From an uncultured Anaerolineales bacterium (lineage in GTDB: Bacteria > Chloroflexota > Anaerolineae > Anaerolineales > UBA11858), in contig CAYVQU010000006.1 of assembly GCA_964453155.1 (NCBI GenBank), positions 5,059 through 69,058 on the forward strand: a stretch of 64,000 bases of DNA. Direction: 5' to 3'. The translations under genes were made by a program, and so were the position numbers. The notes under the pieces were generated by a model. It saw nothing but the letters and a program-made list of their open reading frames with translations. It was not told the origin of the DNA and searched no databases. This document shows, in pieces, positions 1 to 64,000 of this stretch; positions within the stretch are counted from its first letter, which is position 1; each line of letters starts with the position of its first letter.

Positions 1-528
1 GAGGGTGCGCGCCGCCCGGACATCGCCACCGACATTGAATTGCTCACTGTGGCCCGGCCAGGACCATTCGGATCGAGCGTGAAAAACATAGCGCACTTTT
101 GAGCGGATGCTAGGATCCAGCAGTACCGCCGAAGCCAAATTCGTGGCGGCGCCCAACCCCACGACCCACAGCGGGTTATTTTCAGTACCCGCATGGACGT
201 GGTCAATGATCATCCGAGCACCATCACTGTCACTGGGTGCATTCAAATAGGTCAACGGATCACCGCCAGTTACAACCGGCCACTTTCCGTCAAAACCTGC
301 CACAGCTAACATTTCCAGCACCAAATCGTATGATTGCTGGATGCTGTCTCGTCCGGCAACCTGGGCGAAATGCGTCGCGATGAATCCTTCAATCTTAAAC
401 CGTTCAGGGTAGTGGATGGCCAAGGCAATCGCATACAGATCATCGATTTCATTGGCAGCATCCGTATCAATAATCAACCGGATTTTTTCTTCTGACGACG
501 GCAGGACGGGGACAATTCGATTTTTCAT
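1..528 (-). CDS. Nucleoside hydrolase family protein (IUNH-like), C-terminus cut by window edge
   Basis: Missing from the ORF track because it runs off the edge. Reverse-strand translation from ATG at 528 gives MKNRIVPVLPSSEEKIRLIIDTDAANEIDDLYAIALAIHYPERF.... It has the DTDxxxxxDD Asp cluster of inosine-uridine nucleoside hydrolases. The ATG overlaps the upstream stop (ATGA, 525-528). Confidence 0.7.
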   Translation of the reverse strand, partial: MKNRIVPVLPSSEEKIRLIIDTDAANEIDDLYAIALAIHYPERFKIEGFIATHFAQVAGRDSIQQSYDLVLEMLAVAGFDGKWPVVTGGDPLTYLNAPSDSDGARMIIDHVHAGTENNPLWVVGLGAATNLASAVLLDPSIRSKVRYVFHARSEWSWPGHSEQFNVGGDVRAARTL

Positions 529-1952
529 GATATTTTTCGCAATATGAGCCCCCAATGATCATCAGAATCAGTTTGGATCAATCCAGGTAATTCGGTCGTT
601 TCGGCCGGAGACCAGGTTGAAGTAGGGATATGGAGTTTTTCAAGTTGATAAGTTCCGGTCTTAGCCTGGAGTTCGGTTTCTCCCCCAGTCGGGAAATAAA
701 GCAGGTATTCGCCCCGATCATTCATCATGCAAAAGGCTTCATTTGGCTGCCGGTCATATAGAAGGTGATTAGCGGGTGTGAAATTGAAGAAGTCTACTCG
801 ATCGGTAAACATCCGCAAACTTTTAATAAAACTTTGAGCACTCTCACTCAGGCCAATCCCCGCCACTGGGCGGTGAAAACGCACCGTAGCATGCCCGGCG
901 AAGATATTTCGCCAGAAACGTTCTTTGGCATCCTGGGGACTTCCAGCCCAGATACTATCTTCCAATTCACCACCGTAAATCTTGACGTTATTGATCGGTC
1001 GAATTTTCCTGGTCGCCAGAACAGCCTCCCGGATCCATTCCGCCGTTTTGGCATGGATTTCGCCTTTTTGAGCGTTGTGATTAGAAACATCCACAAATTG
1101 ATATGAGCTTGTGTCATTCAACGAATAGGAAAAATTGGCTGCTTCGTGCAATTCAGGGTTGGTATGTTCTTCAAACCAATCACCGAGGGCTGGGCTTTGC
1201 CCAATCGCACCGGCCACTTCTCCGCTGGAGGGATCCCAATAATCCCACATTTCGGTGACAAATATCTTTTTCCCAAATTTTTCTACCGCGGTGTGTAAAT
1301 ACTTGGCCCAATATTGTCCCCACGGATAAGGTGCCAGGGTTTCGTTATCGCTGCAATACAGCACATTGTCGTGCGGCAGTGAAATGGAGAGCAGCTTATC
1401 AACAAATTTCTGCTGGTACGCCAGCAAAAACTCGTTATTATCTAAAGCCGGGACGGACTTGAAAAAAGGATTGACTTTGGTTTGGGCGGGATAGTCAATT
1501 TCTTCTGGTAGGCCCGATTCCACCGCGGTGTAATTGACATTGATTTTGGGATTAAAGGGGTTGTCCGCCCAATTGGCCGCGCCCCAATAAAAATCATAAG
1601 TGGCCCAAACTTCGATCTGAACGATGATGTCTAATTCATGACACCAGCGGAGTAAATCGGAAAATTTTTGCCAATATTCAGGATTGAATTTCTCGAGGTC
1701 GAAACGGCCATCATCGCCTTTGCAATAAGGTTTCACATCCCCCTCATCCCGGCTACTCATTGTGCAGCGGATATAGTTGCCACAAATCGAATGGAGTAAT
1801 TCGAGGTGCGCTTTTAGATTAGCGATTTGGAACAGGTTATCTTCGAGTGATCCCCCTAACAAAAGGATCGGTTTTCCTTGGTATTGCCAGTAAAACGGGT
1901 TTTGAGTGGAAATTTGGATCCCCTGAGTGTCAGGCATATTGTTCTGCAGCAT
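525..1952 (-). CDS. Glycoside-hydrolase-like TIM-barrel protein (clan GH-A-like; family not resolved)
   Basis: 475-aa ORF. The SDNET (NE) and FVTEMW (TE) motifs occur in the order expected for the clan GH-A acid/base and nucleophile. No signal peptide. Flanked by two nucleoside hydrolases. Confidence 0.55.
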   Translation of the reverse strand: MLQNNMPDTQGIQISTQNPFYWQYQGKPILLLGGSLEDNLFQIANLKAHLELLHSICGNYIRCTMSSRDEGDVKPYCKGDDGRFDLEKFNPEYWQKFSDLLRWCHELDIIVQIEVWATYDFYWGAANWADNPFNPKINVNYTAVESGLPEEIDYPAQTKVNPFFKSVPALDNNEFLLAYQQKFVDKLLSISLPHDNVLYCSDNETLAPYPWGQYWAKYLHTAVEKFGKKIFVTEMWDYWDPSSGEVAGAIGQSPALGDWFEEHTNPELHEAANFSYSLNDTSSYQFVDVSNHNAQKGEIHAKTAEWIREAVLATRKIRPINNVKIYGGELEDSIWAGSPQDAKERFWRNIFAGHATVRFHRPVAGIGLSESAQSFIKSLRMFTDRVDFFNFTPANHLLYDRQPNEAFCMMNDRGEYLLYFPTGGETELQAKTGTYQLEKLHIPTSTWSPAETTELPGLIQTDSDDHWGLILRKIS

Positions 1953-2067
1953 TGTTCATCCTTCTAGTAGTGTCAGGCGACGATCACTTCATATTTTTCC
2001 GAATCAAAATTTGGACAAGAAAACTTATTCGGAAGGTTATCAAGTGACCGCCCCATTTGATCAAAAT

Positions 2068-3108
2068 TTAGCAATCCGTTGTCAGCCGCGCAACCAGCCA
2101 ATCTTCAAACCCTGGTAAATCTTTCCAGTTCATTGCACACCGAATCGGTTTTTCGTTGTCGTCGATATAGGTGTAACCATCATCTGTCACCCGGACCCCC
2201 AATTCTTCAATTTCTAAGAAATCTTCGGCGATTGCCAGATAGACGGCGACCGTATCAAACAAGGTCGAAGTGAGTACGCCGGGAGCAACTTTCGTCCATT
2301 CAACATGCTCGGCCCAACTGTAATAACTCTCGATCAGGGTTTGGATCAAGGGATCCTGGCAGTCATGGACTTGTTTGTATTTCAACCCAGTCAGGTGTAC
2401 GATTCCGCAGGTGTCGAGGGGGGTAATGGTGACATCCGGGAAAGCCGTAAATAGCTGTCGACAAGCCTCGGGAGCCAGGCGGACATTCGTTTCAGCATCA
2501 AGGCCCCCACTCCGGCTGTAACCATAACGTAGGCTACCAAACATCCCCACGATCCGGGTTTTCTCAGCAATCCGCGGCTCGCGCTCGAGGGCCGAGAGAA
2601 TATTGGGAATCGGACCAATACAAATCAATGTAACCGGCACTGGTGAATTCATGATCATATCGATCATGACCCCCACCCCATCTGTGTACACCTGCCCGGG
2701 ATAATCCGCTACGGCATAATCCCCCAACCAGGGCTCTTGCGGGCCAGTGCCATCGTTTTCATAAACCCCCAAACCAATGGGGATATCAGTTCGCTCGGCC
2801 GCTGCCAAATACTTCCCGGCGATCGCACCCCGATAAGCCGGGTTGCCTGTATCGGTCAAGAGCATTTTCAAGTCAAGTTCGGGTGATTTCAAGATGAGGG
2901 CTAGGGCCCAGGCGTCGTCAATATCGCCGCCAATATCCGTGTCGAGGATAACAGGAATCTTTGAGGTCATAGTGGGGTTATTCTCCATAGGGGATGTTTT
3001 TGAAATGTTACGAGTTGTGGAATTTCGGGATTTACAGGCCGTCATAGCCAGGGTCCCCCCCATCAGGGCTGCTAGATTGATAAAATCTCTTCGGGAAAGT
3101 TGCTTCAT
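2068..3108 (-). CDS. Inosine-uridine-preferring nucleoside hydrolase, Tat signal and possible lipobox
   Basis: DTDIGGDIDDAWALALIL motif. N-terminus MKQLSRRDFINLAALMGGTLAMTAC has a twin-arginine SRRDF followed by Cys. I chose the internal ATG at 3108 over the ORF-track start at 3192. Confidence 0.85.
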   Translation of the reverse strand: MKQLSRRDFINLAALMGGTLAMTACKSRNSTTRNISKTSPMENNPTMTSKIPVILDTDIGGDIDDAWALALILKSPELDLKMLLTDTGNPAYRGAIAGKYLAAAERTDIPIGLGVYENDGTGPQEPWLGDYAVADYPGQVYTDGVGVMIDMIMNSPVPVTLICIGPIPNILSALEREPRIAEKTRIVGMFGSLRYGYSRSGGLDAETNVRLAPEACRQLFTAFPDVTITPLDTCGIVHLTGLKYKQVHDCQDPLIQTLIESYYSWAEHVEWTKVAPGVLTSTLFDTVAVYLAIAEDFLEIEELGVRVTDDGYTYIDDNEKPIRCAMNWKDLPGFEDWLVARLTTDC

Positions 3109-3314
3109 GGCCACCCAGAGTATACTTCGGAATCTTTGAGATGAATAGAAATCAGCCAGATTTTGGACAATAAGCTGTGCGACTGAACTCAATCACATTT
3201 CAAAGCTTATATTTATTACGGCGTTTTCCCCGATCCTGACGATTGTTACTGCGTGTTATTTTGGCAGTCAGGTATCATTGCGATCAAGGATAAACATAAA
3301 ATATTGAGGTCGAC

Positions 3315-4871
3315 ATGATTCAAATTGATGGCAACCAATTGACAATACCCCAAGTAGTAGCTGTAGCTCGTGAAGGTGAGCAGGTTGAGATTGCACCAAA
3401 TGCAATGGAAAAGATCAAACAATCCCGTACCTGGGTAGAAGAGATCATCGCGGCCGATGAACCCGTTTACGGGATCAATACCGGCTTTGGTATATTCTCC
3501 GATCGGAGCATTTCTGGTGAGGATGCGGCTAAACTAAGCCGCAACTTGATCATCAGCCACGCCGTTGCCACCGGCCCCGACCTGGCCCCCGAAGTTGTCC
3601 GGGCGGCAATGCTGATCCGGGCGAACACTCTGGCAAAAGGTTATTCTGGCGTCCGACCAATTGTGATCCAAACGATTTTAGATATGCTCAACTGGGGCGT
3701 GACCCCCATCATCCCCTCACAAGGATCGTTGGGATCTTCTGGAGATTTAGCCCAACTCTCCCATATGGCCTTAATCTTCACAACCGATGAGACTAATTCC
3801 GAGGTCGATTCAGGCTGGGCCGAATATGAGGGTCAAAAAATGTCGGGAAAGGCGGCTATGGCGGCCGCCGGCATTCCCCGAATAATATTGGGGGCCAAAG
3901 AGGGATTAGCCGTCAACAATGGGGCGACTTTTTCGGCCGCAATTGGGGCCTTAGCCGTCTACGACTCGGAAATCTTGTTAGAAGCCGCCAGCATCGCCCT
4001 GGCGATGAGTCTGGAAGCGATGTTAGGAGTCAAGTCGGCTTTTGACCCCCGCATTCACTTAGTTCGCAATCATCGCGGGCAGATCGCGGTTGCTGATCGG
4101 ACTTGTCAGTTCATCGCCGGAAGTACGTTGATCGAAGCAGCCGGCCGAGTGCAAGATGCCTATTCCCTCCGCTGCGCCCCGCAGGTGCAGGGGGCCGCGG
4201 TGGACGCCCTAATATTTATCAAAGACCGAATTTCGCGCGAGATCAATGCTGCCACCGATAACCCCTTGATTTTTGGGCCGGGCGAGGCCATCTCAGGGGG
4301 TAATTTTCACGGCGAACCCATCGGAATGGTCATGGATTTTCTCAGCATCGCATTAACGGAGGTTGCCGGGGTCTCCGAGCGGCGCACATTCCGCCTGACA
4401 GATGGCAAGCTAAACGCCGGTCTGCCGCCCATGTTGGTCGATCATCCCGAAGCCGCGGGCTTAAACTCGGGTTTGATGATGCCCCAATACACCGCGGCAT
4501 CACTAGTTTTGGAGAGTCAGGCCCTGGCATCCCCAGACTCAGTCTACTCCCTCCCCACCTCGGCCGAACAAGAAGATCATAACGCCAACGCGATGACCGC
4601 CGCGCGCCATGCGCGGAAAATCGTCACCAATACCACCCATGTCTTGGCCATCGAACTCTATTGTGCTGCCCGCGCGCTTGATTTGCGATTAAGACAACTC
4701 CCCGAGGCAAAGATGGGTCTCGGCGTGGCTGCAGCCTTCCATAAAATCCGGGAGGCTGTGCCGTATCAGGCTGGGGATGCCTGGTGGGGGCCGGAAATAG
4801 AGACAGTCCACGAGCTAATTTCTAATGGTATACTTATCGACCGTGTCAGGCAGATCGTTGACATTGTCTGA
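3315..4871 (+). CDS. hutH: Histidine ammonia-lyase (MIO-dependent aromatic amino acid lyase family)
   Basis: 518 aa. GSLGSSGDLAQLSH is the MIO-forming loop (Ser-Ser-Gly here). NLIISHAVATG carries a Ser-His pair of HAL type. GAGG ribosome-binding site (RBS) upstream. Confidence 0.85.
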   Translation: MIQIDGNQLTIPQVVAVAREGEQVEIAPNAMEKIKQSRTWVEEIIAADEPVYGINTGFGIFSDRSISGEDAAKLSRNLIISHAVATGPDLAPEVVRAAMLIRANTLAKGYSGVRPIVIQTILDMLNWGVTPIIPSQGSLGSSGDLAQLSHMALIFTTDETNSEVDSGWAEYEGQKMSGKAAMAAAGIPRIILGAKEGLAVNNGATFSAAIGALAVYDSEILLEAASIALAMSLEAMLGVKSAFDPRIHLVRNHRGQIAVADRTCQFIAGSTLIEAAGRVQDAYSLRCAPQVQGAAVDALIFIKDRISREINAATDNPLIFGPGEAISGGNFHGEPIGMVMDFLSIALTEVAGVSERRTFRLTDGKLNAGLPPMLVDHPEAAGLNSGLMMPQYTAASLVLESQALASPDSVYSLPTSAEQEDHNANAMTAARHARKIVTNTTHVLAIELYCAARALDLRLRQLPEAKMGLGVAAAFHKIREAVPYQAGDAWWGPEIETVHELISNGILIDRVRQIVDIV

Positions 4872-4936
4872 TAATTTTGATAAAATTCATCCAAAATATT
4901 TCTTTGGAATATTTACATTAACATATCTATCTAAAA

Positions 4937-5040
4937 CAAATTTCGGCGATTGGTTTGATTGAATAATCCTCCGGAATTTGATTAGGCTGTGCGGTAGGAT
5001 TAGCCAATATGAATAAAAAGTGCAAACCGCACAGCACTTC
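4937..5040 (-). repeat. Dual-hairpin element family 1, copy F (diverged)
   Basis: The minus strand reads AAGTGCTGTGCGGTTTGCAC..ACCGCACAGCCTAATCAAATTCCGG..CCGAAATTTG. Hairpin 1 is GCTGTGCGGT/ACCGCACAGC (10 bp). Hairpin 2 pairs 9 of 10. Confidence 0.6.
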
Positions 5041-5054
5041 ATGGAGATCATCCG

Positions 5055-5456
5055 ATGGCACTTGCTGAAAAAGTTGAAGTAAAAACTGTAGATTTAACCG
5101 TTGCAGCCGCTGAGGCTGTTCAAGATTTGTTGCGGAAGCGTGAATTAGAAGATTATGCCCTGCGCGTCTTTGTTCAGGGTGGCGGTTGTTCTGGCTTCCA
5201 ATATGGGATGGCCCTCGAAGGGAAAACCCGCGCGGAAGATGTCGTCGTCGAGCAGCATGGCGTCAAAGTCGTGATTGATGAAGTCTCGATCGAATATATG
5301 CGCGGCGCCTCCATCGACTACATCGAAGATGTGATGGGCAGCGGGTTCAAGATCGACAATCCCAACGCGATGGCCGCCTGTGGCTGTGGTAGTTCCTTCC
5401 AGTCGAAGGACGGCAGCGGCTCCCCCGCCAGTTGTGGCAGTGGTGGCTGCGGGTAA
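5055..5456 (+). CDS. A-type iron-sulfur cluster carrier (IscA/ErpA/SufA, HesB family) with Cys/Gly-rich tail
   Basis: GGCSGFQYGM and the C-terminal CGCGSSF signature, followed by an extra tail QSKDGSGSPASCGSGGCG. GGAGA RBS at 5043-5047. Confidence 0.85.
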   Translation: MALAEKVEVKTVDLTVAAAEAVQDLLRKRELEDYALRVFVQGGGCSGFQYGMALEGKTRAEDVVVEQHGVKVVIDEVSIEYMRGASIDYIEDVMGSGFKIDNPNAMAACGCGSSFQSKDGSGSPASCGSGGCG

Positions 5457-5472
5457 AACACCAATTTAAATT

Positions 5473-5502
5473 AAAAAGTCCGGGCCTGCCCCGGACTTTT
5501 TT
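5473..5502. terminator. Bidirectional intrinsic terminator (iscA-like / SH3 gene)
   Basis: AAAAAGTCCGGG-CCTGC-CCCGGACTTTTTT: an 8-bp GC stem flanked by an A-run and a T-run. Confidence 0.8.
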
Positions 5503-5514
5503 GATTCTAGGGAG

Positions 5515-6162
5515 TTATCTCCGGCGTAGTAGTGAAATAATCAGGCCAAAAATACCCACCACGGTTAGGCCGGTTATCACCGAACCGATCGGAATCCCCC
5601 CGGTACTGGTAGCGGCTTCTTCGACTGGAAAGGTGGCGATCGCCAAGGGTGGCGGTGGGGTGAAGGTGGGTAAGCGTGTAGCAGGGATATCGACAATGAA
5701 TTGGGAAGCCAGGGTGGGATCGATGGTCGGGGTGACCAACGGCGTTGGAGTCGGTGGTGGGGCGACAATGGCCAGCACCCCGCCTTCAATGCGGACCAGT
5801 GGAGCGTAGACCCACGCGACTCCCTCTTCGACCCCCTGATAGATGATTTGGACCCATGAACCGCCCGCGGTCGCGCCAATTGCCGGGACCTGCTGCCGGT
5901 TCAATAACACGCCCACTTTAGGATAGTCGGTTCCAGGACCAGAACGGACATTAATTTGTTCTTCCGGATCTGAGTAGACAATCGCAATCGGGCCGGAGGG
6001 CGTCCCCGTCACAGTTGGGATAGCTACCGTCGGTTGCTGGGCAAGATCATCATCAGGTACTGCGTTTAATTCAGTCGCGTGTACGTTTGGGATACAAAAA
6101 GCAAGTAGCAAAACGGCAATAACCAGGGCTGCAAAATTCATTCTTGTCAAATAACGAGGCAT
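5515..6162 (-). CDS. Bacterial SH3-domain protein with signal peptide, Pro/Thr linker and C-terminal TM anchor
   Basis: N-terminal hydrophobic signal. The SH3b-like segment is INVRSGPGTDYPKVGVLL...GGSWVQIIY. It also has a PPPTPTPLVTPT linker and a C-terminal TM helix plus RRR. Confidence 0.7.
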   Translation of the reverse strand: MPRYLTRMNFAALVIAVLLLAFCIPNVHATELNAVPDDDLAQQPTVAIPTVTGTPSGPIAIVYSDPEEQINVRSGPGTDYPKVGVLLNRQQVPAIGATAGGSWVQIIYQGVEEGVAWVYAPLVRIEGGVLAIVAPPPTPTPLVTPTIDPTLASQFIVDIPATRLPTFTPPPPLAIATFPVEEAATSTGGIPIGSVITGLTVVGIFGLIISLLRRR

Positions 6163-6240
6163 TTAAGCTCCAAAATTACCAAAATTATCTTCGGATTTTA
6201 CCGCACAACCCCGCTCCGGGCAAAAATCCTTCCAATCTAT

Positions 6241-6249
6241 TGATATAAT
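6241..6249 (+). promoter_or_regulatory. Extended -10 promoter (TGATATAAT), leaderless start candidate
   Basis: TGnTATAAT ends 7 nt before the ATG at 6257. No Shine-Dalgarno. Confidence 0.5.
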
Positions 6250-6256
6250 CGTTTCC

Positions 6257-6838
6257 ATGGAGAAAATATTCCACGGAAATGTAAAACCCAGAGATTTTGC
6301 GAAAGCGTTGGTCGCTGAATTCAATCATGGCAACTTGCGAGCGCAACAATTAGGTGGCGGTCAAGAAATTGTCGTTCAAATTGGCACCCGCCATCAGCGG
6401 CGGTCGGGGGGGCAAACCGCGCTAACAGTGACCTTAGAAAAAGTATCCGATGGGGTCGCGGTTGAGATTGGTAAACAATCCTGGTTTGGGGTGGCGGCCA
6501 GTTTGGGGACTACGGCAATTTCGGCTTTACGTAATCCTTTCAGTCTGTTAGGGCGCCTTGACGATGTGGCCCAAGATATCGAGAGCTTAAGTATCACCTC
6601 CCGAATTTGGGAAGTAGTCGAAAACGTGGCTTATGCCGCCGGAGCTTCCTTTGAGCTTTCCGAACGATTACGCCGCCTGGTGTGCGAGTTTTGCGATGTG
6701 GCCAACCCGGTTGGAGAACCCAGCTGTATTGCGTGTGGCGCGCCTTTAGGTCACGCCCAACCCCAGACCTGCAATCAATGCGGATTTGTCGTCAAATCCA
6801 GTGAAGAAAATTGTCCTAATTGTAAATCCCGGTTGTGA
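6257..6838 (+). CDS. Hypothetical protein with C-terminal double zinc ribbon
   Basis: 193 aa. Motifs CEFC..CIAC and CNQC..CPNC. No Shine-Dalgarno; the ATG lies 7 nt after an extended -10, so it is a leaderless candidate. Confidence 0.6.
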   Translation: MEKIFHGNVKPRDFAKALVAEFNHGNLRAQQLGGGQEIVVQIGTRHQRRSGGQTALTVTLEKVSDGVAVEIGKQSWFGVAASLGTTAISALRNPFSLLGRLDDVAQDIESLSITSRIWEVVENVAYAAGASFELSERLRRLVCEFCDVANPVGEPSCIACGAPLGHAQPQTCNQCGFVVKSSEENCPNCKSRL

Positions 6839-6859
6839 ATCCCCGCTGTCAGACCATTG

Positions 6860-6885
6860 AATCCTCGCGAATTCGCGAGGATTTT
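6860..6885 (+). terminator. Perfect 24-nt palindrome hairpin after the zinc-ribbon gene
   Basis: AATCCTCGCGAATTCGCGAGGATT followed by TT(GG). The T-tract is short. Confidence 0.55.
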
Positions 6886-6902
6886 GGATGTTAAATTCGC
6901 CC

Positions 6903-6955
6903 TTGACTCTTATGACGCAGTGCGTTATAATCTTTTTCGTGACGCACTGCGTCAT
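6903..6955 (+). promoter_or_regulatory. Sigma-70-type promoter (TTGACT-17-TATAAT) with two palindromic operator-like sites upstream of the phasin-like gene
   Basis: TTGACT at 6903-6908 and TATAAT at 6926-6931. Operator-like sites are TGACGCAGTGCGTtA (6913-6927) and the perfect TGACGCACTGCGTCA (6940-6954). The two ATGACGCAGTGCGT / ACGCACTGCGTCAT arms are exact reverse complements. Confidence 0.65.
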
Positions 6956-7057
6956 TTACGTACAAAACCAATGGCCAAGGTTTTAGAAAACGAAAAATTA
7001 ATTCTGGTTGTGCGGAAAAGATGTAACAGTATTCAACGCACACCAACGGAGGTATTT

Positions 7058-7411
7058 ATGACAACCGAAAATATGGCTTCTGAAGAGCAAACTTTAGAAC
7101 GTCCCCCACTCGCAGAATTGGCTCGCAAAGTCTTATTGGCCGGAATTGGGGCTGTCGCCCTGGCCCAAGAAGAAGCCGAGGCATTTGTACAAAAACTAAT
7201 CGAAAAGGGTGAAATTGCTGAGCAAGATGGCGGTATCCTGATGAAGGATCTCCGTGAGAAACGCAAACAGCGCGCTGAAGAGTACATGGACAAGCGCATC
7301 AGCACCCTCATCGACCGGATGAACGTCCCCACCAAAGCGGACATTAATTCCCTCAGTGAGAAAATCGCGGAAATTGCGAAGAAAGTGGACGATTTGAAGA
7401 AATCAGGGTGA
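7058..7411 (+). CDS. Phasin-like (PHA granule-associated protein family)
   Basis: GIGAVALAQEEAEAFVQKLIEKGE...LIDRMNVPTKADINSLSEKIAEIAKKVDDL resembles the PhaF/phasin family. GGAGG RBS at 7048-7052. The ORF-track start at 6857 would include the promoter region, so I rejected it. Confidence 0.65.
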   Translation: MTTENMASEEQTLERPPLAELARKVLLAGIGAVALAQEEAEAFVQKLIEKGEIAEQDGGILMKDLREKRKQRAEEYMDKRISTLIDRMNVPTKADINSLSEKIAEIAKKVDDLKKSG

Positions 7412-7426
7412 GGCATTTAGATAATC

Positions 7427-7475
7427 AAGAGTGCGGTTCCGATGTTTCGCTCATGTCAGAACCGCACTCTTGTCG
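7427..7475 (+). terminator. Hairpin after the phasin-like gene
   Basis: AAGAGTGCGGTTC ... GAACCGCACTCTT: a 13-bp stem with a 19-nt loop and a weak T-tract. Confidence 0.5.
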
Positions 7476-7480
7476 TTTGA

Positions 7481-7509
7481 TTGCCATTTAATAATACCCG
7501 GCTTATAAT
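7481..7509 (+). promoter_or_regulatory. Sigma-70-type promoter of phaR (TTGCCA-17-TATAAT), leaderless start candidate
   Basis: The -10 ends 6 nt before the ATG at 7516. No Shine-Dalgarno. Confidence 0.6.
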
Positions 7510-7515
7510 CGCGCT

Positions 7516-8055
7516 ATGCCTGTCATCAAACGTTACGCCAACCGAAAACTCTACGATACCGAGAATAAGGAATACATTACCTTAGATTCTTTGGCCGCTT
7601 TAATTCGTGCTGGAGAAGATGTTCGGGTGATTGACAATGTCACCGGCGAAGACTTAACCGCCGTAACGTTGACCCAGATCATCATGGAACAAGAAAAGAA
7701 GGAAGGCGATTTTGTTCCCCGGTCAATTTTGGCAACTTTGATCCAAACCGGTGGGGAATCGTTGAGCACCATTCGAGAAAAACTAACTTCTCCAATCGAC
7801 CTGCTGCGAGAAGTCGATGCCCAAATTGATGGCCGGATCCAAAATTTAGTTGAACGGGGCGAGATGGCTGAAGAGGCGGGGAAAAAATTAAAAGACCAAT
7901 TATTGGAACAAAGCCAATTATGGGGCAGCGCCATCTGGTGGACAGAAGATGACATCCAAGAGGCCCTTGATCGCCGCGGGATCCCCACCCGAGATGAATT
8001 TCAAAAACTGACGGATCAGATCGAGGCCCTTTCCGCGCTGCTGGATGAATTGTAG
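7516..8055 (+). CDS. phaR: Polyhydroxyalkanoate synthesis repressor PhaR
   Basis: N-terminus MPVIKRYANRKLYDTENKEYITLDSLAALIRAGEDVRVID is the canonical PhaR DNA-binding region. Confidence 0.85.
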   Translation: MPVIKRYANRKLYDTENKEYITLDSLAALIRAGEDVRVIDNVTGEDLTAVTLTQIIMEQEKKEGDFVPRSILATLIQTGGESLSTIREKLTSPIDLLREVDAQIDGRIQNLVERGEMAEEAGKKLKDQLLEQSQLWGSAIWWTEDDIQEALDRRGIPTRDEFQKLTDQIEALSALLDEL

Positions 8056-8086
8056 AAATAGTTTATTTTTGAGATTGGCAACCAAC

Positions 8087-8120
8087 AAAAAAGCAGAGAT
8101 CCCATGTCTCTGCTTTTTTT
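8087..8120. terminator. Intrinsic terminator after phaR (bidirectional shape)
   Basis: AAAAAAGCAGAGA-TCCCATG-TCTCTGCTTTTTTT. Confidence 0.85.
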
Positions 8121-8253
8121 GTGTTTCACTATTTCGGGCTATAGTAATCCGTCTCGAAAATACGCTAAATTAACTAGAATTGATTCAGGTTGCTTCACCC
8201 CTATGGGGTTCGCAATGACGTTAATCTAATTTGTTATGAGACTGACTACTTTA

Positions 8254-8363
8254 GCAGTTTTCGGAAAGAGTTTTGAAATAGAATATAAGTTCAAACCGAA
8301 AACTGCTAAGGTGTGGCGGTAGATTTTGCCAGTTTTACAAATAACCCAAACCGCCACACACTT
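8254..8363 (-). repeat. Dual-hairpin element family 1, copy C
   Basis: The minus strand reads (T)AAGTGTGTGGCGGTTTGGG..ACCGCCACACCTTAGCAGTTTTCGGTTTGAAC..TTTCCGAAAACTGC. Both stems are perfect (10 and 11 bp). It begins inside the TAA stop of the 8362..9060 gene. Confidence 0.85.
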
Positions 8364-9060
8364 AGGGGGTTTTAAGCATTCTTAGTGTGGCTTGAACCGT
8401 CGGGAGCAGGGATTTTTCATCTTTATCCGAGGGGGGGGCAAACGGCATACTGCGCTGGCCATTCATGCGAGATTCCAATCGGTCAGCTAATCTTTCCAAG
8501 GCGGATACCGCATCCAAAAAACCAACAATCCCGGTGAAATTGATGGCTTGGCGCCGAATTTCCAATGACAATTTGCGATCCAAAAATATTAAAGCCAGCG
8601 TACTCCCGGCAAATGAGCACACGTTCAGCACCGCGGCAACATCTGTCTCGGCGGAAGGATGGGCTTCCAAAATTTGAAGCAAACCATAAATCTTTCGGCG
8701 TCGCATCTGGGATAAATAGGGCGTTACAGCCTGGCGAATTTCACTCGGAGCGCCCCCGTTACCATTGCAGGCCCGCAGAACTTGTCCAACGGCCTGAACC
8801 GCCCGCAATCGCATGTCAATATCTTGATCTTCAATCCGAGTGGTCACCATATACGCCACCATCGGAGATATACAATGGGCGTCCAACTCAAAAATCTGAT
8901 CCATGGCTTGATGGCGCCGCTCTACTTGGGGAGAACTCAACAATTCAAGTGCATTCCAAATGGCCGGGAACAATTCACCAACCCGCTGAGACGGCTGCGA
9001 AATTTCAAATAACGTTGGTTGGGGTGATAGGGGCGCGGTACTCATGAAAGCAGTATACAA
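8362..9060 (-). CDS. Hypothetical helical-repeat (HEAT-like) protein
   Basis: 232-aa ORF with repeated helical-hairpin segments (..RLRAVQAVGQVL..). The family assignment is tentative. Confidence 0.45.
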   Translation of the reverse strand: MYTAFMSTAPLSPQPTLFEISQPSQRVGELFPAIWNALELLSSPQVERRHQAMDQIFELDAHCISPMVAYMVTTRIEDQDIDMRLRAVQAVGQVLRACNGNGGAPSEIRQAVTPYLSQMRRRKIYGLLQILEAHPSAETDVAAVLNVCSFAGSTLALIFLDRKLSLEIRRQAINFTGIVGFLDAVSALERLADRLESRMNGQRSMPFAPPSDKDEKSLLPTVQATLRMLKTP

Positions 9061-9329
9061 TAGAATTAACCCCTAAGCATGACACCATCATATTAATTTA
9101 AGCGGCGCGTAGGGTAATCGTCAGATAGAAACCCAAAAACAGGATAAAGAGGATAACGAGGATATGATTTTCGATTATGGGCCTCATTTTGGTTATCAGT
9201 TACAATCCTATTGTTGTTTGGATCATAATACCAATTTTGCGAAAATCGTGTCCACAATCCCATTTCACTGCGAAATTGCATGATTAATCCAGAATTGGTA
9301 TTTGTTTTTTGGAGCGCAGGACATTACAT

Positions 9330-11699
9330 ATGAATACATCCTGGAAGCAAGTGAGTGTTACCCTGAGTCGCGGATTAGGGCTATTTGATGTCACCATGAT
9401 CGGGGTTGGGGCAATGATTGGCGCGGGGATTTTCGGTCTTACCGGGATCGCGGCAGGTAAGGCGGGGCCAGTTGGGTTACTCATCGCTTTCTTTTTAAAC
9501 GGGGTTGTAACCCTGATGACGGGGTTATCCTATGCTGAGTTAGGGGCAGCCATCCCGGCGGCGGGCGGCGGTTATAGCTTCGTTCGAGAGGGGATGTCGC
9601 GATTTTGGGGTTTCACAGCGGGTTGGATTTCCTGGTTTAGCAATTCCGTGGCATGCAGCTTATATGCCGTCATTTTTGGGGCGTTTTTCATCGAATTATT
9701 AGGAGCATTTGGATTTCATTTTTCAACCCAAGCTGGATTCCTTAATTTGTCAGCCCTCCAATGGGCAGAAAAAATCGTCACGGTCCTGGTCGTCCTCATT
9801 TTTATTGCCATCAATACGCGCGGCGCGTCAGAAACCGGTGCGGTAGGCAATCTGATCACTTCCTTCAAAATTATTGTACTGATGTTCCTGGTCATTGCCG
9901 GGTTGATCGTCATGTTTGGATCGAATTCAAGTTGGGTCGCTAACTTTTCTAATCCAGCCCCAATTGACGGCAGCTATTCCGGCGGGGGCCTGCCAAAGGG
10001 CATAATGGGTATCTTCCTGGCGATGGGGCTGACCTTTGTGGCCTTTGAGGGGTATGAGATCATCGCTCAGAGTGGTGAAGAATTGATAAACCCCCAGCGA
10101 AATTTACCGCGGGCCATTTTCTACTCGATCGGCATTACAGTTGTCATTTATCTATTGGTCGCATTTGTCGCCATGGGCGCGCTCGTCCAAGATTCAGGTT
10201 TGCCAAATTGGTTGTATTTGGGAGCTGAGGGTGAGAAAGCAATGATTCGCACAGCCGATTCCATCATACCATTTGGAGTTGGGGCCATATTAATGATTTT
10301 GGGCGGCCTGGCTTCCACAACATCAGCCCTTAACGCCACAATTTACTCCAGCTCACGGGTATCCTTCGCAATGGGGCGCGGCAACGATTTACCAGCAATC
10401 TTCGGCCGAATCCATCCTCGCAACCGGACCCCGCATATCGCGATTTACACGAGTGGGGCCCTGATCATCTTTTTTGCTGCTGTGCTCCCCATCCAGGATG
10501 TTGCCAGCGGGGCCTCGCTAACTTTTTTACTCCTATTTTTATTGGTCAATATTTCGCTATTGCAATTGCGCAAAAATAAACCCGATCTACCGCGCGCCTT
10601 TCGGGTTCCTTTGGTCCCCTGGCTGCCAATTTTTGCCATCAGCATTCAGGCTCTCCTGGCATTAGCGCTATTAAATGTCAGTTGGATTGCCTGGGCCGCA
10701 GTAATTTTTTGGTTTTTGATTGGCGTAATTATTTATCAATCCATACGGCGGCGGGCGGAGGCGAAACTCGAAGCCGATACCATATTATTAGAAGAAACCA
10801 TCGCCCAACGCTCGTTTTCACTGCTCCTACCAGTCGCCATGCCCGCCCAAGCCCGTCAACTGGCTCGAATTGCAGCGGCGATCGCCTACCACAACGAGGG
10901 CGAAATCTTTGCGCTCCATGCCGTCCGGGTTCCCCCTCAACTCGGGTTGAGCGATGGCCGCAATTTTCTAAAACGCGGCCGCCCTTTGCTCGAAGAAGTG
11001 ATTGAAATCGGTCAGGAACACAACGTACCGGTGCGCACCCAATTGCGTCTGGGGCGCGATATTAGCCGCAGCATCATGGCCGCTGCCCAAGAGCGGCATG
11101 CCAATCTAATATTATTGGGCTGGCCCGGAACGAGCGAATCTCCCGGTTCAGTGTACGGTGGAATTATTGATCTGATTTCTACCAGTCCCCCTGCAGATTT
11201 GGCGGTGGTGCGGTTTGTACGGTTCGGCGCGCCGCAGCGCATCCTGGTTCCTGTGGTCCGAAATCGAAATTCAAAATTAGCTTTAGCGATCGCCCAATCG
11301 CAGGCTGGATATGCCTTCGATACGACCGGCCAACAGGTTGAAATTGTCGCGCTGCATCTGATCCCCCCTGAGATGAATGACAAAACCGCCGCACTTCGAC
11401 GTCAAAAACTACTTTCCGAGTTGTCCATCGATCCCGATCACATCTCGTTACAAATCACACCTTCCCACGATGTTCTGACGGACATTCTCAAATATTCAGA
11501 AGATTTCGATGAAATTGTAATTGGGGCGCCCGAAGAGCGACTGCTAGAACAAAAAATGTTCGGTTCTATCCCCCAAAATGTGGCCGAGGAAGCACTCATC
11601 AACGTGATCATGGTCAAACGTCATGATCCCATCAAGCACAAATTGATCGGCGAATGGATCGGAAAAGTACCCGCTAAGAAAAGTTACGGTCAGGATTAA
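9330..11699 (+). CDS. APC-family amino acid permease fused to two C-terminal universal stress protein (Usp) domains
   Basis: About 12 TM helices with GAGIFGLTG and FEGYE motifs. The C-terminal half has Usp-like modules (LLLPVAMPAQARQL.., RILVPVVRNRNSKLAL..). The ATG at 9330 is preferred; TTG at 9309 is possible. Confidence 0.8.
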   Translation: MNTSWKQVSVTLSRGLGLFDVTMIGVGAMIGAGIFGLTGIAAGKAGPVGLLIAFFLNGVVTLMTGLSYAELGAAIPAAGGGYSFVREGMSRFWGFTAGWISWFSNSVACSLYAVIFGAFFIELLGAFGFHFSTQAGFLNLSALQWAEKIVTVLVVLIFIAINTRGASETGAVGNLITSFKIIVLMFLVIAGLIVMFGSNSSWVANFSNPAPIDGSYSGGGLPKGIMGIFLAMGLTFVAFEGYEIIAQSGEELINPQRNLPRAIFYSIGITVVIYLLVAFVAMGALVQDSGLPNWLYLGAEGEKAMIRTADSIIPFGVGAILMILGGLASTTSALNATIYSSSRVSFAMGRGNDLPAIFGRIHPRNRTPHIAIYTSGALIIFFAAVLPIQDVASGASLTFLLLFLLVNISLLQLRKNKPDLPRAFRVPLVPWLPIFAISIQALLALALLNVSWIAWAAVIFWFLIGVIIYQSIRRRAEAKLEADTILLEETIAQRSFSLLLPVAMPAQARQLARIAAAIAYHNEGEIFALHAVRVPPQLGLSDGRNFLKRGRPLLEEVIEIGQEHNVPVRTQLRLGRDISRSIMAAAQERHANLILLGWPGTSESPGSVYGGIIDLISTSPPADLAVVRFVRFGAPQRILVPVVRNRNSKLALAIAQSQAGYAFDTTGQQVEIVALHLIPPEMNDKTAALRRQKLLSELSIDPDHISLQITPSHDVLTDILKYSEDFDEIVIGAPEERLLEQKMFGSIPQNVAEEALINVIMVKRHDPIKHKLIGEWIGKVPAKKSYGQD

Positions 11700-11704
11700 A
11701 AACA

Positions 11705-11788
11705 AACGCGGATAACGCTAAGTTACTGCGGATTCGCACGAATGATTGATCATCCGCGCAAATCCGCTTGAGGGGCATCATCCGCGTT
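11705..11788. repeat. Nested GCGGAT/ATCCGC inverted repeats between convergent transporter genes
   Basis: AACGCGGAT (11705-11713) pairs with ATCCGCGTT (11780-11788). Inner pairs GCGGATT/AATCCGC and GCGGAT/ATCCGC are also present. Probably a bidirectional terminator structure. Confidence 0.5.
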
Positions 11789-11796
11789 CGATTGAA

Positions 11797-14202
11797 TTAA
11801 GTTGGCTCCTCGGGCACCGGGACAAGTAATACTGGCCGGTCGGTTTTTTCGACGACCCGGTGGGCTTCGCTACCCATCATGAAGAGATCCATCCCACCCC
11901 GACCGCGAGACGTAATCATGATGAGATCGGCATCTTCCTCCTCACCTACTTCGACAATGCGGGTGGCCGGGCGATTACCTGACACCAACGTGCGGACATT
12001 AATACCTTCTTCCCGCAGTGAACGGGCCACCGCTTCGAGGAATTTCCCCATATTGACTTCAGCTTTGTACCGCAGTTTCTCAACCACATCAGCCGCGGCC
12101 CGATAATCTGTCACTTCGGGAACTTCAGGGACACTTAGCAAAACGAGCTCACTCCCAAAGGTTTTGGCCAACGCGCGAGCATAAGGCAAAACATACTCGG
12201 ATTTGATCGAACCATCTAAGGCGACCAAGATGCGATCAAATGTGGGTGTTTTACCATTTACGGCTTTGACTAATAAAATCGGAATATCCAATTTTTCTGC
12301 GAGTTTACGGGAGACCCCGCCAGTCAACCAATGTTGGGAGCCAGAGCGGCCGCGGGTCGTCGTAATGACCATATCGATCTCGGACTCATCCACCAATTTT
12401 CTCGTTGCCTCGGCAATGGAACCGGGTTGGACGAGGTAATCTAGTTTCAGATCATCAGCTTGTAGTTCTCGTTCAACATCCTTAAGATACAATTCACGCG
12501 CATTTTTCGTATCTTCATATTGTTCTTCCAGGGTCGGCGTATCGATTTTGACGGACGAGAACAATGTCAAATGGGCCTTGGTTGTTTTGGCAACCGTTTT
12601 TGTAATAGGCAAAGCTTGAGCAGCAAAATAAGAACCATCCAACAGCACTGCCAGCTGGTTGATTTCTTTACGTTCTCCCCGCCAACGACTGCGTTCAATG
12701 GGTTCAGCCTGCCAGGTGACTTCCACCGGTCGCGCCCCCATTTCTGCAGTAGCAAGCGCGGCCGGTTCAGCCTGCCCAAATCCAAACCCGGCCAATTGAG
12801 CCGCATCGAGCTGCCCCAGGTAATCGTCCTCGGGAGTTGGATCGCCCAATTTCTGGCGGGAATAGGTAAACATCCAGTAAAGGATGGGTATGAGGACTAA
12901 GTAAGTCCAGGCTCCCTCAAAGAAGCGCTCTTCAAAGATGATGGCCGTCGCGCCCGTTGTCAGAATCGCAGCGAAGATTGTTCCAAATATCAGGGCTAAT
13001 TTTCCAATCGAAAATGCTTCCCGAACTTCACGGATCAAACGTTTGGTTACGGCCCAGCCTGTCATGCTCAACAAAATGAAGACTCCCGCGGCATAAATTG
13101 CCAGGTAGGTTTCTTCATGGGTTCCAAAAAGCAAGAAACAAACCGCCACAATCGCAACCTCTAACCAGACCGGCATATCCGCGACGCCAAACTTATTCCG
13201 CTGACTGAAGATCGGTGGAACATATCGGCGGCGTCCCAAACCTAAGGCCAGGTTTTGGAGACCTTGCGCACTGGCTGCCGAAGCGGACATGAGAACCGCG
13301 ATCCCTACCAGGGTACCCAGCATCGGTAAAGGAGCTGGGAGGAGTTGATCCATCGTTTGGGTAAACACCGAAACATGAGGATCATTTACATCGGCCAACT
13401 GGAAAATCGCCGGCCCTACAATGATCATGGTAACCCCGGTAGTTCCCATGATAATCAATAAACTATTGAAAGCTTTCTTACTTTTTTGGATGGCGTCGCC
13501 ATCGTACGCAGCAACCAAATTTGCGAAGACCTCGATCCCCGTCATAACAGCCAGAATGCGAACATAACCACCAATGGTGAACTCCAAATGTTCTAAGTTG
13601 AAGGCTTGTAAGTTAAAATCCGGCAAATGAAAGCCAAATTTGACAATGGTGGCAATGACCATCGCCCACAGGAGTAACAAAACCCCCGCGGTTGCCGGAC
13701 CAAAGGCTCGGGCTGCCATTTTGGGGCCGCGATTCACTAACCATCCAGTCAAGACACTTAAGACAATTGCGACGATCGTCCGGTATTGAATCCACAGAAT
13801 TTTGTTGTTAAGCACTGGAAGTCGGTCGGCAATAAATGTCACCATCGCGGCCATGCTGACCAAGAATGTCAGCGTATACTCGATAAACGTTATCGCCGCA
13901 TTGACTTTGACCGCCCAAGCGCCAAACTCTTCTTCACTGAGACCACTACCACCACTGCCATCGGTCACCCAGCGCATGACCAGGCGGTACATGGCAGAAA
14001 CAACAGCAATCGTGATGATCACCATCCAGATGGAGGCCCCAAAAGTGACTTGGGCTACACCAGCAACAATGATCAATTTCAAAAACGGACCAAAAACATA
14101 CAAAGGCGAGGTTGCGGGATCACCGCCGCCCGCAAGCGCGCCTTCAAAAGAATTCGATAATTTGTGGGATACGTGCGCCACGATGTTTTTCCTTTCAATC
14201 AA
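11797..14202 (-). CDS. APC-superfamily transporter fused to tandem Usp domains
   Basis: 801 aa. The multi-TM N-terminal half contains GGGDPATSPLYVFGPF. Two Usp modules follow (LAVLLDGSYFAAQAL.., RILVALDGSIKSEYVL..). Start is uncertain: TTG at 14202, or GTG at 14181 with an AGGA RBS. Confidence 0.75.
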   Translation of the reverse strand: MIERKNIVAHVSHKLSNSFEGALAGGGDPATSPLYVFGPFLKLIIVAGVAQVTFGASIWMVIITIAVVSAMYRLVMRWVTDGSGGSGLSEEEFGAWAVKVNAAITFIEYTLTFLVSMAAMVTFIADRLPVLNNKILWIQYRTIVAIVLSVLTGWLVNRGPKMAARAFGPATAGVLLLLWAMVIATIVKFGFHLPDFNLQAFNLEHLEFTIGGYVRILAVMTGIEVFANLVAAYDGDAIQKSKKAFNSLLIIMGTTGVTMIIVGPAIFQLADVNDPHVSVFTQTMDQLLPAPLPMLGTLVGIAVLMSASAASAQGLQNLALGLGRRRYVPPIFSQRNKFGVADMPVWLEVAIVAVCFLLFGTHEETYLAIYAAGVFILLSMTGWAVTKRLIREVREAFSIGKLALIFGTIFAAILTTGATAIIFEERFFEGAWTYLVLIPILYWMFTYSRQKLGDPTPEDDYLGQLDAAQLAGFGFGQAEPAALATAEMGARPVEVTWQAEPIERSRWRGERKEINQLAVLLDGSYFAAQALPITKTVAKTTKAHLTLFSSVKIDTPTLEEQYEDTKNARELYLKDVERELQADDLKLDYLVQPGSIAEATRKLVDESEIDMVITTTRGRSGSQHWLTGGVSRKLAEKLDIPILLVKAVNGKTPTFDRILVALDGSIKSEYVLPYARALAKTFGSELVLLSVPEVPEVTDYRAAADVVEKLRYKAEVNMGKFLEAVARSLREEGINVRTLVSGNRPATRIVEVGEEEDADLIMITSRGRGGMDLFMMGSEAHRVVEKTDRPVLLVPVPEEPT

Positions 14203-14270
14203 TAGGCGAAAAATGACGCCGAGGGGTCCCGGCGTATTATCCTAATTATGCCTGTTAAAACCTAAATGGG

Positions 14271-14382
14271 CAAGTGGGTTGGGCGGATTGGTGTCACTTC
14301 AAAACGTAATCACCTTTTCCGCCCAGCCTTGGCAATTTCCGGTTCAACGCGATTTTCATATCCAGGATATTTCCGAAAATTG
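14271..14382 (+). repeat. Dual-hairpin element family 1, copy G
   Basis: AAGTGGGTTGGGCGGATTGG..TTCCGCCCAGCCTTGGCAATTTCCGGTTCAAC..TTTCCGAAAATTGC. Stems are maintained with compensatory changes. Confidence 0.75.
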
Positions 14383-14504
14383 CACTAGATTTTTACGAAA
14401 AGAATACCATGATTGCTGCCAGTGTAAATGACACCTTCACAACAGAAAAATATAGATTCATACAATTCTGCAATGTAGATATTAATGTCGAGTTACACTT
14501 CTTC

Positions 14505-14548
14505 TGTTATAATCTCGGCCGGCCGATGGTTGGTGAAATTTTTCACGA
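14505..14548 (+). promoter_or_regulatory. Extended -10 (TGTTATAAT) plus GTGAA-N4-TTCAC palindrome upstream of DUF485-actP
   Basis: TGT-TATAAT at 14505-14513. TGGTGAAATTTTTCACGA at 14531-14548 matches 12 of 14 positions of the Rex-type consensus TTGTGAA-N4-TTCACAA, and is also CRP-like (GTGA-N6-TCAC). Confidence 0.4.
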
Positions 14549-14811
14549 AAAACCAACTTCTCAAGGGTCAGATTTCTATTTCGTGGAGCAACTCACCATA
14601 ACTTACCGCCGCTAAATTCACCCAATCCCCTCGCACCCATTTGGATTTCTGTTATTCAACACTGAATATCAGCGCGTATTCAGGCGGTAATCCATCCGGG
14701 AAAAAACAATGTCAATTATCACTACAGTGAAACTGAGATTGCTACGATTTCTTCCTAATCAATTTCGGGTTTTCTAACTTACTGTGGTCTTTATTTTTGA
14801 AGGAGAATGCA

Positions 14812-15102
14812 ATGCTTCATAAACCAGCCGAATCCAGCGGCATCGATCATGCCGAGGGATACAAAACTAAACTTGGTTTGCGGATGTTCGCCATTTACGG
14901 CCTCGTCTACGCCGGATTTGTACTCATCAATATCATCAAACCGGTCCTGATGGAGACCATCGTCGTGTTCGGGCTGAATCTCGCTGTGGTTTACGGGTTC
15001 GGGTTGATCATCCTGGCCCTGATCATGGCGGTAGTTTACAACCAAATGTGTGTACGGCAAGAAAAATTGCTCAACACTGATGAAAATGGAGGGCAGGCCT
15101 AA
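14812..15102 (+). CDS. DUF485 inner-membrane protein (YjcH-like, ActP partner)
   Basis: Two-TM small protein immediately upstream of actP. AAGGAG RBS at 14800-14805. Confidence 0.75.
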   Translation: MLHKPAESSGIDHAEGYKTKLGLRMFAIYGLVYAGFVLINIIKPVLMETIVVFGLNLAVVYGFGLIILALIMAVVYNQMCVRQEKLLNTDENGGQA

Positions 15103-15104
15103 TC

Positions 15105-17036
15105 ATGGAAGTTTTACCGGTTGTTCTCTTCTTATTCTTTGTCGGTCTGGTTCTCGGACTGTCGTTTTATTTTGCCCGCAAAGCCAAATCGGCTGAGGGC
15201 TATTTTGCTGCCGGCGGCACCATCCACTGGGCCGTCAACGGGATCGCTTTCGCCGGAGATTATCTCTCTGCGGCCTCTTTCCTAGGAATTTGTGGAATGA
15301 TCGCCACTTTGGGTTACGATGGTTTCCTGTACTCCATCGGTTACCTGGCTGGGTGGATCGTGGCCCTGTTTGTGGTTTCCGAACCAATGAAGCGTCTCGG
15401 CAAATATACCTTCGCCGATGCTTTGGATGCCAAGTTCAATTCCCGGAGTTTGCGGTTGGCCGCGGCCATCAGCACGCTCATCGTCTCTTTGTTTTACCTG
15501 ATCCCCCAGATGGTCGGCGCGGGCGTTTTGGTCACCCCGCTCCTGGGGCTGCCCCACGCCGCAGGCGTCATCATGGTGGGTGCGATCGTGATTGCCATCG
15601 TTGCCACCGCCGGGATGACATCGACCACCTACGTCCAATTCTTGAAGGGTGGTCTGCTGATCATCTTCTCGTCTATTTTGGTAGCCGCTGTCTGTATTCG
15701 TGGGATCAAAACAGCTCCCGATCAGGGTGGCAATGTTCCCTTCCATGAATTCGCAACCCTGCCCGCCATCGAAACTGATGGTCAGATCGCGGTCGAATCG
15801 AGTGACTACGAAGTCGTCAGCCAACAAATTTATAAAGGGACAACTTTCGTCGCTCTGACGGAAGGCGAATCTACTAGTTGGTGGAAAGTCGAAACTGCGG
15901 CCGATGATACAGTGATGCTCCGAGAATCCCAAAACGTCACTACCCGCACCGATGGCTCCAAATGGATCAACGGGGCCCCCGCCTCAGATGAAAATCAACT
16001 CATCCCGGTGGGCAATATGAGCCAGATCGATGGCAAAACTGGCCCCGAAGCCGATACCGGCAGTGTGGGCATCTTTGGCTTACTCGCCAGTATCAACTCA
16101 CCTGACAGCACCATCGAAATGTGGAAAAAAGCCAGTTTTGAAGAAAATGGCGAAAGTGTGACGGTTTATTATCCCCAATCGATCACTGGAAACCTGTTCA
16201 TGCGGCCAGGTTTGAAGTTTAAGGTTGAAGGTTCCCTGGTTGAACGGGTTGATTTTGTTTCATTGATGCTGGCCCTCTTCTTCGGGACTGCGGCCCTACC
16301 CCACGTCCTGATCCGCTATTACACCGTCCCCAGCCCGGCTGCCGCCCGCAAATCGACCATCGTCGCGATTGCGGCCATTGGGTTCTTTTACATTCTGACC
16401 CTCTACATGGGCCTAGGTGCTATGATCAATGGGGTTCTAAACCCAGCCGAGAGTAACATGTCGGCCCCACTGCTGGCTCGATCCTTTGGCGTTTTCCTGT
16501 TTGCCGTAATTTCCGCGATTGCCTTTGCCACCGTTTTGGGAACCGTCAGTGGCTTGATCGTTGCGGCCTCCGGCGCCGTCGCCCACGATTTCATGGATAT
16601 GTTCATGAAAATCAAAATGAGTGACAAGCAGAAAGTGCTGGCGGGGAAAATCTCCGCCGTTGTCGTTGGGGTAATCGCCATCATTTTGGGGATCGTCTTC
16701 GAAGGGATGAACGTATCCTTCCTGGTCGGCTGGGCCTTCGCGGTGGCCGCCTCGGCCAACCTCCCCTCGATCATCATGGTGCTGTTCTGGAAGAAAACCA
16801 CCTCCCAAGGTGTAGTCGCTTCTGTCTTTGTCGGGATCGTCGCCGCGTTGGGCATCATCCTGATATCCCCCGATATGTACGTCCGCTACGGCTTGGATGC
16901 AGCCAGTGCTCCACTGCGATTTGGCCAACCCGGGCTTATTTCAATTCCGCTGAGCTTCATCGCGTTGATTGTGGTTTCGTTGGTAACTCAAAAGCAGGTT
17001 TCCCCCGAAGTTGTCGCAGCCGGTATCGCAGATTAA
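15105..17036 (+). CDS. actP: Cation/acetate symporter ActP (SSF family) with a large hydrophilic insertion
   Basis: Motifs AGGTIHWAVNGIAFAGDYLSAASFLG and GTAALPHVLIRYYT. Paired with DUF485. 643 aa. Confidence 0.85.
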   Translation: MEVLPVVLFLFFVGLVLGLSFYFARKAKSAEGYFAAGGTIHWAVNGIAFAGDYLSAASFLGICGMIATLGYDGFLYSIGYLAGWIVALFVVSEPMKRLGKYTFADALDAKFNSRSLRLAAAISTLIVSLFYLIPQMVGAGVLVTPLLGLPHAAGVIMVGAIVIAIVATAGMTSTTYVQFLKGGLLIIFSSILVAAVCIRGIKTAPDQGGNVPFHEFATLPAIETDGQIAVESSDYEVVSQQIYKGTTFVALTEGESTSWWKVETAADDTVMLRESQNVTTRTDGSKWINGAPASDENQLIPVGNMSQIDGKTGPEADTGSVGIFGLLASINSPDSTIEMWKKASFEENGESVTVYYPQSITGNLFMRPGLKFKVEGSLVERVDFVSLMLALFFGTAALPHVLIRYYTVPSPAAARKSTIVAIAAIGFFYILTLYMGLGAMINGVLNPAESNMSAPLLARSFGVFLFAVISAIAFATVLGTVSGLIVAASGAVAHDFMDMFMKIKMSDKQKVLAGKISAVVVGVIAIILGIVFEGMNVSFLVGWAFAVAASANLPSIIMVLFWKKTTSQGVVASVFVGIVAALGIILISPDMYVRYGLDAASAPLRFGQPGLISIPLSFIALIVVSLVTQKQVSPEVVAAGIAD

Positions 17037-17059
17037 CTTTTTTCGCAGAACAAAAACCA

Positions 17060-17094
17060 GGAACCCGGTTGCTTGAAGCAACCGGGTTCCTTTG
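17060..17094. terminator. Bidirectional terminator between actP and tal
   Basis: GGAACCCGGTTGC-TTGAA-GCAACCGGGTTCC: a 13-bp stem flanked by an A-run and TTTGTT. Confidence 0.8.
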
Positions 17095-17133
17095 TTAATC
17101 GCTTGTGAAAATTAATGCTATTCGTGGTTGAGA

Positions 17134-18255
17134 TTATTTCAGAGCTGCGACTCTTCTTTTCTCCACCGCAGCTAACAAATCAGTGAACGCCTCAACAAAT
17201 GCCGCTACACCCTTATTTTCCAATTCCTGAGTAACTTCCGCCATTGAAATGCCTAAATCGGCGACATCGCTCATGGCAGCTTTGGCAGCTTCCAGATCAG
17301 ATTCCAGGGTTAATTCCGCGACACCCACTTCAGCGAACAATTCCAAGGTCTTCGGCGGTACTGTGTTGATGGTGTTCGGACCGATAAGTTGATCCACATA
17401 CATCGTTTGAGGGAATTCAGGGTTTTTTGTGCTGGTGGAAGCCCATAGGGCCCTTTGTACGCGGGCTCCATCTTCTTCCACTCGCTTCCAGCAAGTATCG
17501 TTGAAGAAATTTTTATGCATTTCAAAAGCCAGTTTGGCATTGGCAATCGCAATTTTGCCAAACAACTCACGGGCATAGACCAATAGAATTTGGCCGTCAT
17601 CAACTCCGGCTTGCAAGAGATCATCTACCTGGGCATCAATTCGGGAGACAAAGAAACTCGCTACTGAAGCTACCTGACCCAATGGCAACCCCGCAGCCTG
17701 GCGCTGCTCTAACCCTGATTCATAAGCATCCATCACGGCAATATAGCGGTCGATCGAGAAAATTAAGGTTACATTGACATTGATCCCTGCCGCGATCGCT
17801 TGTCGAATGGCCGGTAACCCTTCCACCGTAGCTGGGATTTTGATCATCAAATTGGCGCGATCCACCAAATTCCACAAGCGTTGGGCCTCGACCAAAGTAC
17901 CGTCGGTATCGTGGGCCAAATAGGGGCTGACCTCCAAGCTGACATACCCATCTCCGCCATCGGTCTCATCATACAGCGGTCGGAATAAATCGCAAGCAGC
18001 CTGAATATCGGCAATTGCCAGGGCTTCGTAAATTTCTTCTTTCGACTTTCCAGCTTTCGCCAGCGGGATCAATTCGGCATCATAATCGGTCGATTTCGAA
18101 ATGGCATTATTAAAAATACTGGGATTCGAGGTCACGCCGCGAATTTCTCCCCGTTCGATCATCCCGGCTAATTCACCATTTTCCAACAACCGTCGTTCAA
18201 TATTGTCATACCAGATCGACTGACCAAAGCTGTGTAATTTTTCGATTGGGTTCAC
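17134..18255 (-). CDS. tal: Transaldolase
   Basis: QSIWYDNIERRLL...GVTSNPSIF...IKIPAT motifs. 373 aa. Confidence 0.9.
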   Translation of the reverse strand: MNPIEKLHSFGQSIWYDNIERRLLENGELAGMIERGEIRGVTSNPSIFNNAISKSTDYDAELIPLAKAGKSKEEIYEALAIADIQAACDLFRPLYDETDGGDGYVSLEVSPYLAHDTDGTLVEAQRLWNLVDRANLMIKIPATVEGLPAIRQAIAAGINVNVTLIFSIDRYIAVMDAYESGLEQRQAAGLPLGQVASVASFFVSRIDAQVDDLLQAGVDDGQILLVYARELFGKIAIANAKLAFEMHKNFFNDTCWKRVEEDGARVQRALWASTSTKNPEFPQTMYVDQLIGPNTINTVPPKTLELFAEVGVAELTLESDLEAAKAAMSDVADLGISMAEVTQELENKGVAAFVEAFTDLLAAVEKRRVAALK

Positions 18256-18321
18256 TATTCCTCCATAACTATGCTAGGGAGCAGTGGAGCTTAGGTGCAT
18301 GGGAGAGAAATCCCCTGCTCC

Positions 18322-18789
18322 TTATGCTTCGAAGCTCCCCTGCTCTAAATTTCGCACCTTACCTACTCGGCGCGCGTGGCGTTCCTCACCAGGATCATTG
18401 CCGACGAAGCGGGCGCCCAAAAACGCGGGGACCAATTCTTTGACAACTTCGGGACCGACAATCCTGCCACCCAGACAGAGTACGTTCATATCATCATGTT
18501 CCACGCCTTGATGAGCGGAGTAAGTGTCGTGGCAAATGGCCGCGTAGATTCCAGTCATCTTATTTGCCGCGATACAAGCCCCCACCCCTGACCCACAGAC
18601 TAACACCCCTCGATCTGCTGCGCCATTTTGAATTTTGCGACCAAGTTTCTCCACAAAATCAACATAATCGACTGATTCGGTGCTTTCGGTGCCCAGATCA
18701 ATAGCTTCATGTCCAGCAGCTTCTACTGCCGCGATAACGGTGGCTTTAATGGGATATCCAGCGTGATCAGATGCAATGGCTACACGCAT
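18322..18789 (-). CDS. rpiB: Ribose-5-phosphate isomerase B
   Basis: MRVAIASDHAGYPIK...VLVCGSGVGACIAANK. The ATG at 18789 follows a GGAG; the alternative ATG at 18801 sits at the end of the terminator U-tract. Confidence 0.9.
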   Translation of the reverse strand: MRVAIASDHAGYPIKATVIAAVEAAGHEAIDLGTESTESVDYVDFVEKLGRKIQNGAADRGVLVCGSGVGACIAANKMTGIYAAICHDTYSAHQGVEHDDMNVLCLGGRIVGPEVVKELVPAFLGARFVGNDPGEERHARRVGKVRNLEQGSFEA

Positions 18790-18800
18790 ATTTTTCTCCA

Positions 18801-18839
18801 TAAAAAAGGACCCGGGTTGCTTGGAGCAACCCGGGTCCT
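18801..18839 (-). terminator. Intrinsic-terminator-like hairpin between tkt and rpiB
   Basis: The minus strand reads AGGACCCGGGTTGC-TCCAA-GCAACCCGGGTCCT followed by TTTTTT, running straight into ATGGAGAAAAATATG (the rpiB start region). The stem sequence is related to the 17060 hairpin. Confidence 0.7.
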
Positions 18840-18846
18840 ACTATTT

Positions 18847-20853
18847 CTAGCTCAACAACTCTTTCGCCTGCGCAACCACATTCGCAACCGTCAACCCGTA
18901 TTCCTGGTAAACAACTTTCTGCGGAGCGGAAGCCCCAAATTTATCCACGGCCAGGATTGCGCCTCGCTCCCCCACCCACCGATGCCAACCTTGGGAGACT
19001 CCGGCTTCTACAGCTAGGCGTTTTGAAATTGAAGCTGGCAGAACTTCGTCAATATACTCCTGGCCCTGGGCTTCGAACAGTTCCCAACTTGGCATCGAGA
19101 TGAGGCGCACACTAACGCCTTCAGCGGCCAATTGTTCCGCGGCGCCAACGATAAGAGCAACTTCGGTTCCCGAGGACATCAAAATGATTTCAGGATCACC
19201 CGCCCCCAAATCAGCCAAGACATACGCGCCCTTATGTAGATTCTCAGCTGAGGAATATTTTTCACGATCCAAAGTCGGAACACCATGGCGAGAAAGCACT
19301 AAGGCGGTTGATCCATTTTGGCATTTGATGGCCGCTTTCCAGGCCTCAGCGACTTCGTTGGCATCGCCGGGTCGCAGGGTCACCAGATTGGGGATGGCCC
19401 GCAGGGCGGCAAAATGTTCCACCGGTTGGTGCGTGGGGCCGTCTTCACCAACACCGATGCTGTCATGGGTAAAGACCCAGATGCTCTGTAAATGCGACAA
19501 GGCCGCGATCCGCAGCGCCCCCCGCATATAATCCGAGAAGACCAGGAAAGTGCCGCCGTAAGGAATGACCCCACCGTGATAGGCCATTCCGTTTACCACC
19601 GCGCCCATGGCGTGCTCACGCACCCCAAAGTGGAAGTTGCGGCCTTCGGGGGTTCCTGCCTGAAAATCGACCTCACCGTCGATCCAAGTTTTGTTAGACG
19701 GCGCTAAATCAGCCGAACCACCCATCAAATCGGGAAGCGTACCCGCAATAGCGTTGATCACTTTTCCAGACGCGACTCGGGTGGCCATACCTTTATCATC
19801 TGCGGGGAAAACGGGGAGAGCGGTTTCCCAGTCTTCAGGCAGTTTACCAGTCAATCGTCGGGCTAACTCGGCTGCCAGCTCGGGGTAAGCAGCTTTGTAA
19901 TGCAGGAATTCGCCGTACCAATCTTCTTCAAATTTATCCCCTTTGGTGACAGCTGCTAAGAAATGTTCGGCGACATCATCAGGGATATAGAATTTCTCAG
20001 CCACCGGCCAGCCAATGGCTGCTTTTCCAGCGTCAATTTCATCCTGGGGCGGCGGTTCACCGTGGGCTTTAGGACTGTCTTGTAAAGTAGGGAGTCCATA
20101 GCCAATATGGGTCCGGCAAACGATAATTGAGGGTCGGGGATCGGCTTTGGCAGCGACAATCGCCGCGTCGATGGCCTCGACATCGTTTCCATCGGCCACT
20201 TTTTGGACGTGCCAGCCATATGCTTCGAACCGGGCGGCGCGGTCTTCGGTGAAAGCGATCTCGGTGGTACCATCGATGGAAATGTGATTATCATCGTAGA
20301 GATAAATCATCTTGCCCAATTTCAGGTGTCCGGCCAGCGAGGCCGCCTCAGCAGCGACGCCTTCCATCAAATCACCATCCGTCACAATAGCATAGACATA
20401 ATGATCGATGATCTCGTGGTCAGGCTGATTAAAACGGGCGGTGAGGTGGGCTTCGGCAATCGCCATCCCGACGCCGTTGGCGAACCCCTGCCCCAAGGGG
20501 CCGGTAGTCGTTTCGACGCCGGGAGTCACCCCAAATTCAGGGTGGCCAGGAGTAATACTGCCATATTGTCGAAAATCCTTGAGATCATCCAGGGTAACAT
20601 CGTAACCAGTCAGATGAAGCAAGGAATAAATCAGCATTGAGCCATGCCCGCCAGATAAGATGAACCGATCTCGATTGGCCCAGTTGGGATTTTTAGGATT
20701 GTGGCGTAGGTGCCGGGTCCAAATGGTATAGGCCATTGCTGCGCCCCCCATTGGCAAACCCGGATGACCTGAATTGGCTTTCCGTACCCCATCGACGGCT
20801 AAAAACCGGATGGTATTGATGGCGCGTTCTTGTAGTTCGGTTGATGTCGACAT
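18847..20853 (-). CDS. tkt: Transketolase
   Basis: [36 protein letters not shown]. The internal ATG at 20853 has a GGAGG RBS, so I rejected the ORF-track start at 20946. Confidence 0.95.
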
Positions 20854-21121
20854 GATTGTTCCTCCAGTTGGTGTTGGTCTAATTTTACCGCGAGATAAGG
20901 GAACGTGAGGTGTAAAACGAGAAGCATGATGATTTCGATGACTCATGTTTCACGTTTCACTTTACCTGTCATATTTGCCATCACCCGCGCTTCAAAAACA
21001 CCATCTTTTAGCAAAAATCCATTCGATCTCAAATCAGGCAAATATGGTGGTCTTTGTTGCATTTCAACCCATATCTGGGGGTATTTTTATAGTAATTATC
21101 AGATTTGTCCCATTAGTACTG

Positions 21122-21157
21122 TTGTCATAGTGACAATGACAAATGTCAAAATGTCAC
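21122..21157. promoter_or_regulatory. Cluster of five TGTCA/TGACA half-sites in the tkt / hdrD-like divergent intergenic region
   Basis: TTGTCATAGTGACAATGACAAATGTCAAAATGTCAC. It contains the inverted pairs TTGTCA-N3-TGACAA and TGACA-N2-TGTCA. Confidence 0.45.
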
Positions 21158-21402
21158 ATGCTCTTTTACACTACAAAGAAACCTTCCCAAGACCGATACT
21201 TGTAACAGCGAAGCGCGCAACTTCCTATTCATTTAACAGTACATCCATCCACAACAAGCCCCGGAGCTTGGGGGTTGTCGCGGGTTAGTTGTGGTACTAT
21301 GTACAAAATTTCACAATCGCTCATCACGGAGGTTTATATGACTATTGCTGTAACACCTGCAAGAGCACCAGCTATCAACGCAACCCACCAGGAGGTGCCA
21401 AC

Positions 21403-22623
21403 ATGGTAACAACAACTGCCCCCCCCACTTCGTCATTTAGTAAAACCTTCTTCCAAAGCCTGTTTGACGGCACGGATGGCGAGCGATTCAAAGTTTGCCT
21501 GCAATGTGCCACCTGCAGCGGGGCCTGTCCATATGGCTATTTGATGGACTTTCCACCTGGAAGAATGATCTCGTACCTGCGGGCCGGCATGTTCGACAAG
21601 GTTCTGAATTCCGACTCGGTCTGGATGTGCGTATCCTGTTACGCCTGCACCGAAGTCTGCCCCTCGAAGATCCCCGTCACCCCCGGTTTGATGACCCGCG
21701 CCAAAGAAGAATTACTCCTGGCCGGGAATGTCCCCACCGAACTACAGAGCGCCCTGGAATTCTCCCAACGCTATGGCAATCCCCTGGGTGAATCTCCCCG
21801 CAAACGCTCGGAATGGGCTAAAGGCCTGGAACCAGCGGTCCCCATCATGCGCCGGGCCAAACGAGCGGTCGATGTACTCTGGTTCGTCGGCGATTATCCG
21901 TCCTACCACACTCGGGTTCAGCAGACCACAAAGGCCCTGTACAAAGTGCTCAATGCTCTGGGCATCGACTACGGCATCTTAGGGCCGGAGGAAAACAGCG
22001 ACGGCGATACCCAACGACTGGCAGGCGAACGCGGTTTGTTTGAAGTTTTGGCTGAAAAGAACGGCAAAGCTTTCAGCCGCTATGAATTTAGGGAGATCAT
22101 CACCAGTGATCCGCACGCCTATAATGCCATCAAGAATGAATACCCCGAACTGGGGATTGAATATCCGGTCAAGCACTACACCGAATTCCTGGCCGAACGT
22201 CTGGTCGATCTCAAGCCGTTGCTCAAGGAAGATGGGCTCAAGGAAGATGGGCAGGAATTAACCGTGACCTATCACGATCCCTGCTACTTGGGCCGGGCCA
22301 ATGACGTTTATGACCAGCCCCGCGCCCTGTTGGAAGTTATTCCCGGGGTGAAACTGATCGAGATGTCGCACTCTCGCACCAACAGCCTGTGCTGTGGCGG
22401 CGGTGGCGGCGGTATGTGGCTCGACGGGTTCCAATGGGAGAAAGCCCACGCTCGGTTATCTGAATGGCGGGTGAGAGAAGCTGTGAAAGCCGAAGCGGAC
22501 ATTCTGGCTGTCGCTTGCCCCTATGAACCCCCCCGCTTTGAAGACGCGACCAAGATGGTGGCTGGCGCGGAGGGACTAATTGTAAAAGATATCGTTGAAC
22601 TACTAGCAGACTCATTAAAGTAA
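21403..22623 (+). CDS. Soluble HdrD/GlpC-like Fe-S oxidoreductase (2x[4Fe-4S] plus 2 CCG domains)
   Basis: CLQCATCSGACP and CVSCYACTEVCP, then DPCYLGR and SLCCGGGGGG CCG motifs. ATG at 21403 with a GGAGG RBS. Confidence 0.8.
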   Translation: MVTTTAPPTSSFSKTFFQSLFDGTDGERFKVCLQCATCSGACPYGYLMDFPPGRMISYLRAGMFDKVLNSDSVWMCVSCYACTEVCPSKIPVTPGLMTRAKEELLLAGNVPTELQSALEFSQRYGNPLGESPRKRSEWAKGLEPAVPIMRRAKRAVDVLWFVGDYPSYHTRVQQTTKALYKVLNALGIDYGILGPEENSDGDTQRLAGERGLFEVLAEKNGKAFSRYEFREIITSDPHAYNAIKNEYPELGIEYPVKHYTEFLAERLVDLKPLLKEDGLKEDGQELTVTYHDPCYLGRANDVYDQPRALLEVIPGVKLIEMSHSRTNSLCCGGGGGGMWLDGFQWEKAHARLSEWRVREAVKAEADILAVACPYEPPRFEDATKMVAGAEGLIVKDIVELLADSLK

Positions 22624-22644
22624 GACGAGGAGAAAAATAACATC

Positions 22645-23412
22645 ATGACGCACATCGTGGTTACCGCCAAGCTGGTGCCTGATCTCGTCGAAGAACTTGA
22701 AATCGACGATACTGGCACCGCGTTGGACATGACCTGGTTGCGCCTGATCATCAACGAATTCGACGACCATGCCATTGAACAGGCAATACTACTCAAGGAG
22801 AAAATTGGAGGGGAAGTCACCGTTGTCGCTCCGGATATGGAGGGGATGGATGATGTATTGTTCACGGCGGCCGCTAAAGGCGCGGATCGCCTGATTAAAT
22901 TAACTGGCGACTTCGAAGAAGGTGCCAACAACCACGCCCTGGCCCGAGCCTACGCCGCCACGGTCAAAGACTTGAACCCTGATTTGATCTTGACCGGCGT
23001 GCAAGGCAACAACGACCTGGACGGCTCGGTTGGCCCCCTACTGGCTGAATATCTCGGGATGAGCTATGTCGGCTATGTCGCAGGGGTCGCGGTTGACGGT
23101 GGCACTGTCACTGTCCAGAAAGAATACCCCGGCGGGCTGATCGGCGAAGTTGAAGCCGCCTTGCCCACGGTATTAGGCATCCAGGCCGCTGAAGAACCGC
23201 CCCGCTATGTGGCGGTCAGCAAAGTCCGCCAGATGATGAAAACGGCGACTATCGCAGAACAAGATGTCGCCGACCTGGACACCAGCGGCGGGTTAGACGT
23301 CACCAGTATGTACCTGCCCGAAGCCGCCGAACGAGCCGAAATGCTCGATGGCGATGAAGAGGAGATCGCGGCCAAACTGGTCGAAATCTTCCAAGAAATT
23401 GGTGTGATGTAG
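22645..23412 (+). CDS. etfB: Electron transfer flavoprotein beta subunit
   Basis: MTHIVVTAKLVPDL...LILTGVQGNNDLDGSVGPLLAEYLG. 255 aa. Confidence 0.9.
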   Translation: MTHIVVTAKLVPDLVEELEIDDTGTALDMTWLRLIINEFDDHAIEQAILLKEKIGGEVTVVAPDMEGMDDVLFTAAAKGADRLIKLTGDFEEGANNHALARAYAATVKDLNPDLILTGVQGNNDLDGSVGPLLAEYLGMSYVGYVAGVAVDGGTVTVQKEYPGGLIGEVEAALPTVLGIQAAEEPPRYVAVSKVRQMMKTATIAEQDVADLDTSGGLDVTSMYLPEAAERAEMLDGDEEEIAAKLVEIFQEIGVM

Positions 23413-23425
23413 GAGGAGGCTGCAG

Positions 23426-24379
23426 ATGAACCAAAACATTTTTGTCATTGTCGAACACCTGCAAGGCCAAGTCACCGATACTTCCTACGTCATGCTGGCC
23501 GCAGCCCGCGAGCTGGCCCACAGCACCGGCGGCGAAGTCGTCGCGGTACTATTGGGTCACAACGCTCAAGATCTCGCCAACACTCTAGCCGCAGACAAAG
23601 TCCTTTACGGTGATGCATCTGCCCTGGCAGAATTCAGCGCCACCGCCTATCAGGATGCCCTGGGGGGTCTGATCAGCACAGAAGCCCCGCGCGCCGTGCT
23701 GTTCGGCAGCACCACCATCGGTACAGATGTTGCCGGTGTCCTCGCGGCCCGGCTGGGACTACCAATGGTCAGTTCCTGCCTCAAAGTCAGCGAGGAGGGC
23801 AAACTCGTCAGCCAGATTTGCGGCGGCAAAATTATTGCCGAAACCGATCTGGGTGAGACGACCACCATCGTCACCGTCATTCCCGGCGGCTACAAGCCGG
23901 AAGAAGGTCAAGATGCGGGTGCCCCCGTCTCCCCCGTGGATGTAACGGTTAGTGATTTGAAAGTCACCCTGAAAGGCTATATCGAACCCGAGGTCACCGA
24001 CGTCGATGTCACCAAAGAAGAGGTGCTGATCTCGGTCGGACGCGGGATCCAAACTGAAGATAATATCGAACTGGCTGAAGAATTAGCCGAATTGCTAGGC
24101 GGCGCCGTTTGCGCTTCCCGCCCGGTGGTCGATCAAGGCTGGCTGCCGATCTCACGGATGGTTGGAAAATCCGGAAATCTTGTTAAACCAAAGCTTTACT
24201 TAGCTTTAGGTATCAGTGGCGCTCCTGAACACGTCGAGGGGATGGCCGATGCCGAAAACATCATCGCCGTCAACATCGACCCTAACGCGCCAATCTTTGA
24301 TGTTGCCAAATATGGGGCAGAGGTCGATCTCTTCGACCTGGTTGACTACCTCATCGAGGCCATCGAGGATGCCGCTTAG
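23426..24379 (+). CDS. etfA: Electron transfer flavoprotein alpha subunit
   Basis: C-terminal FAD region LYLALGISGAPEHVEGM...IIAVNIDPNAPIF. 317 aa, no N-terminal ferredoxin domain. Confidence 0.9.
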   Translation: MNQNIFVIVEHLQGQVTDTSYVMLAAARELAHSTGGEVVAVLLGHNAQDLANTLAADKVLYGDASALAEFSATAYQDALGGLISTEAPRAVLFGSTTIGTDVAGVLAARLGLPMVSSCLKVSEEGKLVSQICGGKIIAETDLGETTTIVTVIPGGYKPEEGQDAGAPVSPVDVTVSDLKVTLKGYIEPEVTDVDVTKEEVLISVGRGIQTEDNIELAEELAELLGGAVCASRPVVDQGWLPISRMVGKSGNLVKPKLYLALGISGAPEHVEGMADAENIIAVNIDPNAPIFDVAKYGAEVDLFDLVDYLIEAIEDAA

Positions 24380-24403
24380 TGAAGGAGCAGAGGAGGAAAT
24401 ACG

Positions 24404-26446
24404 ATGCCTGAACGAGTAAATTACTGGGGTATCCCCCACACCTGGGGGGAACCCGAATATTATGTCTACGCCGTCATGTTTTTGGCGGCCTTCATCATGC
24501 TGGTCCGGTTCTTCCTGCGCGCCAGAGTGTGGTGGCAGGTTGGGCGGAACGAAACCCGTTGGGATCAACTCCATCTGCGAGTCTGGCGTCTTATCCAATA
24601 TGGGATCATCCAGACCAAGGTCCTGAAACAGCGCTATCCCGGCGTGATGCATGTGGCGATTGCCTGGGCCTTTTTTGTCTTCTTCTTGGGGACCGCCCTG
24701 GCTACCGTCCACGATCACTGGTTCGAATTTTTGTCGGGCGACGTGCTGTACCTCTATAAATTTGTCCTGGATGTGTTCACGGTCATTTTCTTTGTGGGCG
24801 CCGGGATGGCCATTTATCGCCGCTACTACCAAAAACCCAAACGCCTGACCCTGGAACCCGAGTTCACCCGGACGTTGGTGCTGCTCACCATAATCGTTCT
24901 GGGCGGGCTGCTGACCGAATCCTTCCGGCTGGCCGTCCAAAGACCGGCTGGCGCCTGGTCATCCCCCGCGGGCTGGATTGTGGCCCAATTGTGGATTTTG
25001 ACTGGGGCTTCTGATGCCGCGTTGACGAACTGGCATCTGGTTATATGGGTCATCCACTTATTGACGGTGGCGTTCACCATCAGCATGCTGCCGGTCGGCA
25101 CCATGCTCCACGCCCTGACGGGGCCGATGAACGCCTTTTTCTCCAAACTCGATCGTCCGATTGGAGAACTGGCACCCATCCCGGTTACTGCCGGGGGCGA
25201 ACCAATCTACGCCAGCAAATTGAGCGATCTCTCCTGGAAGCAGCTCCTGGATGCAGATGCCTGCACCGAATGCGGCCGCTGCCAGGATGCCTGCCCAGCT
25301 CATGATGCCGGAACGCCGCTCAACCCCAAAGAGTTGATGCTGACAATCCGCGATACCTTGAAGGCCGACGCCCGCGCCCTGATCGGGGCTAATGGAGATG
25401 GTCCGGTCTTTGTCGGGGAGAAATATTCCGAAGAAGCACTGTGGGCCTGTACGTCCTGCAGCTCTTGCATCAAGGAATGCCCGGTGCTGATCGAGCACCT
25501 GGATACGATTGTGGACTTCCGCCGCTACCTGATCATGGAAGGCATGGTGGATTCTGAACTCCAATCGGCGCTGGCCAACTTGGGGCGTTACGGCAACTCC
25601 TTTGGGAAATCCGAACGGATGCGAGCCCGCTGGACCCGTAAGATTCGACCTAAGATCACAGATGTCCGCAAAAAACCGGCCGAATACCTGTGGTTTGTCG
25701 GCGATTACGCCTCCTACAGCCCATCGGTCACCGAAACGACGATGAAGACCGTCGAGGTCTTCCGCGCGGCCGATATTGATTTCGGCATCCTATACGAAGC
25801 CGAAGCCAATTCCGGCAACGATGTCCGTCGTGTCGGTGAAGAGGGCTTGTTCGAGATGCTGGTCGAGAAGAATATGATGGCCTTTGAGAAGAGCGATTAC
25901 CAGGCCATCGTCACCACCGACCCGCATTCCTACAATACGATCAAGAACGAATACCCCCAAAATGGGAACGGTGAAAAACCGGTCCTACACTATACCGAAC
26001 TACTGGATCAACTGATCACCTCGGGTCAGCTCAAGTTTACAAAGAATCTGGGCTACAAAGTCACCTACCAGGACCCCTGCTATCTCGGCCGATACAACGG
26101 CATTTACGACGCCCCTCGCCGGGTGATCGAAGCCACGGGTTGTGAAGTGATCGAGATGCCCCGCCACGGCGAACAGGCGTTCTGCTGCAGTGCCGGCGGT
26201 GGCCGGATCTGGATGGAAGAGGGCGAGATCGACCAACGTCCCAGTGAAGCCCGAATTAGAGAGGCCGCCAACCTGGAGGGCGTCAATGCCTTCGTGGTGG
26301 CCTGCCCCAAAGACATCACCATGTTCAAAGATGCGGTCAAGACCGCCGGCGAAGAAGATAATATCGTCGTCAAGGATTTGATCGATCTGGTCCATGAGGC
26401 GATGGAGTTGGATGTCGAATTGGTTGAAGAAGAGGTTACAGCCTAG
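24404..26446 (+). CDS. Membrane-bound Fe-S oxidoreductase: NarI/DsrM/HdrE-like TM domain fused to an HdrD/DsrK-like module (EMO-type)
   Basis: N-terminal multi-TM region with conserved His (GVMHVAIAW, VIHLLTV). It also has CTECGRCQDACP and CTSCSSCIKECP motifs, plus DPCYLGR and FCCSAGGG CCG motifs. Confidence 0.8.
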   Translation: MPERVNYWGIPHTWGEPEYYVYAVMFLAAFIMLVRFFLRARVWWQVGRNETRWDQLHLRVWRLIQYGIIQTKVLKQRYPGVMHVAIAWAFFVFFLGTALATVHDHWFEFLSGDVLYLYKFVLDVFTVIFFVGAGMAIYRRYYQKPKRLTLEPEFTRTLVLLTIIVLGGLLTESFRLAVQRPAGAWSSPAGWIVAQLWILTGASDAALTNWHLVIWVIHLLTVAFTISMLPVGTMLHALTGPMNAFFSKLDRPIGELAPIPVTAGGEPIYASKLSDLSWKQLLDADACTECGRCQDACPAHDAGTPLNPKELMLTIRDTLKADARALIGANGDGPVFVGEKYSEEALWACTSCSSCIKECPVLIEHLDTIVDFRRYLIMEGMVDSELQSALANLGRYGNSFGKSERMRARWTRKIRPKITDVRKKPAEYLWFVGDYASYSPSVTETTMKTVEVFRAADIDFGILYEAEANSGNDVRRVGEEGLFEMLVEKNMMAFEKSDYQAIVTTDPHSYNTIKNEYPQNGNGEKPVLHYTELLDQLITSGQLKFTKNLGYKVTYQDPCYLGRYNGIYDAPRRVIEATGCEVIEMPRHGEQAFCCSAGGGRIWMEEGEIDQRPSEARIREAANLEGVNAFVVACPKDITMFKDAVKTAGEEDNIVVKDLIDLVHEAMELDVELVEEEVTA

Positions 26447-26449
26447 ATT

Positions 26450-28462
26450 ATGGCGAACGCGGCTCAAACCCTAGCACGTGGACCCCGGTCCGCGCTCCGA
26501 ATGCCCCGCCTGCGCGATACCCGGGCCCCCTTAGCTACCAAGCTGCTTTTGGGGTTCCTGGTGATTATCGTGGTCATGAGCGCGGTGTTCATGTTTGTCG
26601 GCGTTCGCCTGATCAGCGACCGAATTGTGGCCGAGGCCCAAGAAAAAGTTCGCAACGACCTCAATGCGGCCCGTGAAATTTATCTCAGCCAATTGACCCA
26701 CATCGACGACGTCGTGCGGTTCACCGCCCATCGTTTCTTCCTGAGAGATGCCATCACATCTGGCAATTTGGCCGCCGCGGCGGTGGAATTGGAGCGGATC
26801 AAAGCGGCCGAGGAATTGGACGTATTAACCGTCACCGATCAGTATGGATATGTCTTGCTGCGTACCAGCAATCCAGATCAGGTCGGCGAGAGTCAGGGGC
26901 ACGTCAACCTGCTGCACGCCGTCCTGCTCCGGGAAGCCCCGGTGGCCTCCACCACCCTGGTGTCCGGCCAAGATTTGGGCCTTGAATCATCGGAACTGGC
27001 CGAACAGGCCTATTTCAAATTCATCGACACCCCCCTGGCCCGCGACCGGGAAGAAACGGAAGAAACGGCTGGGATGATGCTGAAAGCGGTCGCCCCGATT
27101 TTCGATGATAACCAAAAACTCATCGGAACCCTGTATGGCGGCGTACTTATCAGCCGGAATTTCGAGATCGTTGACAAGGTCAAACAAACGGTCTACGAAA
27201 ATGTCAAATATGAAGGTCAGGATATCGGGACGGCCACCATCTTCCAGGATGATTTGCGAATTTCAACCAATGTCAGCAATGCCGATGGCAACCGGGCGAT
27301 TGGGACCCGCGTCTCCGAGGAAGTTTACAACCAGGTCATCATCCAAGGCGAACCCTGGATCGACCGGGCCTATGTGGTCAACAACTGGTACATCACCGCC
27401 TACGAGCCCATCCGGGACATATACGACCAGATCATCGGCATTCTGTATGTCGGCGTATTGGAGCAAAAATACAACGATATCGAACGTGAGATGGTGTTCA
27501 CATTCCTGGCAATCAGCATCGCCGGAACCCTATTTTCAATCGGAATGTCCTATTTCATCGCCCAACGAATTTTGGTACCCATCAGCAAGCTGGTATCGGC
27601 CTCCAAAGATGTCGCCGAAGGCAATCTGGATACCAAAGTTGAGATCGATACCAATGATGAATTAGAGACCCTGTCCGATTCTTTCAATGCGATGGCCGCC
27701 TCCCTGAAACGGCGTGATGACCAACTCAAAGACTTCACCACGAAAAAGATCATGGAATCCGAGCGATTGGCCCTGGTTGGGCATCTATCCGCCAATGTGG
27801 CCCATGAGTTGAACAACCCCCTCCAGGGGATCGTCACTTTTTCGCATTTGCTGCTTGAAGAGGAAGAGACGCGGGATTCCACCCGCGATTCTCTCAGTAT
27901 TATCGTCGGACAGGCCAACCGCTGCCGGGATATTATTCGCGGCCTGCTGGACTTCGCTCGCCAACGCAAACCGGATAAGACCTATTGCAATGTCAATGCC
28001 GTTCTCGGAGAATGCCTTTCCCTGATCGGGAACCAATCCCTGTTCCACAATATCAAGATCACCCGTGATTTCCAGGCCGATTTACCGCTGGCCATCATCG
28101 ACCCCTCCCAAATCGAGCGGGTTTTCATCAACCTGATCATCAACGCCGCCGAAGCAATGGATGGGGTTGGTAATTTGACCCTCTCCACCCGGTTCAATGA
28201 AGACATAGATTTCATCGAAATTGAGGTTGCGGATACTGGTCAGGGGATCCGAGAAGAGGATATGGGCCAAATCTTTGACCCTTTCTTCACAACCAAGGAT
28301 GTGGGGCATGGCACCGGCCTGGGGCTGGCAATCAGCTACGGGATCGTCAAAAGCCACCGCGGCACAATCTCCGCCAAGAGTAAAGTTGGTGAGGGCACTA
28401 CTTTCTTTGTAGGTTTGCCGATCAAAGCCAACGGACCCGAAGAAGGCTCAAATAATGGATGA
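26450..28462 (+). CDS. Sensor histidine kinase (TM, Cache-like extracytoplasmic domain, HAMP, HisKA, HATPase)
   Basis: NNWYITAYEPIRD..IGILYVGV is Cache-like. H-box is LSANVAHELNNP; G-boxes are DTGQGI and GTGLGL. Starts 3 nt after the preceding gene. Confidence 0.85.
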   Translation: MANAAQTLARGPRSALRMPRLRDTRAPLATKLLLGFLVIIVVMSAVFMFVGVRLISDRIVAEAQEKVRNDLNAAREIYLSQLTHIDDVVRFTAHRFFLRDAITSGNLAAAAVELERIKAAEELDVLTVTDQYGYVLLRTSNPDQVGESQGHVNLLHAVLLREAPVASTTLVSGQDLGLESSELAEQAYFKFIDTPLARDREETEETAGMMLKAVAPIFDDNQKLIGTLYGGVLISRNFEIVDKVKQTVYENVKYEGQDIGTATIFQDDLRISTNVSNADGNRAIGTRVSEEVYNQVIIQGEPWIDRAYVVNNWYITAYEPIRDIYDQIIGILYVGVLEQKYNDIEREMVFTFLAISIAGTLFSIGMSYFIAQRILVPISKLVSASKDVAEGNLDTKVEIDTNDELETLSDSFNAMAASLKRRDDQLKDFTTKKIMESERLALVGHLSANVAHELNNPLQGIVTFSHLLLEEEETRDSTRDSLSIIVGQANRCRDIIRGLLDFARQRKPDKTYCNVNAVLGECLSLIGNQSLFHNIKITRDFQADLPLAIIDPSQIERVFINLIINAAEAMDGVGNLTLSTRFNEDIDFIEIEVADTGQGIREEDMGQIFDPFFTTKDVGHGTGLGLAISYGIVKSHRGTISAKSKVGEGTTFFVGLPIKANGPEEGSNNG

Positions 28463-29564
28463 CCAACCCAAAATCCTGATCATCGACGACGAAGAAATCG
28501 TAATTGAATCGTGCATCCAGATTCTCAAGCGCGGTAATTATCAGATCAAAACCGCCAATAATGGAGCCGACGGCTTGGCCTTAATGAAGGAATACGAGCC
28601 CGATCTGGTATTTGTCGATCTCAAAATGCCGGGCTTATCGGGGTTCGAGGTTCTCGATCAAATCCACGAATATGATCCTACGATCGTGACTGTGGTGATC
28701 ACCGGATTTGCCACCGTAAGTTCGGCCGTGGAGGCCATGAAGAAAGGTACTTACGACTTTCTCCCCAAACCCTTCACCCCGGATGAATTACGAATGTTAA
28801 CCCAACGCGGCCTGGAGCGCCGAAAACTGGTCTTGGAGACCATTGCGCTGCGCCGTGAAAAAGAATTTTTACGCGAACATTTTGCCGCCATCGTCTCCCA
28901 TGAACTGAAATCGCCCTTGGGAGCGGTGCAAACCAATTTATTTGTATTAGCCGATGACCTGGCTGAGGTGCTATCCGAAGCCCAGGCTGAAAAACTCCAA
29001 CGTCTTCAAACCCGGATTAGCGATCTGGTGAAGATGGTCAACACCTGGCTGAAAGCCATCTCGGTGGATATCTCCAGTATCCGCGAGAATTTCGAGACGG
29101 TGAAGATCAAACCCATGATCAAAAAAGCGGTTGAGAGCGTTGAATCCCATGCCATCCGTAAAGCGATCGAGATCGAGACTTCGATCGAAAAGAAGCTGAG
29201 CCGGGTGCATGGTGATGAAGGTACATTAGTTGAGGCCGTCGTCAATATTGTCGGAAACGCCGTGAAATACACTCGTTATGAGGGAAATGTAGCTGTGCGC
29301 GCCTTTGAAGAAGGGGATCATATTCACATCGCCGTGACCGACAATGGGGTGGGAATCGCCCAAGAGGACTTGCCTCGCTTATTTGAAGATTTTTATGTTG
29401 GTAAATCTAAAACTGAAGGTGAAAGGAGGAGTGGTGTCGGGTTAGCCATTACCCGGCGGATAATTGAAGCTCACGACGGAACCATTACCGTCGAAAGCGA
29501 ACTGGGCAAGGGAAGCACTTTTGTGATCCAACTGCCTATAATGAATAACAATGAAAAAAGTTGA
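28455..29564 (+). CDS. Hybrid response-regulator/histidine kinase (REC-HisKA-HATPase)
   Basis: ILIIDDE...DLVFVDLKMPG is the REC domain; IVSHELKSPL is the H-box; DNGVGI and GVGLAI are present. Overlaps the upstream kinase by 8 nt. Confidence 0.85.
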   Translation: MDDQPKILIIDDEEIVIESCIQILKRGNYQIKTANNGADGLALMKEYEPDLVFVDLKMPGLSGFEVLDQIHEYDPTIVTVVITGFATVSSAVEAMKKGTYDFLPKPFTPDELRMLTQRGLERRKLVLETIALRREKEFLREHFAAIVSHELKSPLGAVQTNLFVLADDLAEVLSEAQAEKLQRLQTRISDLVKMVNTWLKAISVDISSIRENFETVKIKPMIKKAVESVESHAIRKAIEIETSIEKKLSRVHGDEGTLVEAVVNIVGNAVKYTRYEGNVAVRAFEEGDHIHIAVTDNGVGIAQEDLPRLFEDFYVGKSKTEGERRSGVGLAITRRIIEAHDGTITVESELGKGSTFVIQLPIMNNNEKS

Positions 29565-29599
29565 TTTTGGAAAAAAACATAAACTAGAAGGAGGTTCCT

Positions 29600-30025
29600 A
29601 TGGCTCAGACGAGGTTATTAATCATCGACGATGATCCCGATTATGTAGATGGGATCAGAGCGATCCTCGAAAAAGCTGAATACGAAGTTGATGCAGCCTA
29701 CAATCCCAAAGATGGCTTCGCAGCTTTAGAAACTGGGAATTATGACTTACTCCTGCTCGACATTATGATGGGACGTGGAGCAGAAGGAGTCATGGTCGCC
29801 CGAAAAATTAACAAAGATCCCGTGCTGCGGGAAATTCCGGTGTTGATAATCACCGGAATCCGAGAACAAATGGCTTTCCTCTTCCCCGGACAGGCCGTGC
29901 ATCCCCGAATCCTGCCCACAGACGAGTTGATGGAGAAACCCGTTGACCCGAATGTGCTCCTGGAAAAGGTGGAGAACCTGCTCAAAGAAGCTGCCCGCAA
30001 GAAAGCGGAAAAGGAAACCGAATAG
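29600..30025 (+). CDS. Stand-alone receiver (REC) domain protein
   Basis: LLIIDDDPD...DLLLLDIMM...LIITG. 141 aa with no output domain. GGAGG RBS. Confidence 0.85.
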   Translation: MAQTRLLIIDDDPDYVDGIRAILEKAEYEVDAAYNPKDGFAALETGNYDLLLLDIMMGRGAEGVMVARKINKDPVLREIPVLIITGIREQMAFLFPGQAVHPRILPTDELMEKPVDPNVLLEKVENLLKEAARKKAEKETE

Positions 30026-30034
30026 GATAAGCTT

Positions 30035-30598
30035 ATGGCATCTAGACCCACATTTAGCCAAGAGATTTCCAACCTGATGTATATGTCACACGGAAATCCA
30101 ACCAAAACCTGTATCCAATGTGGAACTTGTGCAGGGACTTGTCCGGTGGCCGAACATATGGACCAAACGCCCCGGCGGCTGATCGGTATGATCAATGCCA
30201 ACCTCAAAGAGGATGTCCTGGCCTGTAACACGTACTGGTTTTGTGCGTCGTGTTTTCACTGCTCGGTGAGATGTCCATCCAATATTGATATCGCCGGTGT
30301 TATGTACGCGGTGAAACGTTACTCCATCTGGAACAAGATGTACGACGAAGACTTGGTCGGCCCAACCTTCTCCGAAACCTTCGTGAAAACGATCGTTCGG
30401 AGTGGACGCTCCTACGAGCCGATTCTGGCCCCAACGTATATGTTCAACATGGAACCCAAAGAATTCGTCCAGGAAGCCTTCAACGCTACCAAGATGATGC
30501 TCAAAGGCCGGATCCCCATCATCCCTGCCCGAATTAAGCACATCAAAAACTTCCAGGAAATGGTCCGCAGGATCGTACCGATTGGAGGGGAAGAATAA
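30035..30598 (+). CDS. hdrC: Heterodisulfide reductase subunit C-like
   Basis: CIQCGTCAGTCP and CASCFHCSVRCP. 187 aa. Confidence 0.8.
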   Translation: MASRPTFSQEISNLMYMSHGNPTKTCIQCGTCAGTCPVAEHMDQTPRRLIGMINANLKEDVLACNTYWFCASCFHCSVRCPSNIDIAGVMYAVKRYSIWNKMYDEDLVGPTFSETFVKTIVRSGRSYEPILAPTYMFNMEPKEFVQEAFNATKMMLKGRIPIIPARIKHIKNFQEMVRRIVPIGGEE

Positions 30599-31479
30599 TG
30601 AAGAAATTTGCACTATTCCCCGGCTGCTCACTAGAGAAAATGGCTTCGAGTTACCAGAAGTCATCGGTCGACACGGTCCGGCAATTCGGCATCGAGCTTG
30701 AAGAACTCGAAGACTGGAACTGCTGCGGCGCGACCACCTACTCCTATATCGACGAATTGCTGGCAAACACCCTGGTGGCCCGCAACCTGGCCCTGGCCGA
30801 GAAAGAAGGCCTGGACTTTGTGGCCCCCTGCAGCGCCTGCTACAAGAACGCCTACTTCGCCAATAAATACATCACTGAAGATGAAGACCTGAACGAGCAC
30901 ATCAACTACGCTCTCGAGCAAGATGATCTGCAGTTCAAAGGCGAGACCAAGGTCCTCCACATTATTGATGTATTTGCGGAAGAGATCGGCCCGGAAGCCA
31001 TCAAGGAAAAGGTCTCCAACCCCCTGACCGGGGTCAAGATCGCCCCCTACTATGGCTGCCAGATCGTCCGCCCCCGCAAGAACGGCGAAGAATTCGAGAA
31101 TCCCCAATTCTTTGAGGAGATTATCGAAGCCATGGGCGCCGAAGCTGTCGATTTTGCTGACCGGCTCCGGTGTTGTGGGGCTTCACTGATCATGACCAGC
31201 CGCGATGCGGCCCTTGACATGATCCGGGTATTGCTCCATAACGCGGTCAGCAGCGGCGCCGACGTGATCGCCACCGCCTGCCCCTTGTGCCAGGTCAACC
31301 TGGAATGTTACCAGACCGCAGTCAACGAAGAATTCGGAACCGATTTCAATGTGCCAGTCCTGTATTTCACCCAACTTATGGGCGTGGCATTAGGGATGCC
31401 CCGCCGGCAGTTAGGAATCGGAACGGAACTGGTATCTGCTGCCCCGATCTTCGAACAACTGGTTGGAAAGGGGGCCTGA
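30598..31479 (+). CDS. hdrB: Heterodisulfide reductase subunit B-like (two CCG domains)
   Basis: WNCCGAT and RCCGAS CCG motifs. The start overlaps the hdrC stop (TAATG). Confidence 0.8.
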   Translation: MKKFALFPGCSLEKMASSYQKSSVDTVRQFGIELEELEDWNCCGATTYSYIDELLANTLVARNLALAEKEGLDFVAPCSACYKNAYFANKYITEDEDLNEHINYALEQDDLQFKGETKVLHIIDVFAEEIGPEAIKEKVSNPLTGVKIAPYYGCQIVRPRKNGEEFENPQFFEEIIEAMGAEAVDFADRLRCCGASLIMTSRDAALDMIRVLLHNAVSSGADVIATACPLCQVNLECYQTAVNEEFGTDFNVPVLYFTQLMGVALGMPRRQLGIGTELVSAAPIFEQLVGKGA

Positions 31480-31557
31480 TGATCCGACTGGTAACCAATA
31501 TTGGAATTACAGGTCTTGAAATAAATCATCAACAAAATCAAAATAGGAGAGAGACCT

Positions 31558-33561
31558 ATGAGTGAAGAAAAAGTTGGAGTATACGTCTGCCACTGTGGCA
31601 CGAATATTGCCAAAGTCGTAGATTGTGAGGATGTCGCAACCTGGGCAGCCGATCAACCCAATGTCGAGGTATCACGAGAATACAAGTTCATGTGCTCCAG
31701 CCTCGGGCAAGAATTGATCGAAGATGACATCAAAGAAAAGGGTCTGACCCGGATTGTCGTCGCCTCCTGCTCCCCCCACATGCACGAAAAGACATTCCGA
31801 GGTGCCTGCGAACGGGCCGGGTTAAACCCCTTCCTGTACGAAATGGCCAATATCCGGGAGCACGACTCCTGGATCACAGACGATAAAGAGGCCGCAACCC
31901 AAAAGGCGAAGGCCCTCACCAATGCCGCCATCGAGCGCGTGATCCATCACCAACCGCTGGATGAAATTCCAGTGGAAATCAACCCCAATACATTGGTGGT
32001 TGGCGGCGGCATCGCCGGGATTACGGCGGCATTAGAACTGGCTGACGCCGGAAACCACGTTTACCTGGTGGAACGCGAACCAACCATCGGCGGCCATATG
32101 GCCCAGTTAGATAAAACCTTCCCGACCCTGGACTGCTCGGCCTGTATTCTGACCCCCAAAATGGTGGATGTCGGCCAGCACGATAATATCACCCTGTTGA
32201 CCTGGAGTGAGGTCGAGGAACTGGACGGTTATTTGGGCAACTTCACCGCCACGGTGCGCAAGAAAGCCCGTTACATCAACGAAGAGCATTGCACCGGCTG
32301 CGGGATCTGCATCGAGAAATGCCCGGCCAAAGTTCTCGACGAAGTTTTCGAGGCTGGAATGGGCAAACGCAAAGTCGTCTACCGTCCCTTCCCCCAGGCC
32401 GTACCCAAATACCCCGTCATCGACAAAGAGAACTGCATTTACTTCATTCGCGGCAAATGTAAAGCCTGCGAAATCTTCTGCCCCACCGAACCGAATTCCA
32501 TCGAGTTCGAGCAGAAGGACGAGATGCTCAAGCTCGAGGTCGGTAATATTATTCTGGCCACCGGCTACGATCTCTTCGACGTCAAGAAGATCCCCCAATA
32601 CGGTTACGACCGCAAGAAGAACGTGTTCACCAGCCTCGAATTTGAGCGCATGGTCAATGCCGCCGGTCCGACCGAGGGTAAGATCCTCATGCGCGATGGC
32701 AAGACCGAACCCAAGAGCGTGGCCATTGTCCACTGCGTGGGCTCCCGAGATGAGAACTATCACAAATATTGCTCCAAAATTTGTTGTATGTACTCGCTCA
32801 AGTTCGCCCACCTGGTTCACGAACGCATCCCCGATGCCGAAGTCTACCAGTGCTACATCGACATGCGCACCCCCGGTAAGGGCTACGAAGAGTTCTACCA
32901 CCGTCTGCTCGAAGAAGGCACCAATTTCATTCGCGGTAAGGTTGCTGAAGTCACTGACGCCGCCCGCACCGATGAAGAAGAGGGTAAACTCATCGTCCAG
33001 GTGGAAGACACCCTCATCGGCCGCCAGCGCCGCGTCCCCGTTGACATGGTGCTCCTCAGCCCCGCGATGGAAGCCAAACCGGACTCGAAAGAGCTCTCGC
33101 ATCTCTTCAAGATGGGCTGCGACTTCGACGGTTTCTTCGTCGAACGGCACCCCAAGCTGGACCCGGTTGCCACGATGACCGACGGCATCTTCATCGCCGG
33201 CGCCTGCCAGGGACCGAAAGATGTGCCCGACAGTGTCGCCCAAGGCGCCGCGGCGGCTGCCCGAGTTGCTGGTCTCATCCAGCGCGGCACCGTAATGATG
33301 GAACCCGTTCGGGCTCACATCACCGAAGAAGAGTGCTCTGGCTGCAAGATCTGCAACAATATGTGCCCCTACAGCGCCATTATCTTCCACGAAGATCGCG
33401 GCGTCTCCGAAGTCATCACCGCGATCTGCCAGGGCTGTGGCACCTGTGTTGCCGCCTGCCCCAGCGGTGTCATCACCGGCGCCCACTTCACCAACGATCA
33501 GGTTCTGTCCGAGATCGAAGGTATCCTGTGGGATGTCCGACCTGAGAAAGTGGCTGCATAG
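31558..33561 (+). CDS. hdrA: Heterodisulfide reductase subunit A-like (FAD, multiple Fe-S)
   Basis: VGVYVCHCGTNI, VVGGGIAGITAALELA (FAD), CTGCGICIEKCP, CSGCKICNNMCP, CQGCGTCVAACP. 667 aa. Confidence 0.9.
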   Translation: MSEEKVGVYVCHCGTNIAKVVDCEDVATWAADQPNVEVSREYKFMCSSLGQELIEDDIKEKGLTRIVVASCSPHMHEKTFRGACERAGLNPFLYEMANIREHDSWITDDKEAATQKAKALTNAAIERVIHHQPLDEIPVEINPNTLVVGGGIAGITAALELADAGNHVYLVEREPTIGGHMAQLDKTFPTLDCSACILTPKMVDVGQHDNITLLTWSEVEELDGYLGNFTATVRKKARYINEEHCTGCGICIEKCPAKVLDEVFEAGMGKRKVVYRPFPQAVPKYPVIDKENCIYFIRGKCKACEIFCPTEPNSIEFEQKDEMLKLEVGNIILATGYDLFDVKKIPQYGYDRKKNVFTSLEFERMVNAAGPTEGKILMRDGKTEPKSVAIVHCVGSRDENYHKYCSKICCMYSLKFAHLVHERIPDAEVYQCYIDMRTPGKGYEEFYHRLLEEGTNFIRGKVAEVTDAARTDEEEGKLIVQVEDTLIGRQRRVPVDMVLLSPAMEAKPDSKELSHLFKMGCDFDGFFVERHPKLDPVATMTDGIFIAGACQGPKDVPDSVAQGAAAAARVAGLIQRGTVMMEPVRAHITEEECSGCKICNNMCPYSAIIFHEDRGVSEVITAICQGCGTCVAACPSGVITGAHFTNDQVLSEIEGILWDVRPEKVAA

Positions 33562-33570
33562 GAGGAAAAA

Positions 33571-34038
33571 ATGAGTGAAAAATTTGAACCCGTAATCGTT
33601 GGTTTCCTGTGCAACTGGTGTTCTTACCGTGCCGCCGACCTGGCCGGTACGGCCCGCATCAAATACGCCCCCAACATGCGCCCCATCCGGGTGATGTGCA
33701 GCGGCCGTGTCGATGCCCAGTTTGTTCTCAAAGCCTTGCGCGAAGGCGCGGATGGCGTTTTGGTGGCCGGTTGTCACCCGGGCGAATGCCACTACGTTAA
33801 TGGCAATATCAAAGCCCTGCGCCGCTTCTATCTGCTCAAGAAAATGCTCAAGCAACTGGGGGTTGAAGAAGAACGCGTGCAACTGGTATGGGCCTCAGCA
33901 TCTGAGGGCATCATCCTGGCCAACAAAGTCGACGAGATGACCGAAGAAATTCGAGCCTTAGGCCCATTGAACTGGAGCGAATCGGTTTTGGGTGGCAATG
34001 GCCATCACGAAGCTGTTCCAGTCCCCGAGGAGGTTTAA
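33571..34038 (+). CDS. mvhD: Methyl-viologen-reducing hydrogenase delta subunit (MvhD)-like
   Basis: VGFLCNWCSYRAADLAG...VMCSGRVD...VAGCHPGECHY. Confidence 0.85.
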   Translation: MSEKFEPVIVGFLCNWCSYRAADLAGTARIKYAPNMRPIRVMCSGRVDAQFVLKALREGADGVLVAGCHPGECHYVNGNIKALRRFYLLKKMLKQLGVEEERVQLVWASASEGIILANKVDEMTEEIRALGPLNWSESVLGGNGHHEAVPVPEEV

Positions 34039-34039
34039 T

Positions 34040-35056
34040 ATGTCTGAAAAACCGAAACTAGCAATGTACTGGGCCGCCTCCTGCGGTGGTTGTGAAATCT
34101 CCGTCCTGAATATCCACGAACATATCCTGACCGTCGATTCGGTCTTCGACATCGCCTTCTTCCCCTGCATCGCGGACTTCAAAGTCCATCATGTCGAGGG
34201 CTACGAAGATGGTTATATCGATGTCTGTTTGTGGAACGGGGCCATTCGCAACTCGGAAGGCGAGCACATGGCCAAACTGCTGCGCCAGAAATCCAAGGTC
34301 ATGGTGGCCTATGGATCCTGCGCCTACGAGGGCTGTATCCCCGCCCTCTCGAATCTAACATCCAAAGATGCGACCTTCAACACCGTCTATGGTGAGAATC
34401 ACTCCCTGGATAACTCCGAAGGTGTGGTCCCCCTGACCGCGGTGGACGTCGCCGAAGGCACCCTGACCCTGCCCGAGTTCTACCACACGGTGAAATCGCT
34501 AGATCAAGTCGTGGATGTGGACTATTACCTGCCCGGTTGTCCACCCGAACCGCCCCAAATCTGGGCAGTTCTCCAGGTTGTGGTGGCCGGACTTTTAGAG
34601 GGCGCGCCGCTCCCACCGGCTGGCTCCATCGTTGGGGCTGCCAACGTGGCCGTCTGCGAAGAATGCGAACGGACCAAGAGCGAGAAAGCCATCGAACGCT
34701 TCTACCGCCCTTACGAAATTACCCCTGATCCCGAGCAATGCTTACTTGAACAAGGCCTGATCTGCATGGGCCTGGCAACCCGCGGTGGCTGCGGCGCTCT
34801 GTGCCCGCAAGCCAATATGGGCTGCCGCGGCTGTTATGGACCGCTGCCCGGCGTCGAAGATCAGGGCGCCAAGATGCTCTCGGCCGTCGCCTCCGTGATC
34901 GAGGCTGGTGATACGACCATGGAAGATGATGAGTTGGAAGAGAAAATCAACGCCGTCATCGACACTATCGCCGACCCCGCGGGGACTTTCTACCGCTTCA
35001 GTATGGCCCACTCCCTGCTCCGTCGAGCCAAAGTTAATGGAAACGGGAAAGGATAA
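34040..35056 (+). CDS. mvhG: [NiFe] hydrogenase small subunit (MvhG-like, group 3c-like)
   Basis: MSEKPKLAMYWAASCGGCEISVLN plus C-terminal Cys clusters. ATG at 34040 with an AGGAGG RBS. ORF-track start at 33992 rejected. Confidence 0.85.
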   Translation: MSEKPKLAMYWAASCGGCEISVLNIHEHILTVDSVFDIAFFPCIADFKVHHVEGYEDGYIDVCLWNGAIRNSEGEHMAKLLRQKSKVMVAYGSCAYEGCIPALSNLTSKDATFNTVYGENHSLDNSEGVVPLTAVDVAEGTLTLPEFYHTVKSLDQVVDVDYYLPGCPPEPPQIWAVLQVVVAGLLEGAPLPPAGSIVGAANVAVCEECERTKSEKAIERFYRPYEITPDPEQCLLEQGLICMGLATRGGCGALCPQANMGCRGCYGPLPGVEDQGAKMLSAVASVIEAGDTTMEDDELEEKINAVIDTIADPAGTFYRFSMAHSLLRRAKVNGNGKG

Positions 35057-35061
35057 ATACA

Positions 35062-36552
35062 ATGAAAAGAATCACAATTGATCCCATCACCCGCCTGGAA
35101 GGTCATGGCAAGATCGAAATTTTCCTCGACGATGATGGAAACGTCGAAAATGCTTACCTCCAAATCCCCGAGCTGCGTGGTTTTGAGCAATTCTCCGTCG
35201 GCCGCCCTGCGGAAGAGATGCCCCGGATCACCAACCGCATCTGCGGCGTCTGCCCGGAAGCCCACCACATGGCCGGGACCAAGGCGCTAGATGCCCTCTT
35301 CCACGTTGATCCCCCCTCGGTGACCAAGAAGATCCGTGAGATGTTCTACAACTCGTTCTACTGCACTGACCATGCCGTCCACTTCTACGCCCTCGGCGGC
35401 CCTGACTTCGTCATTGGCCCCGATGGACCTCCCGCTGAACGCAACATTCTCGGCGTGATCCATAAAGTTGGCGTTGATGTTGGGAAGCAGGTCATTCAAC
35501 ACCGCAAACGCAACCACGAAGTCATCCAGTGGTTGGGCGGGCGCGGCATTCACCCCGTCGCCGGGCTCCCTGGCGGCTGGAGTGTGCCCTGCACCGAAGA
35601 ACTCCGCAAAGAAATCGAGGCGATTGCTCGCCAAAACATCGATTTCGCAGAGTTCAGCCTACAAGTTTTTGCCGACATCGTGCTGGCCAATCAGGCCTAT
35701 GTTGACCTGATCGTCTCCGACACTTTCTCCCACTCAACTTACTCGATGGGGACCGTGGACGAGAACAATTTCGTCAACTTCTATGACGGCAAGATCCGCG
35801 TTGTGGACCCCGAAGGCGGCGAATTTGCCAAGTACGATGCCAAGGACTACGCCGATCACGTCGCTGAGCGCGTTGAACCCTGGTCGTACCTCAAGTTCCC
35901 CTATCTCAAGAATGTCGGTTGGAAAGGCTTCACCGACGGCATGGACAGTGGCGTGTATACTGCCACTCCGCTCTCCCGCCTGAATGCAGCCGACGGTATG
36001 GCCACCCCCAAAGCTCAAGAGCACTACGAGCAGATGTACGAGACCCTGGGCGCCGAGAAAGTCGATGGGAAATACAAACCCGTCCACATGCGCTTGGCCA
36101 CCCACTGGGCCCGCCTGATCGAAATGCTCTACGCCGCCGAGCGGATGCTCGAACTGGCCACCGACCCCGAGATCACCGATCCCAACGTGCGCGCCCCGAT
36201 CACCGAGACGCCCACCGATGGTGTTGGCTGCGTGGAAGCCCCCCGTGGGACTCTCACGCACCACTACACCACCGATGAGAACGGGATCCTGACCAAGGTC
36301 AACCTGATCGTCGGTACCACCAACAACAACGCCCCCATGGCGATGTCGATCAAAAAGGCTGCTCAGGGCCTGATCACCAAGGGCACCGAAGTGACCGAAG
36401 GTCTGCTCAACACCGTTGAAATGGCTTTCCGCAACTACGACCCCTGCATGTCCTGTGCAACCCACTCCCTACCCGGCCAGATGCCGCTCGAAATCACGAT
36501 CCGTGATAAAGAGGGTAATGAGCTGAGTAGAGGCAGTCAGTACACCGACTAA
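35062..36552 (+). CDS. mvhA: [NiFe] hydrogenase large subunit (MvhA-like, group 3c-like)
   Basis: RLEGHGKIEIF; L1 motif is RICGVCPEAHH; C-terminal motif is DPCMSCATH, followed by a 27-aa extension that a maturation protease would cleave. Confidence 0.9.
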   Translation: MKRITIDPITRLEGHGKIEIFLDDDGNVENAYLQIPELRGFEQFSVGRPAEEMPRITNRICGVCPEAHHMAGTKALDALFHVDPPSVTKKIREMFYNSFYCTDHAVHFYALGGPDFVIGPDGPPAERNILGVIHKVGVDVGKQVIQHRKRNHEVIQWLGGRGIHPVAGLPGGWSVPCTEELRKEIEAIARQNIDFAEFSLQVFADIVLANQAYVDLIVSDTFSHSTYSMGTVDENNFVNFYDGKIRVVDPEGGEFAKYDAKDYADHVAERVEPWSYLKFPYLKNVGWKGFTDGMDSGVYTATPLSRLNAADGMATPKAQEHYEQMYETLGAEKVDGKYKPVHMRLATHWARLIEMLYAAERMLELATDPEITDPNVRAPITETPTDGVGCVEAPRGTLTHHYTTDENGILTKVNLIVGTTNNNAPMAMSIKKAAQGLITKGTEVTEGLLNTVEMAFRNYDPCMSCATHSLPGQMPLEITIRDKEGNELSRGSQYTD

Positions 36553-36662
36553 GTGTTTGGCGGTTTGAAGCTGACCTCAAAGTCAGCATGAACTACCACC
36601 AACCCTAAGCAGATTTCGGTTTGAACGAGGCTTTAAGGGCCAAAGTTTTTTCCGAAATCTGC
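36551..36662 (+). repeat. Dual-hairpin element family 1, copy A
   Basis: (T)AAGTGTTTGGCGGTTTGAAG..ACCACCAACCCTAAGCAGATTTCGGTTTGAAC..TTTCCGAAATCTGC. Starts at the mvhA stop codon. Hairpin 2 is 11 bp perfect. Confidence 0.85.
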
Positions 36663-36685
36663 GTCCTAAGGGACAGAAAGACCAC

Positions 36686-36728
36686 AACCGAGTGCTGGGT
36701 GGGACCACTCATCACTCGGTTTTTTTTG
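36686..36728 (+). terminator. Intrinsic terminator after mvhA and repeat copy A
   Basis: AACCGAGTG ... CACTCGGTT followed by TTTTTTTT. Confidence 0.8.
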
Positions 36729-36733
36729 TCTAT

Positions 36734-36750
36734 TGTTATAAGATAACAAG
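36734..36750. promoter_or_regulatory. 17-bp palindrome upstream of the hydrogenase protease gene
   Basis: TTGTTAT-AAG-ATAACAA, 64 nt upstream of the ATG at 36814. Confidence 0.4.
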
Positions 36751-36813
36751 AAGCCTGGAGCAATTTTCATGGCTTCCTTATAGAAAATTTACGATTCATC
36801 GAGATTTCAATTA

Positions 36814-37305
36814 ATGGAAAAAATTATTGTTATTGGTTTAGGTAACCCCATTCTGACAGATGATGGTGTTGGAGTGAAGGTCGCCTATGAAGTTGAGAAA
36901 GCATTGGGGGATAAAATCCCGGAGAATGTGACGATCACCGAGGCCAGTGTTGGCGGACTGCGGTTGATGGAATTACTGGAAGGTTATGACCGGGTCATTT
37001 TGATTGATGCCCTGCTAACAGACAATGATTGTCCTCCCGGAACAATCCACCTGATGTCATTGGAAGATTTGCAGAATATCAGCCACACCCAACATAGTGC
37101 TTCCGCTCATGATACCTCCTTGGTGACTGCACTGGAAGCGGGGGTAGAAATTGGACTGCATCTCCCGAAGGAATTTTCCATCTACGCGGTGGATGTGGAG
37201 AATATCCTGGATTTCAGCAATGATCCCACTCCCGGAGTGGCTGCGGCAATTCCCAAAGTCACTGAAATGGTTTTAGCTGAATTGACCGAACTCACCCAAG
37301 TTTGA
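36814..37305 (+). CDS. Hydrogenase maturation endopeptidase (HycI/HoxW/FrhD family)
   Basis: IIVIGLGNPILTDDGVGVKVA ... ILIDAL ... HTQHSASAHD. Confidence 0.85.
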   Translation: MEKIIVIGLGNPILTDDGVGVKVAYEVEKALGDKIPENVTITEASVGGLRLMELLEGYDRVILIDALLTDNDCPPGTIHLMSLEDLQNISHTQHSASAHDTSLVTALEAGVEIGLHLPKEFSIYAVDVENILDFSNDPTPGVAAAIPKVTEMVLAELTELTQV

Positions 37306-37335
37306 GCTCTCCAAGCGTTTAAATTGCCCGAAAAG

Positions 37336-37380
37336 TTGATTTTGACTGGCAACATTCGCTATAATGGTATTAGCGAATGT
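37336..37380 (+). promoter_or_regulatory. Promoter (TTGATT-18-TATAAT) overlapped by a 10-bp inverted repeat upstream of the cNMP-domain gene pair
   Basis: TTGATT at 37336-37341 and TATAAT at 37360-37365. ACATTCGCTA (37352-37361) and TAGCGAATGT (37371-37380) are the repeat arms. Confidence 0.5.
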
Positions 37381-37472
37381 CAATTGAGCTGTTAATTTTC
37401 TGTCATAACGCGAATTGATCACTGAAAACTGAATACCTCGCTGCTGATCCAGTGGTCGCCCGAGGAGGTGCC

Positions 37473-37958
37473 ATGTTCTCTTCCGAGAAACTACAGCAAA
37501 TTCCTTATTTTTCAAAATTGAATGAGGAGCAAGTTGAATGTTTGCTGGGGGCTTCCTTGCTGCGCACTGCGAACCGCGGCGAATTTTTATTTCACCGCGG
37601 AGATTTTCTCCACCATTTTTATCTGGTCGAAACAGGGGAATTCGAAATTATTTTTGAATCGCCAAAACTTTCAGTTGAATATGAAAGCCACGGTCAACCG
37701 AGTCAACTTGAGACCGAACAGGTGAGGTTATCTCGAGTCGCACCCGGGCAAATTATGGGCTGGTCGGGATTGGTGCCACCACACCAGGCCACTTCAGGGG
37801 GCAGGGCGCTCCAAACCAGCAAAATAATCGCGTTTGACTGTCAAAAATTGCTCCAATATTTTGAGCAAGACTGCAATTTTGGCTTCCTAATGATGCAAAC
37901 AGCTGCTCTCGTAATTGGGCTGCGGCTCCAGGATATTTATAAAGGCGGTGCCGAATGA
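37473..37958 (+). CDS. cNMP-binding-domain-only protein (no HTH), paralog 1
   Basis: IPYFSKLNEEQVECLL...GEFLFHRGD...FYLVETGEFEI is the cNMP beta-barrel. The phosphate-binding cassette is replaced by GQIMGWSGLVPPHQATSG. ATG at 37473 with a GAGGAGG RBS. Confidence 0.75.
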   Translation: MFSSEKLQQIPYFSKLNEEQVECLLGASLLRTANRGEFLFHRGDFLHHFYLVETGEFEIIFESPKLSVEYESHGQPSQLETEQVRLSRVAPGQIMGWSGLVPPHQATSGGRALQTSKIIAFDCQKLLQYFEQDCNFGFLMMQTAALVIGLRLQDIYKGGAE

Positions 37959-38404
37959 TTACGCCCGAACTGATCAATCGCTATCCTTTTTTCGCAGACC
38001 TAGAACTCCATCAACTCGAGGCCTTGGCTCGAGTTGCAGAGGGGATTACGGCTGAAACCGGAGAAATGATCTTCAAAGAGGGGACTGAACTGCGGTATTT
38101 CTACATTGTGGTGGAAGGTGCGGTGGGGATTGTGCTCGAAAAAGAGGGGAAACCAGATACGGTCATCAGCGCAGTCGGACCCGGGCATGTCTTTGCCTGG
38201 TCAGCGTTGGTCCCACCCCATCTAGCAACTGCCAGTGCCAAAGCATTAACCCCGTGTTGGTTAATCACGTTTGACCGTAAAAAACTCATCCATGAATTCC
38301 AGAAAGACTGCCGCTTTGGCTACCGGATGATGGAAAAAATCGTCCAAATCAGTCGTGACCGGCTGTTGGATGCCCGGTTGGAGTCGCTGGTTTTCATGGC
38401 GTAA
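37955..38404 (+). CDS. cNMP-binding-domain-only protein (no HTH), paralog 2
   Basis: YPFFADLELHQLEAL...GEMIFKEGT...FYIVVEGAVGI with GHVFAWSALVPPHLATAS. Overlaps paralog 1 by 4 nt (ATGA). Confidence 0.75.
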   Translation: MITPELINRYPFFADLELHQLEALARVAEGITAETGEMIFKEGTELRYFYIVVEGAVGIVLEKEGKPDTVISAVGPGHVFAWSALVPPHLATASAKALTPCWLITFDRKKLIHEFQKDCRFGYRMMEKIVQISRDRLLDARLESLVFMA

Positions 38405-38633
38405 CTTCAAACCGCATCATTTGAATGTGGGTTAATCTAACCAAATTTGGTAATCCTCGGTTCTCTAATGAATGGGGATTAAATGACATGATCTATAAAA
38501 AATTCAGAAGGGTGGCATTTGTTTCTGTTTAAACACGAGAAATGAAAATTTTTTTCCGAAAAAACCATCAAACTCAATAACTAGTTCAGTTTTCGCAATC
38601 AATCAGGCTTCCCAATTGAATACTAATGACATT

Positions 38634-38656
38634 TATCGTCATGAATTATGACGATA
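38634..38656. promoter_or_regulatory. 9-bp-arm inverted repeat in the AT-rich region upstream of the cyt b operon
   Basis: TATCGTCAT-GAATT-ATGACGATA. A further ATGAC half-site lies just upstream (38627-38631). Confidence 0.4.
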
Positions 38657-38724
38657 TTTTATTGGAATTAGAATATCATTAAATTGAATAAATAGTTTTT
38701 GTTTCTGCTTTTAGGAGCGTTTTT

Positions 38725-39741
38725 ATGAAAAATCTCCCCCGCCGAATAATTATTATCGGCATATTTTTCGTCATTTTGGCGGCCTGGGCCGGATTCACAT
38801 CGCGACAGGTTACCGCCAGCGAAAAACCACTACCACCCGATCACCCGGAATGGGCTGCGGCAGATTTAACCACAGACACCCTGGAATCCGCCGTTGCGCT
38901 CCCAGCCGCAGCACTACCCCCTCCCGCGAAACAAGATCCCTGTCTGCACTGCCACATCAAAGGGGAAGAAACCGGCATGTGGACGCCCCTGGCCCGGTGG
39001 GTGGTTTTCCTAACCATGGTGGGTGTTTTTGGGTTTGGCATTCTCCGCACATCCAGTGCCTTCCGCAAACGGATGCCGTGGAAACCGATTCCAGAACGAG
39101 TCGGTGATTGGTTAGAAGAACGGCTCCAATATAAAGAACCCCTATCCAAGGTTTTGGATAAACCTGTCCCCGAGTGGCAGCGGCGGTGGTGGTACTGTTT
39201 GGGCGGTCTGACATTTTTCTTCTTCGTCGTTCAAGGGATTACGGGAATTATGTTGGCGTTCTACTATAAACCTACGCCCGAAGCCGCCTATGCCAGCATT
39301 CAGTTCATCGAAACTCAGGTTTATTTTGGCCGGGCTATCCGCATGATCCATCACTGGTCGGCGAATGGGATGGTTTTGATGTGTTTTGCCCATATGCTGC
39401 GAGTGTTCATCACGGGAGCTTACAAAAATCCCCGCGAACTTAACTGGGTAACCGGTGTGACACTGTTTGTGATGACATTGGCCTTTGGCTTTACCGGCTA
39501 CCTGCTCCCTTGGGATCAACGGGCCTATTGGGCCACCACTGTCGGCTCAGAAATTGCAGGTGGAATTCCAGTGATCGGCAATCTGGCCCTGGTCTTCCTG
39601 CGAGTTGGTTGGGATATCACTGCCCTGACCCTGAGTCGGTTTTATGCCCTCCATGTCCTGATCATCCCACTGATCACCGTAGCCATGATGGGGGCTCATT
39701 TCATCATGATCCGACGACAAGGAATTATGAAACCGCTATAA
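38725..39741 (+). CDS. Cytochrome b6-type subunit of a Rieske/cyt b complex with N-terminal TM anchor and CxxCH heme-c motif
   Basis: CLHCH at codons 73-77 (38941-38955) lies between two TM helices. The cyt b core is RWWYCLGG, IRMIHHWSANGM, FAHMLRVF, GYLLPWDQ, FYALHVLIIP. Confidence 0.85.
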   Translation: MKNLPRRIIIIGIFFVILAAWAGFTSRQVTASEKPLPPDHPEWAAADLTTDTLESAVALPAAALPPPAKQDPCLHCHIKGEETGMWTPLARWVVFLTMVGVFGFGILRTSSAFRKRMPWKPIPERVGDWLEERLQYKEPLSKVLDKPVPEWQRRWWYCLGGLTFFFFVVQGITGIMLAFYYKPTPEAAYASIQFIETQVYFGRAIRMIHHWSANGMVLMCFAHMLRVFITGAYKNPRELNWVTGVTLFVMTLAFGFTGYLLPWDQRAYWATTVGSEIAGGIPVIGNLALVFLRVGWDITALTLSRFYALHVLIIPLITVAMMGAHFIMIRRQGIMKPL

Positions 39742-39805
39742 AGGTGGCTGGATAATTAGATACCCGTTATCTGGTAACTATTCACCTACTCCGCAGGAGT
39801 TTTCT

Positions 39806-40210
39806 ATGACTGAAGAAAAATCACATTTAGACGAACGCACGGTCCCCTTCTGGCCCGATCACCTGCTCTATGAGGCCAAAGTGGCACTGTGGTTTGGGAT
39901 TGGATTGATCATTATCGGTATCGTAGGGTTGTTTATCCCGGTAGGCTTAGGTGATCCTGCTGATCCAATAGTTACGCCCGAACACACCAAGCCGGAGTGG
40001 TATTTTCTGGCATTGTTCCAATTATTAAAGTATTTACCTAAAACGATTGGAGCGGTCTTACCCGTCTTATTGGTCTTATTGGTGACGTTTTGGCCGTTTT
40101 TGGATAACAAACAGGACCGATCCAAGCTGACTACACGCAACCGATTAATCGCTACGGCGGTAATGGTAGTCATAATCATTATTTTGACAATTCTTGGGGA
40201 GGTGACCTGA
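39806..40210 (+). CDS. Cytochrome b C-terminal domain / subunit IV (PetD-like)
   Basis: TPEHTKPEWYFLALFQLLKYLP contains the PEWY Qo motif. 134 aa, 3 TM. Confidence 0.85.
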   Translation: MTEEKSHLDERTVPFWPDHLLYEAKVALWFGIGLIIIGIVGLFIPVGLGDPADPIVTPEHTKPEWYFLALFQLLKYLPKTIGAVLPVLLVLLVTFWPFLDNKQDRSKLTTRNRLIATAVMVVIIIILTILGEVT

Positions 40211-40653
40211 TGGCTAAAAAATTCACCCGCCGCGAATTCTTGAAACTCACTAATCGGATTTTAGCCGCGACTGGTCTAACAGCCCTCCTCGGTCCCGTAG
40301 TAGCCTACTTTTATCCCCCTAATTTGGAGGAAACGCCCTCCGATCCAGTTTTGGTCGCCCCAGAAAACGAGTTAGCGGTGGGAGAAAGCAAAACCGTAAA
40401 ATTTGGGCGCTATCCAGCCATCGTAATCAATACTGACGGGGGCCTAAAAGCATATTCGGCGGTTTGCACGCACTTTGCCTGCATCGTGATGTGGGAACCG
40501 GAGGAAAATTGGATCGCCTGTCCTTGTCACGCTGGATTTTTTAATGTGGATAATGGATCAGTCATCTCCGGTCCCCCTCCGACGGGACTGGCTCATCTCG
40601 AAACCGAAATCGTTGACGGCAATATTTATGTGAAAGCGGGAGGTGAGGCGTGA
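40210..40653 (+). CDS. Rieske [2Fe-2S] protein with Tat signal
   Basis: FTRREFLKL, CTHFACIV and CPCHAGFF boxes. The start overlaps the subunit IV stop. Confidence 0.9.
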   Translation: MAKKFTRREFLKLTNRILAATGLTALLGPVVAYFYPPNLEETPSDPVLVAPENELAVGESKTVKFGRYPAIVINTDGGLKAYSAVCTHFACIVMWEPEENWIACPCHAGFFNVDNGSVISGPPPTGLAHLETEIVDGNIYVKAGGEA

Positions 40654-42560
40654 GTGAGAATAGTGGGAAGTGGATAGTGGGCAGTGGGAAGTGGGCGGTT
40701 GATTGGGCTGTGATTTGGGACAATATCAAGGAACTGGTGATTCACGCGGTTGGGCAGGTGCGGATTTGGAAGAATATATATGGGGGGATCATGCACTTCC
40801 TGATTTTCTGGGGAGTCCTGATTCAGGTCGTGGGTACGGCGATCAATATCCAACAGATGGCGCTATTTACCCCCTGGGCACTCACCTGGCCCCGAGAAAG
40901 CTTTTACCTGACGTATGAATTTTTGATGGATTTGGCCGGGGTTTTCATCCTGGTGGGGATCATCATGGCGTTTGTGCGCCGGTTGATCACCAAACCAACA
41001 CATTTGGGATCAAAATGGGATGATTATTACGTCCTGACGATGTTTTTGCTGATCGCTATCGCCGGATTCTTCAATGAATCAATGCGTCTGATATCGGTCA
41101 ATCCCCAGTGGCGAGAAATATCATTCTTTGGCAATCTAGTCGCCAGTGGGCTGGAGGGCATGGGGGTTACGCAGCAAGTCGCGTTCCGCCTGCAGCCTGT
41201 CTTTTTATTCCTTCACATGGGATTGGCTATCACCCTGACGATCAGCCTGCCCTTCACCAAACTGCGCCATTTGGTGATGACTCCGTGGAACATCATCCGC
41301 CGCCCGCGCCGAGAGATGGGCGCCCTGGAAAAAATTGAAGATATCGAAGAGACCGAGATTTTGGGCCGCACCCAAATCAATGAATTTGCCCCTCAACAAT
41401 TACTCTCTTTCGAAGCCTGTCTTGACTGTGGGCGCTGCGAGGAAGTCTGTCCAGCCACGATGGCCGGGATGAATTATTCCCCGCGAACGCTGATCCAGTC
41501 GTTACGCGGTTTTTTCGCCGAGGAACTGATCCAACCCAATGGTAATGGACATAAAGAACTTAATGCCGACTCAGTTGGGGAAGATTTATGGGGCTGCACG
41601 ACTTGTGGGGCCTGCCTGACCCGCTGCCCAGCCTTGATCAACCCGCCGGAGCAAGTCGTTGAGTTACGTCGGGCACAAGTCTTGATGACAGGCCAAATGT
41701 CCAAGCAGGTTGGCGATACCCTGCGAAACTTCGAACGGCAGGGCAATCCGTGGGGAATGCCGCCGGAAAACCGGTTAGCATGGGCGGAGGGAATGAATGT
41801 CCGCGAGCTGGCTCCTGGTGACGAGGTCGATGTACTCCTGTATATTGGCTGCGCGGGCGCCTACGATGACCGCAACAAAAATGTCACCCAATCTTTCGTG
41901 CGGCTGCTCCAAAAAGCGGCGGTTGATTTTGGGGTTTTGGGTTTCGATGAGATGTGCTGCGGCGAAACGGCCCGACGGATGGGACACGAATATATTTTCC
42001 AGGTCTTTGCTGAGCAAAACATTGAAATATTTGAATCCGTCAAATTCAATCGAATCGTCACCCAATGTCCGCACTGCTTTAACACGCTGAAGAATGAGTA
42101 TCCCCAGATGGGAGGCGAGTATGAAGTGCTGCACTACGCCGAGTTTTTGAATGATTTGAGAGCAAACGGAAATTTAGGGGAGTGGGGACAGGGGAGCAAG
42201 GAGGCCGGGGAAAAACTAGCCTACCACGATTCGTGTTACTTGGGTCGGTATAATAATCTCTTCGAGGCCCCGCGGGAATTGTTAGATGCCGCCGGAGCAA
42301 ATCGGACTGAATTTAAACGACACGGTGAGAATAGTTTTTGCTGCGGAGCTGGGGGCGGTGGGATGTGGATTGAGGTCGATCCGGACACTCGCATCAACCA
42401 GAACCGGTTGGAGCAAGCTTTGGCGGCCAAGGCAAAAACCGTTGCGACCGCCTGTCCATACTGCCTGATCATGTTTGATGACGCGGTACGATCAAAGGGT
42501 GTTGGGGAGGAGATTCAGATACTGGATATCGCCGAAGTTTTAGAAAGGCACTTAGACTGA
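40650..42560 (+). CDS. Membrane HdrDE/DsrMK-like fusion (NarI-like heme-b TM domain, 2x[4Fe-4S], 2 CCG), paralog of 24404..26446
   Basis: IMHFLIFWG, LFLHMGLAI, CLDCGRCEEVCP, CTTCGACLTRCP, MCCGETA, DSCYLGRY, FCCGAGGGG. The GTG start has a GGGAGGTGA RBS and overlaps the Rieske stop (GTGA). Confidence 0.8.
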   Translation: MSENSGKWIVGSGKWAVDWAVIWDNIKELVIHAVGQVRIWKNIYGGIMHFLIFWGVLIQVVGTAINIQQMALFTPWALTWPRESFYLTYEFLMDLAGVFILVGIIMAFVRRLITKPTHLGSKWDDYYVLTMFLLIAIAGFFNESMRLISVNPQWREISFFGNLVASGLEGMGVTQQVAFRLQPVFLFLHMGLAITLTISLPFTKLRHLVMTPWNIIRRPRREMGALEKIEDIEETEILGRTQINEFAPQQLLSFEACLDCGRCEEVCPATMAGMNYSPRTLIQSLRGFFAEELIQPNGNGHKELNADSVGEDLWGCTTCGACLTRCPALINPPEQVVELRRAQVLMTGQMSKQVGDTLRNFERQGNPWGMPPENRLAWAEGMNVRELAPGDEVDVLLYIGCAGAYDDRNKNVTQSFVRLLQKAAVDFGVLGFDEMCCGETARRMGHEYIFQVFAEQNIEIFESVKFNRIVTQCPHCFNTLKNEYPQMGGEYEVLHYAEFLNDLRANGNLGEWGQGSKEAGEKLAYHDSCYLGRYNNLFEAPRELLDAAGANRTEFKRHGENSFCCGAGGGGMWIEVDPDTRINQNRLEQALAAKAKTVATACPYCLIMFDDAVRSKGVGEEIQILDIAEVLERHLD

Positions 42561-42583
42561 GTGTTTGGCAACCACAAATATTT

Positions 42584-42617
42584 CTCCCGAAGGTATTAAG
42601 CCTTCGGGAGTTTTTTT
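42584..42617 (+). terminator. Intrinsic terminator after the HdrDE-like gene
   Basis: CTCCCGAAGG-TATTAAG-CCTTCGGGAG followed by TTTTTTT. Confidence 0.9.
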
Positions 42618-42662
42618 AGACGAAGATATTCCGCACATTGTTGAAAAAAGTGTGAGTACCCC

Positions 42663-42760
42663 AGACCCCAGGGGTTTTCAAAAACAACATTACACCCCCA
42701 AGCTGTGATGCTATTGACAGATTTCGATCATAGAGTGTTCCCCGGAAACCCCTGGGGTCT
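42663..42760. repeat. Terminal-inverted-repeat (TIR) element family 2, copy E1 (98 bp)
   Basis: AGACCCCAGGGGTTT (42663-42677) and AAACCCCTGGGGTCT (42746-42760) form a perfect 15-bp inverted repeat. The left interior ACAACATT resembles copy E2. Confidence 0.75.
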
Positions 42761-42789
42761 CCGATTTTACACTGTAATAATAATCAAAC

Positions 42790-43125
42790 TTATGAAAACA
42801 CCTGATCGTCAAAATAATATCCCCGGCCACGACAATTTTTCACATATCTGGGATTGGCAGGATCCGGCTCGATTTTCCGGCGCAGACGAGCAATATTGAT
42901 GCGTAATAATTCAGGATAATCATACCCAGACCCCCAAACTGCGGCCAATAATTCATCATTCGATATGGGTTTCCCAGGCCTTTCAAGTAAACGCCCCAAC
43001 AAGCGGAACTCAGTCGGCGTTAGTTTAGATTCTTTCCCAACGATCGTTACAGTCTGATTTTTCACATCTACCAAGACTGCGCTCATCATTGGAATATTGT
43101 GTTGCATTTCTGACACATTCATCAT
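42790..43125 (-). CDS. Stand-alone OmpR/PhoB-type winged-helix DNA-binding protein (no receiver domain)
   Basis: LTPTEFRLLGRLLERPGKPISNDELLAAVWG...INIARLRRKIE...VKNCRGRGYYF. ATG at 43125 is preceded by AGGAGG; the ORF-track start is 43170. Confidence 0.75.
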   Translation of the reverse strand: MMNVSEMQHNIPMMSAVLVDVKNQTVTIVGKESKLTPTEFRLLGRLLERPGKPISNDELLAAVWGSGYDYPELLRINIARLRRKIEPDPANPRYVKNCRGRGYYFDDQVFS

Positions 43126-43450
43126 GGTATCCCTCCTAAAACTACTATTTGGCAACATTGAAATCGTCATTTTTCTCCTATCTAAAAGTATCTCATCGAT
43201 AAGACCAATATTAGACTGGTTATTCAGTTGAGCAATATTTTTTTAAAGAATCATACGAACCATATGGGATCAAAAAAAACAGTGATGAGGCTAAAAGGGT
43301 CATTCGCAACTAGGGCGCGCGAACAACCCCGTTCTACCTTACCATTTTTAATTTTGGCATATATTGGGTTCGATTGAAATACGTAAAATTACGGTATTGG
43401 GGGATTGGTTCGTTTGTTGGATAGTTGGTTGGTTACGACGAACGGTGGGA

Positions 43451-44107
43451 CTATTTCATTCCCGGCGGTTGAATCCCTCTTTCAATAGCAAACCGCACCA
43501 ATTCGGCAGTAGATCTGAACCGCAGCTTCTTCATCAGATTAGCCCGGTGCATTTCTACAGTTCGGGGACTAAGCGAGAGACGTTGCGCAATCTGCCGGTT
43601 GGTCAGGCCTTCAGTAACCAAATATAAGATCTGTTGCTCGCGGAAAGTTAGGGTCTTCTGGCGCGCGGACGAATCTTTGATTGCTAATTGTTGATAGTTT
43701 TCAAGTAGATTTTCCGATAGAGGCGGGCTGAGATATTTTCGTCCTTGCAGAACAGCATTTATGGCTGCAATTAAATCTGAGGAGGCTGAGCGTTTTAGCA
43801 CATAGGCTTGGGCTCCTGCCTGAAGGGCCTCGGCCACATAGGCTTCTGTAGCGTGCATAGACAGGATGATCACTTGGGTCCGCACAGCCGCGCGTTGAAT
43901 CTGGCGGGCAATTTCCAAACCGCCGATTCCCGGAAGCACCAAATCAAGTATGATGAGCGCGGGTTCATATTTTTTAACTAGGGGCAAGACGGCCAAACCG
44001 TCTCCGGTTTCAGCGATTATTTCCAAAGCAGGTTGGGCACTAATCACCCCCCTAAGACCATCCCTAACGATGGGATGGTCATCTGCCAAAATGATTTTAA
44101 CGCTCAT
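43451..44107 (-). CDS. NarL/LuxR-family response regulator
   Basis: MSVKIILADDHPIVRDGL..LIILDLVLPG is the REC domain; LTFREQQILYLVTEGLTNRQIAQRLSLSPRTVEMH is the LuxR HTH. The internal ATG at 44107 overlaps the kinase stop. Confidence 0.9.
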   Translation of the reverse strand: MSVKIILADDHPIVRDGLRGVISAQPALEIIAETGDGLAVLPLVKKYEPALIILDLVLPGIGGLEIARQIQRAAVRTQVIILSMHATEAYVAEALQAGAQAYVLKRSASSDLIAAINAVLQGRKYLSPPLSENLLENYQQLAIKDSSARQKTLTFREQQILYLVTEGLTNRQIAQRLSLSPRTVEMHRANLMKKLRFRSTAELVRFAIERGIQPPGMK

Positions 44108-46589
44108 AATCGTTTTCATCTCCGAGAACATCAATTGGCAGGGTAGCCATAATCGTGGTGCCATCACCCGGGGATGATCCGATTTCAAATTGGCCACCCA
44201 ACCAAGTAACCCGCTCACGCATTCCTATAATGCCCCCCGCAGTCGTACTCTGGAGTACGGCTTCATGATCAAATCCTACGCCGCGATCCTCGATTTGAAT
44301 ATGGGTTTGTCGATCAGCCACCCAGAGCTGCACCGCCACTTGATCTACTTTGGCATGGCGAGCAACATTTGTGAGGGCTTCTTGAACAATCCGGTAGGCT
44401 GCAATTTCAACTGCAGGAGAAAAGCGTTGATTCAAATTACGATGATCAAAATCAACCTGGATTTTCATGCGTTCCGCATACCGCTGGAAATGCCAGTTCA
44501 AGGTTGGTAATAACCCTAAATCGTCCAGTAATGTGGGTCTCAAATCCAGAGAAAGTTCATGCACCTTATCCAGCAATTCGATTGCGATTTCTTGGGCATT
44601 CCGAATAGATTGGGCCAGCAATGAAGGCTGATTCAAACCAGTATCCAAAAGCAAGTTGAGACCGGTGAGTTCTTGTCCAATTTCATCATGAAGTTCATGC
44701 GCAATGCGCCGTCTTTCGATCTCCTGGATCTCACCAATCCGCTGAGATAGTGCTTGGGCGCGTACCCGCATATCGTGTTCGGCTTTCTCGGCCCGTTTTC
44801 TTTGGGTAATTTCGGTAGCAATCCCCTCTACAATCAAGCTCTGATCTTCAGTACGGATTCCAAAAGAACGATCTCGGAACCAAAGCCATTTTCCTTGGGC
44901 ATTCTTGATACGGTACTCGATATCAAAATTTTCTCTATTCGCCACAAGCTCAATAACTTTGATAATTTTTTCTTGATCATCTGGATGAATACTCTGTTTC
45001 CACAACATCGGATTTTCGAGGAGATATTCGGGAGAATACCCTAAAATCGATTCGACCCCTTGGGAATAAAAAAGGCCTCCGGTTTGTAACGAAAAAGCAT
45101 AAACAATATCGGGCGCACCTTCAACCAGATTACGATAACGCTCCTCACTCACTTTGAGTCGTGATTCAATCTGAATCCGATCATCAATTTCGCTCCTGAG
45201 TTTGCGATTTAATTGGTCTAGTTTTTGGGTGCGTTCAACTACTAGCCCCTCTAGATGTTCGCGATACTGGTGTAACTCATCCTGAGTTTGTTTCAGTCTC
45301 GTAATATCTTGAACAAAGGCATAAGTCACAATTTCATCATTCAATTGCAATGTGGTAACCGTCACATCCATTGGGAATTCGGTTCCATCCCGCCGCAGCC
45401 CAGATATCCCGTATCGTGAGGGAACCTGCTCCCCACGTTCCCTGGTGAGATTATAATTGCGAACTTTTTCTCGACTTCCGGGGGGAAGGCGGTCGATTAA
45501 AGAAGTGCCTTTCATTTCATCGGGATGGTCAAAACCGAACATCTGCGCGCAAGCCCAATTGACATACAGATAAGTCCCGTCTTTTGAAACCGCCACAGCA
45601 GTGGGCGAATCATTAAATAAAGCTCGATATCGAGCTTCGCTCTCCCTTAGGGTGATCTCAACTCGCTTACATTCCAAAATCTCGCAATTGGCAGCTTCGT
45701 AAAGTTGGGCATTGCGGATCGCGATTGCGGCATGGTTGGCAAATAAACTCAACAGCTCAGCATTTTCAGGGGTGAATTTTCTCGGCGGATCCGCAAAAAC
45801 ATCCAAGACACCCAAAAAATCGGACCCTGAACATACCGGGACACCGACATCCGCCCGAGAGCCTAAATATTCCACCCAGTGTGGTAAATGACCTTCCCAG
45901 TTTGAATAATCAGAAATGATTAAAGGTTCGCCCGTTTCCCATATCTGACCACTGAAACCTTCACCGCGCTGAATATAAGTATTTTGCGGTACTGAGGCGA
46001 TACCCGCATAAATCGAATATTGGAGGCAATCCAGATCTGGCTGATAAAGGGCGATACCGCCCGCGGTCCCAGCCAGCAATTCAACTGCTTTTGAAACAAT
46101 CGACTGTAATAGTTTCTCTAGATCAAGCTCTGCCGCGATTTCTAAATTGATTGCCTGCAGTGCTGCTAATTTGGCAGTCTCCCGGGTTAAGGACTCTTCC
46201 GCGTTTTTTACCCGCAGTCCCGCCTGCACTCTGGCCTGTAACTCACGATTAGATACTGGCCGGGCGATGTAATCATCAGCCCCGGCTTCCAAACCGGCTG
46301 CCCGTTGCTCAGAAGTGATCTCTGCACCCGAATACAAAATGACGTAAATATCTTCCAATTCGAGATCCGACTTGATTTGCTTACAAACCTCAATCCCATG
46401 GCGATCCGGCAAGATGATGTCAAGGAGCACCAAATCAACCGGGATCGTCCGGGCTAACTCGATCGCTTCGGTTCCAGTTTCAGCACCGATACAGGTATAG
46501 CCGCCGCGGCCTAAGGTCTGCAAGGTCGCGGTGAGATTCTCGCGAGTATCATCGACTACTAGAATCTGAGGGTGATCAGGCGAGGTCAT
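44097..46589 (-). CDS. Hybrid sensor kinase REC-GAF-PAS(x2-3)-HisKA_3-HATPase
   Basis: ILVVDDTRENL..LVLLDIILPD is the REC domain. GAF and PAS segments follow. The H-box is HELHDEIGQELTG (NarX/LiaS type). RGVGF is present. ATG at 46589 preferred. Confidence 0.85.
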   Translation of the reverse strand: MTSPDHPQILVVDDTRENLTATLQTLGRGGYTCIGAETGTEAIELARTIPVDLVLLDIILPDRHGIEVCKQIKSDLELEDIYVILYSGAEITSEQRAAGLEAGADDYIARPVSNRELQARVQAGLRVKNAEESLTRETAKLAALQAINLEIAAELDLEKLLQSIVSKAVELLAGTAGGIALYQPDLDCLQYSIYAGIASVPQNTYIQRGEGFSGQIWETGEPLIISDYSNWEGHLPHWVEYLGSRADVGVPVCSGSDFLGVLDVFADPPRKFTPENAELLSLFANHAAIAIRNAQLYEAANCEILECKRVEITLRESEARYRALFNDSPTAVAVSKDGTYLYVNWACAQMFGFDHPDEMKGTSLIDRLPPGSREKVRNYNLTRERGEQVPSRYGISGLRRDGTEFPMDVTVTTLQLNDEIVTYAFVQDITRLKQTQDELHQYREHLEGLVVERTQKLDQLNRKLRSEIDDRIQIESRLKVSEERYRNLVEGAPDIVYAFSLQTGGLFYSQGVESILGYSPEYLLENPMLWKQSIHPDDQEKIIKVIELVANRENFDIEYRIKNAQGKWLWFRDRSFGIRTEDQSLIVEGIATEITQRKRAEKAEHDMRVRAQALSQRIGEIQEIERRRIAHELHDEIGQELTGLNLLLDTGLNQPSLLAQSIRNAQEIAIELLDKVHELSLDLRPTLLDDLGLLPTLNWHFQRYAERMKIQVDFDHRNLNQRFSPAVEIAAYRIVQEALTNVARHAKVDQVAVQLWVADRQTHIQIEDRGVGFDHEAVLQSTTAGGIIGMRERVTWLGGQFEIGSSPGDGTTIMATLPIDVLGDENDYER

Positions 46590-47199
46590 AATATCCCTTT
46601 CCGCCGCAGGTCTGGCATAAAACCTGTTCATTGATATGGATTTCACGTTCGTTCATAATTTCTTCTTTACAAGTCTCACAGATCACCCGCCGACCAGCGA
46701 CGCTAATTATTTCATTCATAGATGATTTCAAGCAAATGGGTTGTACCGCGAGCAATTCGGAAACCGGCATGACCTGATAACCTTCTAATTGAGCCTGGTA
46801 TCTGGTATTCGAATGCCAGGCATACGCCCAGGCTCGAGTGCGGACATCGGGTTTAGGAGCCAGCCGCAGCGCTTGATGGGTATCGGTATTCACAAATGTG
46901 GCCGCCACTTTGCCAAAATCGACGATGCGCAGTGTTCGGTGGCCGATGGTACAACCAGTCGCCACTTCCACCGCGTCCGCGAAACAACCATCGGTTTCAA
47001 CGATGACCATCAGGTGTCTCTCAAGATCAGAACCTGACAGGTTCAACAAAGCCAGGCCATACAACCCCATCCGCACCCCCAAAACCTGCCGCGGGCAAAG
47101 TTTAGTATGCCGAACAGCGGACCGGGCCAATAAGGTTGATAAGTTTGCCTCATCAGTCAAATCATTTTTTATGCTGAAATCTGATTGTAAAACAGTCAT
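46576..47199 (-). CDS. FmdE-family protein with C-terminal zinc ribbon
   Basis: LCPRQVLGVRMG...ETDGCFADAVEVATGCTIGHRTLRIVDFGKVAATF is the FmdE fold; CETC...CQTCGG is the ribbon. ATG at 47199 with a GGAGG RBS. Confidence 0.75.
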   Translation of the reverse strand: MTVLQSDFSIKNDLTDEANLSTLLARSAVRHTKLCPRQVLGVRMGLYGLALLNLSGSDLERHLMVIVETDGCFADAVEVATGCTIGHRTLRIVDFGKVAATFVNTDTHQALRLAPKPDVRTRAWAYAWHSNTRYQAQLEGYQVMPVSELLAVQPICLKSSMNEIISVAGRRVICETCKEEIMNEREIHINEQVLCQTCGGKGYYDLA

Positions 47200-47269
47200 T
47201 GCAGCCTCCAATTTTTCCGGATACTACGGTCCCCCAAATCCAGTTTCCGGGAAAATGGCTCAAATAAAT

Positions 47270-48181
47270 TTAGAATCCTTCCCGCCGATAAAATCCATAA
47301 AAAAGATACCGACCTAACACTTCCGAAACTACAATCAACCCAAACCCCAAAATAATAATGAGCAAACTTAACTCCAAACCCAACGACCCGATCAAAATGC
47401 CGGCGCCACTCCATAACGTCAAAAATCGCCCCGCCAGTATTGGGCGTAAACCTGTCCACACTAATCGACTGCTTTCAGCCGCAATACCACGCTGACCTTT
47501 CAAGCTCAGGATTGTTATGAGATAGATTCCCGTTTGGATCCCTGCCAATATAATGATCAGCATTATCGAAACCTGAAATACATCTGGTGGCATCATATTC
47601 ACTGCATAAATTTCATCCCAAAATATCGACCCCGTCTGAATTCCAGTCGTCAGTACTAGGCCTAACAAAAATGTGGTGGTAAAGAAAGTGCCTGGCGTAC
47701 CCCAATTGTTCCAGGCTGGAACCGTGCGGAGCATATATAATTTCGAGATGACCGCGACCAAACCTAAACCGCTGGTCATACCTAAAAGGATCAAGACCCC
47801 ATCGAAGATGGAGAATTCAGCGCCATAAAATTGACGCAATAGCAAGCAAAAATTCACGATTCCAAAAAATCCCCCGAACAAGGCTTCGCGGCTTAACCAG
47901 GATGTCCGAACATTGGTAAATGAAAACCGAGCATTTAGCGGACGCCCTAAGTGCATTCCGGCAGACCCGGTTCCTAAAACCAAACAAGTCAGTGCAATCG
48001 TAAAAAAAACCTGGAGATAACCTGGCCCAGCAAAAGAGTACCAACCTGGAAACAACAAAATTGCCAATCCCCCACTGACAAAAATCCCCACCGACATCTG
48101 GGTCAAAATCGTAAAGAACACCAACTGCCACTCATGACGGATGCGCCCATTAGGATGGTTGGTGCCACCGCGTGCAACCAT
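47270..48181 (-). CDS. DmsC-like membrane anchor subunit
   Basis: HEWQLVFFTILTQMSVGIF followed by about 8 TM helices. Start is 1 nt after the dmsB-like stop. Confidence 0.7.
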   Translation of the reverse strand: MVARGGTNHPNGRIRHEWQLVFFTILTQMSVGIFVSGGLAILLFPGWYSFAGPGYLQVFFTIALTCLVLGTGSAGMHLGRPLNARFSFTNVRTSWLSREALFGGFFGIVNFCLLLRQFYGAEFSIFDGVLILLGMTSGLGLVAVISKLYMLRTVPAWNNWGTPGTFFTTTFLLGLVLTTGIQTGSIFWDEIYAVNMMPPDVFQVSIMLIIILAGIQTGIYLITILSLKGQRGIAAESSRLVWTGLRPILAGRFLTLWSGAGILIGSLGLELSLLIIILGFGLIVVSEVLGRYLFYGFYRREGF

Positions 48182-48182
48182 C

Positions 48183-48803
48183 TTAAATTTCCTCCCAATT
48201 ACCAATTCTACCGGTGGCTTCTGAGCCACAAACCGCATCAGGATGGGGAGTCACCACCAAGGCAGGGTGGGTGAGATTTGAGTCCGGTAATGGATAGATA
48301 TCTTTACCAGAACCATATTTGGCCCGAAGTTCATCGATATCGCCAAAGTGTAGCACCCGCATCTGGCAGGCGGATACACACGCAGGTGATTTTCCTGCAC
48401 GAAGGAAATCCACACAAAAATCACATTTTGTCATCACCCCCTGGGTAGAATTAAATTGGGGGGCTTTATATGGGCAGGCCATCGCACAATATTTACACCC
48501 CATGCAGCGCTCAGAATCGATCAATACGATACCGTCGTCTTTTTGGGTGATCGCGTGGTTGGGGCATACTTCGGCACAAATGGGAACCTGACAATGATTA
48601 CAAGCGACCGATATAAAATAGGCAAACGCAGTCGTCAGCCAGGCGGCATTGCGGGGTAACCAATCACCGCCCTGCGACTCCACCACTCGCCGCCACAAAA
48701 CCCCCACCGGTAAGTTGTTTTTATCCTTACAGGCAATCTGACAGGCTTTGCAACCCGTGCAAGAAGCTGTATCAATGTAGAAACCGTAACGGATGTAACT
48801 CAT
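48183..48803 (-). CDS. DmsB-like 4x[4Fe-4S] electron-transfer subunit
   Basis: MSYIRYGFYIDTASCTGCKACQIACKD, CNHCQVPICAEVCP, CMGCKYCAMACP, CDFC...C. ATG at 48803; the ORF-track start at 48890 lies inside a repeat element. Confidence 0.9.
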   Translation of the reverse strand: MSYIRYGFYIDTASCTGCKACQIACKDKNNLPVGVLWRRVVESQGGDWLPRNAAWLTTAFAYFISVACNHCQVPICAEVCPNHAITQKDDGIVLIDSERCMGCKYCAMACPYKAPQFNSTQGVMTKCDFCVDFLRAGKSPACVSACQMRVLHFGDIDELRAKYGSGKDIYPLPDSNLTHPALVVTPHPDAVCGSEATGRIGNWEEI

Positions 48804-48838
48804 AATAAGTGGAAAATGGTTAAAAATATTTCTGATAG

Positions 48839-48903
48839 AGACCCCAGGGGTTTTACAACGTTCAGGTCCATCTGCTTGCGACCTTTGCAAACCCCTGGGG
48901 TCT
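48839..48903. repeat. TIR element family 2, copy E2 (65 bp)
   Basis: It has the same 15-bp termini, AGACCCCAGGGGTTT and AAACCCCTGGGGTCT. It fills most of the dmsA-like/dmsB-like intercistronic gap. Confidence 0.75.
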
Positions 48904-48906
48904 GGC

Positions 48907-51273
48907 CTAAACGTTCATTCCTGATCTTCTATTCCAAAACTTTTTTTGTTTGACCTTCTTGACCTGCACCATGATGGTGTGCTGAGCATTGCCGTGAGCT
49001 AAAGGGGTCAGCCTTTCGGAGGTGAGAATATTGATGGCACCGCGACGATCAATTCCGGCTTGATCTGGGGTCCACCAGGCTCCGGTGGGAATGTTTACCA
49101 CTCCCGGCAAAATGCGGACGGTTACCCGGCAGGGGATGACCATTTCGCCCCGCCCATTGAACACCCGCACCCAGTCGCCATCAATAATTCCCCGTGCTGC
49201 GGCATCCCGCGCGTTGATAAAAACCCGGTGCGGAAAACATTCTTCTAACCAATCGTTGTTTTCGTGGGTGGAATGGACCCGATGCAAGGTGTGTGAGCCG
49301 ATTGCCTGTAACGGATACGCTGCGGCTTCTGGCCCGAAAGGACTCTCCCACTCCTGAATATACTTGGGAATGGGGGGAATTTCGGCCGGATTGCCCTTTT
49401 CATACAATTCCTGAGAAAAGATTTCTATTTTCCCTGAGGGGGTATTGAGCGGAAACTTAACTGGATCGCGGCGAAAATCGGCGAAAGCGACGGCCGGTTG
49501 ATCGACTGGCTGAACATAGGCCCCTATATTACTGGCCTCAAACTCATCAACCAAGGGGACGTCTTTGAAACGAGTTTCCCGGTATTGCTCCAATAGGCGG
49601 TTGACCCAACCGCGTTCATCCAAATTCTCTGTAAATTGCTCACCAACGCCCAATTTCTCGGCAAAAGCGGTACAAATTTGAAAATCGCTTTGAGATTCAC
49701 CTAAAGGCTCCACCAATTTGGGCATCAACAAAATCTCTTCGCCATATTTCCAGCCATCCTGCAAACCATAGGTTTCAAAGGCCGTACAGGCGGGCAAGAT
49801 CAGATCGGCAAAGCGAGCTGTTGGGGTTAGAAATTGATCCTGGACGATTAAAAATTCGATCAGAGATTCATCCGTTAGGATTTGGGCCGACCGGTTGATA
49901 TTCATATGCTGGTTGATTAAGCAGTTGGTCGCCACCGCGTAGATTAATTTGACGTTGGTGTCGAGTTGATCTGCCCCCACCAGGCCCTCTGCCGCCCCTA
50001 GTTCAGTCCCCCTTAAAACCGCTTGATCCCAGCTTGCGACGGGAATCTGCACCCCGGCAGGATTCTCTCCTACGGGGAAAGTGCTCCATCGCGAACCCCC
50101 ATCCGGTGCTTGCAGCGCGATTCCGCTGGCCCAGCCACCCGAAATCCCCACATTGCCCGAAATCGCGGCCAACACACACCCGGCCCGGACGACTTGTTCC
50201 CCATATGCCCGGCGCTGCATCCCATAGCCCTGATAGAGCATCGCCGGCTTGATTTGGGCATATTCACGGGCGATTTGGGTGATCTTTTCCCAGGGAACCC
50301 CGGTAATGGTCTCAGCCCATCCTGGGGTTTTGGGGAGGCCGTCCCGCCGTCCGAGGAGATAATCTTCATAGGTCTCTGCCCCTGGTTCACCAGGGGAACC
50401 CGCCAATCCGGGGGGCATTTGGTCAGCATCGAAACCCTGGCAATGGGTCCGAATAAAATCGGCCGCGTGCAGATTTTCGGTCACCATAACATAAGCCATC
50501 GCCGTCATCATAGCTGTGTCGGTTCCCGGTCGAATAGGGATCCATTCATCAGCCAAACCAATCGCCGAAAGCGTTTTGCGGGGGTCGATACAGATTACTT
50601 TGGCCCCTTGCTGACGGGCTTTTTTGATGAAATAGGCGCTATTGGTGCCATCGATCATTTCAGCCGGATTCCAACCCCACATCAGGATGTACCGGCTGTT
50701 GACCCAATCCTGGCGTTGATTCCCCGTGATCTTGGTACCGTACACCGTCGGAGTGGCTACATTAATGCACGCCCAACTATAACTATTGTACGTATCCAAA
50801 TGGCCACCGATGCAATTAAACAACCGCCGAGCCAAATGGGACCCATTAGTATTGCTGTAAGCGCCGGTTCCATAGGGAACCAGCAGGGCTTGATTGCCAT
50901 AGGTTGTGATTACGCGCTGGATCTCAGCCGCAGCTAAATTCAAAGCGTCATCCCAGGAGATGGACTCAAATTGGGCAGCACCCCGCGGACCAACCCGCTT
51001 GAGAGGGTGCGTCAGGCGATCAGGATGATATTGACGGCGAAGATAGGCTTTCCCCCGCGCACAGGCCAGCAGACGAGGGTTATCGATCTCATCATACTCG
51101 CGGTCATCTGAATCTAAGCGAACAATTTTGCCATCCTGAATGTGGGCCACCAACAAGCAGCGCCCGCCACAATTATGCGCCGGGCAACTCGTACGAACGA
51201 GTTTGGTTCCATTATTTTCTTGAGCGGGGGCCGGGGTTGTTCCCCGGTTGAACCAACGGGATAGCACAGACAT
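48907..51273 (-). CDS. Molybdopterin (bis-MGD) oxidoreductase catalytic subunit, DMSO reductase family, no intact Tat motif
   Basis: 788 aa. The N-terminal FS0-like motif is SCPAHNCGGRCLL. N-terminus MSVLSRWFNRG has SRW in place of the SRR twin arginine. Confidence 0.85.
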   Translation of the reverse strand: MSVLSRWFNRGTTPAPAQENNGTKLVRTSCPAHNCGGRCLLVAHIQDGKIVRLDSDDREYDEIDNPRLLACARGKAYLRRQYHPDRLTHPLKRVGPRGAAQFESISWDDALNLAAAEIQRVITTYGNQALLVPYGTGAYSNTNGSHLARRLFNCIGGHLDTYNSYSWACINVATPTVYGTKITGNQRQDWVNSRYILMWGWNPAEMIDGTNSAYFIKKARQQGAKVICIDPRKTLSAIGLADEWIPIRPGTDTAMMTAMAYVMVTENLHAADFIRTHCQGFDADQMPPGLAGSPGEPGAETYEDYLLGRRDGLPKTPGWAETITGVPWEKITQIAREYAQIKPAMLYQGYGMQRRAYGEQVVRAGCVLAAISGNVGISGGWASGIALQAPDGGSRWSTFPVGENPAGVQIPVASWDQAVLRGTELGAAEGLVGADQLDTNVKLIYAVATNCLINQHMNINRSAQILTDESLIEFLIVQDQFLTPTARFADLILPACTAFETYGLQDGWKYGEEILLMPKLVEPLGESQSDFQICTAFAEKLGVGEQFTENLDERGWVNRLLEQYRETRFKDVPLVDEFEASNIGAYVQPVDQPAVAFADFRRDPVKFPLNTPSGKIEIFSQELYEKGNPAEIPPIPKYIQEWESPFGPEAAAYPLQAIGSHTLHRVHSTHENNDWLEECFPHRVFINARDAAARGIIDGDWVRVFNGRGEMVIPCRVTVRILPGVVNIPTGAWWTPDQAGIDRRGAINILTSERLTPLAHGNAQHTIMVQVKKVKQKKFWNRRSGMNV

Positions 51274-51416
51274 AAATCACCAGTAAAAAAAGATGATTAA
51301 GTTTACCAATGCCATGTCTATTTTGATAGGTGCCAGTTATCATCTTTGACTACTCAGGAGTATAATATTGCCGCTGGGCAGGTAAGGATGCAAACTCTCC
51401 ACTAAGGAATTAAAGC

Positions 51417-52604
51417 ATGGCAACCAAAACACTCTCATCGAAAACGGTAAAAATCATCACCATCGGCGCGTTTTTGGCCTTCTTCTTGTTCGGCTTTTCC
51501 GACAATTTAAAGGGTGCGACCCTGCCCGTTTTATTGGATGATTTAAATTTTAGTTACGCTTCTGGGGGAACGGTACTCCTGGCTTCTTATCTCGGATTTC
51601 TGATCGCAACGTTAATCACAGGACCGTTATCGGACCTTATTGGGAAAAAAGCCATAATTTTTCTGGCGTGTGTCAGTCTGCTGGTGGGGATGTGGGGCTA
51701 CAGCAGCGCGAATCTTTTCTGGACGCTGTCAGCGGCCATGCTCATCATTGGTTTAGGGCTCGGGTCACTAGAAGTTGGGTCCAATATCATAATTGTCGAT
51801 ATCCACAAAGACGATAAAGGCCGTTACCTCAATTTATTGGCATTTTTCCACGGAGTGGGGTCAATGATCGCACCCTTGTATGCTGGGCAGATGTTGATTG
51901 CAGCCTTCACCTGGCGACAGGTGTATCAATTCAGCCTGGCATTGGTCGCGATTGTATTCGTGTATTTTCTAGTGGTTAAATACCCACGTTCAGCCGATTC
52001 GACCAGTAACAAGCTCGATTTCAAACAATTAGGGAAGTCGGCTTTCTCTAGAGAAATGATCTTGTTTTATATCGGTATCACGCTGTATGTTGCGGCCGAA
52101 ATTGGGATTGGGGCCTGGTTGGTGGAATTTTTGCAAAACACCAAAGCACAATCGGTCAGTCTCAGCACCACCTATTTGGCGATTTTCTTTGGAACCATCA
52201 CTGTGGGCCGGTTTATTGGCAGCTTCTTAGTTTCCCGAGTGGGTTATCTCAAAAGTGTGCTGTTTACCGGTCTAGCTGCGCTGGTCTTCGTTGGGATTGG
52301 GACTTTCACTTCCGTAGGGTTAGCCGTTTTCATCCCCCTGGCCGGGTTGTTCTTCTCGATTATTTTCCCGACCCTGACCGCGGCGGTTTCTGATCGGCAT
52401 CAGGAAAATGTCGGCACAATTTTGGGGTTATTATTCACTTTTGCCGGAATTGGAGGGATGTTGGGACCCTGGGCCGTCGGGGTCTTCTCCGACTGGATGG
52501 GGATGAGCCTGGGATTTGGGGTGATCCTACTCTTCTTGGTGGGAATGAATATTGTCTTTGGGCTGCTACTCACTCAACCGAACCAGTCTCAGACCACACC
52601 GTAA
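51417..52604 (+). CDS. MFS transporter
   Basis: 395 aa, about 12 TM, GPLSDLIGKK loop motif. AAGGAA RBS. Confidence 0.85.
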   Translation: MATKTLSSKTVKIITIGAFLAFFLFGFSDNLKGATLPVLLDDLNFSYASGGTVLLASYLGFLIATLITGPLSDLIGKKAIIFLACVSLLVGMWGYSSANLFWTLSAAMLIIGLGLGSLEVGSNIIIVDIHKDDKGRYLNLLAFFHGVGSMIAPLYAGQMLIAAFTWRQVYQFSLALVAIVFVYFLVVKYPRSADSTSNKLDFKQLGKSAFSREMILFYIGITLYVAAEIGIGAWLVEFLQNTKAQSVSLSTTYLAIFFGTITVGRFIGSFLVSRVGYLKSVLFTGLAALVFVGIGTFTSVGLAVFIPLAGLFFSIIFPTLTAAVSDRHQENVGTILGLLFTFAGIGGMLGPWAVGVFSDWMGMSLGFGVILLFLVGMNIVFGLLLTQPNQSQTTP

Positions 52605-53562
52605 CCCGATTCCGACCTTGTTGTTTGGATTGGTACAAGGCTTCATCTGCTCTTTGGATCAGGGTTTTTAAGGCCAATTCGCTTTTACCTTGCCAACTCA
52701 TTACCCCCAGACTAATCGTTATAGAAACATAGGGAGTTGTCTTCAGAAATTGGCTTTGGATTTGACTTTGCGCGACCAAAACCCGCAATCGCTCTGCAGC
52801 AACCACAGCCGCTTGTTGATCAGTTTCGGGCATCAAGACCACAAACTCTTCTCCCCCATACCGGGCTAAAATATCGAAATTCCGCAAGTTGACCTGACAG
52901 GTTTTTGCTAGGGATACCAATACTTGATCCCCTACTAAATGACCGTAAGTATCGTTGACTTTCTTGAAGTGGTCGATGTCAAACAGAAGTATGGCCAGCG
53001 GCTGGTTATAACGCCGAGCGCGGTTCATTTCTTTTTCGGCCAGTTCAAAAAAACTCCGCCGATTTTTGATCCGGGTCAGGGGATCGGTGGTGGCAATTTG
53101 CTCCAAGGCCTGCTCGTATTCTTTGCGGGTCGCGATCTCAAAACTTAACTCAGCATTTTGGCGAGCTAACGTCTGGACCAATTTGCGGATCGCTAATTGA
53201 GTTTCAACCCGAGCTAAAACTTCTTCAATATGGAATGGCTTCAAAATATAATCGGCCCCACCGACCTCAAACGCCCGGACCTTGTCGAAAATCTGATCCA
53301 ACACACTGATAAACAAGATTGGGATATCGCGGGTCGCGGGTTGGGCTTTGAGATGTTCACAAACTTCAAAACCATTTACATCTGGCAAATCAATGTCGAG
53401 CAATATCAAATCAGGACATACTGTGGTAGCTTGTTCAATCGCTACTTGCCCACAATTGGCCGCGTAGACTGCATAACCTTGTTCCGCGAGAATTTTGACG
53501 AGTAAATTCAAATTCTCGATAGCATCATCAACAACCAATATCTTGGGATTATCTACATTCAT
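52570..53562 (-). CDS. Response regulator-diguanylate cyclase (REC-GGDEF)
   Basis: ILVVDDAIENL..LILLDIDLPD is the REC domain; RYGGEEFVVLM is the GGEEF active site. Confidence 0.9.
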   Translation of the reverse strand: MNVDNPKILVVDDAIENLNLLVKILAEQGYAVYAANCGQVAIEQATTVCPDLILLDIDLPDVNGFEVCEHLKAQPATRDIPILFISVLDQIFDKVRAFEVGGADYILKPFHIEEVLARVETQLAIRKLVQTLARQNAELSFEIATRKEYEQALEQIATTDPLTRIKNRRSFFELAEKEMNRARRYNQPLAILLFDIDHFKKVNDTYGHLVGDQVLVSLAKTCQVNLRNFDILARYGGEEFVVLMPETDQQAAVVAAERLRVLVAQSQIQSQFLKTTPYVSITISLGVMSWQGKSELALKTLIQRADEALYQSKQQGRNRVTVWSETGSVE

Positions 53563-53565
53563 CGG

Positions 53566-54216
53566 TTAAAAAAAGACTTCCAAATTTCGCATACAATTGC
53601 GGTCCAACTTATGCCCTACGTTTGCCTCGCAAAAAGTGACTTCGGCACCGGCGGTCTCAAAGAATCTGACCGTTTCGTGCGCTAAATTGATCGGCACAAT
53701 TTGATCTGTGGTGCCGTGAGAAATGTAGACTTTTAAAGCCTTCAACGAATCGGGCGTTACCGAGTTTTCTACCCCTACGGGCAAAAAGCCTGCGAGTCCT
53801 GCCACTGCAGTTACCTGAGTTGGAAACTGCAAGGTAAAGGCATAGGCCAGTGCGGCTCCCTGGCTAAAACCAGCCAATCGGATTTGGGAAAAATCTCCCC
53901 AAGGGGCTGTTAGGGGCCAGTTTTCCATCAAATTATACAATTCGAAAACAGCCGGTGTAAAAACTTCTAAGGAAGGCCAGCCAGGGGTGCGCAAAGGATA
54001 CCAACTAAAACCTCCGCCGGGCTCGGGATAGATTGCCCGGGGTGCTATCACCAGGTAATGTTCTGGTATTTGATGAGCAAAAACCCACATAGAATCTTGA
54101 TCCCCCTTCCAACCGTGAAGCAACCACACCACCGGATGCGGACCAGCCCCTGCTGGCAACCGATAACGGATTTGCCATTCTCCTATTTGGATCTGGGGTA
54201 AATTAGATCTCATCAT
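53566..54216 (-). CDS. Alpha/beta hydrolase (phospholipase/carboxylesterase family)
   Basis: LHGWKGD, the GFSQGAA nucleophile elbow, and HGTTDQIVP. Confidence 0.8.
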   Translation of the reverse strand: MMRSNLPQIQIGEWQIRYRLPAGAGPHPVVWLLHGWKGDQDSMWVFAHQIPEHYLVIAPRAIYPEPGGGFSWYPLRTPGWPSLEVFTPAVFELYNLMENWPLTAPWGDFSQIRLAGFSQGAALAYAFTLQFPTQVTAVAGLAGFLPVGVENSVTPDSLKALKVYISHGTTDQIVPINLAHETVRFFETAGAEVTFCEANVGHKLDRNCMRNLEVFF

Positions 54217-54442
54217 CTTCGGAATTGGCTCTTTTTACCAATAATTCCAAACCGTTTAGCACCAACCAAATCAAGATTAATGGGGTTGTCCCCCCCAAGA
54301 GACATACAAACCCCAAAATCGCGGCTTCTCGCCCGTAGAAATAATAGATAAGGACCTCGCCGACCACAAATAGGATCAACAGAAAACCTGCTAATAATTG
54401 GATATTGGTCTGACGGGCATACCGTCGAAGGTCTCTAGTCAT
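54203..54442 (-). CDS. Small two-TM membrane protein
   Basis: 79-aa ORF with two hydrophobic helices. Overlaps the downstream hydrolase start by 14 nt. Confidence 0.5.
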   Translation of the reverse strand: MTRDLRRYARQTNIQLLAGFLLILFVVGEVLIYYFYGREAAILGFVCLLGGTTPLILIWLVLNGLELLVKRANSEDDEI

Positions 54443-54572
54443 GGAATTGCCTTAATTTTCTCACACGAAACCGCAAAGTGTACTAAATGCGGTTATTTTG
54501 TTCGTTGGCTAGTGGGTTGGGGGGTTGACCAGCCAACTGACCAAACCTTTCTATGCGTCTTTTCACGAGTAT

Positions 54573-55541
54573 TCAGTCAACGGCCTTCAAATCGCCGCCG
54601 GGCACCACCACCTCCGAAATCGATTCCTGGATGACCACATCGGTCGTCAGACTACGCAGCCGGGCCCCTGGCCCCAGGATGACGCGATGACTGAGAACGG
54701 GAATGGCTAAACCCTTGATGTCATCGGGGATCACATAGTCCCGTCCCTGAATGGCCGCTTTGGCTTGGCTGGCGCGATACAATCCCAAGCTACCTCGCGG
54801 GCTGGCCCCCAGATACACATCTTTGTGCTCGCGGGTTTTTTGAACGATTTCAACCAAGTAGCGATAAACATCATCGGCAACATGAATATCTTGGATACTT
54901 TTTTGGGCGGCAATCACCTCGTCAACGGAAACGACTTGATCCAGGTCTTCAATTGGATGTTGAAATTGCTGCTGTTTAAGGACGTTAATCTCATCATCCA
55001 GATGAGGATAACCTAACTGCACCCGCAGGAGAAAACGATCAAGCTGCGCTTCGGGTAAGCGGAAAGTACCTTCATACTCGATAGGATTCAGGGTGGCTAA
55101 AACCATAAATGGCGCCGGGAGTTGATGAGAGACGCCGTCAACGGTCACCTGTTTCTCTTCCATGGACTCCAACAGCGCGGATTGGGTCTTGGGGGTGGCG
55201 CGGTTAATTTCATCGGCCAAAACAATTTGAGCCATAATCGGACCCGGACGAAAATGGAAATCCCGCTCGGCGCGATTGTAGATCGAAACGCCGGTCACAT
55301 CACTGGGGAGCATATCCGGTGTGAATTGAATCCGACTGAACGAACTGCCGATTGAGGTCGCCAAACTACGGGCTAGCATTGTTTTGCCCACCCCAGGAAC
55401 ATCCTCGATCAGCAGGTGGCCATCACAGAGCAAGCCTAGGATCGCCAGTTCTACTGCCTCCCGTTTCCCCACAATGACATGTTCTACGTTTTTGATGACG
55501 GTTTCAGCAAATTTTTGGGTCAGGTTCATTCCAGTCTCCAA
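54573..55541 (-). CDS. MoxR-family AAA+ ATPase
   Basis: [13 protein letters not shown] (Walker A), VLADEINR (Walker B). 322 aa. Confidence 0.9.
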
Positions 55542-55713
55542 TTTTTAAAACTTATTTATTGCGAATGGGGTGAATGGGCCAATAAGTAGCTTATCTCGCA
55601 AGTTTCAAGAAAATAATTAAAGATGCTTCGCACGCGATCACATGAGTAATTTCAGCATACTGCAGATGTGCTCAGCATGACATAATTTCAGCTTCTTGCG
55701 AGACCGGCCAAAT

Positions 55714-55823
55714 AAGTGTGTGACGGTTTGTAGTTGAAAATAAACCAACCTATTTTACCGTCACACCCGAGCAGATTTCGATTTGAACACAATTTTCATT
55801 TCAAGATTCTTTCCGAAATCTGC
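55714..55823 (+). repeat. Dual-hairpin element family 1, copy B
   Basis: AAGTGTGTGACGGTTTGTAG..ACCGTCACACCCGAGCAGATTTCGATTTGAAC..TTTCCGAAATCTGC followed by TTTT. Antisense to the flanking transglutaminase/MoxR genes. Confidence 0.85.
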
Positions 55824-55856
55824 TTTTCACGAATTTGGGGACTTCTTTCGCTACAT

Positions 55857-58250
55857 TCATTCATTCGCATCATTCGTGATTTGTTCTTTTCGTTTTCGAT
55901 AAGTCAGTTGTCTTAATCGGGCTAACCATAACCGGCGGCGGAGGCGTCGCCACAAGGTGATGATGGCCGGACGGTCTTGCATATTGACGGTAGCCGGACT
56001 GTAAAGCAGCTGACTATAGACTTGGGTAAAAGTTTCAATTTCGGCGTGAGCTGGGGTGAGGCGCCGCTCCCAGAATGGGGTCTGGGCCAAAGATTGCAAC
56101 CGGGTTTTGAGTTCAGCAGAAAATTCCTGCGGGGTGCTTTCTCGGCGAGTTGTAATTTTCAGCCGGCGGCCATGTGAATACAATCGTTGATATAGATGTT
56201 CAACAGCCGCGGGAGCTGTCAACCGATAAATTCGCCAGCGGTCGATCCCGGCAAATCCTAAAATAATGATCATCAGACCACCCAACCCACTCGATAAGAT
56301 CACCTGCCAACTCCACTTTATGCGAGCGAGGAGCGGTGTGAGGTTTCTTAAACTAATATCATTTTCTAGGACAGCTTGAATTTCTTCTTCTTCAGCGAAA
56401 TGATCAAGCGCGGCTCGACCAGCTGTCGGTTCGAAGGGCACCCAGCCAATCCCCTGGAAATAGATTTCCACCCAAGAGTGGGAATCAGCCTCAGTAACAA
56501 TATACCGTTGGTTGGCCGTATCGTAATTGCCGCGATAATAACCAATCGCCAACCGGGCCGGGATTCCCAATGACCGGGCCAAGACTACCATACTGGAGGC
56601 ATAATAATCACAGTATCCTTTTTTCAGGGTAAACAGAAAGTAATCGACCATATCCCGGTCGATGGGCGGGAGTTCGAGATCAAGGGTGTATTCATATGTT
56701 CGCAAATAGGTCTCTAATGAGCGAACTTTATCATAGGTTGTCGCGTCATCACCAGTTAATTCATTTGCCAGACGACCAACCCGATTAGGCAGCGAATCGG
56801 GCAAAGACAGATACCACTCCGATATCCAGCTCGGATAAGGACCGGATGCAGCCCGCAATTCTGTTTCGCTGACAATCGGTATCAACGATTGGACTCGATA
56901 CACTGGTTCTTCAATCGCCGCGCCAAAAAACTCGCCGGGAGCATCATGAATATCGGTCAGACGGATGGTGGCTCGCCAACCGATTTCAAAATCATGATCG
57001 ACGGTGACGATATCCCCAGCCGCATACAAATTTCTGTTGTTGGCATTCGCCAGCCGAAAATCTTGTTGGATGGCCTGGTGATGTGGTGATTGAAATTCCA
57101 GGACCTGATCCCCGGCATCATACGAGCGCAAGACATAATCCTCACTCCGCCAACCAAATCCGGTATATTCTTCATAGGTCAGAGAACGCCAGTAGAGGGG
57201 CAAATTTAGATCATTTTCTTGTTCGGAAACCGCGCCGGTAACCTTAACCGACATGACAATTTGTTCGGTCAACTCAGGCCCAGTACCTAATAGATGACGG
57301 CGGGGCAACCCTCCCGACAGGGCGTTCCCTAACCCCGTTGTTTCGATGGGTTTTTGATACACCCCCAGTGATTGGATTACTGGTTCAGCATCTTCGACCG
57401 AGGCTTGGGTAAATTTTTGGGCGATCTCAACAAGATTATCAAAGGAAAATATCGGTAAGATAATTGCGATCCCCACTACCCCGGTCACCACGCCAGCAGC
57501 CAGTAAAGAAAACTCCTTGGGCAAGTCTTCGGGGAAATCCATCTTTGCAGCTAACCAATGGCGTTCACTGTGATCATAATTGGTAAGGGCCAACAACAGC
57601 AAAACTGAGAAAACCAGCGGAGCTAAAGGTGCGGTACTAGCCCAGGTGTAAGACAAACCGGCTGCTAGTAAAACGCTGGCAGGTAATAGACCCATCACGG
57701 GTGACCGCCGACGACGGTAAAACCAGCCCGCCCAAGAGGCCAACCCCCAAACCAGCCACCCCCAAGATAAGGAAATGGCCGGTTTACTAAAGAACGGCGG
57801 ACCATAAACCAGAGACAAAACCCATTCCCACCAGGTAGTCGCTAAACCGGTGACTTGGAAATAAACTTCGTTATACGCGTAGTTGTAATAATTTAAATCT
57901 GGGGGAACATCGGTAATTCGACCGATCAGGACCCCAATCCGAAAATCCAGGGCTCGTAAATAACTCCATATTGGCCCCCACAGTTGGCCGACGTTAATAA
58001 ATACCAAGCCTAATCCGGCCAATATCAACAGGCCAGTAGCAACCCAACCCTTTGCTCTGGTACGCGCCAAAACCCAACTTAGCAGCAGCGCCCAAAAGGC
58101 TACTCCCGTTAAAAACCGAGAATTCAAGCCTGAATTAATTTCTCCCAACCCATAAGCCACACTCGACATAGCAAACAGCAAAAAGGCAAAACCAATGAGG
58201 GCCTTCAGGCCAATCTTATTAATTAGTCGAACGATAGCAGAGAGGAACAT
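55857..58250 (-). CDS. Transglutaminase-like domain membrane protein
   Basis: Multi-TM N-terminal half. KKGYCDYYASSMVVLARSLGIPARLAIGY...SHSWVEIY gives the transglutaminase Cys-His core. Confidence 0.85.
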   Translation of the reverse strand: MFLSAIVRLINKIGLKALIGFAFLLFAMSSVAYGLGEINSGLNSRFLTGVAFWALLLSWVLARTRAKGWVATGLLILAGLGLVFINVGQLWGPIWSYLRALDFRIGVLIGRITDVPPDLNYYNYAYNEVYFQVTGLATTWWEWVLSLVYGPPFFSKPAISLSWGWLVWGLASWAGWFYRRRRSPVMGLLPASVLLAAGLSYTWASTAPLAPLVFSVLLLLALTNYDHSERHWLAAKMDFPEDLPKEFSLLAAGVVTGVVGIAIILPIFSFDNLVEIAQKFTQASVEDAEPVIQSLGVYQKPIETTGLGNALSGGLPRRHLLGTGPELTEQIVMSVKVTGAVSEQENDLNLPLYWRSLTYEEYTGFGWRSEDYVLRSYDAGDQVLEFQSPHHQAIQQDFRLANANNRNLYAAGDIVTVDHDFEIGWRATIRLTDIHDAPGEFFGAAIEEPVYRVQSLIPIVSETELRAASGPYPSWISEWYLSLPDSLPNRVGRLANELTGDDATTYDKVRSLETYLRTYEYTLDLELPPIDRDMVDYFLFTLKKGYCDYYASSMVVLARSLGIPARLAIGYYRGNYDTANQRYIVTEADSHSWVEIYFQGIGWVPFEPTAGRAALDHFAEEEEIQAVLENDISLRNLTPLLARIKWSWQVILSSGLGGLMIIILGFAGIDRWRIYRLTAPAAVEHLYQRLYSHGRRLKITTRRESTPQEFSAELKTRLQSLAQTPFWERRLTPAHAEIETFTQVYSQLLYSPATVNMQDRPAIITLWRRLRRRLWLARLRQLTYRKRKEQITNDANE

Positions 58251-58326
58251 AGGAATTGTGAATTGTAAAATGGTGAATGACGGGATCGAACTGCATAATC
58301 AACCGGTCACCATTCACAATTTATTA

Positions 58327-59634
58327 TTAATTCAGATTTCTCCAAATCATCTCATCTTGGGTCAGCATAGGGATGGCTTTTCCCAGCGGGGTTACTCGCC
58401 ACTCCCAATGGCCTTCACGACCTGGTTCGATTTCTTCGCGATCTAGCAAATCTTTAGGGATAATGTCATGAACGATGCCTAAATTCGTAAAAACGTCTTG
58501 CATACCATGGGGTTGGACCTGCCCCCCAAAAGTTATTGGATCGAACAACAGAACGGTAGGCACCACTTCCTGGCGGCGGACGGCCAGCAACGATTCAAGC
58601 CAGGCCCCGCTTACGGCTGGGGTGATGACAATCAGACTGGTATTCCGGGTTAGTCCAGGTCGAGCTAAATCAATCAGGCTGGATAGCGAGCGTTGGCCTG
58701 GATCAACAACGGCTAATTCTCTTAGAATTGACCAGTTATGTTCGTCGCTCATATTGGGGGGCAGCCAGACCAAGTCTTCGCCAAATGTGATCAATCCTAC
58801 TGAGCGACCAGCTCGCATCCCTAAATTGGCCAAGGAGGCCGCCAGGATGATGCCATGTTCGGCCGTCGAATCCAAACCTTCCCCCACCTGAACAGTTTCA
58901 TCCAAATCCAGGATGATCCACCAGTCACCGGCGGGTGACCCTTCAAATACGCGCACAAACATGTCATCGCGCCGGGCCGAGGTCGGCCAGTGAACCCACC
59001 GCAAGCTGTCACCAGGGACATATTCCCGCACACTGGCCGAACTGACGGTCCGCTCGGGAGCGTTGACCCGGGGGGTACCCTCACCGGCGCGTCCACCCGG
59101 GGCGACCTGAATCGGTGGCAGCGAGACCACGGGCGGCATGACCATCATTGTCGTAGAGGTATCATCATACAAAGTTACGGTATAAAATCCGAATGGATCT
59201 TTGGTCCGCAAGGTGGTGGGGCCAAAAGTGAATAACCCGCGATGAGTACAAACACTGCGCACATACCAGCGATTTTCGGATTTGGGATCGATGCCGCGGA
59301 CTTGATTGGCCCAATAATTAGGCATATTGGTCTCATCGAAAATTTCCACCCACACCGCGGGGAACCGGGCTGTATTGACCAGCGTGAACCGTTCTTCGAG
59401 CCGGTCGCCAACCTGGGCCCAACCAAAACGCATCTCCCGGCGCAGGTTTAATCCCTGATACAGGGCCCGCGCCCAAATATAGCTCAACAGCCAGGTCCCG
59501 CCAAAGGCGATAAACAGAATTGACCACCCTTTATAAGAATCAAAGAGGTACATGACCAGCAAAACGATAGTGATCGCTGGAAGCCAGTAAGAATTCAGTT
59601 GTAGGCCTTCTTTGGGGAGAGATTCAGAGGACAT
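58327..59634 (-). CDS. DUF58 (vWA-like) protein
   Basis: REYVPGDSLRWVHWPTSARR is the DUF58 signature. The internal ATG at 59634 is preferred because the ORF-track N-terminus (to 59763) runs into a repeat element. Confidence 0.8.
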   Translation of the reverse strand: MSSESLPKEGLQLNSYWLPAITIVLLVMYLFDSYKGWSILFIAFGGTWLLSYIWARALYQGLNLRREMRFGWAQVGDRLEERFTLVNTARFPAVWVEIFDETNMPNYWANQVRGIDPKSENRWYVRSVCTHRGLFTFGPTTLRTKDPFGFYTVTLYDDTSTTMMVMPPVVSLPPIQVAPGGRAGEGTPRVNAPERTVSSASVREYVPGDSLRWVHWPTSARRDDMFVRVFEGSPAGDWWIILDLDETVQVGEGLDSTAEHGIILAASLANLGMRAGRSVGLITFGEDLVWLPPNMSDEHNWSILRELAVVDPGQRSLSSLIDLARPGLTRNTSLIVITPAVSGAWLESLLAVRRQEVVPTVLLFDPITFGGQVQPHGMQDVFTNLGIVHDIIPKDLLDREEIEPGREGHWEWRVTPLGKAIPMLTQDEMIWRNLN

Positions 59635-59672
59635 AGGTTGGCGGTGTGATGTATCGATGCTAATGAGGGGCA

Positions 59673-59781
59673 GTCGGCAGTTTGAAGGAAAATGGCAAAT
59701 TTTGCCGCACAGCGGCTTTTCAAGTTTAGCAGATTTCGGTTTGAACCTGCTAATAGTTTTCAAGTACTTGCCAAAATCTAC
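59673..59781 (+). repeat. Dual-hairpin element family 1, copy D (degenerate)
   Basis: GTCGGCAGTTTGAAG..TGCCGCAC..TTTAGCAGATTTCGGTTTGAAC..TTGCCAAAATCTAC. The 18-nt core is identical to copy A. The right arm of hairpin 2 pairs 9 of 11. Confidence 0.6.
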
Positions 59782-59913
59782 ATAATTAAATCATCAAGTG
59801 ACAATCAATTTCAAAGTTCGCGTGGTTTTTATATTATACGGGAGAACTTGGGTTAATGATCATCAGATTGCCCGTTTCGGTGGGAATCAGCATGGTTTAG
59901 GCCAAGGATGGGA

Positions 59914-62673
59914 TTACTCACCAATCTGCCAGAGCAGCACCTGTCCATCTTTCGTGCCGGCCGCCAGCTGTTTGCCGTTTGGCGAGAACGCGATAGCATT
60001 AATCCAGCCTAATTCTTCTCGGAAGGTGGTCACATTTTCACCCGAACCTGGATCCCAGACGGTAATTTTTCCATAACCGGCAATCGCCAAGAAATTCCTC
60101 CCCGGCGAAAATGCAACCTGGCTCTGATTCGGATCACCAAAGGTGTGAATCATTTCCTCAGAAGCAACTCGCCAGACGCTGCCCGTTGGGGTAGCGATCA
60201 ACTCGCCAGTTGGGGAAATATCGAGACCTCGAATTGAAATATCTTCCATAAATGTTGTCAGAATTGATCCCGATGCAAACTCCCAGATATTAATTTGGCC
60301 CATGCCATTCACGGTAGCAAAACGGGTTCCATCGGGGAAAAAATCAATGGCAAACATGCCATTGGGATTCTCGATCGTGCTTACTAAATCGCCGGTCTGT
60401 GGATTCCAGACCTGGAGCTGACCCCGTCCGGTATCGGCGATAAGCCGGGACCCATCAGGAGAAAAAACCAGATCGGACGGCGCTTCAATCGGCAGCAAAC
60501 GAAGGATCTCACCTGTCAGCGGGTTGCGGATGGCGACATTATGATAGACAAAACTCGCCAATAGGCTGCCATCCGGCGAGAACGATATTGATCCGACCGG
60601 CTGGTCACTGGCAGCCTCCTTCCAAAGCAACTCAAAGGGATCTAACCGGTAGACCATGACACTCCGCAAAAACCCGACTGCCAGTAATTTTCCATCAGGA
60701 GAAAAATCCATTTCCCAGGCACTGCCTTCGCTCCCATCTGATGACGCAGCATCCCAGCGGCTGATTTCGTAAAAAGTAAAGGACTGCGGGTCCGAAGGGG
60801 TATCATCTGTTTGAGGCGGTTTGGGGAGCGTGGTTTCGGCTTGCTCCGGAGAGGTTAATGGTGTATCTAAAGATGTGGATGAAGCACAGCGAAAACCGAT
60901 GGCATAGTTCCACCCATCAATTTCATAGGCATAGCGATTGGTAGTGCGATTGCTGTCTGGCGTCGTGTCCCAGGCTCCACCGCGCATGACCCGATACTCA
61001 CCGATGTCCGGCCCCTGGGGATTGTGTCGGGCTTCGGCGGGATAGGCCGCGTACCAATCGGCAACATACTCCCATACATTTCCGGCCATATCGAAGGCGC
61101 CTACCCAATTAGCCGCATGCTCATAACTGCCTACCGCGCCAACTTCCCGAAAGCCATCACCGAGTGATGTATCCGGCGTTCCGACCGGGCAATTGGCATC
61201 ACAGTAATTCAAATTAAGGCCATTGAAGTCATTGCCCCAGGGGAACATGGTTTGGGCTGGTCCGCGCGCCGCGTATTCCCATTCAGCCTCAGTGGGCAAA
61301 CGGGCATCGGCCCAATGGCAATATTTGTCGGCCTGGCTCCAGGTGATATAGATTACAGGGTAGTTATCAAAAGCCGGATTGCCATAATATTCGGCTTCCA
61401 TCCCGGAATGGGTTCGGAATGGGGGCGAGCAATCTTGCGCGGCTACACACTGCTGATACTGGCCATTGGTCACTTCGGTTTGATCGATCCAAAAACCATC
61501 CAAAGAAACCGAGTGCACGGGCTGCTCATCAGCCCACCATTCCAGCTTACAATCAGCCAAAATCTGATTACAGAGTTCAAGTGTGGTAGCTAATTCTTCA
61601 GCGGTGCTACCCATATTGAAACTCCCCGCCGGCACATAAACCTGGGTGGCCCCATCCCTGTCTCGCATTTGGCGGGTTCCGGCGGCAGGTTCTTGATGAG
61701 ACAATTCGGTACCATGCAGCCTAAAATTATCAAATAAAATGTCGGCCCCATATTCGGTTTCGGGATAAGTACCGGCAAACAACGAGAATCCCCCAGTATT
61801 GACTGCAGCCGGAATTTGGATCAACGCAATCTCATTTACATAAAAACCCAACAAATCTCCGGCACAATCAATCCGCAAATGATTCGTTACGCCTTCAGAA
61901 GTCGTCCCGAGGATCGCATCACTTACCTGCCAATTCTCCATCCCAAAGTACTGCCAGTGACCACCGATAATTTGCTGGACGCCAAAATAACCCTGATTAG
62001 TTATGAAAAACTGATAACCCGATTCCTGGGTTGGATCGGTCCAGCAAACCGCCCCAAAATAAACGACATCGGTTTCCGACATCATCCCTGGGATGGTGGC
62101 ATCCACTGTAATGGTTCGATCCGTCAAAATCAAGCCGGGATCAGAATACAGGGCCCAATCGGGATCCACGACCACAAACCGGAGCGCCTCGCCCTGATAG
62201 CTCACACTGCCGCGCTGCTTAGTCACATTGTCCGGAAATTCACCGGTTTTCCAGCCGCTGGTTGGATCGGAATAATCATCATTCAGCAAAACCTGAAATT
62301 CAGCTGGAATTGCCGGGGCAGATCGCACGGAAATTGGTTTATCCGCAGCCCCCGTAACTTCAAGCGGTTGCATCTCGGGTTGAGTAACCTCAGTTGTGGT
62401 TTCTGTTTGGGTCTCAACGACCGCGATTTCATTGGTGGGTGATATTAATTTCGGGAGGACAAAAATAATTCCAACCCCGAAAATACCTAATATGATTATG
62501 CCTACCAATGCGCCCCATAGCAATCCTTTTAGCGGGTTGGATTTTGAGGCGGGCGCTGCCGGAGCATACTGGGGTGCTACCCCCATTACTAAACTGGCGC
62601 CACATTCCCCACAGAATTTGCGCCCTGGTTCATGGTGAGTCCCGCAACTTTGACAGTGATGGGTATTATTCAT
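59914..62673 (-). CDS. Zn-ribbon / TM / FGE-sulfatase (SUMF1-type C-lectin fold) / WD40 beta-propeller multidomain protein
   Basis: CQSCGTHHEPGRKFCGECG; one TM helix; DEQPVHSVSLDGFWIDQTEVTN...WEYAARG...RVMRGGAWD...IGFRCA. C-terminal WD-like repeats (FSPDGS.., VWNPQTG..). ATG at 62673 with a GGAGG RBS. Confidence 0.8.
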   Translation of the reverse strand: MNNTHHCQSCGTHHEPGRKFCGECGASLVMGVAPQYAPAAPASKSNPLKGLLWGALVGIIILGIFGVGIIFVLPKLISPTNEIAVVETQTETTTEVTQPEMQPLEVTGAADKPISVRSAPAIPAEFQVLLNDDYSDPTSGWKTGEFPDNVTKQRGSVSYQGEALRFVVVDPDWALYSDPGLILTDRTITVDATIPGMMSETDVVYFGAVCWTDPTQESGYQFFITNQGYFGVQQIIGGHWQYFGMENWQVSDAILGTTSEGVTNHLRIDCAGDLLGFYVNEIALIQIPAAVNTGGFSLFAGTYPETEYGADILFDNFRLHGTELSHQEPAAGTRQMRDRDGATQVYVPAGSFNMGSTAEELATTLELCNQILADCKLEWWADEQPVHSVSLDGFWIDQTEVTNGQYQQCVAAQDCSPPFRTHSGMEAEYYGNPAFDNYPVIYITWSQADKYCHWADARLPTEAEWEYAARGPAQTMFPWGNDFNGLNLNYCDANCPVGTPDTSLGDGFREVGAVGSYEHAANWVGAFDMAGNVWEYVADWYAAYPAEARHNPQGPDIGEYRVMRGGAWDTTPDSNRTTNRYAYEIDGWNYAIGFRCASSTSLDTPLTSPEQAETTLPKPPQTDDTPSDPQSFTFYEISRWDAASSDGSEGSAWEMDFSPDGKLLAVGFLRSVMVYRLDPFELLWKEAASDQPVGSISFSPDGSLLASFVYHNVAIRNPLTGEILRLLPIEAPSDLVFSPDGSRLIADTGRGQLQVWNPQTGDLVSTIENPNGMFAIDFFPDGTRFATVNGMGQINIWEFASGSILTTFMEDISIRGLDISPTGELIATPTGSVWRVASEEMIHTFGDPNQSQVAFSPGRNFLAIAGYGKITVWDPGSGENVTTFREELGWINAIAFSPNGKQLAAGTKDGQVLLWQIGE

Positions 62674-62704
62674 CGAAACACCTCCGACGCGAACCAACCA
62701 GAAA

Positions 62705-62734
62705 CAAAAAATCGCCCTCACAGTGAAGGGCGAT
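62705..62734 (-). terminator. Terminator-like hairpin 30-60 nt upstream of the FGE/WD40 gene start
   Basis: The minus strand reads ATCGCCCT-TCACTGTG-AGGGCGAT followed by TTTTTT. Confidence 0.55.
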
Positions 62735-62903
62735 ACCCAGGTGATGATGAATTATTATGGTGACAGGGTCAACCTCACATAATGAGGATATCCGGATGAG
62801 AAAATCAGATTTCTAATATGAATTCTATCATAGCTATCGAGCCCATCTCGCAATTTCCAAGAAGACGACAAAAGATATTTTGGATGTGATTACAACTGCT
62901 TCT

Positions 62904-64000
62904 TCAGTGTTCTGTAGTTGAACTCCCGATGACAATATCACCGGTTTCTTGCCTGACTAATTTTGCGGAAAAAGCGAAAAACAATCCTAAAAATAGGGGT
63001 GGGAACCAAATATTCCAAAAAGCCTGGTATTTCAGCAAGCCTTGCAATATGATCAATGCTTGAGCAGCAGCATAAACCCAGACCAACTTTTGGACACTTT
63101 TACGCTCAGACAACTTCAAAATTGCCACCGTAACCTGTAATACTGGAACCAACAGCACAATCCAGTCAGTGATCCAACCATAGGCAAGGGTCAAAGATGA
63201 AATTATCAGTAATTGGGGTCCATGTGTTCGCCAGGACCAATTTTCATAAAACTTAGAATAATAGCTAATGGCTACAAATGCGCCCAAGATGGGAGGAATA
63301 AACTGAAGTTCAAATATGTCCCACCTAAAGATCATACGCAAGACGGTTCCCCAACTTGGCGTGAGCCAATGGGTAGGTTGATCTGCCTGGATCGTGCTCA
63401 AATAATGTGATAGCACGTCTGGATTAGGAATAAATGCAATCAGGGTACCGAGTAAAACGGCAACGATTAACCCCATCCCAATTCGCCAGCGTCGCTGGCG
63501 TAATAGCCACAAAAGAGAAATTCCGCCCATCAAAAAAAATACATGGGGTTTGATCGTCATCAAAAATAGAAATACGCCAGCAATAAAATCTCGCCGGGAT
63601 TGCTCAAAATACAGAAAACCTGCTAATCCCAAGAGAATAAAGGGGGTAATTTGACCTATATTCAACGCCATAAATACGGGCATGAAAGTAAACGCAATTA
63701 TAGGTGGCAGCCACTTCTCCGTGGTTGAATCACCCTCATAAATCCGCCAAATCCAAACACTGCTGACCCACATGGCGGCAAAAGAAGCAGCCATCCAGAG
63801 CAGCCAACTTAATCGATACGAGAAAATCCCGAAGGGCATCACCACCGACAGGGTCCAGGGGGGATTCCACATCATATCGGGTTCGGAACCAATCCATCCG
63901 ACCGCTTTTTGCAAGGGAAAGAGCAAATCTGGATCATAAGGATTTTGCCCGGCCAAATTAAGCTGTCCCGCGGACCAATATTCCACAAAATCATTGATCG
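62904..64000 (-). CDS. GT87/DUF2029-like polytopic membrane glycosyltransferase, N-terminus beyond window edge
   Basis: Multi-TM ORF. The frame stays open upstream of the GTG at 63986 (..INDFVEYWSAGQLNLAGQNPYDP), matching the DxxxYW..G..PY region of DUF2029 proteins. Confidence 0.6.
   Translation of the reverse strand, partial: INDFVEYWSAGQLNLAGQNPYDPDLLFPLQKAVGWIGSEPDMMWNPPWTLSVVMPFGIFSYRLSWLLWMAASFAAMWVSSVWIWRIYEGDSTTEKWLPPIIAFTFMPVFMALNIGQITPFILLGLAGFLYFEQSRRDFIAGVFLFLMTIKPHVFFLMGGISLLWLLRQRRWRIGMGLIVAVLLGTLIAFIPNPDVLSHYLSTIQADQPTHWLTPSWGTVLRMIFRWDIFELQFIPPILGAFVAISYYSKFYENWSWRTHGPQLLIISSLTLAYGWITDWIVLLVPVLQVTVAILKLSERKSVQKLVWVYAAAQALIILQGLLKYQAFWNIWFPPLFLGLFFAFSAKLVRQETGDIVIGSSTTEH

Follow-up and report, generated by a model that had tools for sequence, protein, structure and literature searches.

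A previously undescribed family of two-hairpin intergenic repeats, probably mobile DNA, in an uncultured Anaerolineae lineage

Introduction

The intergenic element near 8.3 kb of this stretch raises a question of interpretation. It belongs to a repeat family in which paired substitutions preserve the stems of two hairpins and the loops drift, and such covariation might reflect a function of the RNA in the host or the requirements of a DNA element that moves between sites. A first-pass annotation had described six copies and read their covariation as selection on structure, in either RNA or cruciform DNA. To our knowledge, the cataloguing of small structured repeats has been poor outside Proteobacteria and Cyanobacteria. 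The sole Chloroflexi entry in the survey of REP sequences is a GTAG family in Thermomicrobium roseum (PMC3733652).

The window, by which we mean the whole 64,000-nt stretch of DNA that was analysed, is ordinary chromosome. It encodes histidine ammonia-lyase (HAL), an Fe-S assembly protein, PhaR and a phasin, pentose-phosphate enzymes and ETF, followed in our inventory by an Hdr/Mvh-type hydrogenase cluster, cytochrome b/Rieske proteins, a molybdopterin oxidoreductase and a MoxR/DUF58/transglutaminase module. The nearest named homologues of these genes lie in Anaerolineales, Anaerolineae and Promineifilaceae MAGs, and several JGI and ENA metagenome assemblies contain the window sequence at 99.98-100% identity. 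The population is present in JGI 3300013119, 3300007511, 3300009378 and 3300009128 and in the ENA SUTE22-1 assemblies. Every substantial ORF has either an ordinary Pfam assignment or none, and no transposase, Y1 included, is encoded in the 64 kb, as had been claimed from the letters alone. Here we describe the ~115-nt two-hairpin repeat family, which is previously undescribed, and weigh what kind of element it is.

Copies of the repeat in the window

MAFFT alignments recovered a shared ~115-nt block in all six intervals proposed as copies. A covariance model (R1) was constructed from five copies, the sixth being left out, with a hand-set structure of 10 + 12 base pairs, and the window was scanned with filters off. 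R1 scored 97.5-121.6 bits on the five copies and 27.7 bits on the sixth; across the whole window no further match was better than E~0.3, save reverse-strand echoes of the same copies. An 18-nt motif from hairpin 2 occurs four times in the window, compared with 0.11 occurrences expected by chance. All six copies are intergenic.

The focal copy (8250..8366, minus strand) is intact and scores 121.6 bits. Its hairpin-1 arms lie at 8359-8350 and 8320-8311 and its hairpin-2 arms at 8307-8296 and 8264-8253, and its RNA fold has an energy of -43.5 kcal/mol (z = -8.2). Three further intact copies lie on the plus strand, at 55711..55827 (118.9 bits; fold z = -7.3), 36548..36666 (108.4 bits) and 14269..14387 (100 bits; fold z = -3.1). 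The fifth, at 4932..5042 on the minus strand (97.5 bits), is the most divergent of the intact copies and has no TTTGAAC in loop 2. The fold z values of four intact copies (-8.2, -7.3, -4.6 and -3.1) are far below those of shuffles, and that of the 4.9-kb copy is -2.7. Pairwise identity among intact copies is 64-72%. The 36.5-kb copy is identical in four other metagenome contigs.

The sixth copy (59668..59785, plus strand) is a decaying relic. R1 matches it only at 59694-59785, and its fold is no better than shuffles (z = -0.34). The 5' arm of hairpin 1 is degenerate, a 12-nt insert separates the hairpins, and hairpin 2 is broken by two G>A changes in its 3' arm. The positions given by the first-pass annotation for the six copies hold to within about 5 nt, with the family now resolved into five intact members and one decayed member. 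The compensatory changes that it quoted are real, except that its hairpin-2 example from the 14.3-kb copy contains one C x A mismatch.

Structure and covariation of the two hairpins

Each copy consists of two head-to-tail stem-loops with stems of 10-13 bp and loops of ~30 nt. Minimum-free-energy folds place these as two separate hairpins, leaving the 5' and 3' ends of the element unpaired with each other. Standard pairs make up 92.7% of stem cells in the five-copy alignment, compared with 81% in shuffles, and none of 500 shuffles reached the observed value. As a control on the same alignment, sliding the 3' partners by 1-3 columns reduced pairing to 31-49%. Among the five copies, eight of the 22 pairs have changed on both sides, six of ten in hairpin 1 and two of 12 in hairpin 2, and the fraction of paired cells is 96% and 90%, respectively. 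When the alignment is extended by the sixth copy and by a partial one from a relative, 10 of 22 pairs have changed on both sides and 92% of cells are paired. Computed from six or seven related sequences, these covariation statistics are descriptive. Both stems are under selection.

The loops, which had been described as unrelated, are not entirely so. Loop 1 has a pairwise identity of 46% and loop 2 one of 55%, compared with 73% in the stems, and the loop starts, TTTG in hairpin 1 and TTTGAAC in hairpin 2, are 88% identical and form the best-conserved part of the element. Because of these conserved loop starts, the 5' arms of both hairpins end in CGGTTTG. Conservation of the loop starts above that of the stems points to sequence-specific contact with a protein. 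Conservation begins 4-5 nt 5' of hairpin 1, with a block TAAGTG at the start of the element, and ends at the foot of hairpin 2; (T)AAGT precedes hairpin 1 and CCTTA or CCTAA precedes hairpin 2.

Several other properties of the element were evaluated. Hairpins 1 and 2 do not appear to be duplicates, as unit-to-unit alignment was no better than shuffled controls in four of five copies and only CGGTTTG was common. Assignment of a functional strand was attempted from G-U pairs and from folding energy and gave no signal from either: by our own count the element strand has one G-U wobble and the complement has four, and folding energies are equal on both strands. Neither GTAG nor CGTC is consistently present at the hairpins on either strand. 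When the left end was compared with the reverse complement of the right end, only AG-N7-CGG was common (5-6 of 12 matches), so the element has no real terminal inverted repeat. Its ~30-nt loops and the lack of a consistent T-run after the element are also not those of an intrinsic terminator.

Genes and terminators around the copies

Relative to the flanking genes, three copies are sense and three, those at 4.9, 55.7 and 59.7 kb, are antisense to their neighbours. The 4.9-kb copy follows a promoter-like site (4858-4886) and precedes the ribosome-binding site of the Fe-S assembly gene, whose start codon is at 5055. The 14.3-kb copy separates divergent genes, for a Usp-domain membrane protein on the minus strand and for DUF485 and a solute symporter on the plus strand. 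The 55.7-kb copy is flanked by the MoxR-like and transglutaminase-like genes.

Two copies are joined directly to a stop codon. The stop of the 227-aa gene upstream of the 8.3-kb copy, TAA at 8364-8362, forms the first three bases of TAAGTG, and the copy lies between this stop and a bidirectional intrinsic terminator common to the convergent genes (8087..8119, inverted repeat I13). The 36.5-kb copy lies in the 3' UTR of the gene for the NiFe-hydrogenase large subunit, whose stop codon TAA (36550-36552) is the start of the element. An intrinsic terminator read from the alignment downstream of this copy (36686..36727, plus strand; AACCGAGTG...CACTCGG followed by T8) places the copy between the stop codon and the real terminator. 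Most copies should share a transcript with the flanking genes and so may affect the mRNA; we treat such effects as by-products.

The order of orientations along the window, two minus-strand copies followed by four on the plus strand, was considered as a trace of a replication origin or terminus. This was rejected, as GC skew is negative on both sides of the switch, including in 5.2 kb beyond the window. Those 5.2 kb, to the left of the window, contain no new copy, and the 69 kb as a whole contain no GC-skew switch.

Empty sites in relatives

Eight relatives, reached through homologues of three window proteins, were compared with the window. In this comparison the copies are insertions that the relatives lack, with four of the sites short or empty there. 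The gap between the hydrogenase gene and HycI is 261 nt in the window and 19-94 nt in four relatives (L067, L082, L083 and L086) with hydrogenases 84-86% identical. A fifth relative (L066), with a hydrogenase 94% identical, reads ...CACCGAC TGA TCCAAAC... and then its own terminator; no element is present within the 131 nt that its contig holds after the hydrogenase stop. This stop is TAA in the window and in L083, and TGA in L066, L067, L082 and L086.

The site after the 227-aa gene gave a similar result. The window has a gap of 306 nt, compared with a TGA stop, 35 nt and then a homologous terminator in a relative with 70% identity (L087/L088), and with a gap of only 2 nt in a relative with 55% identity (L089). 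The terminator homologous to 8087..8119 is thus present in L087 and the element is absent there. Both stop codons embedded in an element (36550-36552 and 8362-8364) are TAA, while the nearest relatives with empty sites use TGA in a C-TGA-T context. The HAL/Fe-S gap of 183 nt in the window compares with 88 nt in L084 and with 89 nt in the closest relative (JGI 3300072015, 227-aa protein 85% identical), the last compared by gene coordinates only. On its 84-kb contig this relative has gaps of 124 nt after the 227-aa gene and 669 nt upstream of DUF485. Finally, the MoxR and transglutaminase genes, 315 nt apart in the window, overlap by 4 nt in L069, L082 and L083.

Insertions of ~110 nt fill roughly a tenth of the intergenic space in this region of an uncultured Anaerolineae lineage. 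They have separated genes that in relatives overlap and probably are coupled in translation, have rewritten stop codons and have added strong hairpins to 5' and 3' UTRs.

Distribution of the family and the partial copy in L084

The first-pass annotation had suggested a covariance model built from the copies and a search of relatives. R1, which gave the five strong matches in the window, was applied with filters off to ~130 kb of DNA from the eight relatives and found one partial copy, compared with six copies in 64 kb here. The high density that had been claimed holds, and motif searches over all fetched loci agreed with the model scans in finding only one family member in the relatives. From these scans, the family is near lineage-specific. 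A weak R1 match in L086 (16.5 bits) was rejected as a family member, being an ordinary terminator-like hairpin.

Database searches were consistent with this distribution. Against Rfam release 15 there was no match at gathering thresholds, in line with the earlier impression that the element is no known Rfam family. Rfam searches in E-value mode returned sub-threshold matches, mostly to generic hairpin models (microRNA precursors and snoRNAs), the best at 31.8 bits against a threshold of 61. The 18-nt hairpin-2 motif gave 59 single matches among GTDB species representatives, in unrelated taxa and at about the number expected by chance; the two cyanobacterial matches were read and contained no elements. 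A gapped motif gave two chance matches, both in one unrelated sequence, among JGI metagenome contigs, a collection that evidently lacks the source population. A motif scan of IMG/VR and blastn against PLSDB plasmids returned nothing related.

The single partial copy lies in L084, behind an ortholog of the 227-aa gene that is 42% identical and aligned to the last residue. Directly after the TAA stop the sequence reads TAAGGGTTTTGCGGTTTG-loop-ACCGCAAAAGCC, followed at once by CCGAAATCTGC. Hairpin 1 is intact and differs from that of the window copy by two-sided changes in two pairs, and hairpin 2 is represented by its 3' arm only. Loop 1 of this copy is slightly closer to the loop of the positionally equivalent window copy than to those of the other copies. 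L085, a second strain of this distant relative, carries three uncompensated substitutions in the region of that 3' arm. As the two intermediate relatives (70% and 55%) are empty after the 227-aa gene, the copy was either present in the ancestor, with two later losses, or arose by independent insertion at the same stop codon.

The two strains differ at a second point. At L084 13745-13800, downstream of the partial element, L084 and L085 carry the loop of a terminator hairpin in exactly opposite orientations (AGAGATCAATTCT versus AGAATTGATCTCT). This difference is a hairpin-loop inversion polymorphism.

Comparison with known small repeats

Classical bacterial MITEs such as Correia/NEMIS, ERIC, RUP and Nezha are ~100-150 nt, non-coding, polymorphic and co-transcribed with their neighbours, and some insert at TA-containing targets near gene ends. 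They are defined by terminal inverted repeats that pair end to end and by target-site duplications. The two-hairpin element is likewise small, non-coding, multi-copy and variably present. However, each half folds on itself and the ends barely match, so that the terminal inverted repeats of a TIR-type MITE are missing.

REP sequences and the BIMEs and REPINs composed of them, which are associated with RAYT, are intergenic high-copy hairpins with complementary stem changes between subfamilies and variable spacers in the dimers; they often lie in 3' UTRs between stop and terminator and persist for long periods in a lineage (PMC3733652, PMC3337134). The family described here shares these features. 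A REP is defined by a stem of 5-13 bp, a loop of 2-20 nt and an unpaired GTAG or CGTC tag, and REP dimers are head-to-head or tail-to-tail, with head-to-tail negligible (PMC3733652). The stem length of 10-13 bp falls within this definition, but the ~30-nt loops, the missing tag and the head-to-tail order do not. The two hairpins are also unlike in sequence, and in all six copies hairpin 1 is followed by hairpin 2, with CGGTTTG on the same strand in both. A REPIN comprises two inverted REPs that form one long hairpin, in contrast to the two separate hairpins observed here.

The closest anatomical parallels that we compared are the ends of IS608 (PMC3201880) and the PATEs (PMC7290912), which are IS200/IS605 derivatives reduced to the ends and mobilised in trans by TnpA, a Y1 HUH enzyme. 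As in PATEs, the element is small and non-coding, carries a different hairpin at each end in a fixed order, lacks a true terminal inverted repeat, and has the hairpins as its conserved part; in the few sites compared, a consistent target duplication also seems to be lacking. PATEs insert beside a short preferred sequence, and a similar preference is suggested here from few sites, with T before AAG in three of five copies and in L084. A subterminal hairpin is thus present at each end, with an atypical loop size of ~30 nt compared with a few nucleotides, and the conserved block ends at the hairpin feet, leaving no room for offset cleavage. The family is new, with an unusual architecture of a known general type.

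Origin and mobility of the family

With moderate confidence we interpret the family as lineage-specific, ~115-nt non-autonomous mobile repeats of the REP/MITE/PATE type, belonging to uncultured Anaerolineae (Chloroflexota) and mobilised in trans. The lineage-specific abundance, the empty sites, the presence of both orientations, the decaying copy and the neighbouring ~110-nt insertions described below together form the signature of a non-autonomous mobile repeat. As the copies are inserted between genes, a small parasitic mobile element of a familiar kind is most likely, rather than a new regulatory RNA.

Such an element would be moved in trans by a transposase with its gene elsewhere in the genome, reading the hairpin shape and CGGTTTG at each end. 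The enzyme would most likely be an HUH/Y1 single-strand transposase, as for the IS200/IS605-derived PATEs or REP-RAYT; an HUH transposase acting on ssDNA is favoured by the hairpins at both ends and by the lack of a convincing terminal inverted repeat or of a consistent target duplication. Insertion seems to favour a context of T followed by purine-A, and the two copies at stop codons would have replaced the last two bases of the codon with their own AA. If only copies with intact hairpins and CGGTTTG were copied again, compensatory changes would build up along lineages of active elements. Covariation can arise by this selective recopying and so does not show a function of the RNA in the host. 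The earlier proposal of selection on structure holds for the stems; the choice that it offered between RNA and cruciform DNA gives way to a reading that points to a mobile DNA repeat, with no host RNA function implied. Selection on the recognition structure of a mobile element would be the better explanation of the covariation, which calls for caution in covariation-based RNA discovery in metagenomes. The copies are absent from close relatives yet have diverged from each other by ~30-35%, suggesting an old and diverse pool of source copies. Should the mobilising enzyme be found, tandem hairpins with large free loops would widen the known substrates of hairpin-reading transposases.

Several observations count against parts of this interpretation. 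The copies, at 64-72% pairwise identity, are less alike than a recently active family would suggest, the L084 partial copy after the same stop fits an old conserved element as well as a repeated hit, and no transposase or full-length parent element was seen in the window and the adjoining 5.2 kb. Against the choice of an HUH enzyme in particular, the ~30-nt loops are much larger than those of known IS200/IS605 ends or REP hairpins. The extent of conservation, from only 4-5 nt 5' of hairpin 1 to the hairpin-2 foot, leaves little room for cleavage sites offset as in IS608.

The sequences flanking the copies bear on a different enzyme. CTAAG...CTAAG flanks the 36.5-kb copy, with a near match (CTAAG...CTAAAG) at 8.3 kb; CTAA, CTAG or TTAG, which are YTAR-like, occurs within 0-4 nt of the 3' end in four of five copies; and T precedes AAG, giving TAAG, at the 5' ends of three of five intact copies and of the L084 partial copy. 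The exact repeat at 36.5 kb and the YTAR-like tetramers would fit a target-duplicating DDE transposase instead, and the element, being small, non-coding and variably present among relatives, could be a classical cut-and-paste MITE moved by such an enzyme (e.g. of the IS5 or IS630 type), with a TAAG/YTAR-like target duplicated and the hairpins internal rather than a recognition signal. We consider this unlikely. Flanking duplications are absent at 55.7 kb and mismatched at 14.3 and 4.9 kb, that is, in three of five copies, on element boundaries that are not nucleotide-exact because the intergenic DNA of the relatives is too diverged. The TAAG or TTAG on the 3' side could equally be an outer extension of the hairpin-2 stem (CTTAGCAG/CTGCTAAAG at 8.3 kb). 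The ends have only AG-N7-CGG in common, and the paired substitutions demonstrate that the stems themselves are maintained.

The maintained stems could also be explained by host selection on a cis-acting RNA that stabilises the mRNA, is processed by an RNase or insulates cistrons from one another, in which case the strong covariation would reflect locus-by-locus selection for folding. Five of the six copies are placed for likely co-transcription with flanking genes, two lie between a stop codon and the true terminator, and the hairpin-1 module recurs with two compensatory differences after the orthologous stop in L084, where the flanking protein is only 42% identical. Yet three of six copies are antisense to the flanking genes, and neither the folding energies, equal on both strands, nor the G-U pairs give a strand signal. 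The two intermediate relatives are empty after the 227-aa gene, the L085 arm has accumulated its three substitutions uncompensated, the 59.7-kb copy is decaying and no Rfam family reaches its gathering score. We therefore judge a host RNA to be as improbable as the classical MITE.

A combination of mobility and host use can also be drawn from the same observations, namely that the element targets stop codons, bringing its own TAA, and that the host then keeps its hairpin-1 module as a 3'-UTR structure that is more than parasitic. This is an unlikely proposal. If it were true, the copy after the 227-aa HEAT-like gene would predate the split from the 42% relative, its stem kept by compensation at a fixed locus. 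The element would then represent a new class of cis-regulatory RNA or ssDNA structure in Chloroflexota, possibly moved by an unrecognised hairpin-reading enzyme.

The element could also be a site at which a host protein binds the DNA, for example a nucleoid protein, gyrase or IHF as in proposals for BIMEs, and that spread by recombination and not by transposition. Such a site would account for CGGTTTG in both hairpins, more conserved than the stems, and for the lack of orientation preference, but it is very unlikely, as it leaves the need for stem pairing unexplained, offers no mechanism for the precise appearance inside stop codons and does not fit the near absence of the family from relatives with the same gene content.

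Neighbouring repeats and other variable segments

Other small segments lie beside the copies of the mobile repeat. A second repeat family of ~115 nt has copies at 55593-55705 and 62845-62957 that are 64-76% identical and whose ends pair (TCTCGCAAG...CTTGCGAGA). The first of these lies immediately 5' of the 55.7-kb two-hairpin copy, and the two together make up most of the 315-nt spacer between the MoxR and transglutaminase genes; the other overlaps the 3' end of a GT87 glycosyltransferase ORF. Between the 8.3-kb copy and its terminator, ~110 nt at 8140-8250 (minus strand) are absent in the 70% relative and are bounded by an inverted repeat (AGTAGTCAGTCTC...GAGACGGATTACT). This segment may be a third MITE-like insertion, single-copy in the window. 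The presence of other MITE-like blocks of ~110 nt beside two of the two-hairpin copies suggests that this genome accumulates small insertions.

Two related palindromes of 33 nt, perfect or near-perfect, occur at 17059-17091 and 18807-18839 with terminator-like tails (GGAACCCGGTTGCTTGAAGCAACCGGGTTCC and GGACCCGGGTTGCTTGGAGCAACCCGGGTCC). The differences between the two are complementary, suggesting a small REP-like terminator family. Upstream of the HAL gene, at 3210-3254, a strain that is otherwise 99.99% identical (L072) has an unrelated AT-rich segment of 83 nt in place of the 43 nt of the window.

On a larger scale, a block of ~12 kb (~42600-54500) lies between the HdrD-like and MoxR genes, an interval that is 0.03-1.9 kb in four relatives. 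It contains two-component regulators, FmdE, a DmsABC-like molybdopterin oxidoreductase, an MFS transporter, a GGDEF response regulator and a carboxylesterase, and one of the four relatives (L086) has a homologue of the carboxylesterase in that interval. Two tandem cNMP-binding genes at 37452-38404 share 66% DNA identity over 164 nt, and two Hdr-like CCG-domain genes (21858-22192 and 25669-26006) share 58% over 338 nt; both pairs look like old local duplications.

Follow-up and report, generated by a model that had tools for sequence, protein, structure and literature searches.

A Rieske/cytochrome b6 operon with an EtfD-like fourth gene, a probable new respiratory module of uncultured Anaerolineae

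A Rieske/cytochrome b6 gene set and a gene of the EtfD/EMO family are inherited and translated as one unit in uncultured Anaerolineae. The unit was analyzed in a 64,000-nucleotide stretch of DNA from an uncultured Anaerolineales bacterium (hereafter, the window), in which four genes lie in the same direction, on the plus strand, at 38725-42560. They encode cytochrome b6 (38725-39741, 338 aa; PF00033 Cytochrome_B, E=4.7e-52), subunit IV, or SUIV (39806-40210, 134 aa; PF00032 Cytochrom_B_C, E=8.6e-15), a Tat-exported Rieske [2Fe-2S] protein (40210-40653, 147 aa; PF00355, E=4e-13, and the Tat signal model TIGR01409), and a single-chain, HdrDE-like oxidoreductase with haem-b, FeS and CCG parts (40650-42560, 636 aa, GTG start), of the EtfD/EMO family. 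The SUIV stop overlaps the Rieske start (TGATG, 40208-40212), and the Rieske stop the GTG start of the fourth gene (GTGA, 40650-40653), as read directly; both junctions are preceded by a GGAGG-type Shine-Dalgarno sequence. An intrinsic terminator (42584-42610, plus strand; 11-bp stem with 7 G-C pairs, T7 tail) closes the operon. The upstream intergenic region (38405..38724, plus strand) is AT-rich, measures 320 nt, and probably has a promoter/regulatory role; the hairpin list places a perfect 10-bp palindrome in it at 38634-38656, and no Rfam family matched it. The motifs CLHCH, WYCLGG (with the haem ci Cys), PEWY, CTHFAC/CPCH, two CxxCxxCxxxCP, MCCGETA, DSCYLGRY and FCCGAGGGG were all found. 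A sequence-only reading of this DNA had described the row of four genes and the strong terminator at 42584, and every feature was recovered in place by open reading frames, Pfam/NCBIfam searches, junctions and terminator.

Orthologues of the 636-aa gene, defined in the genome scan by at least 51% identity, have cytochrome b6, SUIV and Rieske genes directly upstream in 48/51 Anaerolineae loci. In the reciprocal scan via cytochrome b6, all four genes were present in 55/55 metagenome loci, those counted having enough downstream DNA. Such recurrence of the arrangement is far beyond chance. Neither Rieske nor cytochrome b genes were found beside more distant relatives of the 636-aa protein (33–40% identity; 0/28). 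The -4 overlap between Rieske and fourth gene is seen in 46 genome loci as well as in the window, and in 53 of the 55 metagenome loci, about 100 loci in all. Synteny beyond the source genome, on which the earlier reading had staked its case, is conserved in both directions, in more than 100 Anaerolineae loci. The translationally coupled four-gene operon is real.

The first three genes encode a b6-type, menaquinol-oxidising Rieske/cytochrome b complex. It contains the PEWY motif, the haems bp, bn and ci, and a Rieske protein exported by Tat. The b-haem His of cytochrome b6 are H209 or H210, H223, H310 and H325, and the haem ci ligand is Cys158. The PF00033 match is limited to residues 145-333; at its N-terminus, cytochrome b6 has acquired a TM-CxxCH-TM module (C73, C76, H77), by which one c-haem is predicted at the outer membrane face. 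CxxCH, ci Cys and the four His are each conserved in 48/48 four-gene orthologues, with a fixed spacing of 83 aa between CxxCH and ci Cys. The PEWY Qo motif of SUIV and the CTHF[AG]C/CPCH pair of the Rieske protein are each found in 50/50 orthologues. The Rieske protein of the window carries CTHFAC...CPCHAGFF, and its box II would be of the low-potential, menaquinol type, because Ser/Tyr is absent after CPCH, by comparison with bc1/b6f Rieske proteins. All curated NCBIfam models for such a complex scored below their cut-offs (ExtP 267 vs 290; cytochrome b6 261 vs 325). The split cytochrome b6 and subunit IV, the four b-haem His, the haem ci Cys, PEWY and a Tat-Rieske with CTHxxC/CPCH are shared with the b6-type complexes of cyanobacteria and plastids (b6f), Bacillus (QcrABC) and heliobacteria (PetABCD). 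In known b6-type complexes the c-haem resides in cytochrome f, in a part fused to the C-terminus of subunit IV (Bacillus), or in a separate dihaem protein. In the Anaerolineae operon, in contrast, it is a single CxxCH in the N-terminal TM-haem-TM extension of cytochrome b6, and the gene for an EtfD-like subunit is an addition.

The fourth cistron encodes an EtfD/EMO-family protein, in which one chain combines a NarI-like membrane domain carrying haem b with two cubane clusters and two sites for non-cubane clusters. Pfam/NCBIfam domains are Nitrate_red_gam (residues 70-219), a 4Fe-4S dicluster and two CCG stretches (E=1.8e-32). The best PDB match is Mycobacterium smegmatis EtfD (9OJN; phmmer, E=1e-103), which is also the top Foldseek match (E=1e-25). 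The NarI-like haem-b domain has 4 TM helices and the ligands H49, H189 and H207; the two cubane [4Fe-4S] sites are at C257-C267 and C316-C326, CCG/NCB motif 1 (CCG1) comprises C401, C436, C437, C473, H475 and C476, and motif 2 C529, C564, C565, C602 and C605. Across 79 sequences, no change is seen in the three haem His, the eight cubane Cys or H475. They correspond to ligands of M. smegmatis EtfD (MsEtfD; the M. tuberculosis EtfD is Rv0338c) and of the ETF:methylmenaquinone oxidoreductase (EMO) of Syntrophus aciditrophicus (SaEMO). H475, in CPHC, equals His583 of MsEtfD, a ligand of the D2 cluster, and H534 of SaEMO, which occupies the CoM-binding site. Genuine HdrB proteins, the window copy included, have no His at this position (CSAC, CNGC). 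NCBIfam models scored far below their cut-offs (DsrK 40 bits, cut-off 400; TmcB 48 vs 735; QmoC 45 vs 300), as did HdrB. The protein, called HdrDE/DsrMK-like in the sequence-only reading, is not an orthologue of DsrMK or HdrDE; the 9OJN match, the DsrK score, the three EMO-type His and the invariant CPHC His place it best in the EtfD/EMO family.

EtfD/EMO and the fourth protein are alike as single chains joining a NarI-like haem-b domain, an HdrC-like part with two cubane clusters and an HdrB-like CCG/NCB part; both have three haem His, the last two 18 residues apart, and the C-P-H-C His at a non-cubane cluster, which is a linear [3Fe-4S] cluster in MsEtfD and a [4Fe-5S] cluster in SaEMO. Unlike EtfD/EMO, the fourth protein does not lie beside etfAB but is the last cistron of a Rieske/cytochrome b6 operon, its partner being probably an FrhB-like protein or Hdr/Mvh rather than ETF. 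It lacks TM helix I, leaving 4 TM helices with the N-terminus predicted inside. Because the 'supernumerary' CCG Cys C437 is retained, it is predicted to have two complete non-cubane sites. HdrDE of Methanosarcina and other cytochrome-containing methanogens, with HdrD compared by description, shares the haem-b anchor and an HdrD-type module, in which ten CCG Cys accompany two cubane clusters, and likewise connects the cytoplasm with a quinone-like carrier in the membrane. The fourth protein differs in being a fused, bacterial polypeptide, with the EtfD-type CPHC His and no methanogenesis context; CoM-S-S-CoB is unlikely to be its substrate. DsrMK(JOP), HmeCD, TmcBC and QmoC of sulfate reducers also pair, at the membrane, a NarI-like haem-b protein with an HdrD/HdrC-like FeS protein, but as two subunits rather than one fused chain, and their NCBIfam models match weakly; no dsr, apr or qmo genes were seen in the window. 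Rieske/cytochrome b complexes of anammox Kuenenia have NAD(P)H-oxidoreductase and HAO-like subunits added. Ca. Acetothermum autotrophicum has an Rnf and Rieske/cytochrome b gene cluster (PMC3267732). The concept of a Rieske/cytochrome b core joined to a cytoplasm-facing flavo/FeS module is common to these clusters and the Anaerolineae operon; the module added in the latter is an EtfD/HdrDE-like protein with haem b and non-cubane clusters.

None of the 51 Rieske-linked members has TM helix I, whereas all 28 outgroup sequences do; the AF2 model of the 636-aa protein, of moderate quality (pLDDT 63), has four TM helices. P-side residues M70, F73, P75, E90, M93 and D94 are invariant in the Rieske-linked clade only. 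Four loci (L001, L006, L008, L009) hold reduced variants without SUIV and Rieske, in which cytochrome b has lost the bn/ci ligands but retains CxxCH and two P-side His. They are still joined to the EtfD-like gene, the gaps measuring -4, +5, +5 and -8 nt. The variant cytochrome b genes are changing rapidly (41% identity, against 79% for the EtfD-like partner), and may be in decay and no longer functional. The loss of helix I, the variants keeping c-haem cytochrome b with the fourth gene, and an FrhB/FdhB-like fifth gene had escaped the sequence-only reading.

This fifth gene, encoding a flavo-FeS protein (PDB FdhB, E=7e-16), lies directly downstream in most genomes (at least 31 genome loci and ~30 metagenome loci), and only in the Rieske-linked clade. 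It is missing in the lineage of the window, where a HdrC-HdrB-HdrA-MvhD-MvhG-MvhA-HycI cluster (30035..37305, plus strand; Pfam), a candidate cytoplasmic partner and donor, lies upstream instead. Such Hdr/Mvh clusters directly precede the four genes in ~12 genome and ~10 metagenome loci, and are nearly exclusive with the FrhB-like gene (Fisher p=0.003, without phylogenetic correction). From gene order, either may be functionally linked to the operon. Two tandem small cNMP-binding-domain proteins (37452..38404, plus strand; 168 and 149 aa; PF00027) are encoded between hycI and cytochrome b6; L084 has this pair upstream of cytochrome b6 too, while L011 and L001 have partial copies. On the minus strand follow a NarL-type response regulator (43451-44218) and a hybrid PAS/GAF HisKA_3 kinase (44097-46646), both identified with Pfam; a homologous regulator, often with a HisKA_3 kinase, adjoins the operon in ~24 genome loci. 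Domain searches and alignment revealed two further EtfD-family proteins in an Etf cluster (21289..26446, plus strand): a soluble one (21289-22623; DPHA, CCG1 lost) and, after EtfB (22645-23412) and EtfA (23426-24379), a 5-TM FadF/EMO-type protein (24404-26446; CCG1 lost). The latter is 32% identical to the 636-aa protein over its full length (E=2e-105), and the paralogy claimed earlier for this Etf-linked gene is genuine. The window also holds a DmsABC-like reductase; Etf, Hdr/Mvh and DmsABC-like neighbours are of fermentative or anaerobic-respiratory type.

The reading preferred here, tentatively and at a little under even probability, is that the operon encodes one membrane module, specific to this clade of uncultured Anaerolineae, connecting a donor in the cytoplasm, by way of menaquinone and haems, with the periplasmic c-haem. 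The EtfD-like subunit would be its electron wire to the cytoplasm. Electrons of a flavo/FeS donor would enter at the non-cubane clusters, as those of ETF's FAD do in EMO/EtfD, reach haem b via the cubane clusters, and continue into menaquinone or straight to the P-side haems of cytochrome b6. Menaquinol would be re-oxidised at the adjacent Qo site, the first electron passing via Rieske and the fused c-haem to a periplasmic acceptor, the second via bp/bn/ci in a Q cycle conserving energy. The donor may be the FrhB/FdhB-like protein in most genomes, and the HdrABC-MvhADG hydrogenase (H2) in the lineage of the window. The four products probably form a physical supercomplex, and its interface could lie where the EtfD-like protein lost TM helix I and cytochrome b6 gained two TM helices.

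Two independent co-expressed enzymes, an EtfD-like donor:menaquinone oxidoreductase with a cytoplasmic partner of its own and a menaquinol:cytochrome c oxidoreductase, connected only by the free menaquinone pool, would be a possible but rather unlikely alternative: EtfD and EMO have been purified and are active as single proteins, successive steps of a chain are often encoded in one operon whose genes overlap at their stop and start codons, and the unit is known here from genes and sequences alone. Against independence speak the reciprocal synteny, the 4-nt overlap and the confinement of helix I loss to the Rieske-linked clade; moreover, variants devoid of a Qo site keep c-haem cytochrome b coupled to the EtfD-like gene, which is hard to explain if menaquinol oxidation at Qo were the only link.

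That the CCG site is catalytic, coupling Qo quinol oxidation to redox of a cytoplasmic (hetero)disulfide or thiol, as had been proposed, with a carrier maybe common to HdrABC-MvhADG, seems improbable. Part of the proposal stands, since the Rieske-linked clade retains a complete CCG1 and all ten HDR-type Cys, while Etf-linked relatives are mostly without CCG1, and complete HdrABC-MvhADG clusters are upstream in the source genome and about 20 other loci. Four CCG1 Cys (C401, C436, C437, C473) are each conserved in 47/47 orthologues, and C476 in 40; the other 7 have Gly, as does the non-catalytic SaEMO. This substitution, the CPHC His, invariant in 79/79 and missing from true HdrB, and the low DsrK and HdrB scores oppose catalysis, and an FrhB-like flavoprotein partner in most genomes fits flavin-to-cluster electron transfer; the EtfD/EMO class and the invariant His make a catalytic site the less likely reading. 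Least expected, and given little credence, is reverse operation, by which a periplasmic donor would feed the c-haem and the pmf would drive electrons across the haems and FeS clusters to a cytoplasmic acceptor, an FrhB-like protein by which F420, NAD(P)+ or ferredoxin is reduced, resembling SaEMO's proposed reverse redox loop or reverse bc1 in lithotrophs. Members of the FrhB/FdhB family are reversible in known enzymes, and for SaEMO a reverse loop driven by the pmf has been suggested; but no gene of the operon or close to it encodes a periplasmic donor system, the neighbouring genes of the window are of the type noted above, and sequence fixes no direction of electron flow.

A combination of Rieske/cytochrome b6 genes with an EtfD/HdrDE-like gene was not found described in the literature, in agreement with the undescribed status first suggested for the operon, which probably represents a new kind of respiratory module in a group of uncultured Anaerolineae.

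Four co-oriented genes, coding for cytochrome b6, subunit IV, a Rieske protein and an EtfD-like protein, occupy positions 38725-42560 of the plus strand. Pfam/NCBIfam models match cytochrome b6 (38725-39741, +; 338 aa) at residues 145-333 only (E=4.7e-52), subunit IV as a cytochrome b C-terminal region (39806-40210, +; 134 aa; E=8.6e-15), and the Rieske protein (40210-40653, +; 147 aa; E=4e-13), which also matches a Tat-signal model. The EtfD-like fourth protein (40650-42560, +; 636 aa) starts at a GTG codon, and features a NarI-type region (residues 70-219), a 4Fe-4S dicluster and two CCG stretches (E=1.8e-32). The subunit IV and Rieske genes meet in a TGATG (40208-40212), the Rieske and fourth genes in a GTGA (40650-40653), and both junctions have GGAGG-type ribosome-binding sequences upstream. 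A G+C-rich hairpin of 11 bp followed by a tail of seven T residues (42584-42610), read as a terminator, closes the operon. The gene order, start/stop overlaps and terminator described in the sequence-only reading are thus all found in the coordinates, domains and junctions.

An AT-rich spacer of 320 nt lies 5' of the cytochrome b6 gene. It contains a perfect AT-rich palindrome of 10 bp (TATCGTCAT GAA TTATGACGATA, 38634-38656), scored as terminator-like by the scan, which could equally be a regulator binding site. No Rfam family was hit at E<=0.1 in the interval 36500-43500, and no RNA element in the long upstream spacer. A promoter is not claimed, since the sigma-70 scan (11 found, 9.4 expected in shuffled sequence) did not exceed expectation.

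The 636-aa protein has many homologues at 57-86% identity, and those named come from Anaerolineales or Chloroflexota MAGs. Contig look-ups found the same four genes on locus L002 from another genome (58% identity) and on a JGI contig (86%), and a variant arrangement at locus L001 (64%). GTDB species representatives were scanned with an alignment of 12 orthologues, and the 80 loci returned were screened by tblastn with the proteins of the window. Orthologues at >=50% identity reside in 53 of the 80 loci, all in Anaerolineae/Chloroflexota MAGs, and in 48 of these cytochrome b6, subunit IV and Rieske genes lie immediately upstream on the same strand; three of the others carry a reduced variant, and two are cut by a contig end. 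At the remaining 27 loci, holding relatives at 33-40% identity, the tblastn screen detected a Rieske or cytochrome b gene in none. These belong to Bacillota, Desulfobacterota, Myxococcota, Binatota and others (26 loci) and to one Anaerolineae MAG, and many are adjoined by etfAB.

In the reciprocal scan, metagenome contigs were searched with a cytochrome b6 alignment, and 80 loci at 58-77% identity were obtained. Subunit IV, Rieske and fourth gene follow in all 55 loci having enough downstream DNA. The 4-nt overlap of the Rieske and fourth genes (ATGA or GTGA) is found in 46 intact genome loci and the window, and in 53 of the 55 metagenome loci. The four genes are a conserved unit, solidly real at the genomic level. 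The sequence-only reading had named lack of synteny beyond this genome as a reason to drop its proposal; that objection fails because the arrangement is kept in both the genome and the metagenome scans. Chance or an assembly artefact is ruled out by the same order and overlaps in >100 independent contigs. Every orthologue retrieved is MAG-derived, and experiments are therefore harder.

The Rieske/cytochrome b part is predicted to be a b6-type, haem ci-containing menaquinol oxidase. As in known b6-type complexes, cytochrome b6 and subunit IV are split, and the four b-haem histidines, the ci cysteine and PEWY are in place. Across the four-gene orthologues, conservation is 48/48 for CxxCH, for the haem ci cysteine (WYCLGG) and for each of the four b-haem histidines, and CxxCH stands a constant 83 residues from the ci cysteine; PEWY is present in 50/50 subunit IV and CTHF[AG]C...CPCH in 50/50 Rieske orthologues. 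The window Rieske protein features an RREFLK Tat motif, CTHFAC and CPCH, like the Tat-exported Rieske proteins with CxHxxC...CxCH of known complexes. CPCH is followed by A-G-F-F, and the Ser and Tyr of high-potential Rieske proteins are missing, which we take to fit a menaquinol-type cluster.

Known complexes pass Rieske electrons to a c-type cytochrome subunit (cytochrome f, c1 or dihaem c), whereas the operon has no separate cytochrome c gene. The sole predicted c-haem of the complex is at the one CxxCH of the cytochrome b6 N-terminal extension (52/52 full-length sequences), flanked on either side by an additional TM helix. The extension is not covered by any Pfam or NCBIfam model, and we know of no other bc/b6f complex with a c-haem so placed.

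The 636-aa protein had been read as an HdrDE/DsrMK-like fusion, a class that has to be revised. Its best solved relative is EtfD of M. smegmatis (MsEtfD, PDB 9OJN; E=1e-103), the match spanning membrane and soluble parts. A Foldseek search with an AF2 model again ranked 9OJN at the top (E=1e-25), followed by LutA, HdrB and, weakly, NarI. Made from a 12-sequence alignment, the model has a pLDDT of 63, falling below 50 in the FeS linker, and given this moderate quality was used for the TM helix count and fold match only. In the ETF:methylmenaquinone oxidoreductase of Syntrophus aciditrophicus (SaEMO), H87 and H251 bind haem bP, H233 binds the first haem of a stacked distal twin-haem, the three histidines are conserved across EMO-like proteins, and H534 occupies the position of the CoM-binding site of HdrB (10.64898/2026.08.18.745454). 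In the fourth protein H49, H189 and H207 are invariant in 79/79 sequences compared, and H189 and H207 stand 18 residues apart, as do H233 and H251 in SaEMO. The eight cubane cysteines (C257, C260, C263, C267, C316, C319, C322, C326) are likewise invariant in the 79 sequences. His583 of MsEtfD, in the motif C581-P-H-C584, ligates the non-cubane D2 cluster (PMC13083937). The motif C473-P-H475-C476 aligns with C581-P-H583-C584, and H475 is found in 79/79 sequences. By these marks the fourth protein is assigned to the EtfD/EMO family.

True HdrDE orthology is unsupported, the protein being fused, bacterial and provided with the EtfD-type His. HdrD and HdrE are separate proteins of methanogens and methanotrophs working with methanophenazine, whereas the fourth protein is a single polypeptide whose close relatives are all in Anaerolineae/Chloroflexota MAGs. 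At the His475 position the HdrB of the window has CSAC and CPLC, archaeal HdrB CNGC, and the His is absent from both. Membership of the DsrMK, Hme, Tmc or Qmo groups is ruled out by scores far under the curated cut-offs and by the lack of dsr context: the DsrK model NF045796 scored 40.3 bits against a cut-off of 400, the DsrK, TmcB, HmcF and QmoC models all scored an order of magnitude under their cut-offs, and no dsr gene occurs among the annotated ORFs of the window.

Orthologues residing in Rieske/cytochrome b6 operons, hereafter the Rieske-linked clade, differ from other EtfD/EMO proteins in several features. The ten CCG cysteines of HdrDE are all present in the window protein, and in the clade nine are conserved in 47/47 sequences, including C401, C436, C437 and C473 of a complete first CCG motif. 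The tenth, C476, is found in 40/47, and is changed to Gly, as in SaEMO, in the other seven. In the Etf-linked outgroup, and in the window's own paralog, first-CCG residues are mostly replaced, so that the full CCG motifs noted earlier in the 636-aa copy are both correct and distinctive. MsEtfD has Thr in place of the second Cys of CCG, and its D1 site is for that reason a linear [3Fe-4S] cluster; in FadF/DgcB-type homologues the D1 cysteines are absent altogether (PMC13083937). EtfD/EMO proteins have five TM helices and a periplasmic N-terminus. TM helix I is lost in the clade: ahead of the H49 helix, 51/51 members have no hydrophobic segment, whereas 28/28 outgroup sequences have one. The AF2 model shows four long helices (43-71, 84-113, 122-150, 175-202), and since the C-terminal domain is cytoplasmic, four helices should leave the N-terminus on the cytoplasmic side as well. 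H189 would lie on the outer side, H49 and H207 on the inner side, in keeping with bP and bD. The P-side residues M70, F73, P75, E90, M93 and D94 are invariant only in the Rieske-linked clade. EtfD/EMO proteins are partners of EtfAB, whereas in four-gene loci the fourth gene has no adjacent etf gene, bar occasional neighbouring Etf clusters. For the EtfD/EMO fold, solved only recently, the clade offers a natural experiment in which TM helix I is missing, the non-cubane D1 site is complete and the partner is another one.

In L001 and in the lineage of L006, L008 and L009, loci from other genomes, one protein of 241-288 aa (L001:7180-8004; L009:7274-7999) takes the place of the three upstream genes, and neither a subunit IV nor a Rieske gene is found at these loci. 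This reduced cytochrome b retains the TM-CxxCH-TM arrangement in 4/4 cases; of the P-side haem bp ligands, the first His of helix B stays in 3/4 and that of helix D in 4/4. The second His of either helix and the ci cysteine are lost. Its gene stays tightly coupled to the EtfD-like gene, the gaps being -4, +5, +5 and -8 nt across the four loci. The protein is fast-evolving, with 41% identity where the EtfD-like partner has 79%. The variant lineages nest inside the subclade of the window, where reduction seems to have taken place twice, independently.

Most orthologous loci have a fifth gene within ~100 nt 3' of the fourth, coding for a protein of 319-395 aa. It was counted in 31 genome loci (37 by tblastn) and ~30 metagenome loci; examples are L002:9963-10994 and L001:9927-10922, with ~60 other loci besides. 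In the genome and metagenome loci it is restricted to the Rieske-linked clade. The product carries a 2x[4Fe-4S] motif at its C-terminal end and is weakly matched by FrhB_FdhB_C, and its best solved relatives are beta subunits of F420-dependent formate dehydrogenases (9T1S_M, E=7e-16; 7BKB_E, E=9e-12). It is a putative divergent FrhB/FdhB-like flavo-FeS protein; no curated NCBIfam model reached its cut-off for this protein or for the variant cytochrome b. The window, where the operon ends at the terminator, lacks the FrhB-like gene, tblastn giving FeS-motif noise only. HdrC-HdrB-HdrA-MvhD-MvhG-MvhA-HycI genes lie instead directly upstream, as they do in ~12 genome and ~10 metagenome loci. Fifth gene and Mvh cluster almost exclude one another: the fifth gene only occurs in 21 loci, Mvh only in 9, both in 2 and neither in 7 (Fisher p=0.003, with no phylogenetic correction). 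A cluster of HdrA-like, MvhD(FlpD)-fusion, FeS and NAD-binding (DHODB-type) genes, resembling Flx-Hdr-type modules, is found a few kb upstream in L002 (1-3857, same contig as L012) and L138. These are among the loci bearing the FrhB-like gene, so that more than one form of HdrA-type flavoprotein recurs in the neighbourhood of the operon.

The region surrounding the operon is a bioenergetic island. A cluster at 21289-26446 codes for a soluble EtfD-like protein, EtfB and EtfA, and a 5-TM EtfD/FadF-like paralog. The latter (24404-26446, 680 aa), placed just after EtfB and EtfA, is alignable full-length to the fourth protein (32% identity, E=2e-105), and the HdrDE-like paralog earlier noticed there holds as the Etf-linked copy. 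The third EtfD-family protein (21289-22623), upstream of etfB, has lost the first CCG motif and kept the family His (DPHA); since it has no membrane domain, the EtfD-like partners of the Etf cluster are of two sorts, one soluble and one membrane-bound. In several genomes (L017, L032, L035, L038, L042, L074, L127, L128, L132) the place just upstream of cytochrome b6 is taken by a second EtfD-like paralog (31-41% identity) or by etfA, and Etf-linked and Rieske-linked copies are hence often neighbours. Sensor kinases and regulators (26450-30025) are followed by HdrCBA-MvhDGA-HycI (30035-37305). Between hycI and cytochrome b6, two small proteins made of a cNMP-binding domain only, with no DNA-binding domain, are encoded by tandem overlapping genes (37452-38404); the pair precedes cytochrome b6 also in L084, and partly in L011 and L001.

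The minus strand at 42790-51273 hosts an OmpR-type winged-helix fragment, a NarL-type regulator with a PAS/GAF kinase, and a DmsABC-like molybdoenzyme with FmdE. The fragment is a 126-aa ORF (42790-43170, -) directly after the operon terminator, comprising the winged-helix domain (Trans_reg_C) only and no receiver domain. The DmsA/DmsB/DmsC-like molybdopterin oxidoreductase and the FmdE-domain protein map at 46576-51273 (-), and are a possible quinol-dependent terminal reductase. The same cluster is also found 3' of the operon on the closest contig (JGI, 86% identity). Farther along, a 935-aa protein (59914-62721, -) joins an FGE-sulfatase (formylglycine-generating enzyme-like) domain to C-terminal WD40 repeats.

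We infer that the EtfD-like subunit is an electron wire, not a disulfide reductase, since the EtfD-type His never varies, Gly replaces C476 in some sequences, and the usual neighbour is a flavoprotein. Transfer from this neighbour would mirror that from ETF-FAD to the non-cubane cluster in EMO. The cytoplasmic donor would be the FrhB-like protein, or in the window possibly H2 via Mvh/Hdr. Electrons would move through the non-cubane and then the cubane clusters to haem b of the EtfD-like subunit, and thence to menaquinone, or straight to the P-side haems of cytochrome b6. They would proceed by the Qo site and Rieske protein to the fused c-haem and some periplasmic acceptor, a Q cycle running through bp, bn and ci. 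Disulfide or thiol catalysis at the CCG site, as the sequence-only reading proposed, would make use of the ten HDR-type cysteines. It is unlikely, as the EtfD-type His475 argues against an open substrate cavity or free Fe site for CoM/CoB thiolates such as HdrDE has. Operation of the module in reverse is more improbable still.

Two enzymes coupled only via the quinone pool are a possible, if doubtful, alternative. A physical complex appears somewhat more likely than mere co-expression, given four indirect lines of evidence: the loss of TM helix I and the gain of two cytochrome b6 helices, the perfect reciprocal synteny and conserved 4-nt overlap, and the Qo-less variants in which the c-haem cytochrome b stays coupled. 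An integrated membrane module of four proteins is our favoured reading, held at a little less than an even chance. The more specific proposal that the EtfD/HdrDE-like subunit docks on the c-haem cytochrome b6 is tentative. Such docking would define a new supercomplex class, with a built-in transmembrane wire to a cytoplasmic flavoenzyme or hydrogenase (FrhB-like in most genomes, HdrABC-MvhADG in the window lineage). If true, a cytoplasmic low-potential donor, possibly flavin-based bifurcating, would be joined to Qo chemistry and a periplasmic c-haem, and the reduced variants would move electrons across the membrane without any Qo site. These variants let one test whether haem-to-haem transfer can replace the quinone step.

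Anammox Rieske/cytochrome b complexes with extra subunits are a related concept. A Rieske/cytochrome b operon with an EtfD/HdrDE-like gene was not found described in a full-text literature search. In the parts consulted, the EtfD/EMO papers treat Etf-linked, HdrDE, TfrB, GlpC and related clades, and no Rieske-linked one (10.64898/2026.08.18.745454; PMC13083937). PetAB complexes are only mentioned by Hug et al. 2013, in another Chloroflexi genome, and the Rnf plus Rieske/cytochrome b cluster of Ca. Acetothermum is again a related concept (PMC3267732). Few building blocks of membrane bioenergetics are as widespread as Rieske/cytochrome b complexes and HdrDE/EtfD-like modules. A clade inheriting both as one translationally coupled unit would add a new way in which low-potential metabolism of the cytoplasm (H2, or F420H2/NAD(P)H/ferredoxin) is connected to a Q-cycle complex. 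Models usually present Anaerolineae, which abound in sediments, aquifers and anaerobic digesters, as fermenters; reconstructions of their energy metabolism have to change to take in a dedicated, conserved respiratory module beside Hdr/Mvh, Etf and a DmsABC-type reductase.
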